DNA of 64,000 nt. Origin: Camelus dromedarius (Eukaryota). Shown piece after piece: positions 1-64,000 of this stretch. The notes beneath the pieces are model-generated. The model did no database searches. It saw nothing but the letters and a program-made list of their open reading frames with translations, and was not told the origin of the DNA. A program made the position numbers and the translations under genes. Where the stretch lies: assembly GCF_036321535.1 (NCBI RefSeq), contig NC_087443.1, forward strand, positions 18,290,001 to 18,354,000, read 5' to 3'. The first letter of the stretch is position 1; every line of letters begins with the position of its first letter.

Positions 1-1084
1 TGGTGTAAGAAGCATCCTGTAAGTGCCCTCTTCCTGCTGGTGGGCTTAATAAAGTAGAGCCCATTAAAGGCAAAGAAAAGCTGCTTGGTTTAAACTGAAT
101 CTTACAGATCTCAATCGAGCGCAATGAACCAATTGTTATCTAAAGAATATACACTTGGAATCTGCAGACTTTTTGAAAAATTACTTTAAAAACTCACTTG
201 TTCAGAATCTTATGTCAGTGAGAGTGAAGCGGAAAAAAAATCATACAAAGTCACCCATTAGAGGCCTTAGGTAATTAACCAGTCATTTTAATTCAAATTC
301 TCATTTACTATTTGAAGGGAATGGCCTCAAAAATGGTCTTCATCATTAATATTATTGGTGTTAAAATATGTAAACCTATTTTTCAAGACTCAGAGAAATC
401 TCAGTTACATCTCAACTGCAGGCGATGACACCCAGGCATTTTTACGACTTGCCTCTTGAAGCATCAGGGGGAAGGAGGTAATTTCTCACTCTTCCGGGAA
501 CGGTGCCCTGGTGCCGAGAAGCTTCAAGGAAAATCTGAGCAGAGCACCCCGGGGCAGCCTTACCTGATGCAAGAAGTCACACGTGTTTTATCAGATTCAG
601 GCTTCTTAATGTTTCCAAGCTAACAAATCAAATGTAGATTTATTCTCTGTTGCTCTTTCTTGGCTAAAAACTTTGGCTCGTGAATGCTTCCAATTGACTT
701 TTTATGGATCATACAAGTCATTGTGGACTGTTCACAAAATAATGACTGTTCTAAAGACTTTCTGATGCAGGAATGCTGTAAAAAGGGAGATGGACCAAGG
801 ATAATGCCCTGTTCCCTTAATGGACTCCCAAAGGTCTGGAGGAAAAAGTCTTGCAGAAACTTCTGGGTGGCCCCAGTTCCCCTGAGGCCTAATCTTCCAA
901 CTGAGGCAGATGCTGCTTTACCCTCATCCCCTGGTGACACAAACATGACTGCCAGGGCCACTGGGGGGACAAACCTAGATTCTACCACTTTATTCATTTT
1001 GTCCACTTGGACAGAGTAATTACCTGAATCCGGAAGAAAGGAAAAAATAATCAATCATATACCAAATATTGATTAAACACCTTG

Positions 1085-1453
1085 ACATTCCAGGCAGAGT
1101 CAATGTCTAAGGAAAGAGAAACCATCTCCCTCCCTCAAGGAGATCATGATGAAGGAGTGAAATACACAGCATGCTAGAGAGTAGTATGTGTGCTCCAGGG
1201 AGGGGCATTTTAGATGGTGGGCCAGGGAAGACCTCAGAGAAAAAATAATTTGTGTGTAAACCCTAAAGGAGGTGAACAAGTGGGTCCTGTAGACATTTAG
1301 GGGAAGAGCCTTCCAGGCTGAGCATGTACAAAGGCCCTGAGGTGGGAGTGGGCTGGTAAATGGGAAGAAGACTGTGACCAGAACAGAGAGAAGGAGGGAA
1401 AGTAGGAGGAGATGATGTCAGAGAGGCAATAATAGAGGCAAGATCATCTATGG
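1085..1453 (-). mobile_element. L2 LINE fragment
   Basis: Diagnostic L2 antisense words, e.g. 'gaagagccttccaggctgagcatgtacaaaggccctgaggtgggag'; boundaries approximate. Confidence 0.6.
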
Positions 1454-1675
1454 AAAGAGTTAGCACACTACAGCCCGTGGATCACATGTGGCCTGCTGCC
1501 TGTTTTGTAAATAGTTTTATTGGAACCTCAGCCATGCCCAGTGATTTATATATTGTCTATGGATGCTGTCAAACTACAATAGCAGAGCTCAGTAGTTGCA
1601 ATACAGACCATTTAGCCCACAAAGTCTAAAATACTTACTCTCTGGCCCTTTATAGAAAAGATTTATCAACCTCTG
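1454..1675 (+). mobile_element. MER58A-like hAT-Charlie MITE
   Basis: Follows the remembered MER58A consensus along its length ('gcctgttttgtaaatagttttattggaac...ctggccctttatagaaaagattt'). Confidence 0.8.
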
Positions 1676-3559
1676 CTTAAACAAACAGAGGTTTATTTTC
1701 CTCCATGGCAGGAAGTCTAGAGTAGGTGGTGAAGGCATTGTGCAGCAGCTCCATAATGTTAATGAAGATCCACACTTCTTTTGTTTTTGGGCTCCACCAG
1801 CTTTAGTATGTGGACATGTATCATAATCTCAAAATGGCTGCCAATGCTCCAGGCATTACACATTATATCCACAACTGAGACAGAAAAGCAGTGAAAAGGG
1901 GTATCCATCTGTTCCTCCTAAAAGGAAAGCAAAAGCTGTCCCTACCCTCCCTTCAACTCCCCTCCTCCAGCACACTTTTCCCTATCTCTTGGCCCAGAAG
2001 TATGTCATATGACCAATCCTAGCTTCAAAGGAAGCTGAGAAAGCCATGAAAAAGATTGTCAAGACTGACTTAATGGCTTTCAAACTTCTTTGACTGTGGC
2101 CCACAGTGAGAAACACATTTTATATCACAGCCTAATACGCATAACTAGAACAATGCAAACACATTTCATGAGACACAACTTACATTTACTATGTGTGCTA
2201 TACACTGCTATTTTCTAGTTTTTAAAATGCTAGTCAAATTTAATTTCATGACACACTGCTGGGCTGTGAGTACAGTATGAAAAATACAAGTTGTCATGAC
2301 CATGACTAGTGGCTGGCATGTTGCTGCTCCAGATAAGTTGCTTGTTCTTGCTCGCTCCTTCTCTATTTGTCTCTCTCTCAACCTTCCTTTCTTTCCCTTT
2401 CCTTCCTTCCTCTCCTTCTTTTTTCCAAAGAAGGGAATGTGTACTGGATTGACAACTAACAGTATACACAACACCCACCATAAGTCATCCTAAGGCCCAA
2501 TACAGTTCCATCGAATAGACAAGGGAAAGGTGATCCTTCTTCTGCAGGAACTGAGGACCCTGACAATGGACACTTGTGTCCCATGTAAAATGCAGGTAGT
2601 AACACCCACTCCCCAGGAATGTTGAGGGGCTTTTATGAGACCCCTGATGGAAAGCACCTAGCAGAGTGCCTGACACACAGTGGGAGTGCAGGACCCATCA
2701 GGTTGCTTCATCAAAGTCAGTCATCATTCCAGGCTAGTCGTGGCCCTGGAGACATAGCATCAGCTACATTAGCAGTCTCAAGTCAGGGAAGGCCCCCGGG
2801 AAATTGTATGTTACCCCAGAGCTATGTGCACTCATCCTATTGGATTGAATGAATGCTCAGTGGTTGAGGGCTCTGTTTACTTTTAAATCTTTTGGAAGCA
2901 CCCAAATATTGCCCTCAGCTTTGATGATCAGGCCTTTGGGCTGTGCAGTAGTGGAGGTCCCTGACCACGGGGATGCACTGAGCTGGCAGAGGATGGGCCA
3001 TTCTTCATGAATTCTTGGCAAAAGTCAGAGCTGGAAGATCCCCAGCCTACTCATCTTTAGCTCCCTCCTTTTTACAGGTGGGGAAACTGAGGCCCACTAT
3101 GATGGCAACATGGCAAATTCACACAGGAAGTAGATGGCAGAAGCTGATCTCTTTACCCTTAATCCAGCAGCCCTAACAATGGTTAGCACAGCCTCCCTCA
3201 AGTGGGGTCCAGAGATTTTTGTCTATATGGGCCCCTCCATTTTTCTAGAAGGCCATGACTCTAAAAAGATTAGGAACCACAGACTGAATGAAAGTGAAAT
3301 GATTTATCTTGGGGGGACAGGAGGGGCAGTCCCGAGATCAGGACTTGGAACAGTGATAAAAAAAAACAGAAATTGCAAATGTTTCCCTCAATCCCTTCCC
3401 CTTCCTTGCTACCCCACACCCCAGAATCACTGAACTATTCCTAGTTCCCCAGAAGGCCTGTGGTCTTCTGTCCTCTCTGCCTCCGCGCAGGCAAATCCTT
3501 CTGCTGAGGCGATGACTGGGAGAGAAGTTTATCTTCTCTTAATCATCGGAGGATCTGAT

Positions 3560-4340
3560 TTCTTAAATGCGGTGGAGCTCTGAGAAGCCACGCCAAGCAA
3601 ACAGCCGGACTGCACACAGGTGGCCCTCAAGCAAAAACTAACATCGCTCGGGGCTCTCTTGATAATCCTATCTCCTAACACGCACACTAGTAATTGCGGG
3701 GCCCGCACCGCGACCTTTGTTGGAAACTAAGGGTATCTGTGCCCCCAGGGTCCCTGACCTTAGCCCGCATACCGGACTCTCCAGACAGAATTAATTGTGC
3801 GCGCTTCCGGGCGCTCTCGGGGTTGTCCGGGGACACCTAGCAAAGCCAGCGCCCCAAACCCTCCCCGCTGCCCCTTAGGCACCGCCGGGAGCCGACCCTC
3901 CCGCGTGCGCCCTGGGCTGAGCTGGCCGAACAAGGTGACGTGACTCCATTGGCCGGTGTGGGGCGAGGGGCGGGAAGAGGAGAGTAGGGGCGGGGCGTAA
4001 AGGGAGTGACGGGGCGCCACGATTGGCCGGCGTGGCTCGAGGGGCGGGGAGGGGCGGGCCCGGCGCGCCGAGTCCAGGAGGACACGGGCAGCAGGCGCTG
4101 CGGCAGCATCTCGGGTGACAGCGAGGGCACAGCACCGTCAGCAGCTTCTGGACAGCGCGATGAGTGGACGGTGAGTGATGCACCGGCGGGAGAGTTCGGG
4201 GCGTCCACGGAGCGCAGACCCCCTCCCATCACCCCCAGGCTGAGGACCTTCCCCAGCCAGGGGCTCTGGAGTCTGGGCACCGCTGCTCCTTGGCTGCCGC
4301 GTGCAAAGTCTCCTCCCTCTGCCAGCCTGGCGCATTCTGT
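3560..4340 (+). promoter_or_regulatory. RASSF4: CpG island / RASSF4 promoter
   Basis: CpG-dense; GC boxes at 3967-3974 and 3987-3996; inverted CCAAT at 4022-4026; about 9 kb upstream of the first RASSF4 coding exon. Confidence 0.8.
4040..4170 (+). other. RASSF4: RASSF4 5' exon 1 (start approximate)
   Basis: Lies in the CpG island; consensus donor GGACG|GTGAGT at 4170/4171. Confidence 0.55.
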
Positions 4341-4854
4341 GCCTTGGGCCCAATGCTGAGAGTGGGCACTGCGCCAGGTACCTCTTCCAAGGAGATGGCA
4401 CTTTGGAAGCTACAGTCTGAGCATGGCAGGTGTGCAGGGCCACAGGCCACATCTTTGCCCACCTTGTCTCTCTTCTTAACCAGTATCATAGAAGCATGGA
4501 TCTTAGAATTATGGGGAGAGGCTCGTAGTGCCTCTGACACAATTCTCAGATTTCATGAATGGAAGACCAACACCAAAATAATAGCAGGACCTCACAATCG
4601 TTTATAGAGGATTCACCTTGTTCCCAGACCTGTGTTAAGAGCCTTAGCACAATATGCCACCTACTTCTCACAGCCTTGATACTTTCATTATTCCCATTTT
4701 CAGACGAGAAAACTGAGGCTTAAAGGCTTATGGAATTGTCCAGTTTTACCCAGATGAGTCAGTGGTGGAGTCAGGATTTTAACCCAGGTTTTGTTGTGGC
4801 AGCTCTCATTCGTTTCACCCACTGACTTCAGCGCTCACCCTGCCTGCCACCCTG

Positions 4855-4884
4855 CTCGCCCTCGCCCTCGCCCTCGCCCTCGCC
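4855..4884. repeat. (CTCGCC)5 hexamer microsatellite
   Basis: Read directly. Confidence 0.9.
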
Positions 4885-5302
4885 CTCTCTCTCCTGACTC
4901 TTAGTCCTTCTTCCCACTCTGGAGAGAGATGCCTTTGTTTTATCAGTCAGGCACAGCCCTGGGGGAGGGAGGGCCTTCTCTCACATCAGTGAGATCAGTG
5001 CCAGGCCAGTGCCACTGTTTTCTTCAAACACCGTAAAGAGAGCTTTAGTAACCCCACTGCACAGAGGAATTAAAAAGGGTCACAACAGGTGAGGGCTGGG
5101 ATTCTGGAATTTGAACCCAAGCTGGTGGGATTCCAAAGCCATACACTCGCACTTGCAGAAAAGACCCTGACTAGCTTCTCTGTAGTTTAACTGCTCATAG
5201 CACAATCTAGATTTGTTGCCAGAAGCCATGAGTAAACAATAACCACAAGGAAGAAAACAGATCTGCCTGCCTTCTGCTCCCCTGAGTAATTCCTTAACCG
5301 CT

Positions 5303-5400
5303 GCCAGCAGGCCGGGAGGGGCTGGGGGAAGGGAGGGAGGAAGGAGGGGCTGGGGAGGGAGAGGCTGGGGAGGGAGAGGGGACGAAGAGGAAGGAGAGAA
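5303..5400. repeat. G/A-rich low-complexity tract with multiple G runs
   Basis: Read directly. Confidence 0.8.
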
Positions 5401-6019
5401 AAGATGAATGCCTTTAACTCAGGTTAAAAAATTTCTGGCTGGAAGTTGTCTTGGGGTGTGTTTCAATACTGTCAGTACATTTTCATCAGTTTTTGTCATG
5501 ATTCCATCTGTGTGTAGTGCAGGTGGTTCAAGACTTTGCAGTGAAAGAGAAATTAAAGCATCACTGAGAGCGGGGAGGTGGGGCCCCATCTCCACCAGGA
5601 GATTCCAGCAGGTGGCCTGGAGGTGGAGAACAGAGTGAAGGTCCCAGGTGCCCCTGGGTCAGAGTCAGCTGGACAATGACCTGTGATGATAGAGCATGAA
5701 CAGAACTCCAGTGTGTGTTACAGTTCAGATCCTGTAAATGGAAAGTCTTAAAGGGGAGACCCCAACCATATGGTCTACCAGAAAGTACTCTGGCCTGGGC
5801 CCTGGTTTTGAGAGTGAACTCAGCCAGATGCCATGGCTCACAGACACTCCTGCTGAGGTCTGTCAACCTCTCTGAGTCCCACGTTCCCATCTCAACAACC
5901 TCACTGTCTCTCTGGAGCCCCTGACTCCCATTGTGACCTCTCCTGGGAATTTCTATTCATTATGGGGGAACCCCAAATAAGGTTCTTCTTGCCTGTTTCC
6001 TCCTTCACCTTTACAGAAG

Positions 6020-6130
6020 TCAATGATTCAACTAATGAGGAGTCTGAGGTTCAGAGAGGGCAAGGGACTTGCCTAAAGTCACACAGGTAAAGAGTCACAG
6101 AGCAGAGCTTTAAACCCAGATCCTTGCCAA
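6020..6130. mobile_element. MIR fragment
   Basis: 'gaggagtctgaggttcagagagggcaagggacttgcctaaagtcacacag...tttaaacccaga' is MIR core. Confidence 0.7.
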
Positions 6131-9100
6131 GGCTGATGGTGATCCTATGACAGAGTACACTGGAAAAAATGGTTTCAGATTGTTTTACAGTAAATTAAAG
6201 ATCAAATAGGAAGTGGCTACACTTCCCAAAGCTTCTGGAGTTTTTTCACTCTTGTTAAAGGGGAACTTGCAGTTTGCTCAGTCTCCTTTTCTGGCTGGCT
6301 GACCTCCTTCCCCAGGATGCACTGCTGAGAGAGATTTGGAACCCCCTCCCTTTGCCTGGCCTGACCTTGTGAGGTGAGAATGAGGGGGTCATACAGCTCC
6401 ATAGCCACAGAGCTGGAAGAGACCCAAAGATACCTTAAACCAACTGCAAGTACAATCCTGGCTAAACTGAGACCCAAGAAATGGCGCAGCAGGCTGAAGT
6501 CGCAGGCCAAGTTGATACCCTGGCAGGACTCACACCCAGACTTCTCTCTAGGGTGCCCCTTTGCCTCCTCTCTCTTGCTGTGATGAGTTTCAGCAGAAGC
6601 CCTTTACCTGGGATCTGTGGATCCAGGGCACAAGAACAGGGGCTTCCTGACCCTACCACAATGGTGTGCAAATTCAGCGTGTGCCTGTGTGCACACTCAT
6701 GCACACACAAGCATTTTTCTGGGGAGAGTGTGTTAAGCTTTCAAGAGACTCCAAAGGGCTCCATGGCCAAGAAGATTCTGAACCGAATTGTGTCTCACAG
6801 GAAACCAGCTCCTGCTGGTGCAGCGGGGAGCACTGGCTTGGGGGTATGAGATGGGGGACAGCCATGCAGAGCACCCAGTGCAGCCCTGGGGCAGCTGACC
6901 CCTAGCATGCAGAGGGCCTGCACCTCTGGCCCCAGGCAATCAGGATATTGGCCGGTAGTCATTCTGAATCCCTGTTTGGCCCAAAAAGCATGGGAGTATT
7001 CCTCTTTCCACAGATCCCTTCCTCCACGGCAAGAGGGGAGCCCATTTGGGTAGGGAGAGACCCACAGGGCCAGGGACTGTGTGTGTCGGGGCTGGGTCAG
7101 GAAGGAGCCAGAGAATTGGAAACACTTTCTTGCCCCAGGTTGCCCTTGCCCTGAAGCAAGGGTGGAAACTGAGATCTGGCTGCAGGGGTCTGAGTGCAAG
7201 AGGGCTTCTAGGTGGAGGCTGTCGGGCAGTTTGGGAGGAAAGCCAGCCTGCGTGGGTGCAGAAGGCAGGCTCTTCAGAGGAAGAGCAACGTTCGTTCGTT
7301 GTCAGAGAGGCCTGGTTGCTGGAGGGGGCTCAGGGGAGAGGAGTTGGTGGAAGCGCAGGACCTTGGGGGAGGGGTGGGGGGAGGATACGGTATACAGCCA
7401 GGGGGTGGACCCAAGGGAAGGCGGTGGCTGGAGGTGCCTAGTGGCTCTCCCTCCAAATGGACTGCGCATAGTGTCTTCCCTGGGCTCCCAAGCAAGCGCC
7501 TAGCCAGGAGCCCTGAGCTGCCAGGGCTGGAGCAGGGAGGTGTGGCCAAGCCAGAGTGCGTAATGATGGAGGAGGGAGGGAGGGTGGCAGAGGTGGGAGC
7601 CACAGCTGCTGGGTCACTGCCTGCCATGCACATCCCAACAGCTGGCTTCCTCAGCAAAAATGTGTTGCTGAGGGGTGGCCTATGTCTGGCCAGACCCCCT
7701 CGCACAGGCAGCTGGTACCAGCAGGCACTGCAGCTTCCTCCCCAGCCACGCTTCTGCCATTTGCTGGTGAACAGGTGCTAGGGAGAGCCCACTTAAAGGT
7801 TCATTGTTTTCCCCGCCTTCCTGCTGGCCTGGCCAAGGCTGGCATTTAAAAGTTGTAGCCAAGGGCTGCAGAGCAGAGGCCTCAGGCTTCCTGGGAACGC
7901 CTGGTAGTGCGGCCAGCACCTGCCCTCTCCTTCCCAACCTCCTACCTCCTTCTAGTCTGAGCAGCCTGGGCTGGGAGGCTCCCAGCTGTGCCCCACATAC
8001 TCTGTCCCCCTTTTTTTTTTTCTCCCTCATGTCACTTTCTTTACAGATTTGACTTTAATCATGCTGAAATAAGAGCATCCGAGTCTGAATTTTTTAAGAT
8101 GTGAGAACAGAGGTTTACCAAGAGCTCAGATGACACAGACATCCTCAGAACATTTTAATTGGGATTCCGATACCTTTTCCATTTTGCCCAGTGAGGACTT
8201 GGAGGGACTGGAATGCAGGCAGCACATCGTCTTGAAATAAAAGGCTTTCAAGTGCAGTTGATTGAGCTTCATGAAAACGCCACCTCCGTAGCCTTCCTTC
8301 CCTGCTTTTACCGCTGGCCACTAGGCATTGGGCTGTAGTCATGGCCTGAGGAGCCACAGAGCTGCCTTCTCCTGTGATCCCCGGCTCCACAGCCACAAAA
8401 GGGGGAAGATGGGCCAAGCCAGGCAGTTGTAAAGGCTTCAGTTTCCTTTGTCCCAGACCAAAGGCCAGGGACAATAGCGAGGGCAGACAGCGGGGCCCAC
8501 TGTCCCCAGCAGCACCCCCTCACGGTTGGCAGAGCGGCCACTGAAGTGGAAAGCAAAACAGTTCACTGCCTGTTCGCTGCGGACAGGCGACCGTGGCTGG
8601 CATGCCGCCCTGGGGCCCCTCCTCAGGGGGACAGGGAGCCCTGGCTGCCACTTGGGACCTCTGGTTAGGTACAGAGCCTCCTCCAGTCAGGGAAGCCAGT
8701 GTGGAGGCCTGAGCTGTGTGCCCTGAGGCCTGGGGGGAGGGGAGCAGGCAGGACAAAGAGGGCTGGACTTCGAAGAGCCACAGGGCTTGGCCTGCCCCGC
8801 TGCATCTGTCACTCTGGGCTTTGCAGATGCCAGGATGGCAGGCCAGGCCCTCCCATCCTCTCCTGATCCCTGCTTCAACCAAAGCAGCCTTGCTTTAATT
8901 CACGTGCAGATTAAGCTTCTCCTAGGGTTTTATTTACAGAGAAGACTGTGCTTTTTATAAAGGTAGAAACACACTCTGTTGGAGATTCACTAAGGATGAA
9001 TGCCCAGTATACAAGGAGAGTCAGTGTTTAAGGGGCAGTTTCTGGAACATGTTCCAAATGGAGAGCAATCTCCGTTGGCTTTCTTCCTGGAGCAGGTGTG

Positions 9101-12100
9101 CTCACTCTCCCCGCCCCACCGAGCTCTCTCATTCAAGTTACCTCGACGATGCCTCTTAGGTACACGTGCAGCTCTCTCTAGAACTGGACCGGACACTGGG
9201 GATATCAAAATGAATGAAAACCCCTTCGACCTTCAGTCTGGTAAAGGGCACACAAAGGCAGTGTTGGCGTTTGGAGTGCAATTCTGTGAGCTACCCCAGA
9301 ACTCAAGTCTGGAAAAGCCAGGAGATGGAGGTGTTGCCTACTTGGGATGAGGGGATGGGACATGGAAGAACCAGTGACCATGTGACTTGCTTTGGGCCAC
9401 ACCTATGATGGATGTCAGAGGACACGGAAGTATGTGGTTCTCTCAAAGAAGAGACTGTTTTTCTATGGGGCAGAGGTTCCTACCCCACAAGGCTTACAGC
9501 CAGCTCTGCAAGTTGGAAGAGCCCCCATTTGTGGGCCCTTTGTTGCCTCCCCCAGCCTTGCTCACTTCCCTCATTCCTCCCCTGGGATAGTGTACCCTAG
9601 TCTCTTTCTCTGCCCCGTAAGCTGTATACCCTACCAGCTGCCTTCCCCTTTCTCTTTTTACTTTGCTATCTGCAATCCAGGACCCTGCTCTACTTTGCTC
9701 CTGATTTCCTCCTCTGAGCAGCTAATGTCACTCAACTCCAGCTAGAGACACTCAGCACGTTGGTCATGTCCTTTAAATAAGCGGTCTCTCGAGGGTAAGG
9801 CACTCCTCAGCTGTGTTACTCAGCACAGTGCTTTGCAAACAGTATTATCCAGAGCCCTAGGCAAAGCAGTGGATGGGGTTCCCCCCTGTCACCCCCCTCA
9901 CCTTTAACCAGAGCAGCTCCCTTTCATCTGATTTGCATAAACATCCCAGTTGAACCAAGAGTTCTACAGCTGAGAAAATTCTAACCCCTTGGAGAACAAT
10001 ATTTTCATTTCACAGATGGGAAAATCAAGTCTCAGAAAGGAAAAAGCATGCAGCTAAAGCTCCTCAGGTCTTGAGCATCTCCCAGCCAGCCCAGAGCACT
10101 TTAGGAAGCATCTTCTGTTAATAACTAATCCCTGCTTGATTATAGAGAATTCCACTTATAAATGTCCCTACTAAATAGAGCAAAGTGGGCAAAGTCCCCA
10201 CATGCTGTGGGAGAATGAAAGTCCTGAAAACTGAGTCATGTCATGAATCAGCAGTTTTATGTGTATATATGTATATGTGTTCATTTTAATTGAATTATTT
10301 ATTGCATTAGTCAGGATAGTCTAGGTTATGCTGCAGTAACAAATCCCTGAAACACGACGGGGTTCATTTCTCTTTCCCAGTCCACATCTGCTGTGGATTG
10401 GCAGGGGATTTCAGTCCACAGAGACACTTGGGGGCCCTGGTTGGCCATCAAGAATCTGTCCTAATTAGGACATGGGGCTTTCTGGGTCACCACGGATGGG
10501 AACAAGATTGCTTCAGAGTCACACATTGACTCAAGTGCACTGGCCTGGGAGTGACACACAACACTGCTGTCAGCGGAGCTAGTCACACGGCCCAGAGCTG
10601 CAGAGGTCTGGGGGAGGTGAGCTGCCCTGTGGTCATTCCAGGGGCAGTAACTGTCTCCACCACAGTCCCCCAACTTTAACCAGTGGAACATAGCCTATAA
10701 AAATCCAGATTTCTGGCTTCTCATGAAACATGAGAAGAGCTTCCCTTCCGGAGGAGGACTGTGTCCCCAGTTCCCCACAGATTCCACTGCCCGGTGTCCC
10801 TCAGCCCGGTCACTTCCCTGGCCCCTGGAGACTCTTACATGATTTATTCCAGCTGTCTGTGCACAAGTCTGAGAAAGCTGGCTTTGGGGGGTGCCATGAG
10901 GCTTCTTGTATCCATCCAATAATTTAACAGCCATGTATGGGCCTTCGGCAGGGTGCTGGGGTCACACCCCATGCTAGAAGCAAGCAGTGAGGCAGAAAGG
11001 CAGCAGCCCTGCCACACCACGCTTCTCTTCTCCTGGGAGCATCCAAAGAGGCAGGCCCTGCGCTGGAAAGCCTGGGGCAGGTGCTGCTGATGCTGCAGGA
11101 GGGGGTGCTGCCTGGTGGAGGGCTTCCTGGAGATGCCGACATCAGGGTATAGGACGGGGAGGAGGCCGTGTTCTGAGCGGAGAATGGCTGTGAAAGCCGA
11201 AAGGCAGGAAAAAGCACAGAAGCTGTTAGGGGAACTGGGAGCAGCTCAGAAAGGCTGGAGCTCAGAGCCCGAAGCAGGAGCTGGTGGCGACAGAGGAAGG
11301 CCAGAGAAAAAACCACCTCCTGTTATTTCAGGGTAAATCTAGCCCTTCCTCTAATGAGCTTGCGTAAAGCAAGACATGGTTGTCACAGACCCACAGAAAC
11401 AGGGTGGATGGAGAAACCTAGCCTCACCCTGGGCTGAAGCCAGCTTCTGCAGCGGAAGCATTGGAGGAACTGCCCAGAGAGAGAGGCGGGCAGATCACTT
11501 TTTCCATAGGAGAGCTGAGGTGCTAAGGAACTGAAACCCTATTTTGAAATAGGCTGAGAAGAATGCAGCTGGAGGTCCCCAGGTCCAGGCCCCCAAGGTG
11601 CCAGAACCCTGTGCCCTGTGGAGAGGGCCTGGCTGCTGGCCACCCCTGGGGACCCATCCTCTCTGCAGGCCAGTTTGCCTCACTGGAGACCAAGGCATAA
11701 GGGAAGTAATTTATGGGATGACCCTGATGTCACTGGGAAGCCCACATCCCTCAAATCATTCCCCCTCTCCATGCCAACCGTGCGTCCCCTGCCTCCGGAG
11801 TCAAACACTCATTCGGGGCCGATGTCAACGCAGAAGGCAGGCTCTTGTCTGTGGGTGGTTTCAAGCAATCAGGGAAAGAGTGTGCGGGGCTGGTGGGAGT
11901 CAGTGCCCAAGGGGACAGGTGCTCTGCAGTGACAGGCTCCACTCTGGGGCCACTGATATGATAGCACTTGGACCTGACCCCAACTCCCCCCACAGTGGCA
12001 CTGGCACACACACAGGTTAGGTACATGTGACTGTGTGAACAGATGTTGGGGCTATGTGAAGGAGCCTAGCGCCATGGCGTGAAAGACACACCACGCGCCA

Positions 12101-12191
12101 TGTCTGTGCCACCTCCCAGTGCAATGGAGCCCCTCCAGTTCCTGGCTGCAACTTGGGAGGAAGGAGTAGAGGCAGGGTCAAGGTTAGAGTA

Positions 12192-12217
12192 TGTGTGTGT
12201 GTGTGTGTGTGTGTGTG
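12192..12217. repeat. (TG)13 microsatellite
   Basis: Read directly. Confidence 0.95.
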
Positions 12218-13320
12218 AAGCTGTGACTCAGTGCCCGATGCCTGGGGACCTTGACAAGAGAGTACTCGGCCAGGACAATGCGGAGAGAGAGGGGGGTAGA
12301 AATCTGTACATAAGATGCCAACAGGATAGAGAAAGCTCTGCAGATTTAGCCTCCATGAAGGAATCCAGGAGGGCTGAAGAAGCTCCCCAGATCTTTCCAG
12401 GTTGTGAATGAGAAGAGATAGAGACCACTGCATGTGTAAATCCACTAACTACACCATAGGGTAGAGGTTACTCCATTGTCCAGGTGAGACCATGAACAGC
12501 CCGGGGGTTTAAGTCACTGTCCAAGATCAGTATAAAGAAGGGGTCAAAAGACCAAAATCTAGGGCCTAGATGCTTGTGTTCAAACAGTGAGTTTGCCATT
12601 TTTTCACTGGGTATCTCGGGCAAAGCATCTAACTTCTGTCCTTGTTTTCTCATCTGTGAAATGGGAATAGGACGGTACTTACTTCATAATGGTGCTGTCA
12701 GGAATAAGTAAGATAACTCATAGACTGTGCTCAGCAGTCTCCAGCACGTAGTGAATGTGGTGCCGATTAGCCCTTCCCTAGGAGAGCTGGCCCACGGATG
12801 CTGGCTCCAAAGGCAGTGACAGGGCGATCTCCTCAGGCTCAGTAGGAATGGAGGAGAAAGTCCCGGGGCGATTTGGAGATTCGGGAGAGCGATCGAGGCA
12901 GAAACCATCGTTTACAGTGTCCTAGCAAGGAAAGAGCACAGAGTCTGAAACACTGAGGAGACTGGTCGGATTCCTAGGGATTACGAAGAGGTTTCGGGAG
13001 GGACAGTGATAGGGCAGTTCTGGCCCGGCCCTGCCAGGCTGACAAATGTGGACGTGGGGTCCCAGTAAGTCCTCTGGGACTGACCCTTCAGTCTCAGCCA
13101 CCCTGGGGGGAGGGGGCGGGGGGAGGGTAGGGAGTGAGGTAGGGGATGGGAGAGGCTGGGATTGAGAAGGCGGGGGAGGTGGGAGGTGAGGCAGGGACTC
13201 CAGCCTCTGCACCAAAGCTCTGGACGAGGCACTGGCCATCTCTCCTCCCGGCTTACCTGTCTGTGGGCCCTTCCCTGTGTTCCGGGCAGGTAACTCCGAA
13301 TCTGCAGACAAGAGGACAAG

Positions 13321-13382
13321 ATGAAGGAAGACTGTCCACCCAGTTCTCACGTGCCTGTCAGCGACAGCAAGTCCATCCTGAA
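13321..13382 (+). CDS. RASSF4: RASSF4 first coding exon ([21 protein letters not shown])
   Basis: ATG at 13321; donor AA|GTAAGC, phase 2. Confidence 0.95.
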
Positions 13383-16300
13383 GTAAGCGATTGTGCACAG
13401 AGTGGGGCGCCCCATGCCTGCCGTCTCCTGTGGCCACTTCCCCGCCCTGGGCAGCCTTTGGGTGGAGGGATTGTGGGCACTTTTGATGGATATGATGGTG
13501 TGCCTGTGCCTGCCCCAGGGACAGTGATGGGCTCTTCTTTCTGAAGCCTTTCTCTTTGGTGATCAAGGATCAAAGTATGAGTTTGACCCCTGCCTCCTTG
13601 AGTCCACAGAAGCAGGAAAGTGTGACAGTGCCTGCTGGGACTCTGCAGAGATGGCATTTAATTTATTTAAAAACTAGGGGAGGTGGGTATAGCTTAGGGG
13701 TAGAGTGAATGCTTAGCATGCATGCGGTCCTGGGTTCAATCCCCAGTACCTCCATTAAATAAATGAAAGAAAGAGAGAAAGAGAGAAAGAAAGAAACCTA
13801 ATTACCCCACCACCAAAAAATAAAATAAAACAAAAAACTAGAGCAATACTAACACACTTTTACTGCATTAAACTGTTCAGAGGGGGAAAAAAACCCTCAA
13901 AACTGGTTTTGGGTTTTTATTGAAAAAAAAGGATACTTTATTGACATAATGATTTTTAACTCTGTCTATTTTTCTTTTATTTACTCCCTGTCTCATCATA
14001 AAAAACTGTTTGGGATCCTTTCCCAAATTCATTTCTGAACTAAAGAAAAGTATATTTTTCATTTTATCTTGCTTTTTGAGTCCTGAGTCCAAATTTTTTC
14101 TGGCTTTGGGCAGCCCCTATCTGCCAACATGAAGACAAACCAAGCCTCCTTGAAAGGGACTAGGTTTGCTGAGGTCCTGCCCCCTGGGGTCCTCCTAGCA
14201 GAGACCCTGAGAAAACAGTCAATACTGCCCACACCATCATTTTCCTCATTTAGATTTGATAATAAGAACAGTTTTGATAAAAAGCCATAATAATAACCAT
14301 AATGTGATTAATTTAATGTATCTGTGTGTCCTAACAATTTTACATTCACACCTATAAGCACAGTAAACGTGCAATGTTGACTCCTGCATTGTTAATGCCA
14401 TTAAGTTGTAAAATCACTTCCCTTGTCTGTTACCATCATCCCACGTCACACAGGGCCGCACACCAGAGCACCAGAGCGCGTTTTGCTCACCCAGGCCCTG
14501 GGTTGCTGAATGTGGGTCAGAGCACTGCCTGAGGAGTTTCTAGAGCCTCTCTGTCTAGTAGGGGAGCCACCAGCCACGTGTGGCTGCCGGGCACGTGACT
14601 TGTGCCTGGAGACGTGTGGTGAATATAAAAGATACTCCGAGTGGTAAACATTTCTTACAAAATGAAATAATGAACAAGACCTCATTAATAACTTTTACAT
14701 AGGTTACATGTTGACATGATAATATTTTAGATATATTGGGTGCAGTAAAATGTGTTATTAAAACAAATTTCCCCTGTCATTTTCCTTTGTCATGTGGCTA
14801 CTAGAACATTTGAAATGACATGTGTAGCTTGCATTTCATGTCTGTGGGACTGCACTGCCCTGCAGAGCCCAGCTTGCATGCAGGGAACTGTCCTCATCTT
14901 CTCTCTGCCACACCTCAGCCAAGCAACACCTCAGCCAAGGCACACACGGTGGCTTTCCCTTTATTCTGAGAGAAAGCGTTTGGGCAGAGTGTCCTCCCCG
15001 GGGCCCTCAGGATCTTACTCTCAGGACTGTCACCCTCATCCCTTGATCACACCTCCAGAAAGTCAGGATGGGGAAGAGGCAGGCACCTCTGGTACCTCTG
15101 GTGGTACCCACCTCCCACCAGCAGTCACCCCAGACCCTTGTATGAAGTAATATGGGGAAAAAAGCAAAAGTCTTTAAAGTGCCAATTATCCAAGCCCAAG
15201 GCAGTGACTCAGAAGTAAAGTACAGGGAGATTGTCGGGAAGTCTTATCTGTAATTGTGAAAGTGTGCAAACACCCTAGATGTACAATGATGGGGGCCCCT
15301 CTGTGAATTTCACTTCCTTCCCAGCCCCACCCCTATGCCTTCCAGAAGCACTGATAAGCAAAACCCTCTAGAAGCCTAAAGGGCGGGTGCCCGATGGCAA
15401 AGTCTAGTCCCTCGATGGCTTATACGTGGCTGGAAGGACATCTCCATTATACCCACTTTACGAATGAGGAAACTGTGGCCAGCAAGGCCAAACGCCTTAG
15501 CCAAAAGCCCCCACTTTCCAAAAGCCTGTATGTGTCTCTACCTTTTTAGGTCGGAGCTGTTAAGCCTGCTGAAAACCTACAACTGCTACCACGAGGGCAG
15601 AAGCTTTCAGCTGAGACACCGAGAAGTAAGGCCTATTTCTCTTCTTTCTCTTAGGGTCACCATTTATCCTGGCTGGCTGAAAAGACTCCTGTGTTACACC
15701 CATTAATCAAGGGTAATTCATAAGACTACCCCCTTCACTCTCAGAAGTGTCCCAGTTTGGATAATGAATTTTAAAGTCATCCATCCCCTGAGTTGGGGAC
15801 CAGGTTACCAGCCGCCAGGGTATCTCCTTTAAGGTTCCTGCAAGAGGTGCTGAGGGTTGGACCATCCCCGTGCAGAGCAGGTGGAAATCACCTTGTGCGC
15901 CTTCCCCTTCCACCTGAGACTTTGTCCAGGTGAAGGCCAGGACACTGAAGTTTGAATCTTTGAGGCTGCACAGCCCAGTCCTTCTGCTCATCCCACAGAA
16001 CAAATAAGGAATTCAGCCCAAGCTCACAGGGCAATCTAGGAGCGAAAGCAGAGCCTCTGTGATTGTCAACCAAGAGGAAAACATTGCGATAGAGGAGGAC
16101 TCCCTAAAAAGATGCTCCTGGGGCCAGGCGGTGCCAAACAGGAGCAGCAGGGTGGGCGTGGGAAGTGGAGGTCATCAGAGAGCTCAGGTCCCTTCTGCAG
16201 CCCACTGCTGCCTGTCCAATCAAACCCAGGTCAGCTTTGTAGGAATCTGGGCTCAGTATACCCAGACCCTTTCTGGTTTGTCTAAAGAAGCTAGATATCT

Positions 16301-19300
16301 AGTGTTTGATGTGGAATTTCCCAAGCCTCCAAATATCAGGTGGGCTAAACGTAACCCGTCTGTAGGCCAAACACAGCCCATGGGCACCAGCTGGACTCTA
16401 GGGAGTGGCCGGGAGGACCCAAGCTCAGAGACCAGGCAGATCACGTGGAGGCTTGGTCTTGCCACAATCCATAACCTGCAGACCTCTCCCATGGGAACCC
16501 TGGTCGGGCATTTGGAAAGCCAAATGGGGAGTTCTTATTCATGGTCAGGTTTTATTTGGGGGATTTCCATGGTTGCAATCAGGTTGGCTCTTGGACTCTC
16601 CCCAGCCCATCAGGGTCTGGCCAGGGCCAGCGGCCTCTGAGTTCCTCTTCTGCTGTTGAATGTGGAAATGGGCATTTCAAGCGCTGGCAACCCGCAGAGG
16701 CCTCCCGCAGGCAGAGACCACTCCGCTCACTGATCTCGCTTCCTTTATTTCCTCAAACAGCCACCCGTCCTTGTGGCATTAGCAGACCGGAGGGTGAACC
16801 CTGTCTAGGCAGCTCTGGGCAGCTGAGGGGTCACCAGTCAGCGACAGGAAGGAGAGCCAATGGGAATCCACCCACCAGATGACCTCAGTCAGCCAGGCCA
16901 GTGTCACGCAGTTCGAGAGCCTGGATAGGAGGGGGGTCTGCTAGCTCCTGGCCCAGGCAGTGCTGGGCTGCCTGTGACAACCTGGAATGGCACAGACCTC
17001 ACCTCTGCCTCCCCTTGACCCGCCCACCCTGCATGGGGCCGTGGGACCATTTCTGACAACGTACTTCTCTCTGCAGGGCAGCCTCTCTGACACCTGTCTC
17101 ACCCGCCCGCCCTGTCCCAGCTTCTTACTGCTGCAGGCAGGACTCTCATCCTGCTATCCTACTGTCTCTGACTTCGCTGTCTCTCTTCTTACTTGAGTGA
17201 TAAGCCCCTGGAGTCAGGCCTGAGTGCCCTCCGGGTTCCACATCCCCAGGGCTGGGCACAATGCCCATGCATAGGTGTTGGATAACTAACCAGCAGGTGC
17301 AGGCCTGGGGGCAGCGGGGATGAGGCCTGAGCTCCAGTGAGCTGGGCAGTTTTGATCTGTGCTGCTAAGTGAGGAGCTTGGCTCACTTCCCATCCTGAGC
17401 TGGAGACATGGGGTGGGGTCTTCTGGGTGGACCCTGCTCCTCAGGTCTGGGCCATTCAGGGATTGATCTAAGGCCTTGGTGGTTCTCAACCTGTGGTCCC
17501 CACACCAGCAGCTTCAGCATCACCTGGGAACTGGTTAGAACTGCGAGTCTTATCACCTTCCTTCCCCTAGGCCTGATGAATCAGAAACTCTTCATTCTCC
17601 CAGCTGTGTTTGAACAAGCCTTCCAGGGGATTCTGTTGAAGGCCAAGTTTGAGAACTGCGAGTCTAAGAGCTTGAACTTGGCACTTGGGATTCCCCAAAA
17701 CAATCCCCTCTGTAGGAACAGCCATGTGGGGAGAGGGACTGGGAAGCCCCAAACCTGTTTGTGTGATGGGACAGTCCACACATAAGAAGGGAGGACCGTG
17801 CAGCCCGGAGGAGTGTTCCCAGCAGCCCCCAGGGGGAGGAGGCTAACATCCCAGGAGGCTGGGCACAGGGATATTCATGTTCCCATCCCTAAAGGAGGTG
17901 TGAGGGTCTAACTTGATCTTCTTGGAGCCCAAAAGCACTTTTCAAGAAACTTCTGCAGCTTGAACAAAGTGTGCCAGCCTGAGGGACTGTGTGTCTTTGG
18001 GAGGTGACCACTGCCATAGAGACAGGCCACCAGCTTGGGAGTCAGGGAACTCTCAGGCCAAAATGTATGACTGGTTCCTGGGGCCCCATGTCTCTGGGTG
18101 ACCCACCCGCCACCCAGCGTCTGGGCCTCTGCAGTTCCCCCGATTGCTGACCTGGGACTCCCTGGGCCTGGGAGACTCACAGTTCTGGGCACTTGCTGCA
18201 GGGCAGCCCCAGACTCACCTCTCCTGGGGCACTGCAGGCCCTGAGGGCTGGGCACACAGGAGGAGCTGTGCCTCTTTTTATTTATTGTAATACAAGAGCT
18301 TTTTGATGGAGGAGCAACCATTTTCCAAACAGAAACTGAGACTTTTAAGGTCTCTGGTCCAAGATGGCACTGCCGGCAGTGAAAGACACTAGTGTGGCTC
18401 CAAGGCCCAGGCAGACGTGTGATAAATACAGCGATACCGTGGCCAGCATTAAGCTTTGGAGGTCTTGGCTATGGCGACTCAACAGGCCTCAGGGACGCAG
18501 AGGGCTGTCTGTCACCCTCGATCCCTAATGATCCCCAAGCTAAGCACTGGGGGCTCGGCACTGGGTGCGCCCTCCCAGAGCCACACAGGGCCCTGCAAGT
18601 AACCCCCTAACACCGCCCCATTGTCACGGACTGCCGTCAGCAGTCAGTCTGCTGCAGTTTGGGCCCCTTCTCCTCCACTGTCTCCTCTGGGGTCCATAGA
18701 ACAGAGAGGACATGTGTCCTGGGGTAAGCGTTTCCCTGTGAACTTTCCCTCAGCCTCTAAAGGGCTAGATGCCAGGGACTCCTGGCTCAGGAGGCCAAAG
18801 CACCAGCATCCTTCATTGTAAACCTGGCCTTTGAGATAATTTTGCTTGTTTTACAATGAAAAGTGTGAGCGACTGGGAGCAAGCCGTGCCTTTTGAAGAT
18901 AGCAAAGCATTTTAACCAGGCTGGTTTGGCGTCTGGAGAGAATAATGGACATGTAGAGATGCGTTGGGGTGGGGGGTGGTAAATATATCACTGTTGCCTA
19001 ATTGTGTGAGCAAAAGGCAGTAGGACCCTCGTGTGTGATGTGTGGCCCCTCCGAAGGCCAACCTCCCACCCTGCCCTGCACTCAGTTCTCAGCGGGCTCA
19101 AGGCTCCCCCTGGTGGCCCAAACACACACTACACCTGGACCTCAGTCCTGGACCTCAGCCCCAGGCGCAGTGTAAGGAAAGGCGCTTCCCTCTGCCGGGG
19201 TCTCTGTCTCTCCTCGGGGGCCGGAAAGTCAGGATCCCCTCCCCTAGTGTAATGACCACCCTTCTTGTAAGGCCTGAAGGCAGGAGTGACGGGGCTGACA

Positions 19301-22300
19301 GACCACTGGCCCACGGGTGAGTGCTGGGGTGTGTTCCCTGGAAGTTGCAGCGTGCTTTCCAGCTGCCGTTCCAGGCAGGAGGGGCACTTGTGTCTCTTCT
19401 CATACTCAGTGGTGGGTGGGAGGAGAACGAGACTGCTCCACAGGGCCCCGCCACGAAGACTTTCTGCTAGGCTGTTCTGTCCTCGGGAGCCTGGGACACT
19501 ACCAGAAGCCCCTCCCCCCAGCCCTTCATTTTTTTCTCTCTCTCTCTCTCTCTCTCTTTTTTAGGACACCTTCTGAAAGTGCGATTAGCCTCTTTCACAG
19601 GAGGGATATTAGCAGAGGAACCCAGAGCCCAGGGATCCCCAAATGCAAGTGTATGATTTCTGAGCTTGGCCAACGTCATCGTAGTTTCACACTGTTTCTC
19701 TGTGAGGCTGGCCCAGTAGGCCTGGCCCTTCCAATCACCAGCCGGGTGCCTGCTCAGTAGGTCAGCCCTCCTCACCACCTCCTAAGGATATTCTGGCCAA
19801 AGCCTGCCCCACACATATTGCTGGAGAAGGTCAGGACCCCACAGGTTTGAGCTGACCAGAGAGGTACAGCAGTTTGTGACAGCTGGCAAATTTGTGTACA
19901 GTGCTTTTAACTCCATCTCCAAGTTCATCTGTCCAGTTTCCCCAACCACTGTAGAGTACGAAGGACAAGCGTTGGTGTCCCCATTTTACAGATCAGGAAA
20001 CTGAGTACATTGCTTGTCTGAAACCTTGTCTTTTCAATGTACAGTTTACATTCTGCCTCCCCACAAAGCACACATAAAAGAGGACAGGTAAACACCACAA
20101 AAGTCCAAAGCAGTTTTTAGAATATTTTAAATAGAAAGAAAGAGAGAGAGAGGGAGGGAGGGAGGAAGGAAGGAAAGGGAAGCAAGGAAGGAAAGGAAAG
20201 AAGGAAAGGAGAGAAAGACAGAAAGAGAGAAAGACTTGGCCCAGGAGAACAGGGTGACAGGTCTCAGGTCTGACTCGATTCTCTGATGTCTCACCTGCCT
20301 CACCTGCCTCTCTGAGGAAGGAAACCCACCCCCTCCCAACTCCGCAACTCCCTGCTTGCCAGATGCCTCTGGGAACCGGGGTTTGTCAGGATGTGGGGAT
20401 CCAGGGCTCTGGAAGACCCATGAACATGTGGAGTGAGGCCCTAGCACCCGAACTTGCCCGAGAGCAGGGCCCCTGGACCACACCCTGCACTTCGCCCCAT
20501 GGCTGAGAGGGTGGAGGCAGGTGCAGGTGGGGATGGGTGAGGACGGGTCCGCCGTGTGGTACCCTGCAGGCTGAGCTGGTGCAGGGTCTGTCTCGGCCTC
20601 CAGCATGGGGAACTCTCCCAATGATACAACAGAACTTGTGAGCCGGAGCCACGGAGGTGCCCAAGGTTGCCCCAGTGACAGGCCCCCCCAAAACACGGCA
20701 GGGGAATTTTGCTGAGACCCCAGGTTTTCTCAGGGGCTCGTGGGAGTGAGGCCAAGAGGTTGACTTGGGGGTGCCCAGGGCTTTGCTCTGATCCTGGGGG
20801 CTGAGACCTTCGATTTGCCTCTCCCCACGCCTACCTTGTTTCCCCGCCTGTGACACAACCATGCAGACAATAACTACTCTATGTCTGGGCTCCTAACAAG
20901 CACCCCACGATGTGTGTGGGTTTTAGCCCATTTACTCGTCGGCACAGCCTAGGAGGCAGGTCCCATTCATTATCCCCGTTTTACCCATGAGAAAACCTAG
21001 GAACAGAGACATTAAATTACTCGCCCAAGGTGATCAGCTGGTCAGGGACAGCGCAGATGGGATGAGTAGCTAATTAACACCACATCATGTGAGATAATGA
21101 CATTATTCAGAGTAGGGGTCTCCCTACGAATTGCCAAATACAGCCCTTGCAGAGAGGCAGTTCTCTCCCAGAGCCCCGCCAGGAGCAGTGCCCACCTCAA
21201 CGGGAGGGTGGGGAGCTGACACAGACCTGGTGCGATTTACAGAAGCCTTTATTGGGGAGGGGTCACAGTTCATGGATCACTGGGAGGTGCAAATAGAGAG
21301 TTCTGAGGACGCTTCTGGGACGGGGGCTGGTGGGGGAGGCTGCATCCTGGCCACATTGCCTGGATGCCTGGGAACACTGACGCCAGTTCCTCGATGGTCT
21401 CCCCAGAGAGTGCCCTGGTGCCCTGGCATCACAGAGCCTCCCGCGGGGGGCCCCCTGGGCCTTGCCACTGTCCATCTGTCTGCATGAAGCCCAGGGGTCA
21501 GCCGAGGGTGCCGTACTCCTTGGCAGGTCCCTCCTACTTGGCCGCTTTTCCTGAGACTCCCCAAAGAGCCAGTCCAGGGGGTCAGCAGGGCTAGCCCCAG
21601 GCAGTGCGGGCTGCTGGCCGCTGAAGCGGGTGGTGATGTCCCGTAGGGACCCAGTGGGGCGGCTCTTCTCGCAGGAACGGGCTGGCCGGTGGGGTCTGCT
21701 GGGTCGGGCCCTGGCTGCGGCCTCATCCAGCACCGAGGTGGGCTGGGCTAGCTGACAGATGGACCTCACGTAGTCGTCCAGGCTGGGGGAGGCGGGGGGC
21801 TCCTCTCCAGGAACCCCAGGCAGCATCTCCTCCGAGGTCTCCCGAATCGTGGGCAGGTGGGCCACAGAAAGCAAAAGCCGGGACCTCATGGCTGCCGGCA
21901 ACGGGGAAGCAGCAACCTGTTGATTGACAGGGGACCAGGGGTGAGGGACTGCCGTACCATCCTGACACCCCTCCTGTGTCCCCTCCCCCATCTGAGCTGT
22001 CTGGGGGAAACATATGCCTGAGAGCGGTGTAAAGTCTACAGATCCAAGACCAGTCTCGAACTCCTGGACTCTTCCTTCCTGCCAACATTACTTAAGGCTC
22101 AATCATTACTGTTGTTTAAGACCCTGTTCAAATAAGAGAACCCAGCCCTAAGGGACAGTAGTCAGAGGAAATCTGCCTTTAAAACCAAGCTCTGCACTTC
22201 CTGACCTGGGGTCCTTTGGCAAAGTTCCGTCTCCAAGCCTCCGCTTACTCGTCCATAAAATGAGGTTATAAATCCCCACCTCTCGGGGGTGCTCGGAGAA

Positions 22301-25300
22301 ACATATGGAATGATACCTCATGTGAAAACCCTTTATAAATATAAAGCCCTCTGTAGCTTTAAGCTGCATTCTGGTCTCTAACCTGCAGTGAGGCTGTGCA
22401 CATCCAACGTTGAGAAGTGCCCTCAAAGGACTCTTACCTGTAGCGGAGGAGGTCTGGGGGTAGCTGGGAAGCTGGATGAGCAAGGAAGTCCCAGGAAACT
22501 CAGAGCAGAGGGATAGGGGTCCGGGAGCTGGAGCGCTGGGTCCAACGTCGGATTTCTGGGAGGAGGGCGAGGATGTAACCTCTGTCAGATGTGCTGGGGC
22601 CCAGGGTGGTCTCCTCCCTGAGCTGTCTGACGAATCCCGGGACCTGGCAGTTGCTTTTATACATTTCCACCCACAATCAGTTACTGTCATGAGGGCCAAA
22701 AATAGCAGTGCTCAGGAAGGCTCTCAGAAGAAAACAGCTTGGTGGGCGGGGTCTGGTCCAGCTGCCAGCTTGGAGCAAGTGTTTGTGCCTGTGGGAGGTT
22801 CTGGGAATGTTTACTCTGCAGAGTGAGGGTGGGGTGGCCACAACTCCTGCCACCTCAGGCCACTGGGAGAGGCGGGAGCTCCACCGGGCTCCCCCAAGCA
22901 GCCTCGGGGTCTGCCACCGTCACCTAGAAGGGCTCCCCACTACATCTTACACCAGCAGCCTGCAACCCCAGGACACCCTGGCCGGGTGTGAGCTCTGGCA
23001 GAGGCCTGGGCCTGCACCTGCAAGGCACTTTGCCAGACAGGGCAATGCAGGGCTCAGCCTGGGGGCGGCGGAGGCCGGGCTCCTGGGCCTGCTGGGAATC
23101 GAGATATACCCCCCTTCGTCTGGGACCAAGGGCAGCTTGCGGGGTCCTGGTCTCACTCCTTTCCAGATGTGGTGCTTTCAGATGAGAGCTGCTTTGTTTA
23201 TTTGCTTCCCAGGTGTCTAATTAGGACTCCTGTGCACCCGTGACTGTTCTAGGCACGGAGAATGAAGCAGTGAATGAAGTCACTGCGTCCTAGAGCTCAG
23301 CTTTTAGTGAGGAAGAGGATTAAGTACTCAGTGGCTCGGTGCTGTAATGTTGGGTACCAACCACAGCTGCACAGGGAAGGACAGCTGCCCTGTGGTGGAC
23401 AGGTCAGGAGTGTCTGCGCTAAGAGGGGACATTGAGCAGAGATCTGAGCAAATGAGTGTCGTGTGTTCCCCGTGGAGGGGTCAGCATGTTCAAAGCCACT
23501 GTGATGAGAGTGTCCTGGGCATGCTCGGGGGACAGCAAAGGGCCTGCATGATGGGCCCACGTAAGGAGTAGTCAGTGTGTCTTGGCGTGGACACTGGGTC
23601 TCCCTCTGAAGGGGCTGGAAGGACGTTGCAGGGTTCAAACAAGGATGCAAGAATCTAGCATCTGCTTCAAAGGATTGGAACTTAGCCGCTGTGCATGGGC
23701 CAAAAGGGGCAGCTAACAGGGAGACTGGGAAACACCTGGGCTGTGTTAGGCAGCCACTGCCAATGTCTGGGGTGAGTGTGTCAGCACAGGAGGCGGCTGA
23801 GGCCGAGCTGGGCAACCCTGGAAAGCTCTTGTAAAAGCCAGCGCTATGCACTTCTCAGACAGACCTCAGATCATCATCCGCCCAGCATGAGACCACCCAG
23901 GACATGTCTGTCTTGCCTCTGCAGGCAGTGGACAGAAAGCAGTCCCCGAGACAGCAATCCGAGCCTGAGGTCTGACTGCTGAGCAGACCCCACATGCCGA
24001 GGCAAAGCAGGAGGGCCTGGCAGTCCCACGTGCATGCCTTCTGGACGGGGTCTTCCTGATGGGCCAAGGATGGGGCCAACCAGTGATGGGGATTTCCGTT
24101 AGACATGAAATTCCTACCTTGATGGCTCTTCTATCTGGAAGCTTCTGTGCAGCCTGCGTCTGTTTCTCTGGCTCTCTTTGATTCATTAGCAACAAGCAAG
24201 TGAGCCAGTAGACTGCGTGGAGGAGGGAAGTGTTGGCTGGGTCAGTGAATTAGAGGGCCCAGGATGATTGCCTAACGTGTAGGATTTCCCGGACCTGTGT
24301 TTTTGTCATGTCCTTCCCCACCTGGAGGGTAAGGGCTGCCCAGTAGCCTAGGGGTGCCTCTCCTCTACCTTGGGCCTCCTCTGATTCGATCAGGGAATGC
24401 TGCAGGCAGACAGGGCAGCCCCTCCATTCTTATGAGGGCAGGCTGAGGGGTGCCAGAGCAGCAGTAGGGGGCTCAGATTAGGGGCACCCATGCTGAGTCA
24501 CATCAGGCCAGCCGATCCCCAGCACAGCTCAGCCTGGCCTTGGAGGCAGCAGCTCCCAGTCCCAGAGCAAGTCTTCCTGCCTCCTTCCTCCCTGCACAGC
24601 CCCCAGAACCTTCACATGGTATCTTTGAAGCCTGGCCTCAGCATGTCCAACCTCACTGCCCCTGCCCCAGAGGTGCCCCCTTTTCCTCCCCCTGAAACAT
24701 CAAATGGCCTGGAGCGGTGTCTGCTGCTTCTCCCTCCACCCAGAGTCCATCCTGGGGCTGGTGTCTATGAATAAACATGTGAATGAACACGGCAAGATGT
24801 TCCTGGTGGGGCAGAGGCTCTCTCTGGCGATGTATCGACATCTGACAGAGGTGTCTGAAGCCAAGACTGATAAAGAACTGAGCCCCACTTTGGGTTTTTT
24901 TACTCTTCCCACGAGACCTTTAACTCCACTGGATCAATCTAGTCTTTCCTTTCCAGGGAGGGTTAGTTACGTATCTGCGCCCATGGAGCATCAGAGGTTA
25001 TCAAAAATAGCTCTAGGGTCTTTTTGCTGTTTGTTTTCTTTTTTCGCAAATAGTGCAAGGCCATTCCAGAAAGCGATGTGTGTTTTTGATACCCTTGAAC
25101 AGAGCACTGTTTTCTCTGTGGATAGCAGGGTGTTTTAAACTCTTACTAACTAACCGTGAAATTGACACTGCAGGACACCTCTGTAAGCACTGCCAGGGAC
25201 ATAAAGCTTTCCAGAAGGTCTCTGTTCTCACAGTGTTTTCAGTGCCAGCCAGGAGAAAGAAATGGAATTTGTTATTTTTATTTTTATTTATTTTTTTATT

Positions 25301-28300
25301 GAAGTATATATAGTCAGTTTACAATGTTGTGTCAATTTCTGGTATACAGCACAATGCTTCAGTCATACATGAATGTACATATATTCGTTTTCATATTCTT
25401 TTTCACCGTAAGCTACTATAAGATATTGAATATATTTCCCTGTACTATACAGTATAAGCTTTTAATCTATTTTATATATACCAGTCAGTATCTGCAAATC
25501 CCAAACTCCCAATTAAAAAATGGAATTTGTGAATCTAAAATGGTGCTTGAGATCGCATTGGGAGAGTGATATTTTAAGTTCATTGCCAAAAGATGAATAT
25601 CAAAGCAGATTTGTAGCACAGTGCTGGGAAGACCTGGGTTCTGGGGAAGAGTGAGGCTGAGAAGGTTTCTGGCAGGTGCTCTGAGGGCGCAGACAAGGCA
25701 GCCTGGCCATGCCCACACGTTGGGGTGACTGGGCTGAGCACGGAGAGCCCAGAGGTGGTCATGCGCAGACAGGAGCCGGAAATAGGTCAGAGAAACAGAA
25801 TCAAGGACCTGAGGGGAATGAGTGGGAGCTGGCCGAGGATGCCTCTGGAGGGCTCTGTCCATTAAGACCTCAGGGTTTGGCGGCAGTGGAGTAGCCGTGC
25901 CATCTGCAGACCTAGTGATATGAAGGCTGGCTGGGGACACAGGATGGGAACTGTCATAGATATTCTATGTGTGTGTGCCAGTGGTGGGCCGTGAGCTGGC
26001 TGTGTCCCAGGTGGTGAGAAAAGCAAGAATGGCCCTCAGGAAAGAAACCAGCTTGGAAATCTGGGGGTGGGTTCAGCCCACTAATGGGAACAGTGTAGGG
26101 AGAAGGGTAAGGCTGAGACCCAGCTCTGAGGAGCAGCCGTCTCTGCTGGAGTGGGCGTGAGTGACTTTGGCACAGTCCCTGAGGACCAGGTGACCCTGGG
26201 ACCCCCTGTCCAGGCAGTGATGGGTGGAGAGGCATCTTGTGTGGCACTGGTGTCAGCACGGCCATGTTTCCCTGGAACATGTTTCCTTGCCGCTGTGTGA
26301 ACGTGCCGGCCAGACAGCAGCTGCGTTCCCGTGGGACACCTGACTCAGCTGCTGGCCGGGACCGAGCAGCCAAGCGGTGGAAGGGCACGCCTCAGGCTTC
26401 CTCTCGGGCCCGTGGCCTCGTGCCTTGGAGCACATAGAAGTTCGCAGGCCTTCCCCTGGAGGAGGGCAGGACCCCAGGGAGGGTGTGTTTGGGGGCCCCG
26501 AGCACACAGCGAGTCCCATGGACTGGTGCTAAGTCCTGACGGGGATGGGGAAGGGGGACAGTGACCCCTGAGGGCGGCTGCTCTCGGGGAAGAGGCTGAT
26601 CTGTGTGGGTCCCCACAGGAAGAAGGGGCTCTGGTCATCGAGGGGCTCCTCAGCATCTCCTGGGGACTGAGGCGGCCCATCCGGCTGCAGATACAGGATG
26701 ACAGGGAGCGAGTACACCTCTCCTCTACCTCCTGGATGCCTGGACAATCCAGCTGCCACCCGTGAGTGCCAGGCTGGGAGGGGCGGGGCCAGGTGGTCTC
26801 CAGGACACCTGTTCAACCCAAAAGTACTGTTTGGGGTGTCGGGGGTGGGGGAAATTGATCTCAGCTTCAGGGTGAAAGCCCCATTCTGGTTTGGGGCACG
26901 GGTCTGGGAGCATAACCCAGCCTCCTCCCTGTCACCCCCGCGACTGCCTCAGACCACGACCTCACCCGCCAACCTGCAGCCTCACCCTCAATGGTCCTTC
27001 TCCATGACGACCAAGTCACCGCCCTCCTGGAGAAGGGTCCAGGCTCCCTTCACCTCCAGTTGTGTTTCTCAAACATTCCTTGTCTGTAAGAGAGAGCGGG
27101 CTGTAGGTGGGGAGCTCCCAACACCTTTTGCAAGCTCAGTATCGCAGCATCTCCTCTTCAATCTTTAAAAATACGTACACATTTAGCCTCCTCCTGCTCT
27201 GCTTTTATTTCAATATCAGAACTTCGTTTTATAATTTTTTTCAGAATTTACTATCAGATTTCTTTTAACATCAGAGGAATGTTTTGATCAGGACAAAATG
27301 GTTTTCCACCGGTCTTACCGTTTAATGGACGTTTGCCTTGTCCCACCCCAGCCGCAAAGACAGGCAGTTGGCTGCTGAGTTTTGCTTGCTTCTGTGTGTG
27401 CTAAATCTTTCTAAAATTCAGAAATTTAAAACGTTTTCCCCTTCAAAAATTCAAGTAAAGTTGCTGCGCTGAGGGCCCTTACTTAGCAGGCTGACACCCC
27501 TGGCAGCCCCAGGTGTCCCTGGTCAAGTGCGGATGGGCTCCTTAGAGAGGCCGCCAGGATGACTCGTGTTTCCCCCTCCCCAAGGTAAAACTGGTCACAC
27601 GAGCAGTCTCAGACAAGGACCCTCAGAGGCCTCTCAGCGTTGGCCAGGCTCCTCCCCGGCTCGCTCTCTCTGCACGGTTAGGTCCTATCGCACCCAGTCC
27701 TCCAGCCCCTCACCGGCTGCCCTGGCTTGGAGTTCACTCTGCTCAGTGGCCTGGAGGTCGGCCCCCTCCAGGTCGCTCCTGCCCGACTCCCCCAGGCCTG
27801 AGGGCAGCCCAGAGAGCGCACTCGGCACGTGGCCGCAGAGGCCAGCCACTTCTGCCCGGTGCCCAGGAGCGCAGGCACTGTGTGTGTCCCTGTGTCCGTG
27901 CAGTGGGGCCCAGCACAGGCCACTCAGATCTGCAGGGCAGACTCCCTCTCCTCCCAGCAGACACTGTGACAATCCTCTGCTTTCCTTTACATCTTTGACA
28001 TAGACTTGGTGGGAAATCCTGGCCTCGACTCTGCCTGCCCTGCCTCTCTGTGTCCTGTCTAGAGTCAGCTGAGCCTCTTCTCTTTGGCCAGAGTTACTTT
28101 CCTCTGCCAACAGCCCTCTGAGAACCATGACTGTCTTCTTTTAGGAAGGAGCCACCTCTTCAGGATGGTGGGGTCACAGCCCAGGAACCAAGTGCTCAGG
28201 CTGGACACAGGGAGGAGAATTCTAGAGACGGCTCAGGTAAGGGGGCCCTCGAGCTACGTGGGACCCTGTCCCACTCGTCTGGGGTAGGAGAGGCGGGGTT

Positions 28301-31300
28301 GGCTCATGTCCACCGTCTCTGAAGACCAGCTTTGTGGAGCAGCAAAGAGTGGCTTCATTTGCCTTCAGGAGCAGCCCCTGCTAAATCTCTCCTCCATCTG
28401 TGGCATTCTCCTTGACTCCTCGCTTAGGGATAAGGAAGCAGAGGCTTGCAGAGGTGACATTGTTTGATGTCGTTTGCCTGAGTCCTTGTACTGTGCTGTC
28501 TTACAGAAACAAGAGAACATCAGCAGAGGGCCTTGCAGGCCCCTGGGACTCTTCCCTCCATACTGGGACCCATGACCATGTGTCTGTCCCCCTGTGGTCC
28601 CCACTCACACTCAGTGAAGTGCTTGTCCCAGAGGACAGGGATGGGGGCTGTCAAAGACCTGCCCTGGGTGCCCAGAGACAGAGGCCCAGACGCCTATGGC
28701 CCTCTGCCGTGACACAGGTTATCCCGTCTGGGGGTCACCTTTCCTGTCTGCAAGGCGGGCATCACTCAAGCTGGAGCCCGGCCTCTGGCGCAGGGACAGC
28801 GTTAATGTTACTGTCTGCTGCCCCACACAGAGCACGGCCACAGGAGCGGTGCTGTCACCAGTGTGCCCCAAGGCCTGACCCTCCAGTCCATTTCCCGCTG
28901 CAGAGCCCCTGGAGGAGGACGAGGAGACCCCACAGCTGATGCGGACCAAGAGCGATGCAGCCTGTGTGGTCCAGAGAAGGCCCAGGTGCCGCGCACCCGG
29001 GGAGGCCCAGAAGATCCGGCGACACCGCTTCTCCATCAACGGGCACTTTTACAACCACAAGGTGATGTCCCAGCCCGGCCTCTCCTCTGAGCCCTGAAGC
29101 TGAGGCCACAGGGAACCTGCCCCAAGCAAGCGTGCAGTCGTTGGGCCTTCTGTAGGCTGGGTCCAGTGATAGTCATGCCAGAATTCACCCTCACCATGAC
29201 CCTGTGTGCAGATGTGGTCGTGCCCCTGTCCTGATGGAGAAACGGGCTCAGGAGGGGCAATCTCTTGCCCAAAGTCACATCGAAACAATGTTCCAGTTCA
29301 TGACTCCAAAGCCTGTATTTTTTCCGCCACACACACACTGTCAGTTCATTCCCACGAGTTGCAGGGATTTTTGGAACGTGATGCCAAATTAATCTTTAAC
29401 CAGGCAGTTTTCTCGGAGGTTTCCACCCGAGCTCAGCTGAGATTTTCACGGGAACGTCATGTACCCTACTGTCATGTCACGCAGTAGATTAAGCCAACTT
29501 GGTTGGGGTGAGCCCAGGAGCACGTGGGTCTGGGTCCCAGAGAACCCACACTGCTCCCGATTCCCAGCACTTAGCCTTTTGTCCAAGGATGTATTGTACT
29601 GACCTCAGGAAAAAAGATCTCCTTCCCCAGATGACATCATTCCATAAACAAACCAAACTGTAAAAAGAGAAGTTGATTGTTACTATAAATGGCTTGAGTG
29701 GCAGTTTGGGTGAGGCCTGGATGGAGTGTCCTGTAACAGGGCCACATCCTGCAGCACTGAGAAATTGGAAGCCAAGGTTTCCAGGTTAAGCAGCTGCCCT
29801 TCTTGATAGGTGATGACTCATGGGAGGAGGAGGGGGCCAGGGTCAGATGTGAAGGACAGTCGCACAGGGGAGGTCTGCCAGGAGCCAGTCAAGCTGCTCT
29901 GGGGGTGCCCTGCACTGGAGGATGAAGAATGCAACAAAATGAGCTGAAGGCACTCTGCTTTACTAACAAGCCCTCCCTCCACTCCCTGCTAAGTTTGCAG
30001 CATGTGATAATGAGTGATGAGAGGGTATCTCTGCTAAATCCAGGAAAACCCAGGACTATTTGAGAGTAGAGTTTCCCGAGAGGGTGAGAGTGAGGGAGAG
30101 CTGAAGTTACACAGAGATTAAGAGTGTTTAAATTAGCCCAAGGACCCGCCATCGGATTTGAGTAGTCTTTGTATCTTGTTCCAAAGGGGTTTGGTCTGTA
30201 AAGTGTTAAGTAAGCACCACCTGCTGGTATTTGAATATATATTAATACGCTGTTTTAAGGGATTCTTCAAAAAATTTAAAAGACTATTTGCACGGGTTTA
30301 AGCTCTTTCTAGTTCTGCATTTCTAAAAATGGAGGCTTTTGCTCCATGACTCAAGGTACTGAATAGTGGGTTTGTTTTCAGTACATTCACTTCTCCTCTA
30401 AGGGAGCCATTCATCTCTAAGAGGTGTGTTGGACACAATAAACCTTATGTTAGTCATTGCAAATGTCACGAGGACGTGGAGATGTCTGAGTGCTCTGTAG
30501 CCTTTGAAATGAACAGAAATGAACAGTGGGGGCTTTCATCACAGCCTTTCACATCCATTGGAGCCATCCTCCCAAGAAGGGCTTCCTAGCCAGCCCCACA
30601 CTCGACACACTAGCCTGTCACCTGGTCAAGGCAGCTTTCCCCCCACTCACAGCTTTACCTGCGAAATGCGATTCCGTTCTTCCAGGCAAACAGAGTACCT
30701 TCCAGGACATGAACTTGTGTCTCAGGCATGTTGGACAGTGGACTCATCTCCTGGATGAGTGAGGGGCCCCCTCTTTTTCACCTTGTTCTACATCCTTTCA
30801 GAATCAGTGTCCTTAGAAATCAGGTAACAAAGTACTTGAGTCATAGGCAACAATTTTAAGAAAGAAAGAAAGAAATTCCTAGAATTAATTTCCTCGGTGG
30901 TTGTTCTAGGTTTTATTTCTTAGAACTGTATACTACTGCTACACTCAATTATTTTCCAAAACTGTTCTTATTCACAATAATGTTGGCTTGGTTTCCAGAT
31001 TGGGTAAAGCTTGGTACCTGTTTTCACTGCTTGTCCCTGACCTGTTAAACTCAGTGTGTTCTTTGAGGGAGAAATCATAGTGGTCAGAGATGGGAAAACA
31101 GCCAGGGGACCTTTGTTCCTACTGGGAGCCGATTGGTATCAGCTTGAGAAAGGACTTCAGGCAGAAGAAACGCTAACAATGTCTTGTTGACATGACCTCT
31201 CTCCTCCTAGAAATAGCTGGACTCCTCTAGTCCACATTTCCTGGAAACTGAAAGCCTCATCTACCTTTCTGTATAACCCAGAGTCATTCCACGTCTCCAC

Positions 31301-34300
31301 TGTGGAGAAGGCAGGTCTGGGTTTGAGTCTGGCTCTAGTACTTGGGGACCAGCTGGGGACACTGAACAAGTCCCTCACACGTCCCGAGCCCCAGTTACAT
31401 CCTGGGAAAAGCAGGGCTAGGACCCTGTAGGAGGAATGTGTGAACTGGAATTCCATTTTGGAAAGCGGGGAGGAGCTTACCCACAGGGGAGCCGTGCACG
31501 CAGGGAGGCCCCCTGTGCTTCGGTGGTAAAGCCTGAGGTTTGGGGTGGCTCTGTCCTTTCTAGATGGGTGATGCCGACTTGCTACTTAACCTCTCTAAGT
31601 CTCCATGTCTTTCCGAAGAAAAGGAGACTAGTGACAGATACTTCTCAGGGCTGTTACGAGGATTAAATGCAAGATTATATGTAAAGTGTTTCGCGGGCTT
31701 ACTACCTGGCTAGTGTTCACTGAGGACTTGTTTAGCCTCAGGCAATGCCCTGGCTGACTTCACATACGGTGTCTCATGAACAAAGGCAAGATGCCTTCAA
31801 GAATATCACTGGCCCCCAAACTGGGGTGCAGAAGCTGTGTGGCTGGAACACAGGGTGCGTGGGCGGGAACCACGGTACCACACGGGCATGATGTCAGAGG
31901 AGCCATGATGGCATTGTTTAGGCTGTGGGCTGTGCTCTAAGACAGTACGCCTCAAATCATACTGTACTGATAGCATCTCAGGCCATTTTCCTCAAGTGCA
32001 GACTTTGACTCAGGAGTCTGGGCCGGCGGTGCCAGAGGCTTTATGCAGCTGGTCCAGAACACCCTTCAAGTTGTAAAATTTTTGAAAGATCGTTCCTTCA
32101 GGCAACAGTGTGGAAAATGGATTGAAAGGGCTGAGACGGGAAGGGGAAACGTTGGGAGGCTGATGCAGTGTAAATCGAGGGCCTCTACTTTGGGAGGATG
32201 GAGAGGAAGGGCAGCTTTGAGAACTTTCAGCCTTCGAATCAGCAGACACTTAGTGATTTGATGGATAGAAAGAGTGAAGGAGAGACTGGTCCCTCAGACC
32301 CCTGGGAATTTCATCCAGGGCCCTGGTTACCTAGAATCCAGAGAGCTGGCCCTTACAGCTTTCTTGGCATCATTCTTAGAGCCCATCGTAAGATGTGAGC
32401 TATTACAACTGCCCAGATCTGGGCACAGCTTGGGTAGAATCTGTGTGAATGGACAATGCAGGTGTACCCAGGGCCCAAGTTCACCTGCTGCTCCAGTCTT
32501 CTTGGTAGCATCTGGCCAACAGGATGCCCAGCCCCGTGTGACGTCAGCCCCGTGTCCCCACTGGCCTTGCCCTGAACTGCCTCCCCCTTCCTGTACAGAC
32601 TTCCGTGTTCACTCCTGCCTATGGGTCCATGACCAACGTGAGAGTCAACAGCACCATGACCACTCTGCAGGTGCTCACCCTGCTGCTGAACAAGTTCCGA
32701 GTAAGTCTGGCCCCCTGCGGCCTTGCCCCAGATGCCGGTGGTTTGCTGTTGCATGGGGGGAGGGGGCTGGCAAGAGCCCTTGGCTCTTTGGGTAGAAGCA
32801 GGGAGGTTTCCTCTGCTGAGCTGGCGTCTCTGGAATTTAAGCAGAAGGAGGGGAGGGTCCCTGGGATTTGTGTGTGTGACACTGGGGATGTGATTACTGC
32901 CAGGGGTCCCTTTCTATCTCTCCTATATTGAAAAAGCCATGGCCTGACTTTCTGTCCCTGCCTGTGCAGGTGGAAAATGGCCCCAGTGAGTTTGCTCTCT
33001 ACATGGTCCATGAGTCTGGGGGTAAGTGTCTGCCTTTACTTCTTCATCAGAAAAACAAAAGTCTGTCCATTTGGCAAGCTCACTCTGTGTGCTCCTTCTC
33101 CGAGGGCTGGGCTGACTTGTGCGGCAGGCCCGGGGCAGCTGGCCCTCCTGGCCTTGGGACACGCTGTGCCCCCACATTGATCGCCCCTCCCAGGCCCAGA
33201 TCCAGGCACACTTGTCATCCCTTTCAGAGTGCCAGCAAAACCACGTGGGAAGCCGCTGTCTCCAGTAGGTTCAGCGGGGAGTGGGGAGGAGGGGCATCTG
33301 GGTCTTCGAGGTGGATCTGAAGCCCCTCGCCCACTGACACCTGCTGTTGCAGAGCCCACGCTGCACGACCCTCTGTGCACAGCCCAGGTCTGATCACTGA
33401 GTGGGCCTGGCCTCCGCAGGTCCACTTCCCATCTCCCGCTCCTTCGGCCTCTGTTTCTCCCCAAGCTGGGCCTTTGCAGAATGACGTGATCACACATCCT
33501 CAGGGCACTGTCTACCACACAACAGCTGGTGGTGTTGCCAGGACCCCTGGACATCTGTCTTCCATCTCATTCTGGTCCCGGAACAAAGACAAGTGTTCCT
33601 AATTTCCCATGAATTTTGTCTACAACCTCGTTTTTCAGAGCGGACAAAATTAAAAGACTGTGAGTACCCACTGATTTCCAGAATCCTGCATGGGCCATGT
33701 GAGAAGATCGCCAAGATATTCCTGATGGAGGCTGACTTGGGCGAGGAAGTCCCCCATGATGTGAGTGGGGGCTGGGGGGCTTTCTCCTGAGGGAGGGGCT
33801 GGGTGACAGCGTGGGGACTCCCAAGGACTCTTATGGTGACCTCGGGCAGAGCCCTCTTGGGCGGTGTTTCCAGGGGCCCCACGGCCGTCCTGAAGGACCA
33901 GCGCAGTGCTGATTCCAGCCCTTCTTCCTGTGAGACATCACCAGATCCATCCGCTGGCTTAGGGAAAAAAGATGTTGGGTCTTAGAAAATCATGGCCTGG
34001 CCTTTTCCTCTCTCAGGCAGGTAGTCTCTGGCTTCACTGAAGTGTGTTCTGTTGTTATAACATTAAAGATGTGGCCTGGTTAAGGGTTCCTTAACTAGGG
34101 CCTGATGGGGGCTTATGGAAAGGAACCTAAGGGTCTCTGTGTCTCAGGACAACCTGGGTCCTGGCTGGGCGATGAGCACATTTCCAGACTCCCCAGCACA
34201 GAAAAACCGACAGGGTGTGGACCCAAAGGAGCAGGCCTGGTGACCCTGTGTCCCTGTGCATTCACAGACTAGTGTAGTTTCATTCCATTGTTGGAAACAA

Positions 34301-35998
34301 TGCGTTCCCACCATCTCCTCCCCACCCCGCAGAGAATACCCAGTGTGACTCTGCTCACTATTAAATGCTTTTCCTAAAATTCAGCTGGATCTTTCCTCCC
34401 ACTGTTCAGAATTCCCTCTGAGGTCAGAATGGGCTCCAGCCTCGCGTCCTGGCACACACAGAACAGCGTTGCGGGTGGGAGACTAGAGGGCAGCCTCTTC
34501 CTTGGATATGAGACGTTGCCGAGTCGGCCATGCCATTGGCTCTGGAAGCCATGAGGAAAAGAAAACGTNNNNNNNNNNNNNNNNNNNNNNNNNNNNNNNN
34601 NNNNNNNNNNNNNNNNNNNNNNNNNNNNNNNNNNNNNNNNNNNNNNNNNNNNNNNNNNNNNNNNNNNNNNNNNNNNNNNNNNNNNNNNNNNNNNNNNNNN
34701 NNNNNNNNNNNNNNNNNNNNNNNNNNNNNNNNNNNNNNNNCGTGGGTCCTGCCCATCAGGGCAAGTCTGCAGGGCAGACGCCCCGGGCCCGGGGCTGGGA
34801 GAGCTCTCCCCTCCCGGAGTGCCGGGTGCCCTCATGCGGCTTGGGGAGGCCTGCTAACCGCCCTCTGGCCCCTGGCTTGAAATGGACACCAAGCTGGGGT
34901 GACAGCTGGCCATCTAGCCTCGGCACCTCACCAGCACGGGGCAGGCACAAGCTGTGAAAACTTGGCAGGAGAGTTAGACAGGAGCACGGTGGGCACTGGA
35001 CCTGGGTTGTGAGTTCTGCTGGTGACACTGTTCTGGAGGAGCGTCTGAGGAGGGGGCCTGCTCGCTGCATGTTTAGCCTGGTCTGGGCCTTTCATCCTTG
35101 CGGGAGTTCTGAGCCTGCCAAAAAGCAGCCGTTAGTGGGACTCCTTGCACCAGCCGATGTTTTCAGGTGCAGGGGACCAGTTCAATGGACAGGTGAACAG
35201 GTGTCCTGTGCTGGCTCCTGGGGAAGCTACATCAGAGCCCAGCTGTGTCAGCCAGGTTGCTCATCCCAGTGATCAGTCTCTCCATCTGTAGGGCAAAGCC
35301 CAGCCCCAGAGTTCCTCTTAGGGAGGGATTGAGGTAGGCTGCTCACTATCAGGGCCTGTGGCCAGCGGGCTGGTTCAGATTCTGCTTCTGGCTGAATAAT
35401 TCTTGGAAAGCCACAGCCCCCCAACCACCCCCACCCCAAGGCTTCTATCAGGGCCGTCAGGTCCCATTCAGGTAGTCTGCAGAGACCTCAATCAGAGGAA
35501 ATAGTCCACATGCAGTCAGCAGTGTCACACGAGCTGGAAAGGACCTGGGGGCCACCGGGTCAGTCTGGTCAGTGTACAGAGAAGAAACAGCCTGAGATGA
35601 GGAAGGAGGCAGCACCCCATGACCGCAGAGCCAGGGCCTGTCTACTCCCACACACTCCCATACTTACTGGAGAATCTTGCAATAGAAACGGCAGCATTCT
35701 GCTTTGAAGCTTGACAGGGTCTGCAGCCCTGTTTGACTGTTCCTAGAAGCCACTGGCCTCCCAGGATGCAGGCGTGGCTCCTCCCTCTCCTTGGCAGAGG
35801 AGAGATGGTGGCCACTAATCCACTAGTCGGGGAGCCATGGGTCTCCGGGCCCAGGCATCTGGGCGCTCTCTCCCTCTGCTTTCCCCTCCCTGTTCCCTCC
35901 TGTATCAGTGAGCCCTCTGGGCTGTGTCTCCTTCCAGGTTCCAAGCTCTGCGTCTGACAATGCTACAGCGCCTGGAGCAGCTGGTGGCGGCCAAGTAG
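13321..35998 (+). CDS. RASSF4: Ras association domain family member 4 (spliced; 321 aa if the 98-nt exon 10 lies in the N gap)
   Basis: join(13321-13382,15550-15625,26619-26761,28145-28236,28904-29061,32599-32700,32970-33021,33639-33760,[98 nt in gap],35938-35998). All GT-AG, phases consistent, 868+98=966 nt. Matches remembered human RASSF4 (RA domain; SARAH C-terminus). Confidence 0.97.
13678..13832 (+). mobile_element. camelid-type tRNA-derived SINE
   Basis: A-box-like 'tatagcttaggggtagag'; B box GGTTCAATCC at 13733-13742; A-rich tail with 'aacctaattacc'; target-site duplication AAAAACTAG at 13669-13677 and 13833-13841. Confidence 0.9.
14546..14857 (-). mobile_element. MER33-like hAT-Charlie element
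   Basis: 'agccaccagccacgtgtggct' end and 'atgataatattttagatatattggg...catgtggctactagaacattt' match remembered MER33. Confidence 0.75.
15550..15625 (+). CDS. RASSF4: RASSF4 exon ([25 protein letters not shown])
   Basis: tttttag|G ... GAA|gtaagg; 76 nt. Confidence 0.95.
17477..17659 (+). mobile_element. MER5A MITE
   Basis: 'gtggttctcaac...cagcagcttcagcatcacctgggaactggttagaa...gaatcagaaactc...aagtttgagaac'. Confidence 0.85.
19536..19557. repeat. (CT)11 microsatellite
   Basis: Read directly. Confidence 0.9.
20133..20234. repeat. about 100-nt polypurine tract (GA/GGAA/GAAA mix)
   Basis: Read directly; one pyrimidine (C20219). Confidence 0.9.
21248..21253 (-). terminator. DEPP1: AATAAA polyadenylation signal just after the DEPP1 stop
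   Basis: + strand TTTATT; minus strand reads TGA-cccctcccc-AATAAA. Confidence 0.45.
21263..21889 (-). CDS. DEPP1: DEPP autophagy regulator 1 (C10orf10), 208 aa, single coding exon
   Basis: [17 protein letters not shown]...SLDDYVRSI...[13 protein letters not shown]...LHLPVIHEL matches remembered DEPP1; PTS2-like RLLLSVAHL; acceptor caacag| at 21917/21916, upstream of the ATG. Confidence 0.97.
   Translation of the reverse strand: MRSRLLLSVAHLPTIRETSEEMLPGVPGEEPPASPSLDDYVRSICQLAQPTSVLDEAAARARPSRPHRPARSCEKSRPTGSLRDITTRFSGQQPALPGASPADPLDWLFGESQEKRPSRRDLPRSTAPSADPWASCRQMDSGKAQGAPRGRLCDARAPGHSLGRPSRNWRQCSQASRQCGQDAASPTSPRPRSVLRTLYLHLPVIHEL
22438..22630 (-). other. DEPP1: DEPP1 non-coding exon 1 (TSS approximate)
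   Basis: Minus-strand donor CAG|GTAAGA at 22438/22437; TATA box about 25 nt upstream of the inferred start. Confidence 0.65.
22655..22814 (-). promoter_or_regulatory. DEPP1: DEPP1 core promoter: TATAAAA (22655-22661) and forkhead site GTAAACA (22808-22814)
   Basis: Motifs read directly; DEPP1 is an established FOXO target. Confidence 0.6.
25270..25515 (-). mobile_element. 5'-truncated L1 3' end
   Basis: T-rich tail followed by 'attgaagtatatatagtcagtttacaatgttgtgtcaatttctggtatacagc...', a cetartiodactyl L1 3'UTR. Confidence 0.85.
26619..26761 (+). CDS. RASSF4: RASSF4 exon ([28 protein letters not shown]...)
   Basis: ccccacag|GAA ... CC|gtgagt; 143 nt. Confidence 0.95.
28145..28236 (+). CDS. 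RASSF4: RASSF4 exon ([18 protein letters not shown]...)
   Basis: ttttag|G ... G|gtaagg; 92 nt; phases fit both neighbours. Confidence 0.9.
28904..29061 (+). CDS. RASSF4: RASSF4 exon ([10 protein letters not shown]...[15 protein letters not shown])
   Basis: ctgcag|AG ... AAG|gtgatg; 158 nt. Confidence 0.96.
32599..32700 (+). CDS. RASSF4: RASSF4 exon, RA domain ([34 protein letters not shown])
   Basis: gtacag|ACT ... CGA|gtaagt; 102 nt. Confidence 0.97.
32970..33021 (+). CDS. RASSF4: RASSF4 exon ([17 protein letters not shown])
   Basis: gtgcag|GTG ... G|gtaagt; 52 nt. Confidence 0.96.
33639..33760 (+). CDS. RASSF4: RASSF4 exon ([41 protein letters not shown])
   Basis: tttcag|AG ... GAT|gtgagt; 122 nt. 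Confidence 0.97.
34569..34740. other. assembly gap (172 N), expected site of RASSF4 exon 10
   Basis: Ns seen. The SARAH-helix exon (remembered as VAQYIKFEMPVL...KLTMK) is absent from the readable sequence between the flanking exons. Confidence 0.8.
35938..35998 (+). CDS. RASSF4: RASSF4 last coding exon ([19 protein letters not shown])
   Basis: cttccag|G ... TAG; 61 nt. Confidence 0.96.
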
Positions 35999-37440
35999 TC
36001 CACCAGCACCAGCCTCTTCCGGGGCCCCCAGCAGCCGGTGCACACTGAGTGCTGGTGGCCAGGCCCTGATTGGTTGCACCAGCTGAGGAATCCAGAAACT
36101 GTGTTTCTATCTGTCCACCCGCCCAGGTGCCATGAGTCGCATGTCCCTGGTGCTTGGCTCCAAGGTGAGCACTCACAGGATGCAGACCCAAGCCTGAGGA
36201 GCCAGGAACTTGCTCGTTGGGGTCTGCATGGGAGACTGGCCCGAGCAGTGAGCAACCCTGAAGCTGTGACTTGGGCCGTGTTATGTGGCTGGATGGCATG
36301 GTCTATTCACTGTTCACTCCACACCTCTCTTGCTCAGGAGAGCAGAACATGACCTAGCTTCCAGGGCATGGGCTTCAGCTACCTCCCCAGTGCCTGGCCC
36401 AGAGTTCCTGCAGAACCACAAGCCCTTATCCTCATCAGACACATGAACCACTGGACCCCCACCTGCCGTCACCTCATGCTGCCACTCAGAAACTCTGCTG
36501 GGAGAAGCAAGGGCAGCCAGCAGGTAGAGGACATGCCTGCTCCAAGCCATCACTTCACCATGGCGACCTTGGCCCTCGAGCCTCCAGTCTCCGGTGTCAC
36601 TCCGTGAGCCTCACAGAGCCCAGCACCCTGGTGGCAGAGGTCAGACCAGGAATATGACCACCAGGAGCCCATTTTCTCTCTGCAGCACTCACTCTGAATT
36701 TCCTCAGCAGGACCTGAGGAATTCCTAGAAGGAGCTCACTGCAAGAAACGTGTCAATTTGATCACATTGAGGAGGTGACCCATGTGGCACTGAAAGGATG
36801 CTGCCCAAATGGGAGAGAATCCAGGAGCTGTCCGGGGACTGCCAGGCAGCAGCTTGGGGAGGCCACACTCAGCCCCATCGCTGCCCTCCCTCGGACACCT
36901 GTGTGCCTCTTGACCTCTCTGGGTTTGCGTTCCTCTCTCTCAATACTTCCCATCAAAGGAGCACCATGAGGGGAAAAAAAAAGTCTGTTTGAGGATAAAG
37001 GGCTTTGAATTCCCTAGGGCCAGACACTGAATAATTTGGGTTTTTCAGCTGATGGGGAATTTCTGGAATGTACAAGAAGTCCTTTGCAAAGTTATGCAAC
37101 AGTTTACATCAGTCATGTGAAGTGTGTGTCCAAAACCTCAAACTGGAGACCCAGTTCTCCCACTGGGGCCTGTGGATAATGAATTTAAAGGGAAAAACTA
37201 TAAAGTCTCCCAAATAGAGGAGAGATTCCATCTCTGCCTCATGCAGCAGCTCTTGTAAAGAGCAGAGCTTGCGAGCGGAGTTTGGGAGCAGCCATGCCGT
37301 TTGAACCCACTGTTACTTCACACCAGGACTGCCCCGACCTAGCACCGCTATCACATAAGCACGCACAGAGATGCCAGGGGAGGCTGCTGCAGTTTCTCTT
37401 GTCTCTGCTCATCTTCGGCAGCATCGTTTCTTAGGTACTC

Positions 37441-37446
37441 AATAAA
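37441..37446 (+). terminator. RASSF4: RASSF4 polyadenylation signal AATAAA
   Basis: AATAAA about 1.44 kb after the stop, followed by a T-rich tract. Confidence 0.65.
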
Positions 37447-37885
37447 GGTATGCTGTACTGAACTGAAGGAGTTAGGACTAAACTTTTTTTTCCACTTGTC
37501 GGTGTCCATCCTGACCCTTGGCTCTAACTTCTGAAACTCTTATCCTATAGTACATGTGGCCAAGTTTGGCAGAAGAGCCAGAGCTGAGCCACAGTCCGCT
37601 GCCCTTGACAATGACATGACCCCTTCCTTTCTGTGCACATCCTTGGGATGGGTGTGGGGCCTGAGGACTGAGGGAGCTGAAGGGCACAGAGGAGGAGGCA
37701 TTGGTGGGGGTTGGGAGTAGTCTGGCCAGTAAGTGATAGGGTCACCCCGAATGACAGAGTCTCAACATCAGGAGGACCTCAGGAATCTTCTAGAAGGAGC
37801 TCAGGTGGGATGGTGGCAGGGTCCAGGAGAGGATAGAAAATGATTCAAACAGGGCTCCTCCATGAAGTAGTAAAATAACTCCGCA

Positions 37886-38371
37886 TGAGACAGGAAGGAA
37901 GGGGGCAGAGCACAACCATTAAAAGAATGGCAAAGCTATTGAGGGTGCGACATAAACTGATTAGAGCCAACTAGCCCAGGGTGGCAGAAGATTCAACTTG
38001 TAGTAAGCCTTGGGCCTCATTAGACATTTATTGTAATACATTAGCATGCTAAATGACACACCTACGGGCACCATGACTGTTCCCAGGCTGACCATAAAAA
38101 GCCAAAAAGTGGGTAGGGGTGCAATTCCTGGAAACCCCGGCCCCTTCCCCAAAATAGTTGGACTAATCCTCGCAATTATTAGCATATGAAGTTACCCAGC
38201 CCATAAAAACTAACCACACCCACAGCCTGGGGCCCACCTCTCTTGCCTTCGGAGACAGCCTGCACTCTGTCTACGGAGTGTTTATCTCCCTGAATAAATC
38301 TACTTTCACTTTACCACGGCTTGCTCTTGAATTCTTTCCTGCTCAAGACAAGAACCGATCCTCCGGCAACA
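37886..38371 (+). mobile_element. MER41-like ERV1 solo LTR (486 bp)
   Basis: TG...CA termini; near-TSD CGCA/CCCA; AATAAA at 38293; 'cattagcatgctaaatgacac...ccatgac' and 'ctctgtctacggagt...aataaatctactttcacttt' resemble remembered MER41. Confidence 0.8.
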
Positions 38372-38884
38372 CCCAGACTGTATTTACAACCTCGGGTCAA
38401 GGACAACCGTTGTCCATTGTTCAGCAGTAACTGAGTGCCTGCTTCATGCCAGACCTGTGCTCAGCCCTGGGGGGACAAAGACAGAGCCATGGTGCACCCT
38501 GTGTTCAGGGGTCTCCTAACTGGGAGAAGCAGGCCACACACACTGCAAAGTCAGGGGACCAGCAGGGCAGAGAGATGGGTCCCCAGAAGCTAAGACAGTG
38601 CGTGTGACGTTCCAGCCTGAAGACACCTGTCAGCCCTGGAGAAGACAGGGCTTGGCACACAGGAAGCCATCAGATGAGGAGACCTTTTGTGAACATTCGC
38701 CAGTTTTTGTTTGTTTGTTTGGTTTGGGTGTTTTTTTTTTTTTTTTTCCAGTTATTACAATATTACTTCATTTAAGGCCTGTCTTGATAAGTGTTACTTG
38801 CAAAATAGAATTATCAAAACTAGCTTCTGAATAACATAGCTAAGAAAATACCCTAACAAGTTGCACAAAAAGGGGTGACTTGTA

Positions 38885-39826
38885 CAGGCATACCTCAGAG
38901 ATATTGCAGGTTTGGTTCCGGACCACCCAGAATATCACAGCAAAGTGAATCACCCAAATTGTTTGGTTTCCAGGTGCATATAAAAGATACGTTTATGCCA
39001 TGCTGTAGTCTATTAAGTGTACAATAGCTTTATGTCTAAAGAAAAGTACACACCTTAAATAAAAAATACTTTCTTGATTAAAAAAAAGCTAACCATCCTC
39101 TGAGCCTTCAGCAAGTCATAATCTTTTTACAATAGCAACATCAAAGATTATTGATCATCGATCACCATAATAAATATAATAATGAAAGACTAAAAATTTG
39201 TTATGTTGACTTAAAAAAAAAAAAAACAGCAACCTAAAGGTTGTGAGTTGGGTTTTATTTGGGGAACTTACTGAGGGCCACAGTCCAGGAGACAGCCTCT
39301 CAGATAGCTCTGAGGAACTGTTCCAAAGAGGTAAGGGAGGAGCCAGGATATATAGGAGTTTTGCGGAAAATAAATAAACAAAACATGGACTTGAACATCA
39401 AAGGATTACTGCTAATCACAAAAAAACCAGACATCTCAAGTTAATAATTTAGTGCTTTTTTTTTTTGTTGTTGTTTTTGGGAAGATGTAAGAGTCTGGGC
39501 TCACTGAAATTACTCCTTAGATATGCATCTTAACTATCTAGGGCCAGTATCCTGTTTTTCTCCATCGGAATTACCCTCCAGGTGCACCATTGGGGATTGC
39601 AGCTGCAGTGGCTGATGGCTTGATAGCGGGCAATGTTCATTGTTTACTTAAATGGCAGGCAACAATTTTTGTCGGTGATAAGAATTACCAAAATGTGACA
39701 CACACACCCAGTGAGCAAAGGCTATTAGAAAAATAGCACCAGAAGACTTAACGCAGAGTTGCCACAAACCTTCCGTTAAAAAAAAAATACAATATCTGCA
39801 AAGCACAATAAAATGAGGTCTGCCTG
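38885..39826 (-). mobile_element. internally deleted Tigger1 element, interrupted by an LTR
   Basis: TA|caggcatacctc ... gaggtctgcctg|TA terminal inverted repeats with TA target duplication. Confidence 0.85.
39204..39664 (-). mobile_element. ERV1-type solo LTR inserted in the Tigger1
   Basis: TGTTGAC...GGCAGGCAACA termini; minus-strand AATAAA near 39255 and TATA-like 'ggatatatagg'; cetartiodactyl LTR-like wording; left end uncertain by a few nt. Confidence 0.7.
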
Positions 39827-42800
39827 TACACTTCTACAATCATCTGAGGGGTTACAAATTTTTTTTTTATCAACGTTATTTGCTTTTCAGAGGCAATTTG
39901 AAAAGCTGCTAATTCAGCTCACCATGCATGATACCACAATTTCAGACTTTCTCTTAGGTTCTGTGGTTTCCTGCTGGTTTCCTTGGGAGTTCTGGGTTCC
40001 TCTCTCCATAGACCTTACGGTATTTGTTATATGTCCCTTCACTCACTGATATCTCAGGTAGTAAATGGATGTAAAGATACAGGGAAGATGCCTGTGATGG
40101 CGTGTCCTCTCCTAAAACAGGACTGTCCTCCCAGATCAGGCCTCAGGAACCAGAGAAAATAATAAACACAGGATAAAATCAACATGATTGCAAAAGAAGG
40201 CCTGGACTCAGGAAAAACAGGGTGAGTTGCCCAGAACAAATTACCAGAAGGAATCAAAAAACAGCTTGTTTTTCCCATGGTGATAACCACATGCTACCTG
40301 CTTGCAATGTTTACCAGAAAATAGATTAAAGACCTTCCCACTGTTAAAATAAAGCCATTCGTTCACCCAGGATACAGCTGGCCCCTTAGTCTTAGGGAAA
40401 TGAACAAGAGGCTTATCCGGTCAGACCAGGTAATTTGTGGAGAAGCTGGCAATACACTAGGTGCCTGTGTGGGTGGGACACAGGTACCCTGAAGCTGCAA
40501 AGCCCTGGTAGGCAGCAGCCGGCCCTGCCCCTCAGTCCCTCAGCCCTGATCAGGCAGGAAAGGCAGTCAGATTCAAGCCTTTCCAAATGTAAAAACAGCA
40601 AATGCATGTGCTGTAGTTAGGCCCCGCAAGAGGGAGCTGTGATTGTCTGGGAGAGAGCCAGCTGCTCACCCGCGCCGGCCTCCCAACATGTGGGTGGGGC
40701 TCTGCTCCCCACCCTGGCTGGGCTTTTAATGGAGATGTTTTCTGCAAACTCAGGAATGGGAATTCCCAGAGTTTCCTTTCCCAGAGAACCCAGAGGAAAC
40801 AGAAAGCAAAGTCTCAGGCTTGGTGGACAGAACCATTGTTCAGGGTCCCTTGAAGGGAGATAGACCACTCTTGTCACTGCACCCAGGCCTTGGGCCACAG
40901 GTAGGACCAGCCTCTTTTGCATTGCTGCCAAATGCAGACACATGGCAGCAGCCCTCTCTGTTGAGACAGTACTTTTTTGGTGTGTCTGTCTGTCTGTCTG
41001 TCTGCAAGGGAGTGGGGGTGCAAAAGACAAAGCTATAGTAAAAGGAAGCTGTCTTGCCAAGCCCATTCTCAGCCCAGAAGCCGTTTTCTCCTAGAATGAG
41101 CCAACACAACTCAGGGGCTCAGGGACACAATGGCCCCCACTGGGTGCAGTTTCCCAGAGGAGCTCCAGCCATTAACTCGTGGCCCAGTTTTCCTAGAAAG
41201 AAGTGCTGTTAGGAGAACATAGTGTATCTTTTCTCCTCTGACCGTCCATCCCTCCCACCTCTCCCCTCTTTATATCTTTGTGTTTTGTAAATATCCAGTG
41301 CAACCAATTTCAATCATTTAAATTTGCTTTAAAATAATGTGGGATTCCATTGGAGAGACACTGCTAGGTAGAGGTTTCTTAACCTAGTTCTTGCATTGGC
41401 TCCAGAGCCAAACCCTCTGGCTTCAAAGCCTGGCTCTGCTGTTTATGAACATGTGGCCTTGGGCAAGTTACCTGCCTCCATTTTCTCATCTGTAAGATGA
41501 GGATTCTAACAATTCCTATGTGTGAGAGTTGTGGAAGGTATATCCGTCAGCTTTGCTATAGTAGCAAATGACAACCAAAATCTCAGTGGCTACAACTGCA
41601 TTTATTTCTCTGACATGTTACAAGTGAGTGCAGGGGGCTGCAGCTGGGCTTATGGGGCTCTGCTCCACATGTCTTCTCATCCTGGGCTGAAGGCTGAAGG
41701 CACAGCCCCTACTTGGGACATATTATTCTCAAGGCGGGGGGAAAGAACAGAGTGGTGGCAGAAACACAGTGACCCAAAGCTGCTTCCAGGATGGGTTACA
41801 CCTGGAGTTGGCCAACACTAGTCACGTGTCAAGTCAACATTAGCGGGGTGGGATATTGTTCACTAGGAGGCAGTGAAAGTCACACACCATTAAGCAGGGA
41901 TATAAAATCCAAGAAGGGCAGAGCGAACGCTCAGGAACAATCATATGACAGGAATAGTGAAGGAGGTACTGCCAGCGCTTCCAACAGTACCTGGAACATA
42001 ATTCGCACTCAGTTAGTGTTGACTATTATTATACTAACAAAGAAATGGAGGGCGTAAAACCCTGCCTGTTTTCTCTCTTTTTCCCCTTTTCCCCTTTATT
42101 CTTCCTCCTCCTCCCCATCCCTTATTTTTTTCTATCTCTTGCCTTTCTCCATCCTTACTTCCTACTCTGTCCACACTTGGCCACTCACAGCCCTTTATTT
42201 CCTGGCTTTTCTATTTCTCTTAAAAATTCATCTTTCTTTAGCCAATTCTCTTCTTCTCTAATCTACACCTCTCTGGGCCTTCTGTAGCTGGCCCAACTGT
42301 TCTCAGGTACAGGAAAAAGAGATAACCCACCTTTATCTGGGACACTATATTATTTTTAATTCGTGACTCTCTTACTCAGAAAATTTTTGAAAAATATTTT
42401 CTTATTATTTTACTGGACATAAAGCAATCAGTCCCAGCAGTTCATTTTTATTTTTGAAACGCTTCCTGAACTATCTGTGGCCACTGTCCCCTACCTCAGC
42501 CCCCACCAGCCACTAGCATCAACAAACTGTAATCACAATTTAATAATAAAATAGCAATGTCTCATGTTTCTTACATGTTAGGCATTGTGCTAAGTGCCTA
42601 ACATGATCTCATTTCATCTTTACAACAGTCCAGCTCCATTACTGAGCTGACATTCCTTGTCCAGGCCTCAGTCGGCTTCATGCTTTGCCATCTGCAGAGC
42701 AAGAAGTTCCAGCTTGAGATCTGAGCCTTTGATCTAGTCTGGCCTCTGCCATGAACTCCCTGTGTCACTTTGGGCAAGTTTCCCTCTCAGCCTCATTTCA

Positions 42801-42914
42801 CTGATCTGCAAGACTGATATGAGGATCCCTGCTTCATGAGACCACAGTGAAATAAAGATGAATGACCAGAGAATAGATGTAAAATCCCTTTGTAAACAGT
42901 GAGGCATCTTATAA

Positions 42915-43700
42915 ATTCATTCATTCAACAAACACTTGCTTAGTGCGTGCTACCTTCTGAGCACTGTTTTTAACACTTACAACAAAGAACAAATGTTGGA
43001 TTGTAACAGCTTTTTGCGCCACTGTGAGGCCATGAGTTCATGCTAATAACATGTGAAGCCTTTGGAGGGTTTTGAACAAAATGAATGACATGATCTGACT
43101 TGGGTTTTAAGAGGATCATTCTGCAGCTGTGAGTAGACCGTAGGGAGACCAGTGAGGAAGCCAATGCAATAATCCAGACAGGAGATAAGAGCAGCTTCCT
43201 GGAGGGTATAGCAGTGGAGGTGTTGAGAGTGGCTCATTTCTTGATATATTTTGAAGATAGAGCCAACAGACTTACTGATGTCTTGGATTTGGGTTTGGGG
43301 TGAAAAAAGAGACCACAGAGACATCAAGATTTTTGACGTGAGCAACTGGAAAGATGGAGTTGCCATCAATGGTTGAGGGGAACAGGTTAGGTGAATACCA
43401 GAAGTTCCTCTGGGGGTTTGTTAGGTACAGGATGTCCGTTACACATGCAAATGGCACTGAGTAATCAGCTGGATATACAAGTCCCAGAGTTCAGTAAGAT
43501 CTGCATCCCAAGGTCGGACTGGAGTTACCAGAACGCGCGTCTTCAGCACATACAGATGGTATCTGAAGCCGTTAGACTGGAGGAGTTCTGAAGGCCAGGG
43601 AGGGCCCAGGAGAGGAGAGGTCACATGACCCGGCCCAGGCCAGGCTGGCTGGGGAGGAGGACCCTGTAAGAGATGAGGACCAGGAGAGATCATGACTAAG
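42915..43700 (-). mobile_element. L2 LINE 3' portion
   Basis: 'ttcattcattcaacaaacacttgc' L2 terminus; 'gatcattctgcagctg...gtgagcaactggaaagatggagttgccatc' L2 body. Confidence 0.8.
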
Positions 43701-43799
43701 GAGAAACAAGGGGGTGTGTTGAAAACGACGGGGCTTTGGAGCTGAAAGACCAGTTTCAAGCCTGGGTTATCCACTTACACACTGTGTGAACTTGTGCAA

Positions 43800-44166
43800 A
43801 CTTCTACTCTAAGCCTTGGTTTCTTTAACTGTAAAATAAGTATGATCATTCCCATCTTGTAGGGGCTTTTTGGTAATAATTAAATAAAGTGACTCATGAA
43901 AAACAAAAGTACCTGCACATAATTAGTAAGTGCTCGATACTTGTGGAAAGAACTAAGCCCCGGAATCAGACGGGCTGGTTGCGTTTGAAAAGCCCCGACA
44001 CACAGGCTGCGGCTCGCCTGCCCTGAAGGCCGCTCCCCCCTCACAAAGGGAGATGATCACAGATCTTGTGGTCCCGGGGGCCCCAGGACGCCTTCCGAGG
44101 GGTAGGAGAGGAAAACAAAACAACGGGAAGAAAGGAGTTCATTTTTTCCGGTATGCCCGGGACCAT
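43800..44166 (-). pseudogene. C10orf25: disrupted homologue of the human C10orf25 (ZNF22-AS1) ORF; probably non-coding antisense RNA
   Basis: MVPGIPEKMNSFLPVVLFSSPTPRKASWGPRDHKIC (ATG 44166, TGA 44041-44043) aligns to remembered human MVPGPPES...PTRKASCDPRDLKSC. Out-of-frame NYYQKAPTRWE* near 43847-43881 matches human NYHQKAPARWEW and lies in a MIR. Confidence 0.6.
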
Positions 44167-44640
44167 AGAGGGTCGCTCCGCCAGGTTCCTAGAGCGGCGG
44201 CGGCGGTGGCGCTGACAAACTGCGCGGCCCGCACTTCCGGCGGCGCGAGGGTCGCCAGGCGAGCGAGCCACCGGAGACGGCGGCCGGTGGGCGCGGTGAG
44301 TGGGCCCGGGGCGCGCGGCTCGGGGCTTGGGGGCCGCCCCGGCGCGAGGTGGACGCGGCGGGGCGGCGCCGACCGGGCAACGGCGTGGCGGGCGCGGCTT
44401 CGGGCCTCCGCTCCCGGGCTGCCCGCGATGGCTGCGCGCCCGCCGGGGGCCGGGGGCCGGGGCGGAGGGAGCGGGGCGGGCCTGGCCTGTGGGAGCGACA
44501 GTCGGAGGCCTCTGGAAGGCGGAGGCCTTCATGGGATCCCCGGCGAGTTGAGGCCAGAGGAGGACGGGCCCAGGCCCCTGAATTCGCCTTCCTTATGCCG
44601 TTCACCAGGCGCGTGTCAGCATTGAACAGGCTGAACCAAC
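43960..44640. promoter_or_regulatory. ZNF22: CpG island, bidirectional ZNF22 promoter with ETS/GABP motif ACTTCCGG (44233-44240)
   Basis: Very CpG-dense; donor GCGCG|GTGAGT at 44295/44296 marks the end of ZNF22 non-coding exon 1. Confidence 0.85.
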
Positions 44641-45682
44641 GCCTGGGTGGCACGGGCCGTTCTGAGCGATTTACAGACATTGAAACTTGTAACTCCCTAA
44701 TAATGCAGAAGCTTTATTGTCATTCCAGTTTTATGTATGAGGAAGCAAGCAAGCACGTTCCAGTTTCCCATCACTCAGGTTTACCTTAATAACCCACGCC
44801 TGCTGTGGAATTACGCTGATGACCAGAGCGCTGTACTTGGCATTGGAAGTTCTAGGGTCAGGTTGCTAGGAGAGGGGAACCTGGCCAGAGTATACCTGCC
44901 TTTCCTTAGCTGTAAAATGAAGGTAATCCCATAAACCTGCTCTGGAAAGAAATGAGATCGCCCAGTGACTGGCACACAGCCTCCCTGTTGGTATGATTTC
45001 TTCATCTGTAGTGTTCTAGCTGGGTTAGTCTTTGAGTTTCCTGCCAGAACTGACTTCCATAGTATGAAAAAGTAAATGTTTTTTTTTTCAGCGTATTATT
45101 ACCAGTACAGCTGTTTTTTAAAACACCGACATGTTTCTCACAAATGTCTCCTTGTAATAAATGTCCTATAAATATTTACTGAAGTTAAGAAATGAGTACC
45201 GCTCTCAGTGTTGTGTTGTATGCAGTTTGCTCTTTCTGATACTTAACTATGGTAGATATAATTATTAAATATCCGGATAAAATCTCAGCACTATGAGGCC
45301 TGGCATCTCAGTTATACAGTAAGTTGCAGAAAAGGCAAGAACAGTGATGTAATTTTTGTTTTCAATTATTTACTTTATAAGCTTGTATGCAAGAGACCCA
45401 GGGTAGTTATTCCCATTTTAAAGTCTGCTTCCTGACACAAGATGTGGAAATTAGTTCTAATAATTGTATTACCTTTGCAGACATAGGTTCTCCCACATTG
45501 TCACCTATTTGGAGTTTGTGCATGTTTGCTTATGGCCCTTGTTTTAGGTAACCTTATATGTAATTAAATGAAATTAATTTGAAATTTTGAATTTTTGCAG
45601 CATTTGGGTATTTTAAAAATTCCTTCCTATTTTTACATGTAAACTTACTTTCTTCTCCTTTTCCTGTATTCTACCCACCACA

Positions 45683-45815
45683 TTTTTGGGGGTAGGTGGT
45701 TAATTAGGTTTGCTTATGTATTTATTTTTAACAGAGGTACTGGGGATTGAACCCAGGACCTCATGCATGTGCATGCTAAGGCATGCTCTCTACTGCTGTG
45801 CTCTACCCTCTCCCC
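45683..45815 (-). mobile_element. camelid-type tRNA-derived SINE (second copy)
   Basis: Reverse complement reads 'ggggagagggtagagc...gaggtcctgggttcaatccccagtacctc...aaacctaatt', same family as 13678. Confidence 0.9.
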
Positions 45816-46802
45816 GACCCACTACCTTTTATTCTGCTGTTTCATTCCACTATCAAGTAAAAGTTCTGAGATTTTTCTTTCTCCAAAAAAAAAGAGAAAA
45901 AATCCTCATGTTTCAAGTTTTCCAAGAATTGTCTTTCTTGGATCATGGGAATCTAGAAGAAATAATAATGAAACATCTTTTCATTGACGTTTTCTTCATC
46001 CAGTATTTATTGAGTAGACTCACATAAGCTTTCCACTCCTTTTAGAGTAGTTCCTACATTCAAAACAGTTTATGCTACAAAGTTAGAGCTAAGTTATTCT
46101 CTATAGCAGTGAAAGTAGAGTGGCTAAACAAATAAGGATAAACAGGAATATTTAATAAAGTAATATGATTTGTCATTTCTTCCTAATTTGGGCACCTTAG
46201 TTAGTCACCAGTGAGTGAGTGTAAATTTAACACGGGAATAAATGTTAACACACAATGATATCAACCAATAATACCTACTTGAATCTATGTGAAATTGTTT
46301 TTTCTTCTTCTTTTTTTTAAATAATGATAATCTATTACCCAAATTTTGATTGTCTTTTGGAGTTATTTCTTTTATTCTCATTAAAATGTATTGTCTCTAC
46401 TTTTTAATCCTTCAGAATTATATACTTATTTGTTATTGCCCAATATGAATTTATATTTCATACTATCACTTTTTTGTTGTTGTTCCAACACAGAAAAACT
46501 CCAAAGGTAAATTTGGTTAAAATTTGGTGGTATTTAATGAAGTTTAAACTCTGGAATGACTAGAATTATTTTGCGAGTATTTTTTTCCCCAGAATTGTCT
46601 TTGTTTTCATATATATATTGAATACATTTTAAATTTTAAAATGGATGAAATTTTGATGGGTTGAAGAGGTATTAAAGTTGAATAATTAACAAGTCATTTA
46701 TAATTTGTTTTTTATTCTTTTCTTCCATACATAGAAAATTCTGAGCTGCATAGCTCTAGAAAGTGAAACATTCATTCAGAAGAAGAGCATAGACTCTCTT
46801 AA

Positions 46803-47501
<699 letters not shown>

Positions 47502-48969
47502 GTAAAAGGCACTGCTTCAGTCCTCTCTTAAAAAAATAAGAAGCATTTCTTTTAGAACTGGAGATACTTTATAAAAATTCACTTAAATACTGTATCCTTT
47601 TCTAGCATGGAGAGGTTGGGAGTTTAATGACAGTGGACTGAGAGGAATTACATTGAGTCCAGCCTTCCTCATTTTTTATGTAATCTGGAGTACGAAGAAC
47701 TGAAAATATGTTTTGAGAGAATGTAAGTTCCTTGATCTCATTTGAAGTTGCTTCCTGCATCATTTTGACAAACAATCATCATGTTTTGATGACACTTGTG
47801 TAAAAGTGTAGGAATTCCAATGACTACTCAGTTTTAGGACTTTCTGTGGAAGGAGTACTTAAAAGGGAGAAGAAATTAATTCCATTAGTTTTGGAGTTCT
47901 GCAATAGATGAGAGTTTATGTTTGTATAGTTTTGCAGTATATTAACCATTGGTTTGTTAGTATGACTCAAGATTCAACATATTAAAATTAATTCATTTTC
48001 ACAGATTTTTTAATCAATAAGGTCCACCACTCTGTTAGTTTTCTTTTGTTTCTTTTCTGCTGCTTATGGACAGTTACTAATTAAAGGAAAAGAATTCCCC
48101 TCTTTTTCTCTAAATTCTTAGTAAGATGCTCTAGAAGCCAAAGAGAGAACTGAATTAGACCACAAATCTCCTCTTCCTCCTAGTTCTGGTCTTTCTGGTG
48201 ATGTTACACTCTGTCACTTGTTTTCCAGAAGTTGGAATGGATTTATGTTAGTCCATCACCATGTTTTTTACTTCTTTCAGGATTCTCTTGTGCTCTGACA
48301 AACTGAGCTAGCCTTTTACAGCTACATGAATAAATAACTAAACCAAAATTATTTTTCCAAAACAATCTCAACTTGTGAATTAAAAATCTACAATTTCCAT
48401 GCCTCCCTGCCTTCCCTTTTGAGAGCTTCAGATAACTCTGGTTACCTTAAGTGTTTGCCAGCAGCAGACGTAAGGTTTTTGAAAAGTCAGTCACGTCAGT
48501 GCATTGTAGTTCCTTTGAAACCTAAGTTTTTTTCTGAGTTATATGAATTATTTACAAAACCAAACAAGTTTCTTATCTTTCATCAGAACAGTGCCAAGTG
48601 TTAAACATTCTGATCAGCCTTCAGCTCAGGTTTTAATTTCTGTTGAATGCTAACATTCTTCTGATTTTATATCTTTTATAATCATATCTGTTCCTGCTGT
48701 ATTAATGACAGTTATCCATAAAAATAAAAAAAAGGACTATTTTGCATACTACTTTCTGTTAATTTTTCTCCTGGGAAATTGTTTTCATGATGTAGGCAAC
48801 ATCTAAAATCACAGCCTCCTGAAGAATCACTTGTTTTGCCTGTCTTTGATTGCCTCAGACTTGAACTTTGCCTCCCTCCTGGCCCTGCATTTGAGTGCAA
48901 GGTCATAGAAGATGGCCTTATTGACAACTATTTCATCCAGTAGGTTATCCACAAAGTATTTTGTCCATA

Positions 48970-49424
48970 CAGGCATGTCTNNNNNNNNNNNNNNNNNNNN
49001 NNNNNNNNNNNNNNNNNNNNNNNNNNNNNNNNNNNNNNNNNNNNNNNNNNNNNNNNNNNNNNNNNNNNNNNNNNNNNNNNNNNNNNNNNNNNNNNNNNNN
49101 NNNNNNNNNNNNNNNNNNNNNNNNNNNNNNNNNNNNNNNNNNNNNNNNNTTAAAATTATTGCTAAAAAAATGCTATCATCTGAGCCTCCAGTGAGTCATA
49201 GCAATAACATCAAAGATCACTGATCACAGGTTACCATAACAAATATAATAGTGAAGAAAATTTGAAACATTGCAAGAATTGCCAAAATGGGACACAAAAC
49301 ACCAAGTGAACAAGTGCTGTTGCAAAAAATGGCGCTGACACACATGCTCAACACAGGGTTGTCACAAACCTTCAATTTGTTGGAAAAAAAAATCAGTAAA
49401 AGCACAGTGAAACAAGGTATGCCT
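48970..49424 (-). mobile_element. internally deleted Tigger1 (second copy; contains the 170-N gap 48981-49150)
   Basis: TA|caggcat ... aaggtatgcct termini; internal sequence colinear with the copy at 38885. Confidence 0.8.
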
Positions 49425-51743
49425 TATGAAGTGATCACAGTTATCTTTTACAAAAGCCATTGTTTAGATTTTACTCTGATTTATGAGGTTGTCAGAGGCA
49501 GAGAAGCCATTGAGTCATCTGAAATTGTCAGTGGCAAAAGTATTACTCCCATAAATTTAAAGGTGAGTTCAGTTTTATTTTCACTGATTTAATACTCTTG
49601 AGAGATACATATAAAGGGCAAGAACCATCTAATAAGTTTCTAAGAGAAATTTTAAGAATTTGTATGAATTTTTTTGACAGGTGGTGGGAGTACCTCTTCA
49701 AAATGGAAATACATATCCACAGAGAGCATTTATTCCCAATGTTAAGGAAGCAAAGTGCTCTCATCTTGTTGAAAAAATAAATACTTGTTAAACACTGGGC
49801 ATGTGTAAAAGACTGGTAAACAAAAAGCAAAGGTACCCTTTGTAAAAATAATACTAAAGTAAGTCATGAATATACAGTATGATTGCCATTCATCCTGGGA
49901 GAATCTACACCTGGTACAGGGAAGGACAAGATCTTGGAAGAGACGACACTTAGTTTAGGGAATAGAAACCCAAAATGTAGGAGCCAGGCAGCTACTGTAA
50001 ATGAAGTGGGATGTGAGTGCTGTCAGCTGAAGTGCACAGCCCCACATGAGAGGATAACCCTGAGTCAGTCTTAGCTGATTGCTGCCATGCAGAGATTCTG
50101 GCCCAGGTACACCGGCTCTTGATTTTTCAAGAGACGCTAGAAATCCAGATTGTAAAATTCACAACACGTCTTACCAGTTTGTCACACCGGAACTGTTTTG
50201 AAGGCTCCATAACTTGTTCCTGTGTTGGAGGAGGAGTGGCAGGGGGAAGAGTGCCTAGTGTGGTGAGAGGCAGAGATACATGATGGAGCGGAAGCTGTGT
50301 AGCACAGGGCAATCTGCTCAAAAGAGCAGCAAGTAGCTGATTCATTGACAGTCCAGTTTCATCCAAGAGTTGTGAGGGAGGGAGGGTGAGAGTGGGCCTC
50401 TAGGAGAGCCTTAAATACCCCTTGAGAGTGAAACAGTTTGATAAGATGGGCAGTATGAAGTTTCCCAGAGCATAGGTTAGAAGGTGATGGATGGTCCAAT
50501 GGGAAATAACCAGCCAGAAGAAAAATCTGTAAGGCCCACTTGGGTAACTGGACCTACAAGGCTTCTCCTCCTGCCTTGAACCTCAAGTCTTACCTCCTTT
50601 CATTCCTTGCCTCATGCCTAATGGCAGTAACTCCAAACTGCTCTGTACCTTTGCTTGTTCTGCTTTGATCAATATCTATTCTGAGAGTTAGGCCTCCAGA
50701 AAGTAGGCTTTGAACCTTCCTTAGGTGTTCTTCCTTTAATTGGAAATCGTAATGATCATGTTCCAATCTCTCTCTTGTTCTCCCTCTGACCTAGGCAGTG
50801 AACTTCTGGCTTACAGTAGTCACTCAGTTGAAAGTTTTAATGAAGAAAGGCCAAGAAGAAGTACTGAAAGAAAGTTAGAGAAAGAGTAAGAAGTTCTGGA
50901 AAGTTTCCAGCCTGGCTGTCAGCTGTCATGCCTACCTAGCTGGAGAGGCACACCTGGCACTTCTCTTTAAGTGGGTGATGAAAGAACAAATGTATACAAC
51001 GCCATCAAATTTTAAGCAATCAGATTTTCATGGTCTGAGGAACCTGGGAAGACCACTTACCTCACCCTCCCCTAAAGTGGATGATTATTTTGTAATGACC
51101 AGACACTTCTTTTATACTGTTTGCATTATAAAATACATACACACAGGATCTATATAGTTCTATAAAACTGGTATCATTTTCAACTTTTAAACTGGAGCAT
51201 CTTTAGGACTTGGCAGACTTTAAACTACACACACACTTTTTTTTTTTTTTTGACTGTCAACTTTGTGAACAAGCAATTCCAGATCCTTCAAAAGTCAATG
51301 AAGTTTTTGGGAAGAGGTGTTAAGTTGGTGACTTGAAGACACTCTTTATGATTTGAAAGGTAGACACTTGGCTCAAGGAGACCACTTGGTGTCAATGATC
51401 ATCAAGAGTACTCTTAGGACAGTCCAAGGAGGAAGAAATGTCTAAAGCAGGGTTGTAGAGTGGAGAGTCCAAGGAGGAGCAGAAGTAAGAGATACTGTTG
51501 TACTGGGGGCCAGGCCTGGAGGCACCGCAGATTTGACGTGCAAGCAAGGCAGGAAAGAAGATAATGGAGGCTTCTGGCTTTGGTGACTGGAAGGGTTGGG
51601 GGAGAAGATGATTAATTTGCTTTAGGAAATGTGGATTTGGAGATGCTTGGAGTATCTGGGTGAAAAAGTATAACAGGAAATTGAATATCTGTGTCTGAAA
51701 TGTAGAAGATACTGAAGAAGGAAATTAATTTCATTTGTGCCAG

Positions 51744-51744
<1 letters not shown>

Positions 51745-51779
<35 letters not shown>

Positions 51780-51785
51780 ATGTAT
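51745..51785. repeat. (TG)n(TATG)n compound microsatellite
   Basis: Read directly. Confidence 0.9.
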
Positions 51786-51789
51786 AATA

Positions 51790-52100
51790 TATAAACACCA
51801 GAAATTTAATTCTGCCAGTTTTCAATGCTGAGAAGTCCAAGACCACAGTGTGCACAGATTCCGTGTCTGGTGAGACACATGTTCTGGTTCATAGGAGGCC
51901 ATCTTTCTCTGTGTTCTCACCCATCAGAAGGGGCAAGGGGGCTGTCTCAGGCCTCTGTCACAAGGGCATTCATCCCATTTAGGAGGCCTCTGCCTTCTGA
52001 CCTAATCAGCTCCCTAAGGCCCCACCTCCTAATGCCATCACCTTAGAGGTTCAGATGCCAGCATATGAATTTGGGGGGAAATAAATATTCAGTCCTCAGC
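51790..52100. mobile_element. MLT1A-like MaLR LTR
   Basis: 'gaagtccaagacc...gtgtctggtgag...acctaatcagctccctaaggccccacctcctaatgccatcacctt...atatgaatttggggg'. Confidence 0.8.
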
Positions 52101-53699
52101 ACAGGCCTAGTAATTATTCCCCTCAGAGGAGTCTCTCATCTCACCCAGCATCCAGACAACAGAGCTTCCTTAGTGAGTAAAATGTTTTCTACTCAACCTT
52201 CTATTAGGGGCATAATCCATCCACAGACTGGCTTTATGTGCGTTTATGTCTGCACCCTTGATCCTTCCTCTTCTCCCATCAAAAGGAGTGAAGCTCGGAA
52301 AGATGCTCACCTGGTTCTGTGGACCAATAGCAGGGCCCCCTCCCCCACAGCTGACACATTGGGTCACAAACTGGAGCCCTGTTCGCCCTTCCTCTTCACT
52401 CTGAGGCCTCTCCTTTTCTCTCTCCTGAGCCTGGCCAGACCATCCCACATCTGGGTGTTTGCAGAACAAGGGTGTTTGGACTGTGTGGTCTACATTTTGC
52501 CTGGACCAGGAGCTGTCATATCCTTAGCAGTTGCAACCTGCTTTGTTAACAGTGAGAAAACACATAGGCATTGAGCAAACAATAATCTTTTGTGGGGTTT
52601 TTTAGTGTAGTATTTTTTCATGCTTTCTATACGTGAAAAATAATTCTGCTTCTCTATTACTGTATTTTAAAGTATAATAAAATAAAATTTTAAAATAAAA
52701 TAAATTTAAGAATTCTGGGAAGATGGCCATGGTCATGGACACATAGTTTTTGTCTTCCAGAATCTCCACATAAACACAGAGCATAAGGTATTAAAACCAA
52801 AACCCATGGGCAATATTGATAACAAATTTAGATTACAAGGTATTCTCCCGTTACCACAAAATACAAGTGGGTGGGTAACAGCCATGAGTCCTGCCCGATA
52901 TCTCATAAGTCTGAGCAAAGTAGACTTAGCAAGTAAACAGATGCCTGAGGGCCTTGCGCGTGCTCAGTACAGTAGCAAAAACAGCATCCCCCCACTTCCC
53001 AGGAGAGCCCCACTCATGCGCGGTACAGAGGCCTAATTAGGACCAACAGCAGTGCCTTGAGATTGTTCAATGCAGAAGTCAGGCAAGGACTTGCCACTAA
53101 ATCGTAGAGGAACTTGGTTCATGCCACCAGTGACTGAGGCATAGATTTTAATCCTTGATTTCATCTTGGTTTTTAAAACTAATTCATCAGCTTTGCAGGC
53201 TATCGGGGTAGCAATTCATTATCTTGATGATGGATAAATAAATGAAAAAAAAGAAGCATCTAAACAGCCTTTCCTCTATGAACCATTTCAATGGGTGACC
53301 AAACAGTAGATGAAGGAAAGTGTCCCTTTACATTATTAAACCAGCTGATAAATGAAAAAGGAATGATGTAATTACAATAATCATCATTCTTCACCCCAAA
53401 TGGATTAACCAATGTAAGCACTGAACATCATTGCTGCTAACATCTCAAAAATAGGCAGGTAACCTGACATTATTTGTTCCTTGATGAAAAAGCACATCAA
53501 TATATAGGGTCTTATCAAACATCTTGATCCTGAGTCTGATCAAGCCTCTGAATACAGCTGAAAATCTGCAGGAAATGGAAATAAGAGAGGGATGGATTGA
53601 ACTGCATCTTGAGAACACAGTCTGCAAAGTCCATACTGGGAAGTCCTATGGGGAAAGGGCCCAGGCTCGTCCATGGATACAGGATAAGAAAGAGAAAGG

Positions 53700-54500
53700 G
53701 GTGGAGAAGGAACTTACAGACTAAAAGAGATTTAAAGACATCAGCACAATGAGCAAGCCTAATCTATAGGACCTAGAGAGGCACACCAGGGTGATAAGAA
53801 CAATAAAGAAACTCAAGGAGAGTAATAACTATAAAAATCAGGACAGTGAGTAGTTTTGGGAGGAGGGAGCTGGTTGAGATTGGGTTGGGGCACAGGGAGG
53901 GTGTGCTGGCTTGGCTGGAAAAGTACAGTTGATTGGCCTGGATGGTGGTTACAAGAGTGTTCTTCTTTTTTTTTTTTTAATGAGGTATAGTTGATATACA
54001 ATATTATAGTAGTTTCAAGTGTTCAACATAGTAATTCAGAATCTTACAGATTATACTCCATTTAAAGTTATTTAAAATATTGGCTATATTCCCTGTGTTG
54101 TACAGTGTACCCTTGTAGCTTATTTATTTACTTTTAAATTTATTTTTAAATCTCAAAATATTTATGCTCAGTAAAAGCAGCCAGATGCTTTCTGCAGTAC
54201 AGAAAGATGTCATTCATATTAAATGCTGTGTTATCTACAGTGGAAGAAAGCAGATTACTGTTTGCCTAATGACTGGAGGGAAGGAGGGAGGTGTGGATTA
54301 CAAAGAGGCATGAGGAAACTTCAGGGGGCAATGGCTATGTTTTTAATCTTAATTAGGTTGATTTTCTGGGTATATACATATGTGAAAACTGAGTGAAATA
54401 TACACTTTAAATATGTGCACTGTTTTGTACCTCATTTGTCCATCCATGAACTTGTGAATAAAGAAGCACAGACTGAATGATGTGGAGCAGTATTTCTCCC
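53700..54500. mobile_element. old L1M 3' end (+) interrupted by a younger L1 3' end (-, about 53960-54140)
   Basis: 'ggcatgaggaaacttcagggggcaatggctatg...cactttaaatatgtgcac' old L1 3'UTR; poly-T plus 'gaggtatagttgatatacaatattat' younger L1. Confidence 0.65.
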
Positions 54501-54879
54501 ATCTTTGCTGGTGTTAAGACGCCCCTGGTGCTGTGGAAAGTCCACACTCCTGGTCCTGCTGCCGAGTCTTCCAGGAAGCACCAGGTGAATTGTGCTTTCA
54601 GCAAGGGCTACATGAATAAGTTTCTGGAAAACAAAAGTTACCAAAATTAAATCTAGAAAATATAAAACTCTGTGAACAGTTGTCTTTCTTGAAAGAATTG
54701 TGAAAGTTGGTCACACATCCACCTCGGGTGGCCTGAGATGCTGGTTCTTTTGAGTTGTTTGAAAGCTTGGCAGCTATTTTACAAAGGTAGCTTCACCCCA
54801 CCCCAGCATCCACCAACACCCCCAGGATGAAACTGGGGCTTGTTTAAGTTTAAAACACACAAGTAAACATTCCTATAGA

Positions 54880-56320
54880 CACAGAGCTTATTTGTTTTAT
54901 ACTTAGTAGTTTGTGTCTCTTAATCCTTTACCCCTTCTTGGCCCTCCCCCCTTCCCTCTCACCACAAGTAAGAACTAGTTTGTACTCTATATCTGCGAGG
55001 CTATTTTGGTTTTATTATATATGTTCACTTGTTTTATATTTCAGATTCCACATGTAAGTGATAACATCCAGTATTTGTCTTCTCTGTCTGACCTATTCCT
55101 CTAAGCATAATATCCTTCAGGTCATTCCATGTTGTTTCAAATGAAAAATGTCAGCGTTTTTTATGGNNNNNNNNNNNNNNNNNNNNNNNNNNNNNNNNNN
55201 NNNNNNNNNNNNNNNNNNNNNNNNNNNNNNNNNNNNNNNNNNNNNNNNNNNNNNNNNNNNNNNNNNNNNNNNNNNNNNNNNNNNNNNNNNNNNNNNNNNN
55301 NNNNNNNNNNNCAGTTACTTAGATTGCTTCCATTTTGGGGCTGTTCTAAGTAATACTGTTATAAACATTGGGATGCAACTATCATTTTGAACTGGTGTTT
55401 TTCTTTTCTTCAANNNNNNNNNNNNNNNNNNNNNNNNNNNNNNNNNNNNNNNNNNNNNNNNNNNNNNNNNNNNNNNNNNNNNNNNNNNNNNNNNNNNNNN
55501 NNNNNNNNNNNNNNNNNNNNNNNNNNNNNNNNNNNNNNNNNNNNNTCCACTTCCTCACAAACATTTGTTATTTGTGATCTTTTTGATGATGGCCATTCTG
55601 GCAACTGTGATGTGATATCTCATTGGGGTTTTGAGGTGCATTTCTCAGATAATTAATGATGTTGAGCACCTGTTCATGTGCCTGTTGGCCATCTGGAGGT
55701 CATTTTCGGAAAAATGTCTATTCAGACCCTGTGCCCATTTTTTAATGAGGATTTGTTTGTTTGTTATTGAGTTGTGTGAGCTCTTTATATATTTTGGAAA
55801 TTACCCCTAATCAGATCTGAATTGCAGATATTTTCTCCCATTTCATTCCTCACCTTTTCAGATTGTACATTGTTTCCTTTGCTGTGCAGGAGATTTTCAG
55901 TTTGATGTAGTCTCAGTTGTTAATTTTTGCTTTCATCTCTTCTGCTTTTTGGAGTCAGCACCAACAATTTAAAACTAAATCTGACGTTAAGGAGCTCACT
56001 GCCTAGTCTTTCTTGGGGTTAAATTATTTCAGGCCTTCTATTCAAGGCTTTATCCATTTTGACTTCCTTTCTGTGTATGATATAAGATAGCAGTCCAGTG
56101 TGTTTCTTTTGCATGTAGCTGTCCAGTTTCCCCACACTATTTATTGTAGAGACTGTCCTTTCCCCTACTGTGCATTTTAGGCTTCTTTGTTGCACATTTC
56201 TTGACCATACATGTGAAGATTTATTTCTGGGCTCTGTATTCTGTTCCATTGATCTGCATATCTGTTTATATGTCAATACCTTTGGGTCACTACATTTTTG
56301 GCTTGCTTTCTTCTTCTCTA
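54880..56320 (-). mobile_element. L1 3' region with two N gaps (55167-55311, 55414-55545)
   Basis: Antisense L1 ORF2/3'UTR wording: 'gatggccattctg...gtgatatctcattggggttttg...catttctcagataattaatgatgttgagcacc'. Confidence 0.85.
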
Positions 56321-57189
56321 AATACCACCTGGAAAACCAGCAGTGGGGCAGAGCCCCCAAGGGCTGTGGGCCCTTTTTCTGGAGTTGACAAGGGGCTATA
56401 GAGCCAGCTGGGCTCACCTGCAAGCCAGTTGCAGGATAAGACATGGGACTGGGGACCTGAGGTTTCCTAGAGTCCCAGCTTCCTGCCACTTCCCAGGCAA
56501 ATACTGAGGCATATGCAGCCAGACTGCATCTCCTAGAGCTATGGAAAGAGCCCTGGGGGAGGAACTGAGGGCCCAGGGCAGAGCGACCTCCAGGTGTACC
56601 TTCTTTGAGGTACACCTCAAGAAGTCATCCAGGTAAAGAGCTCAATGGGCTCCCAGCCTGGGGATTTTGAAGATGCAGAAGGAGATGGTCCTGAGAAGAA
56701 CAGATAGAGTCCAGTGTGGCTGAACCAAGGGGAGCAAGGCCAGGTGGGCTGCTGGCAGGAGGAGGGCCTTCAGGTCTGGCTGAGGATTGGGGCTTGTCCC
56801 CAAATGCCCGAGAGATTTCTTATGTGTTAGCACAGAGACCCAAACAGATGTATCTTTTCAATATCCCTGTATTGGATCAAAGGGAGTGAGAAATGGAAGA
56901 AAAGAGCATGAATCTGGGACAGTGTCAGTGGTGGCCTGGACAGGGAGGGGGAGGGAGATTCAGAGAGGTGATGAAAGCATTTGAAGTTGGGACCCAGGGA
57001 CAGAGGAGGAGCCAACTGCATGTGGAGTGAGGAAGAAAGAGGGAGCAGACAGAGTCCCAGGTTCTGGTTTGAGCCCATTGGGAGATGGAGCTGCTGCAAG
57101 GATATGGGGAGGGGTGGGAAGAGAGTTCCAGAAGGCAGCTTGGGGCCACTTAAACCTTGGACGCTTATGAGATTAGATCAGTTCTGATA

Positions 57190-57880
57190 CACTTTATTAT
57201 TTCCTGGAAGTAGATTTGATTTACAGTGTTGTATATGTTCCTGGTGTACAACATACTGCTTCAGTTATACATGTATATATATTCTTTCTCATATTCTATT
57301 CCATTGTAAGTTATTACAAGTTACTGGATATATTTCCCAGTGTTACACAGTAGGTCTTTGTTGTTTATCAATTTTGTACATACTATTGCATACGTGTAAT
57401 CCCACACTCCTACTTTATCCCTTCCCACCACCACTTTCCCCCCTGGTAACCATAGATTGTTTTCTATGTCTGTGAGTCTGTTTCTGTTTTGTAAATAAGG
57501 TCATTTGTATCACTTATTTGTTTGTTTGTTTCCACATGTAAGATATAAATTTATCTTACTCTGAATTACTTCACTAAGTATGATAATCTCTGCATGCATT
57601 CCATTTACCTGGAAATAATATTATTTCATTAATTTTTTATGGCTGACTAGTAATCCATGGTGTGTATAGGCCACATCTTCCTTATCCATTCATCTGTCGA
57701 TGGACATGTACTTTGCTTCCACATCTTGGCTGTTGTAAATACAGCTGCTGTAAACATTAAGGAGTATGTCTGGGAAACCTAGAAATTATCATATTATGTG
57801 AAGTAAGTCAGACAAAGACAAATTATATGTGATATAAATAATATGAGGAATCTAAACAAATGAGAAAATGAATATGACTT
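57190..57880. mobile_element. L1 3'UTR (-, to about 57770) joined to a short inverted L1 fragment (+, about 57775-57880)
   Basis: 57569-57591 and 57781-57803 are inverted copies (19/23) of the same L1 3'UTR segment. Confidence 0.75.
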
Positions 57881-59062
57881 TATAATGAAACCACTGGGAA
57901 AAACCGCTTCCCAGGGGGTTTCAAGCAAGCGGCGGTACACGGATGATGAAAAATACTCTGTTCATGATGACCCAGACGCTAATTATACTGCACTTGGAAC
58001 TGGATAAAACCTGACAGCAAGCCCGAGACTTGGGGAGAGTCATTTAAGAGTAGGAACAGGAAGGAAGTAGCAAATAACATTGACAAGCCCAATGGTGATG
58101 GCAGCCATCATCTGACTGTCAGTCCCTGGGCCACTGTGGGTACAGCCAGAGAAATTGAGCCAGACAGGCTGAGTGACTGCTAAAAGGGACAGTCTCCTGC
58201 CTCCAGCACAGTGGCACTGAGTGTGGACAGTGAAGCCAGACACTGTGTGATCTCAGCTCCAGCCCTGCTACCTGAAGGCCTTGAGTCATGAACTCTGACC
58301 TCCTAGCCAGGGCCTCAGCCCCTCTCGAGTTTGCTCTGGAAATTAGAAACCCTCAGACCTCAGGATGCTCTTGTCCATCCCTCCTGTGTAGGGGAAGTTT
58401 TCTGCTGGCCACACAGAGTGGGCGAACTGGCTTTATCACACACACACGCACAAAGACACAATCACAAAGACACACACATACACACACGTGAACCACTGTA
58501 CATTGAATAAGGATGATGGGGGGATCATAAGAGGAACACACATGGAGGAGGAAGTCAGAGGAAGATAACTTGGGTCGCAGGCAACACCTCCAGGTGACAT
58601 CACTCTCCAATTTTTTAGGCCTTATTCCACTTACACCTGAGGACATCACTAGAAGTACTTGGTAGAATCATTCCCACTGTGCAGCTGGGGAGACACACCA
58701 ACCTGGACACAAACCAAGAGTTACTCAGGATGGAGAACAGGTAAGAATGAGGAGTGCAGTCTGGAAGCCAGGGCGTCTACTCACAGCTGCATGCAGACCC
58801 TCTCAGCAGCAATAGGGATGGCAGGGCTGCTGTAACTGTGGAAGAGTTGGGTTTGCATGGTGAAGGCGGTGAGCAGACAGCAGTCCAGAGGGCTGTGTGT
58901 TCAGGTGTTGTCTGAGGAAGGGGTTCCAGGAAGTGGACCGCAGGAAGTCACATCACATCCTTAACAGACCCCAACCGAAATGGAACCTGGTTACCAGGCA
59001 CCCACATTCTAGTGATGGCCCCAGAGCCAGTGCACATGGCTGGAGACAGTGGAAGACACAGG

Positions 59063-59200
59063 ATGTTCTCCTCTTGTTTCCCGGTCTCCCAGGGCTTCTC
59101 CGCCAGGAAGCCCTGGACTGCGAGGTTCTTCGGTGGCTGTAGGCGTCTGTGGAACCCTCCACCCAGGCGCCTGTGGCCTATTTTGAGGAGGTCACCTAAG
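59063..59200 (+). CDS. RALGDS-like coding exon 1 (MFSSCFPVSQG...RRLWPILRRSPK)
   Basis: ATG 59063; AAG|gtaaca; 138 nt; N-terminus typical of this paralogue family. Confidence 0.75.
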
Positions 59201-62200
59201 GTAACACAGGGTGGCCTGGAGAAGGCCAGTCTGGGACTGGTCTCCATCAGTGTCCCTCCCTGGACAGACCCACTTCCCTCATCTCCATGTCAGAGAACAG
59301 GGACTTGAGGGGAGGTGTCCCCGCTGGGCAGGAATGCCTTATTGAACGCTTGGTAAACTTGTGGTCCTGTCATGGCCGCACCCAAGGACAGGGCTGATAA
59401 GGGGCAAAGAGGACTCCTGAGGGGCATCTTCTCTGTGTCAATGGGAATACAAGGCTCCCACTTTGTCAGCTTTTCTGCCCCTGAAGGAGGTCTGTGCAGA
59501 CAGTGGTGGATGTGTGTCAGGACTGCAGATGACTTATGGGTCGGAGAACCAGACAGGGCTCTGAGGCTCCTGCCTGGCCTCTGGGCCCTGTATTTACAGG
59601 ACTCAACACATGGGATGGGACAGGACCTGGTCCATGGAGATCCCCGCTCCACCTCCCTGCAGGAGGCGCAGGTGCCCCACGACAGCAGCAGAGCCCAGGA
59701 CGTGCTCAGGGTGAGTGCGAGAGAGGAGACTCCACACCCAGGAAGCCCCAAGCCCACTGCTGCCCCAAGGTGCCTCTTAGAGACCTGCTGGCAAAGGAAT
59801 CTGATGCCCCATCTCCCCCACCTGCCCTCACAGACCAGGAACTGACTTGGGCAGATGCAAAGTCAGTGACCACATATGAGTGTGAAACTCAGAAAGAGAC
59901 TTGGACAAAACTTCAGTCTATGTAAAGTCAAGGATATTTCCGCATTTTCTACATGTTGCCCTGATTCTTCTCCATCCCGACGTGTCCACATTAACCTGAA
60001 AATCCTGAGCCCTCCCACCCCAGGCTCAGCCGCTGTGTTCTCATCCCTAGAATGGGATGTTGTGACCCGCAGGCACAGGGATGAAGTGGTGCATGCAGGG
60101 AGGGGCCGGCACTGCGGTGCTGACACAGGGATCTGAGACACTGATGCATTTCACCATCGCCCTTCGCCCCTGGTACTGGTGGTGCTGAGAATCTTGGATC
60201 TGCTCAGGGCTCCCCTGTTCCACCTCAGGCACAAGAGCTTGAGGCTTGAGGATTCGGTCTAACCTCCAGCCCCAAGTGCCTGGGGGTCCCCGGTGCTGCC
60301 TCTGACTCACGTCTCTCCTCTTTCCACCCCAGGGGGGAGCTGGACCATCAGGGAGCAGGGATGAGGCCTACAGGGCGTGGAGCCTCCAGCGACACAGGCT
60401 GGAGAAGCTGGTGGCAAAGCTGGTGCCTGCCGTCCTGGGCGGCCACCCCTCCTATGTGAACACATTTCTGGGCAGTTATCGAACATTTGCCACCGCCCAG
60501 CAGGTGCTGGACCATCTGTTCCGAAGGTGAGCACTCTGTCTTCATGGGACATTGGGGACCTGGCCACCTACCAGCAGTGCCATGAGGCATTGTTCCTCTA
60601 CCTCTTTAAGCCTCAGTTTCCCCTCTGCACACTGGGGTCAAGAGAGGATCAGGCCCTAGGAGGGTAGGAACAGAGGGAGACCTTCATGGAAGGTGCTCTC
60701 CGGGGACCTGGCTCACGGAAAGGGCAGCTGGCAGGGCTGTGGTTGTGCGAATTTGTCGTTGTCCTCCTGCCCAAGAGCTAGCGTCTGCCTCCTGTGTCAC
60801 TGGGACTTTGGCCTTGGGTGGAACTGTTTTCCCATTTCAAAGGGGATCTGTGACGCCATTAGCTGTCCCTGTCCTGGGAGAGTGAGAGCAGGGATCCCTG
60901 GGAGGGACAAGTGGGGTCCCAGGCCCACTCAGATGTGCGCTGTGGGGCCGGGTGGGCTCACTCACTCATTCCCCCAATGTATAGGAAGGGCCCCCAGGGA
61001 CAGGGGCTTTTCTAGGAACAACCATCATTTAATGCATCGAGCAGACATCAGCCCTGCCCTCCAGGGCTTCCATTCTCTCGGGTGTCACACTGTCACACTA
61101 GACAGCACATCCAGCTAGTGTGCTCGGGACAGTCCATGTGATGCCTTCCTGCTCTCCTCTAGATACGGATGCATCCTCCCTTTTACTGAGGAGGACGGGG
61201 GACCCCTGCACCAGCTGAAACAGTGAGTCTCTTGGATTGAAGCGGGAAGGACTCCTTCCCCAAACAGTGTGTGAAGCTCTGGGCTCTCTGGTTGGGCAGA
61301 GGTGGGCGGAATCCTGGATCCCACCTATCCTGCGAGTCTGGCTTGAGAGCAGAAGTCCTAGGGCTTCCCCTGGCAAAGAGGAGACGAGACCCAGAGAGCT
61401 GTGGGTGGGACTGTGGCACTGTGAGGGGCATCTGGGAGGTCAGAGGACAGAGTCAAAACTGAAGAAAACCCACAACCATCCCCTATCCATCCCATCCCTG
61501 CCCTCATGCACTTTGGGAGGCACAGAACACAAGGGGTGGAGAGCATCCTGCCCACCATCAAGTGGAGCCTCAATGATGGGGACTCAGCTGCTGCTCAGGG
61601 GACCCAGTGAGCCTCAGGGGACAGCTGAGCCCATCCTGATGTTGCTGAGTGGCAGGGGCAGAAGGAGACCCAGGCAGGGTCCCTGGAGGATTCTGCAGCC
61701 AGCAGGTGCAGGAGCTAAAGTCTGAGGAGTGTGGAGGCCCGTGGGCAGCCTGGAAGGCCGACACAGCCTGTCTGTTCCCTCCTGGCTCAGGCACTCATAG
61801 AGCAGCTCCCGTGTCCCTTAGAGGGCAGTGCCCAGAGCGCACAGCCTGCCTGTCCTCTCAGAGGTGCCATCCAGTGGGGAGGGGCAGGGAGAGGGACATA
61901 GCAGTGTGACAGGTGTCCCTGAAGCGGTGGACAGGTGGTCACACCATTGAGCCAGGGCTGTCCCTTCAGAAGGCTGGTAGCAGCGCGTCCTCTGTGTCCA
62001 AGCCCGCCTCTGCCCACACTGCCAGCTGAGATGGGACATGGAGCAGAGCCGGCCTCTGGATGGGCAGGAGCCAAAGGCAAAAAGGCCCAGGTCCCCGCAG
62101 AGCTACCCTGGGAGCCCAACGTGGTAGGAAAGGCCAAGCCTCTGACTCTGGTGTCCCCCTGACTAACCCCAGGGCCATGGCCTCCATCCTGGGCACCTGG

Positions 62201-63376
62201 CTGCTCCAATTCCCAGACGATTTCCACCAGCCTCCAGAATTCCCATGCCTTAAGACCATTGTCACTTACGTAGAGCTCAGCATGGCTGGCTCAGACCTGG
62301 AGCAGCAGGCCCACCTCCTCCTGACACAGCTGGAGCAACTGGAGCTCCCAGAGGCAGACAGTGACGGTGAGCAGGATGCAGGGTGGGGGATCTGGTGGGT
62401 GAGGGGGGGGAGGCACTGGACCACACAGAGCAGAGTCTGGGAAGACTCCCTGGGGGTGGAATCATGGAGTGAGAGTTGATTGAGTAGCAGTGAGGGCTCC
62501 CCTGGCTTTGGGAGACACGTGGGAAAGCAGTCCTATTGATAAGAGTTTCCCTTCTTGGAGCTACAGCACCAGCTCCAGAACCCGCTGGGGAAACCCCTCT
62601 GCATGGAGAGCCAGCTCCAGCTCTCCTGCCTGCGACAGCGCCAGAGCCAGAGTCAGACACAGAGCCAGAGCAGAGGGACGTGCTGTAAGTATCAGTCAGG
62701 CTCTGCTGCCTCCCGTCGCCTTCAGGGCCGGGACGCCCACTGTTCTTGAGGTGTCTGTGATTTACAATTCCGGATTATTCTTAGAGGTGATAACATATTC
62801 CTTGCGGCCTGTTGTGTCTGTGTTTTATTCTTAATATAAACATCAAAGTGCCCTACATGTCTCTGTTTGGATAGACTCACTCCTCTGCACCAGACACACA
62901 GGGCGGGGATGTGGACAAGTGACCCCAGCACGTTCCCACTCTCTCCCTGCAGGTCCTGTGAGGCAGCGGCCTCCTCTCTCTTGTCTGCTGTGGACCCAGG
63001 GCCCAGCTCAGGGCCTCCATCAACACTCCCTGAGACCCCACCCTTGGTAAGTGGCCGGTCATGTCATGATCAAGACAAGGACTTAGAAGGCAACCCCAAA
63101 TTTTGATCTTAGAGGATTGGTTTTTGTCCAGCAGTAAGACTGATGTTGTGTTTGTGTGAATGTTGCCTGTTTGTCCGACATCCATGGAGCCAGCAGCTCA
63201 CGTGCCATTCCCCATACGGCCACCAGAGGGAGGGGTGTCACTGCTTCTGAGAAACACTGTTCCATTCCAAAGTGCTCCTTCCCAATTTAGCCCTCCTCAG
63301 AACATGTTTTAGAGAGTGAGGATTTCTTTAAGCTATAGAGGTTTGGTTTTTTTCTTCAATCTCGTTTCAGGTCTAA
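59063..63376 (+). CDS. RALGDS-like (ral guanine nucleotide dissociation stimulator-like) gene, REM domain only, about 304 aa
   Basis: join(59063-59200,59600-59710,60333-60526,61163-61222,62173-62366,62567-62684,62953-63046,63371-63376). All GT-AG, frame open. LEKLVAKLVPA, YRTFATAQQVLDHLF, YGCILPFTEEDGGPLHQLK and ASILGTWL..DDFHQPPEFPCLK match remembered RALGDS. Last two exons are less certain. Confidence 0.85.
59600..59710 (+). CDS. RALGDS-like exon 2 (DSTHGMGQDLVHG...STSLQEAQV...)
   Basis: tttacag|GAC ... AGG|gtgagt; 111 nt, same length as remembered RALGDS exon 2. Confidence 0.8.
60333..60526 (+). CDS. RALGDS-like exon 3 (REM domain)
   Basis: ccccag|GGG ... AG|gtgagc; 194 nt. Confidence 0.9.
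61163..61222 (+). CDS. RALGDS-like exon 4 (YGCILPFTEEDGGPLHQLK)
   Basis: ctctag|A ... CA|gtgagt; 60 nt. Confidence 0.9.
62173..62366 (+). CDS. RALGDS-like exon 5 (AMASILGTWLLQFPDDFHQPPEFPCLK...)
   Basis: ccccag|G ... G|gtgagc; 194 nt. Confidence 0.92.
62567..62684 (+). CDS. RALGDS-like exon 6 (Pro/Ala/Glu-rich linker)
   Basis: ctacag|CA ... CT|gtaagt; APAPEP...APEPE resembles the RALGDS linker; read-through gives TAA at 62686-62688. Confidence 0.75.
62953..63046 (+). CDS. RALGDS-like putative exon 7 (SCEAAASSLLSAVDPGPSSGPPSTLPETPPL)
   Basis: ctccctgcag|G ... TTG|gtaagt; phase matches exon 6; no homology recognised. Confidence 0.55.
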
Positions 63377-63519
63377 GCTCAAACACAAGTTGGCCACTGA
63401 GTGGAAGTTGTCCCTTGGGATACACAGACATGTGTTATTCTGTGTCCAGCCCCCATCTGTGTCCACCTCTGTCCCTTCCTCTCTCCCTACAGCCGTCTGT
63501 GTTTGTAAATATCTATTTA

Positions 63520-63525
63520 AATAAA
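63520..63525 (+). terminator. AATAAA, candidate polyA signal of the RALGDS-like gene
   Basis: About 150 nt after the acceptor tttcag|GTC TAA (63370/63371); GT-rich sequence downstream. Confidence 0.5.
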
Positions 63526-64000
63526 AGACTTTGACAATCAGTGCAATGTAGTAGAGATATTTTAATTCATGTTGCCTTGTGTGCGTGTGATGTAGATTTG
63601 GGTAGAAAGAGGTCTGCTCACAGGACAGTGGGGTTGTCCCTGAATCCCTAGGAGACAATTAAAGTGGGGCAGCAGGTCTCAGTGGGAGTCACTCACCGGG
63701 GAAGATCTCCTGCTCAGCACAGCCAAGGTGGGTCCTCATGGACTTCTATCCCCAGAGCACTGAGTCTGCTTTCGCCTGGGGCGCTTTGCTACAATCCTGT
63801 GTATCCTAAAGTGTCAGAAGAAAGAACAGTGATGATAAGAACTGTGGGAGAGGGACAGGTTTTGATTTCAATTACCTGCTCCTCTACCTACAATGGCTTT
63901 CCTTGGATTGTATTATAACGAACGCTCAGCCACGTGGGAGCAGAGTCTATGCATGGTTTTGAGTATATTACAAGTCTCCAGCCCAGCACTTGGCCAAGAA

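What the first reader, a model, noticed from the sequence alone, without database searches (positions are those of the whole stretch)
59063..63545. Intact RALGDS-like gene that appears to encode only the REM half, with no CDC25 catalytic or RA domain
Seen: 7-8 exons with canonical splice sites and an unbroken frame. All three routes I traced past exon 5 stop early: TAA at 62686 (272 aa), TGA at 63104-63106 (322 aa), or GTC-TAA at 63371-63376 followed by AATAAA at 63520 (304 aa). No CDC25 exon is recognisable up to 64000. Known: RALGDS is REM + linker + CDC25 + RA, RGL4 is essentially CDC25-only, and many mammals carry poorly studied 'RALGDS-like' LOC paralogues. Inference: this may be a REM-only non-catalytic scaffold or decoy, or a partner in trans of CDC25-only paralogues. 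An open frame and preserved splice sites despite heavy amino-acid divergence argue against a simple dead pseudogene.
Basis: partly seen in the sequence, partly recalled or inferred. Interest (0 to 1): 0.75.

Follow-up and report, generated by a model that had tools for sequence, protein, structure and literature searches.

The report
REM-only RALGDS-like gene, ancestral copy
This is a real, intact camel gene descended from the Ral activator RALGDS that keeps only the regulatory REM domain and has no catalytic part; databases already annotate the family, but nobody seems to have studied what it does.

Summary
The product has a REM (RasGEF_N) domain between two disordered arms. I found no CDC25 or RA sequence in the 64-kb window, nor in seven homologous loci that reach 7-10 kb downstream.

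RNA contigs from two studies show every splice, including exon 7 to exon 8, which reads GTC-TAA. Their letters fit paralogues rather than this copy, so expression of this copy is not shown.

[quoted passage not shown] It is 98.8% identical to Camelus ferus XP_032347608. This scan already reported the family's 11.8-kb tandem array 2.7 Mb away.

New here:
- This copy lies downstream of a RASSF4-like gene, and its upstream flank is collinear with a pig REM-only gene. It is therefore probably the ancestral locus.
- Camel versus pig dN/dS is 0.48 (p = 0.0015), with dS 0.49 and no disabling mutation.
- Its exon-1 peptide recurs in longer kangaroo-rat and tamandua relatives that still have CDC25, so REM-only is a derived truncation.

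Function is unknown. Interest is moderate.

The parts
53146..57944 (+). Upstream flank collinear with the pig REM-only gene's upstream flank. It marks this copy as the syntenic, ancestral locus.
   Evidence: Five ordered blocks at 69-75% identity to L007 1334-8176. They are absent from the camel and alpaca array and solo copies L001, L002 and L004.
58095..64000 (+). Segment shared with all other camelid copies, that is, the duplicated unit. The homology runs off the window end.
   Evidence: blastn to L001, L002 and L004-L006 starts at 58095-58216.
58986..59062 (+). Probable 5' UTR
   Evidence: Spliced RNA contigs in X1 and X2 reach back to 58986/58987. Contigs cannot fix a start, and these contigs carry paralogue letters.
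59063..59200 (+). Exon 1. It holds the ATG and a 46-aa family-specific N-terminal peptide.
   Evidence: The peptide is shared with pig, cattle, kangaroo rat and tamandua relatives. A loose end at 59201 reads on into exon 2.
59372..59710 (+). Alternative start: ATG at 59372, open in frame into exon 2. It corresponds to the C. ferus 334- and 352-aa isoforms.
   Evidence: ORF 59372-59845; P0201 residues 1-116 align at 93%.
59600..59710 (+). Exon 2
   Evidence: joint 59710>60333 in X1 and X2.
60333..60526 (+). Exon 3, the start of the REM domain
   Evidence: Pfam RasGEF_N 34.5 bits; joint 60526>61163.
61163..61222 (+). Exon 4, REM domain
   Evidence: joint 61222>62173.
62173..62366 (+). Exon 5, the second half of the REM domain
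   Evidence: 66% identical to RALGDS residues 192-238; 306 library proteins at E<=0.001.
62567..62684 (+). Exon 6, Pro/Glu-rich linker. Read-through of its donor reaches TAA at 62686.
   Evidence: joint 62684>62953. It holds an in-frame indel hotspot at 62664.
62953..63046 (+). Exon 7, linker. Read-through of its donor reaches TGA at 63104-63106 (322-aa form).
   Evidence: P0151 residues 273-322 are 100% identical to 62954-63103.
63371..63545 (+). Exon 8: GTC-TAA at 63371-63376, 3' UTR, AATAAA at 63520-63525
   Evidence: Joint 63046>63371 in X2 at depth 218, and a variant form in X1. AG acceptor, TAA and AATAAA are conserved in 7 copies. A second signal, ATTAAA, lies at 63658.
60100..60101 (.). 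Sharp switch in similarity to the C. ferus array copies: 82-95% identical upstream, 99.3-100% downstream
   Evidence: Sliding identity in 300-nt steps.

Best explanation
An intact, intron-containing gene encodes a roughly 300-aa non-catalytic protein. The protein has a disordered N-terminal arm (exons 1-2), one helical REM (Ras exchanger motif) domain (exons 3-5) and a disordered Pro/Glu-rich tail (exons 6-7). It ends at a one-codon terminal exon (V-stop) followed by AATAAA. With no CDC25 domain it cannot exchange nucleotide on Ral or Ras.

It is a truncated descendant of an old placental paralogue of RALGDS. That paralogue still carries CDC25, with or without RA, in kangaroo rat and tamandua. 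The window's copy sits downstream of a RASSF4-like gene and is collinear with a pig REM-only gene. It is therefore the founder locus, and the camelid 11.9-kb tandem arrays derive from it. Its 3' two-thirds appear to have been homogenised with array copies recently.

What is shown: the gene structure, the domain content, the absence of CDC25 and RA, the splicing pattern of the family, the synteny, and moderate purifying selection.

What is inferred: if the protein acts at all, it acts by binding. The REM surface normally packs against a CDC25 helical hairpin, so the protein could modulate or sequester CDC25-type RalGEFs or Ras-family GTPases in trans.
For: - Exon model and frame.
- Pfam RasGEF_N on exon 3 and on the near-identical protein P0151, 52.1 bits over profile positions 6-103 of 106.
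- AlphaFold model of P0151: residues about 88-228 are helical at pLDDT about 90 and the rest is disordered. The model superposes on the SOS1/2 REM domain with Z about 10 and rmsd 3.2-3.8 A over 112-123 residues. Foldseek's top hit is the Rlf REM-CDC25 structure 4jgw.
- RNA contig joints exist for all seven introns, including 63046>63371.
- No CDC25 or RA hit in the window or in loci L001-L007; best E is 0.28.
- Family members of 280-350 aa with RasGEF_N only occur in camel, alpaca, cattle, pig and degu.
- The upstream flank is collinear with pig.
- dN/dS is 0.48 against pig, with dS 0.49 and p = 0.0015. Against alpaca it is about 0.5 overall: 0.1-0.3 in the N-terminal arm, 0.3-0.5 in the REM domain and about 1 or more in the linker.
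- All splice sites, the ATG, the stop and the polyA signal are conserved in 7 copies.
- The exon-1 peptide is shared with Dipodomys P0196 (REM+CDC25) and Tamandua P0121 (CDC25+RA).
Against: - At every listed position that tells this copy from its paralogues (59036, 59051, 59091, 59398, 59405, 59520, 59526), the RNA contigs carry the non-window letter. Transcription of this copy is therefore not shown.
- Constraint is weak, and the tail evolves neutrally.
- Between camel and alpaca, indels are too rare (5 in 3075 intron nt) for frame integrity to say much.
- There is no protein-level evidence, and I found no functional study.
- The sequence beyond 64000 of this assembly was not seen.
- The window's own spliced protein was not joined, searched or folded. 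P0151, with 4 differences in 322 residues, stood in for it.
Confidence: 0.75

Rival explanations
1. Transcribed relic. The locus is the decaying 5' stump of a once full-length RALGDS paralogue. Its frame persists through gene conversion with array copies and through chance, and the product has no function.
For: - REM-only is a derived truncation.
- Omega is only about 0.5, and about 1 or more in the linker.
- Camel and cattle proteins are only 53-55% identical.
- There is no copy-specific RNA.
- The 3' part is homogenised with array copies.
- No literature was found.
Against: - At dS 0.49 from pig there is no stop or frameshift in the aligned exons, and omega differs from 1 at p = 0.0015.
- The REM domain is 68-70% conserved between camel and cattle or pig, against 30-55% for the arms.
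- All 14 splice dinucleotides are kept in 7 copies.
- The family's transcripts are abundant and correctly spliced.
Confidence: 0.2
2. Window-edge artefact. The gene is a normal REM+CDC25(+RA) exchange factor whose catalytic exons lie beyond base 64000.
For: - The window ends 624 nt after the stop codon.
- One alpaca isoform (P0160) does splice from the exon-7 donor to an exon about 730 nt beyond the window-end equivalent.
Against: - That extra alpaca exon encodes 85 aa with no Pfam domain.
- No CDC25 or RA similarity appears within 7-10 kb downstream in L001-L007, and in the arrays the next unit follows.
- RNA joints end at exon 8 with an immediate stop, and the AATAAA is conserved.
- RefSeq models in four species are REM-only.
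Confidence: 0.03
3. Assembly chimera. The abrupt change at about 60100 arose because reads from array copies were assembled onto the RASSF4-side locus, so the intact 3' half belongs to another copy.
For: - There is a sharp switch from 82-95% to 99.3-100% identity with the array copies.
- The older C. ferus contig L003 is visibly mosaic here.
Against: - Two independent assemblies place a complete copy downstream of the RASSF4-like gene.
- Pig has a complete gene at the collinear site.
- Gene conversion explains the same pattern.
Confidence: 0.05

Closest known systems
[quoted passage not shown]
   Same: They share the eight-exon structure, the exon-1 peptide, a single REM domain and the same ends (..ETPPLV, or read-through to ..GNPKF). 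P0151 differs from the window's product at 4 of 322 residues.
   Different: Those copies sit in 11.9-kb tandem arrays. This one has a unique upstream flank next to a RASSF4-like gene and a diverged promoter, exon 1 and exon 2 region.
Pig RALGDS-like gene (P0193, 282 aa, chromosome record NC_010456.5 at 87.3 Mb)
   Same: REM-only, with the same exon-1 peptide and a collinear upstream flank. It is the likely orthologue.
   Different: Identity is 50-84% per exon. No exon-2 match was found, and the C-terminus differs.
RALGDS (REM + CDC25 + RA Ral exchange factor)
   Same: The REM domain is 65% identical. Exon 2 and the Pro-rich linker are also recognisably homologous.
   Different: The window gene has no CDC25 domain and no RA domain, and its first exon is different. 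It cannot be an exchange factor.
Longer RALGDS-like paralogues of kangaroo rat (P0196, 528 aa) and tamandua (P0121, 802 aa)
   Same: They share the family-specific exon-1 peptide, with local alignment scores of 68 and 62.
   Different: They keep CDC25 (P0196), or CDC25 plus RA (P0121). They probably show the state before truncation.
REM domain of SOS1/SOS2 and Rlf (solved REM-CDC25 structures)
   Same: The same helical fold: Z about 10 and rmsd 3.2-3.8 A over SOS1 residues 603-746, with Rlf 4jgw as the top Foldseek hit.
   Different: In every solved structure the REM domain packs against a CDC25 domain of the same chain. Here that partner is missing. Sequence identity is only 16-20%.
RGL4/Rgr and RalGPS1/2 (RalGEFs described as lacking a canonical REM domain; from my own knowledge, not tested here)
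   Same: Their architecture is complementary, which is why a trans partnership is conceivable.

Membership tests
REM / RasGEF_N domain proteins (Pfam PF00618) | Profile match above the curated gathering score | tested here: met
   Exon 3 alone scores 34.5 bits against a cut-off of 28.3. The near-identical P0151 scores 52.1 bits over profile positions 6-103 of 106.
REM / RasGEF_N domain proteins (Pfam PF00618) | Helical REM fold superposable on solved REM domains | tested here: met
   The AF2 model has pLDDT about 90 over residues 88-228. Z is 9-10 against the SOS1/2 REM domain, and 45 of the top 46 rows are SOS. The Rlf hit has Foldseek probability 1.00. Z is below the tool's caution level of 13 for helical folds, so the fold evidence is supportive rather than decisive on its own.
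CDC25-type Ras-family exchange factors (RALGDS, RGL1-3, SOS) | CDC25 homology (RasGEF, PF00617) catalytic domain | tested here: not met
   tblastn found none in the window or in L001-L007, using CDC25 parts of four relatives; best E was 0.28. Pfam found none in the family proteins, while the controls P0031, P0196 and P0069 were positive.
RALGDS family | C-terminal RA (Ras-association) domain | tested here: not met
   No RA hit belongs to this gene. The only RA-coding exons in the window belong to the upstream RASSF4-like gene.
RALGDS family | Descent from RALGDS, shown by specific sequence similarity | tested here: met
   The REM domain is 65% identical to RALGDS P0031. RALGDS-type proteins dominate the library hits.
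REM-only RALGDS-like family (database-annotated LOC genes) | Family exon-1 peptide, a single REM domain, termination inside the Pro-rich linker, about 280-350 aa | tested here: met
   Alignment A1 with camel, alpaca, cattle and pig members; Pfam.
REM-only RALGDS-like family (database-annotated LOC genes) | Transcribed and spliced as modelled | tested here: inconclusive
   All joints are seen in RNA contigs of two studies, but the letters at discriminating sites fit paralogues rather than this copy.
Processed pseudogene | Intronless copy of an mRNA | tested here: not met
   Seven GT-AG introns are present.
Unitary or duplicated pseudogene | Stops, frameshifts or lost splice sites; omega near 1 | tested here: not met
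   No disabling change was found. Omega is 0.48 against pig, p = 0.0015.
Unit of the camelid 11.9-kb tandem array | Flanked on both sides by further units | tested here: inconclusive
   No unit or array spacer lies upstream of 58095. Downstream is beyond the window. In the older C. ferus contig L003, array-type spacer and a further copy start follow.

The most novel reading that the evidence does not exclude
Cetartiodactyls have kept a free-standing REM domain protein at one syntenic locus for some 60 million years, and camelids have amplified it into arrays. It would be a trans-acting regulator of Ral/Ras exchange factors. It would dock on CDC25 domains, above all those of GEFs that lack their own REM domain, or on GTP-bound Ras-family proteins. 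That would make it a split-GEF or decoy layer of Ral signalling, possibly in reproductive tissue.
Probability: 0.12. Interest if true: 0.7.

Novelty: new member of a known kind. Interest (0 to 1): 0.4.

Why it matters
REM domains are known only as built-in partners of CDC25 catalytic domains. A conserved protein made of a REM domain alone would be a natural test of whether REM can work in trans as an activator, inhibitor or sensor.

For this window the practical gains are threefold. The odd-looking truncated gene is real and already has database relatives. This copy, not the tandem arrays, appears to be the ancestral locus. The family can be traced to a full-length paralogue that other placental orders still keep.

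This gives a clean set of orthologues (camel, pig, probably cattle) for selection tests and a defined construct for binding and exchange assays.

Tried and rejected
- **PDB sequence searches.** Exon 5 and P0151 found nothing, and exon 3 gave only E of about 1 to SOS. The fold search was needed instead.
- **Raw-read RNA run X21.** No reads were laid, so it is no test.
- **Exact-protein look-ups.** P0151, P0179 and P0188 found no locus, because only the longest isoform is on record. P0201, P0007, P0156, P0180 and P0193 worked.
- **Alpaca L001 as orthologue.** Rejected, because its flanks are not collinear with the window.
- **Frame integrity between camel and alpaca as evidence of function.** Rejected as weak, because introns show only 5 indels in 3075 nt.
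- **RNA evidence for this copy's expression.** Rejected after comparing letters with the paralogues.
- **Literature.** Searches for RALGDS-like, REM domain and Ralgdsl found only gene lists: rat Ralgdsl11 in PMC13477028, an elephant paralogue in PMC7806701 and tree-shrew RALGDSli7 in PMC11879083.
- **Family tree.** I did not build a tree of REM domains, so single versus repeated origin outside cetartiodactyls is unresolved.
Full report

Yes. Reading 58800-64000 and translating the proposed exons in phase gives seven coding exons:
- E1 59063-59200
- E2 59600-59710
- E3 60333-60526
- E4 61163-61222
- E5 62173-62366
- E6 62567-62684
- E7 62953-63046

Every acceptor is AG, every donor is GT, and the frame has no stop.
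- Read-through of the E6 donor meets TAA at 62686 (272 aa).
- Read-through of the E7 donor meets TGA at 63104-63106 (322 aa).
- Splicing E7 to the AG at 63369-63370 gives GTC-TAA at 63371-63376 (304 aa), with AATAAA at 63520 and ATTAAA at 63658.

There is no CpG island at the 5' end.

**2. Domain content**

- Exon 3 alone passes Pfam's RasGEF_N gathering score, 34.5 against 28.3 bits.
The database protein P0151 (Camelus ferus XP_032347608, 322 aa) served as proxy. It differs from the window's product at four residues: R10Q, T52M, A81V and I199V.
- P0151 matches RasGEF_N over profile positions 6-103 of 106 and matches nothing else.
- An AlphaFold model built from a 26-sequence alignment folds residues about 88-228 into helices at pLDDT about 90. 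Residues 1-86 and 230-322 are left disordered.
- The folded part superposes on the REM domain of SOS1/2 (SOS1 residues 603-746) with Z 9-10 and rmsd 3.2-3.8 A over 112-123 residues.
- Foldseek's best hit is the Rlf REM-CDC25 structure 4jgw, but no Foldseek match reached E 0.001. Z is below the tool's caution level for helical folds, so Pfam carries most of the weight.

**3. Is the catalytic half merely beyond the window?**

I think not, for four reasons.

(a) A full-length RALGDS (P0031) served as positive control, with RasGEF_N, RasGEF and RA all found by Pfam. It hits only its REM residues 117-238 in the window on either strand. The same holds in seven homologous loci:
- two alpaca loci (L001, L002);
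- the older C. ferus contig collinear with this window, which reaches about 7 kb past the window-end equivalent (L003);
- three C. ferus array units (L004-L006);
- the pig locus with 10 kb of downstream flank (L007).

Repeating the search with the CDC25 and RA parts of three closer relatives gave nothing better than E = 0.28.

(b) RNA contigs from two independent studies were laid on 58001-64000. X1 is labelled reproductive system. X2 comes from another study and organism label. The contigs show joints 59710>60333, 60526>61163, 61222>62173, 62366>62567, 62684>62953 and 63046>63371, and a loose end at 59201 reads into exon 2. The listed loose ends at the E7 donor all read the start of exon 8; ten further loose ends were not displayed.

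(c) RefSeq models of relatives in C. ferus, C. dromedarius, C. bactrianus, alpaca, cattle, water buffalo and pig are 280-366 aa. Where Pfam hits are on record or were run here, they show RasGEF_N only. P0151 and P0201 end ..GNPKF, which is route 2.

(d) The AG acceptor of exon 8, the TAA and the AATAAA are conserved in all seven camelid copies compared.

One qualification applies. An alpaca isoform (P0160, 390 aa) splices the E7 donor to a further exon at L002 15705-15959, about 730 nt beyond the window-end equivalent. It adds 85 residues with no Pfam domain and is not CDC25.

**4. Whose RNA is it?**

About half of the laid contigs are 95-99% rather than 99% or more alike. I compared the variant letters with the paralogues.
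- At exon 1 and the 5' UTR (59036, 59051, 59091) and in intron 1 (59398, 59405, 59520, 59526), every listed contig carries the non-window letter. In intron 1 these are exactly the letters of the C. ferus array copies.
- From 60101 onward the window and the array copies are nearly identical, so RNA cannot be assigned there.

The RNA therefore proves the family's splicing pattern but not expression of this copy. Contigs drop rare variants, so absence is not shown either. The raw-read run X21 laid no reads and is no test.

**5. Where does this copy stand in the family?**

Earlier notes of this scan (s1-175373, s1-175372) describe an 11.8-kb tandem array of 298-aa REM-only genes 2.7 Mb upstream in the same genome. 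I confirmed such arrays independently:
- C. ferus CM020778.1 at 62.57-62.62 Mb, with units 11.94 kb apart;
- alpaca CM108730.1 at 8.0 Mb.

The window's copy is different.
- Homology to all array and solo copies starts only at 58095-58216.
- The sequence upstream is collinear at 99.2-99.8% with the older C. ferus contig L003. There, an RA-domain gene next to a DEPP gene precedes the RALGDS-like exons. From my knowledge of human 10q11.21, this pair looks like RASSF4 and DEPP1.
- That RA gene's exons lie at window 26698-33829.
- The 4.8 kb upstream of the gene (53147-57944) is collinear, in five ordered blocks at 69-75% identity, with the upstream flank of a pig REM-only gene (P0193, L007). The camelid array and solo copies lack this flank.

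So this copy is most likely the ancestral, syntenic locus and the arrays are derived. Cattle P0188 lies on a 45.9-Mb chromosome record. I did not test its synteny.

**6. A sharp switch at about 60100**

In 300-nt steps, identity to the three C. ferus array units is 82-95% from 58300 to 60100 and 99.0-100% from 60101 to 64000, apart from one step of about 97.5% at 62201-62500. Recent gene conversion of exons 3-8 between the founder locus and the array is the simplest reading. An assembly chimera is the alternative, and I could not exclude it.

**7. Selection**

Camel against alpaca copies, by Nei-Gojobori counts made exon by exon on whole codons without joining exons:
- Overall dN about 0.04, dS about 0.08, omega about 0.5. 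Intron divergence is 0.05-0.06.
- By region, omega is 0.1-0.3 in the N-terminal arm, 0.3-0.5 in the REM domain and 1 or more in the linker. Counts are small and the pairs are not independent.
- Indels are too rare in introns (5 in 3075 nt) for frame integrity at this distance to mean much.

The stronger test is the syntenic pig gene. Over 612 aligned sites, dS is 0.49, dN is 0.24 and omega is 0.48. The binomial p against neutrality is 0.0015, and there is no stop in either species. Exon 2 had no pig match, and exon 7's only hit lay on the minus strand, so both were left out of the counts.

At protein level, the camel REM domain is 68-70% identical to cattle and pig, against 30-55% for the arms. 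This is relaxed but real constraint on a fast-evolving protein.

**8. Origin**

- The REM domain is 65% identical to RALGDS. Exon 2 and the linker are also recognisably RALGDS-like.
- Exon 1 is not found in RALGDS. It recurs in pig and cattle REM-only proteins, in a kangaroo-rat protein with REM plus CDC25 (P0196, 528 aa), and in weaker form in a tamandua protein with CDC25 plus RA (P0121, 802 aa).
- The REM-only state is therefore best read as truncation of an old placental RALGDS paralogue. No CDC25 remnant is left at the loci examined.

**9. Mechanism**

Shown: the product cannot be an exchange factor, and it is one REM domain between two disordered arms.

Inferred: in all solved structures the REM domain buttresses the CDC25 helical hairpin of its own chain, and in SOS it helps form the allosteric Ras-GTP site (established knowledge of SOS). 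A free REM could therefore bind CDC25 domains or Ras-family GTPases in trans, as an inhibitor, a helper or a sensor. I give this about 0.12-0.2. A protein with some other binding role, or with none, is equally open.

I found no functional literature. The family appears only in gene lists: rat Ralgdsl11 in PMC13477028, an elephant paralogue in PMC7806701 and tree-shrew RALGDSli7 in PMC11879083.

**10. Verdict**

The gene is REM-only and not a dead pseudogene.
- It is not new as a kind. The family is annotated in RefSeq, and this scan has already reported it on other DNA of the same genome.
- This report adds the ancestral-locus assignment, the pig orthology with omega 0.48, the link to full-length relatives through exon 1, the conversion boundary, and the caution that expression of this copy is unproven.
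- Interest is moderate (0.4).

Noticed in passing
window 26698-33829 (+): Exons of an RA-domain gene. In the collinear C. ferus contig L003 it lies next to a DEPP gene, and from memory of human 10q11.21 it looks like RASSF4. An old C. ferus model (P0180, CB1_000037001) wrongly fuses these exons with the RALGDS-like exons and duplicates exon 3.
   Followed up: partly
window about 60100: Abrupt change in identity to the C. ferus array copies: 82-95% upstream and 99.3-100% downstream. This suggests recent gene conversion of exons 3-8, or an assembly join.
   Followed up: partly
window 63806-63807: Several RNA contigs in X1 and X2 stop matching here and run on for up to 255 unlike letters. Homology to pig also ends at 63807, while the C. 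ferus array copies continue to 64000. It may be a structural difference among paralogues or the edge of a repeat. Unexplained.
   Followed up: no
L002 15705-15959 (alpaca), about 730 nt past the window-end equivalent; homologous at L004 15620-15916: Alternative terminal exon of alpaca isoform X1 (P0160/P0155). It is 85 hydrophobic residues with no Pfam domain. In camel copies the homologous stretch aligns along its whole length at 73% amino-acid identity but is not annotated as an exon.
   Followed up: partly
window 61222>62567 joint: A minor exon-5-skipping joint in run X2 at depth 31.5. Exon 5 is 194 nt, so skipping it shifts the frame and removes half of the REM domain.
   Followed up: no
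P0006 (C. ferus XP_032346429): A RefSeq protein named 'forkhead box protein C1-like' starts with RALGDS-like exons 4-6 and runs on into a Gly/Arg-rich frame. It is probably a mis-named chimera over the GC-rich spacer of the array.
   Followed up: no
L007 1334-6530 and 19469-22289 (pig): Part of the pig gene's upstream flank recurs about 19 kb downstream, so the pig locus may itself be tandemly duplicated. Further pig RALGDS-like proteins (P0192, P0223) lie on the same chromosome record.
   Followed up: no
window 62664: In-frame length variation among copies in the Pro-Glu repeat of exon 6: a 12-nt gap against L001, two adjoining gaps summing to 6 nt against L002c, and 6 nt between those two alpaca copies. 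It is the only exonic indel site.
   Followed up: yes
window 34569-34740, 48981-49149, 55167-55311, 55414-55545: Four N runs of 132-172 bases.
   Followed up: no
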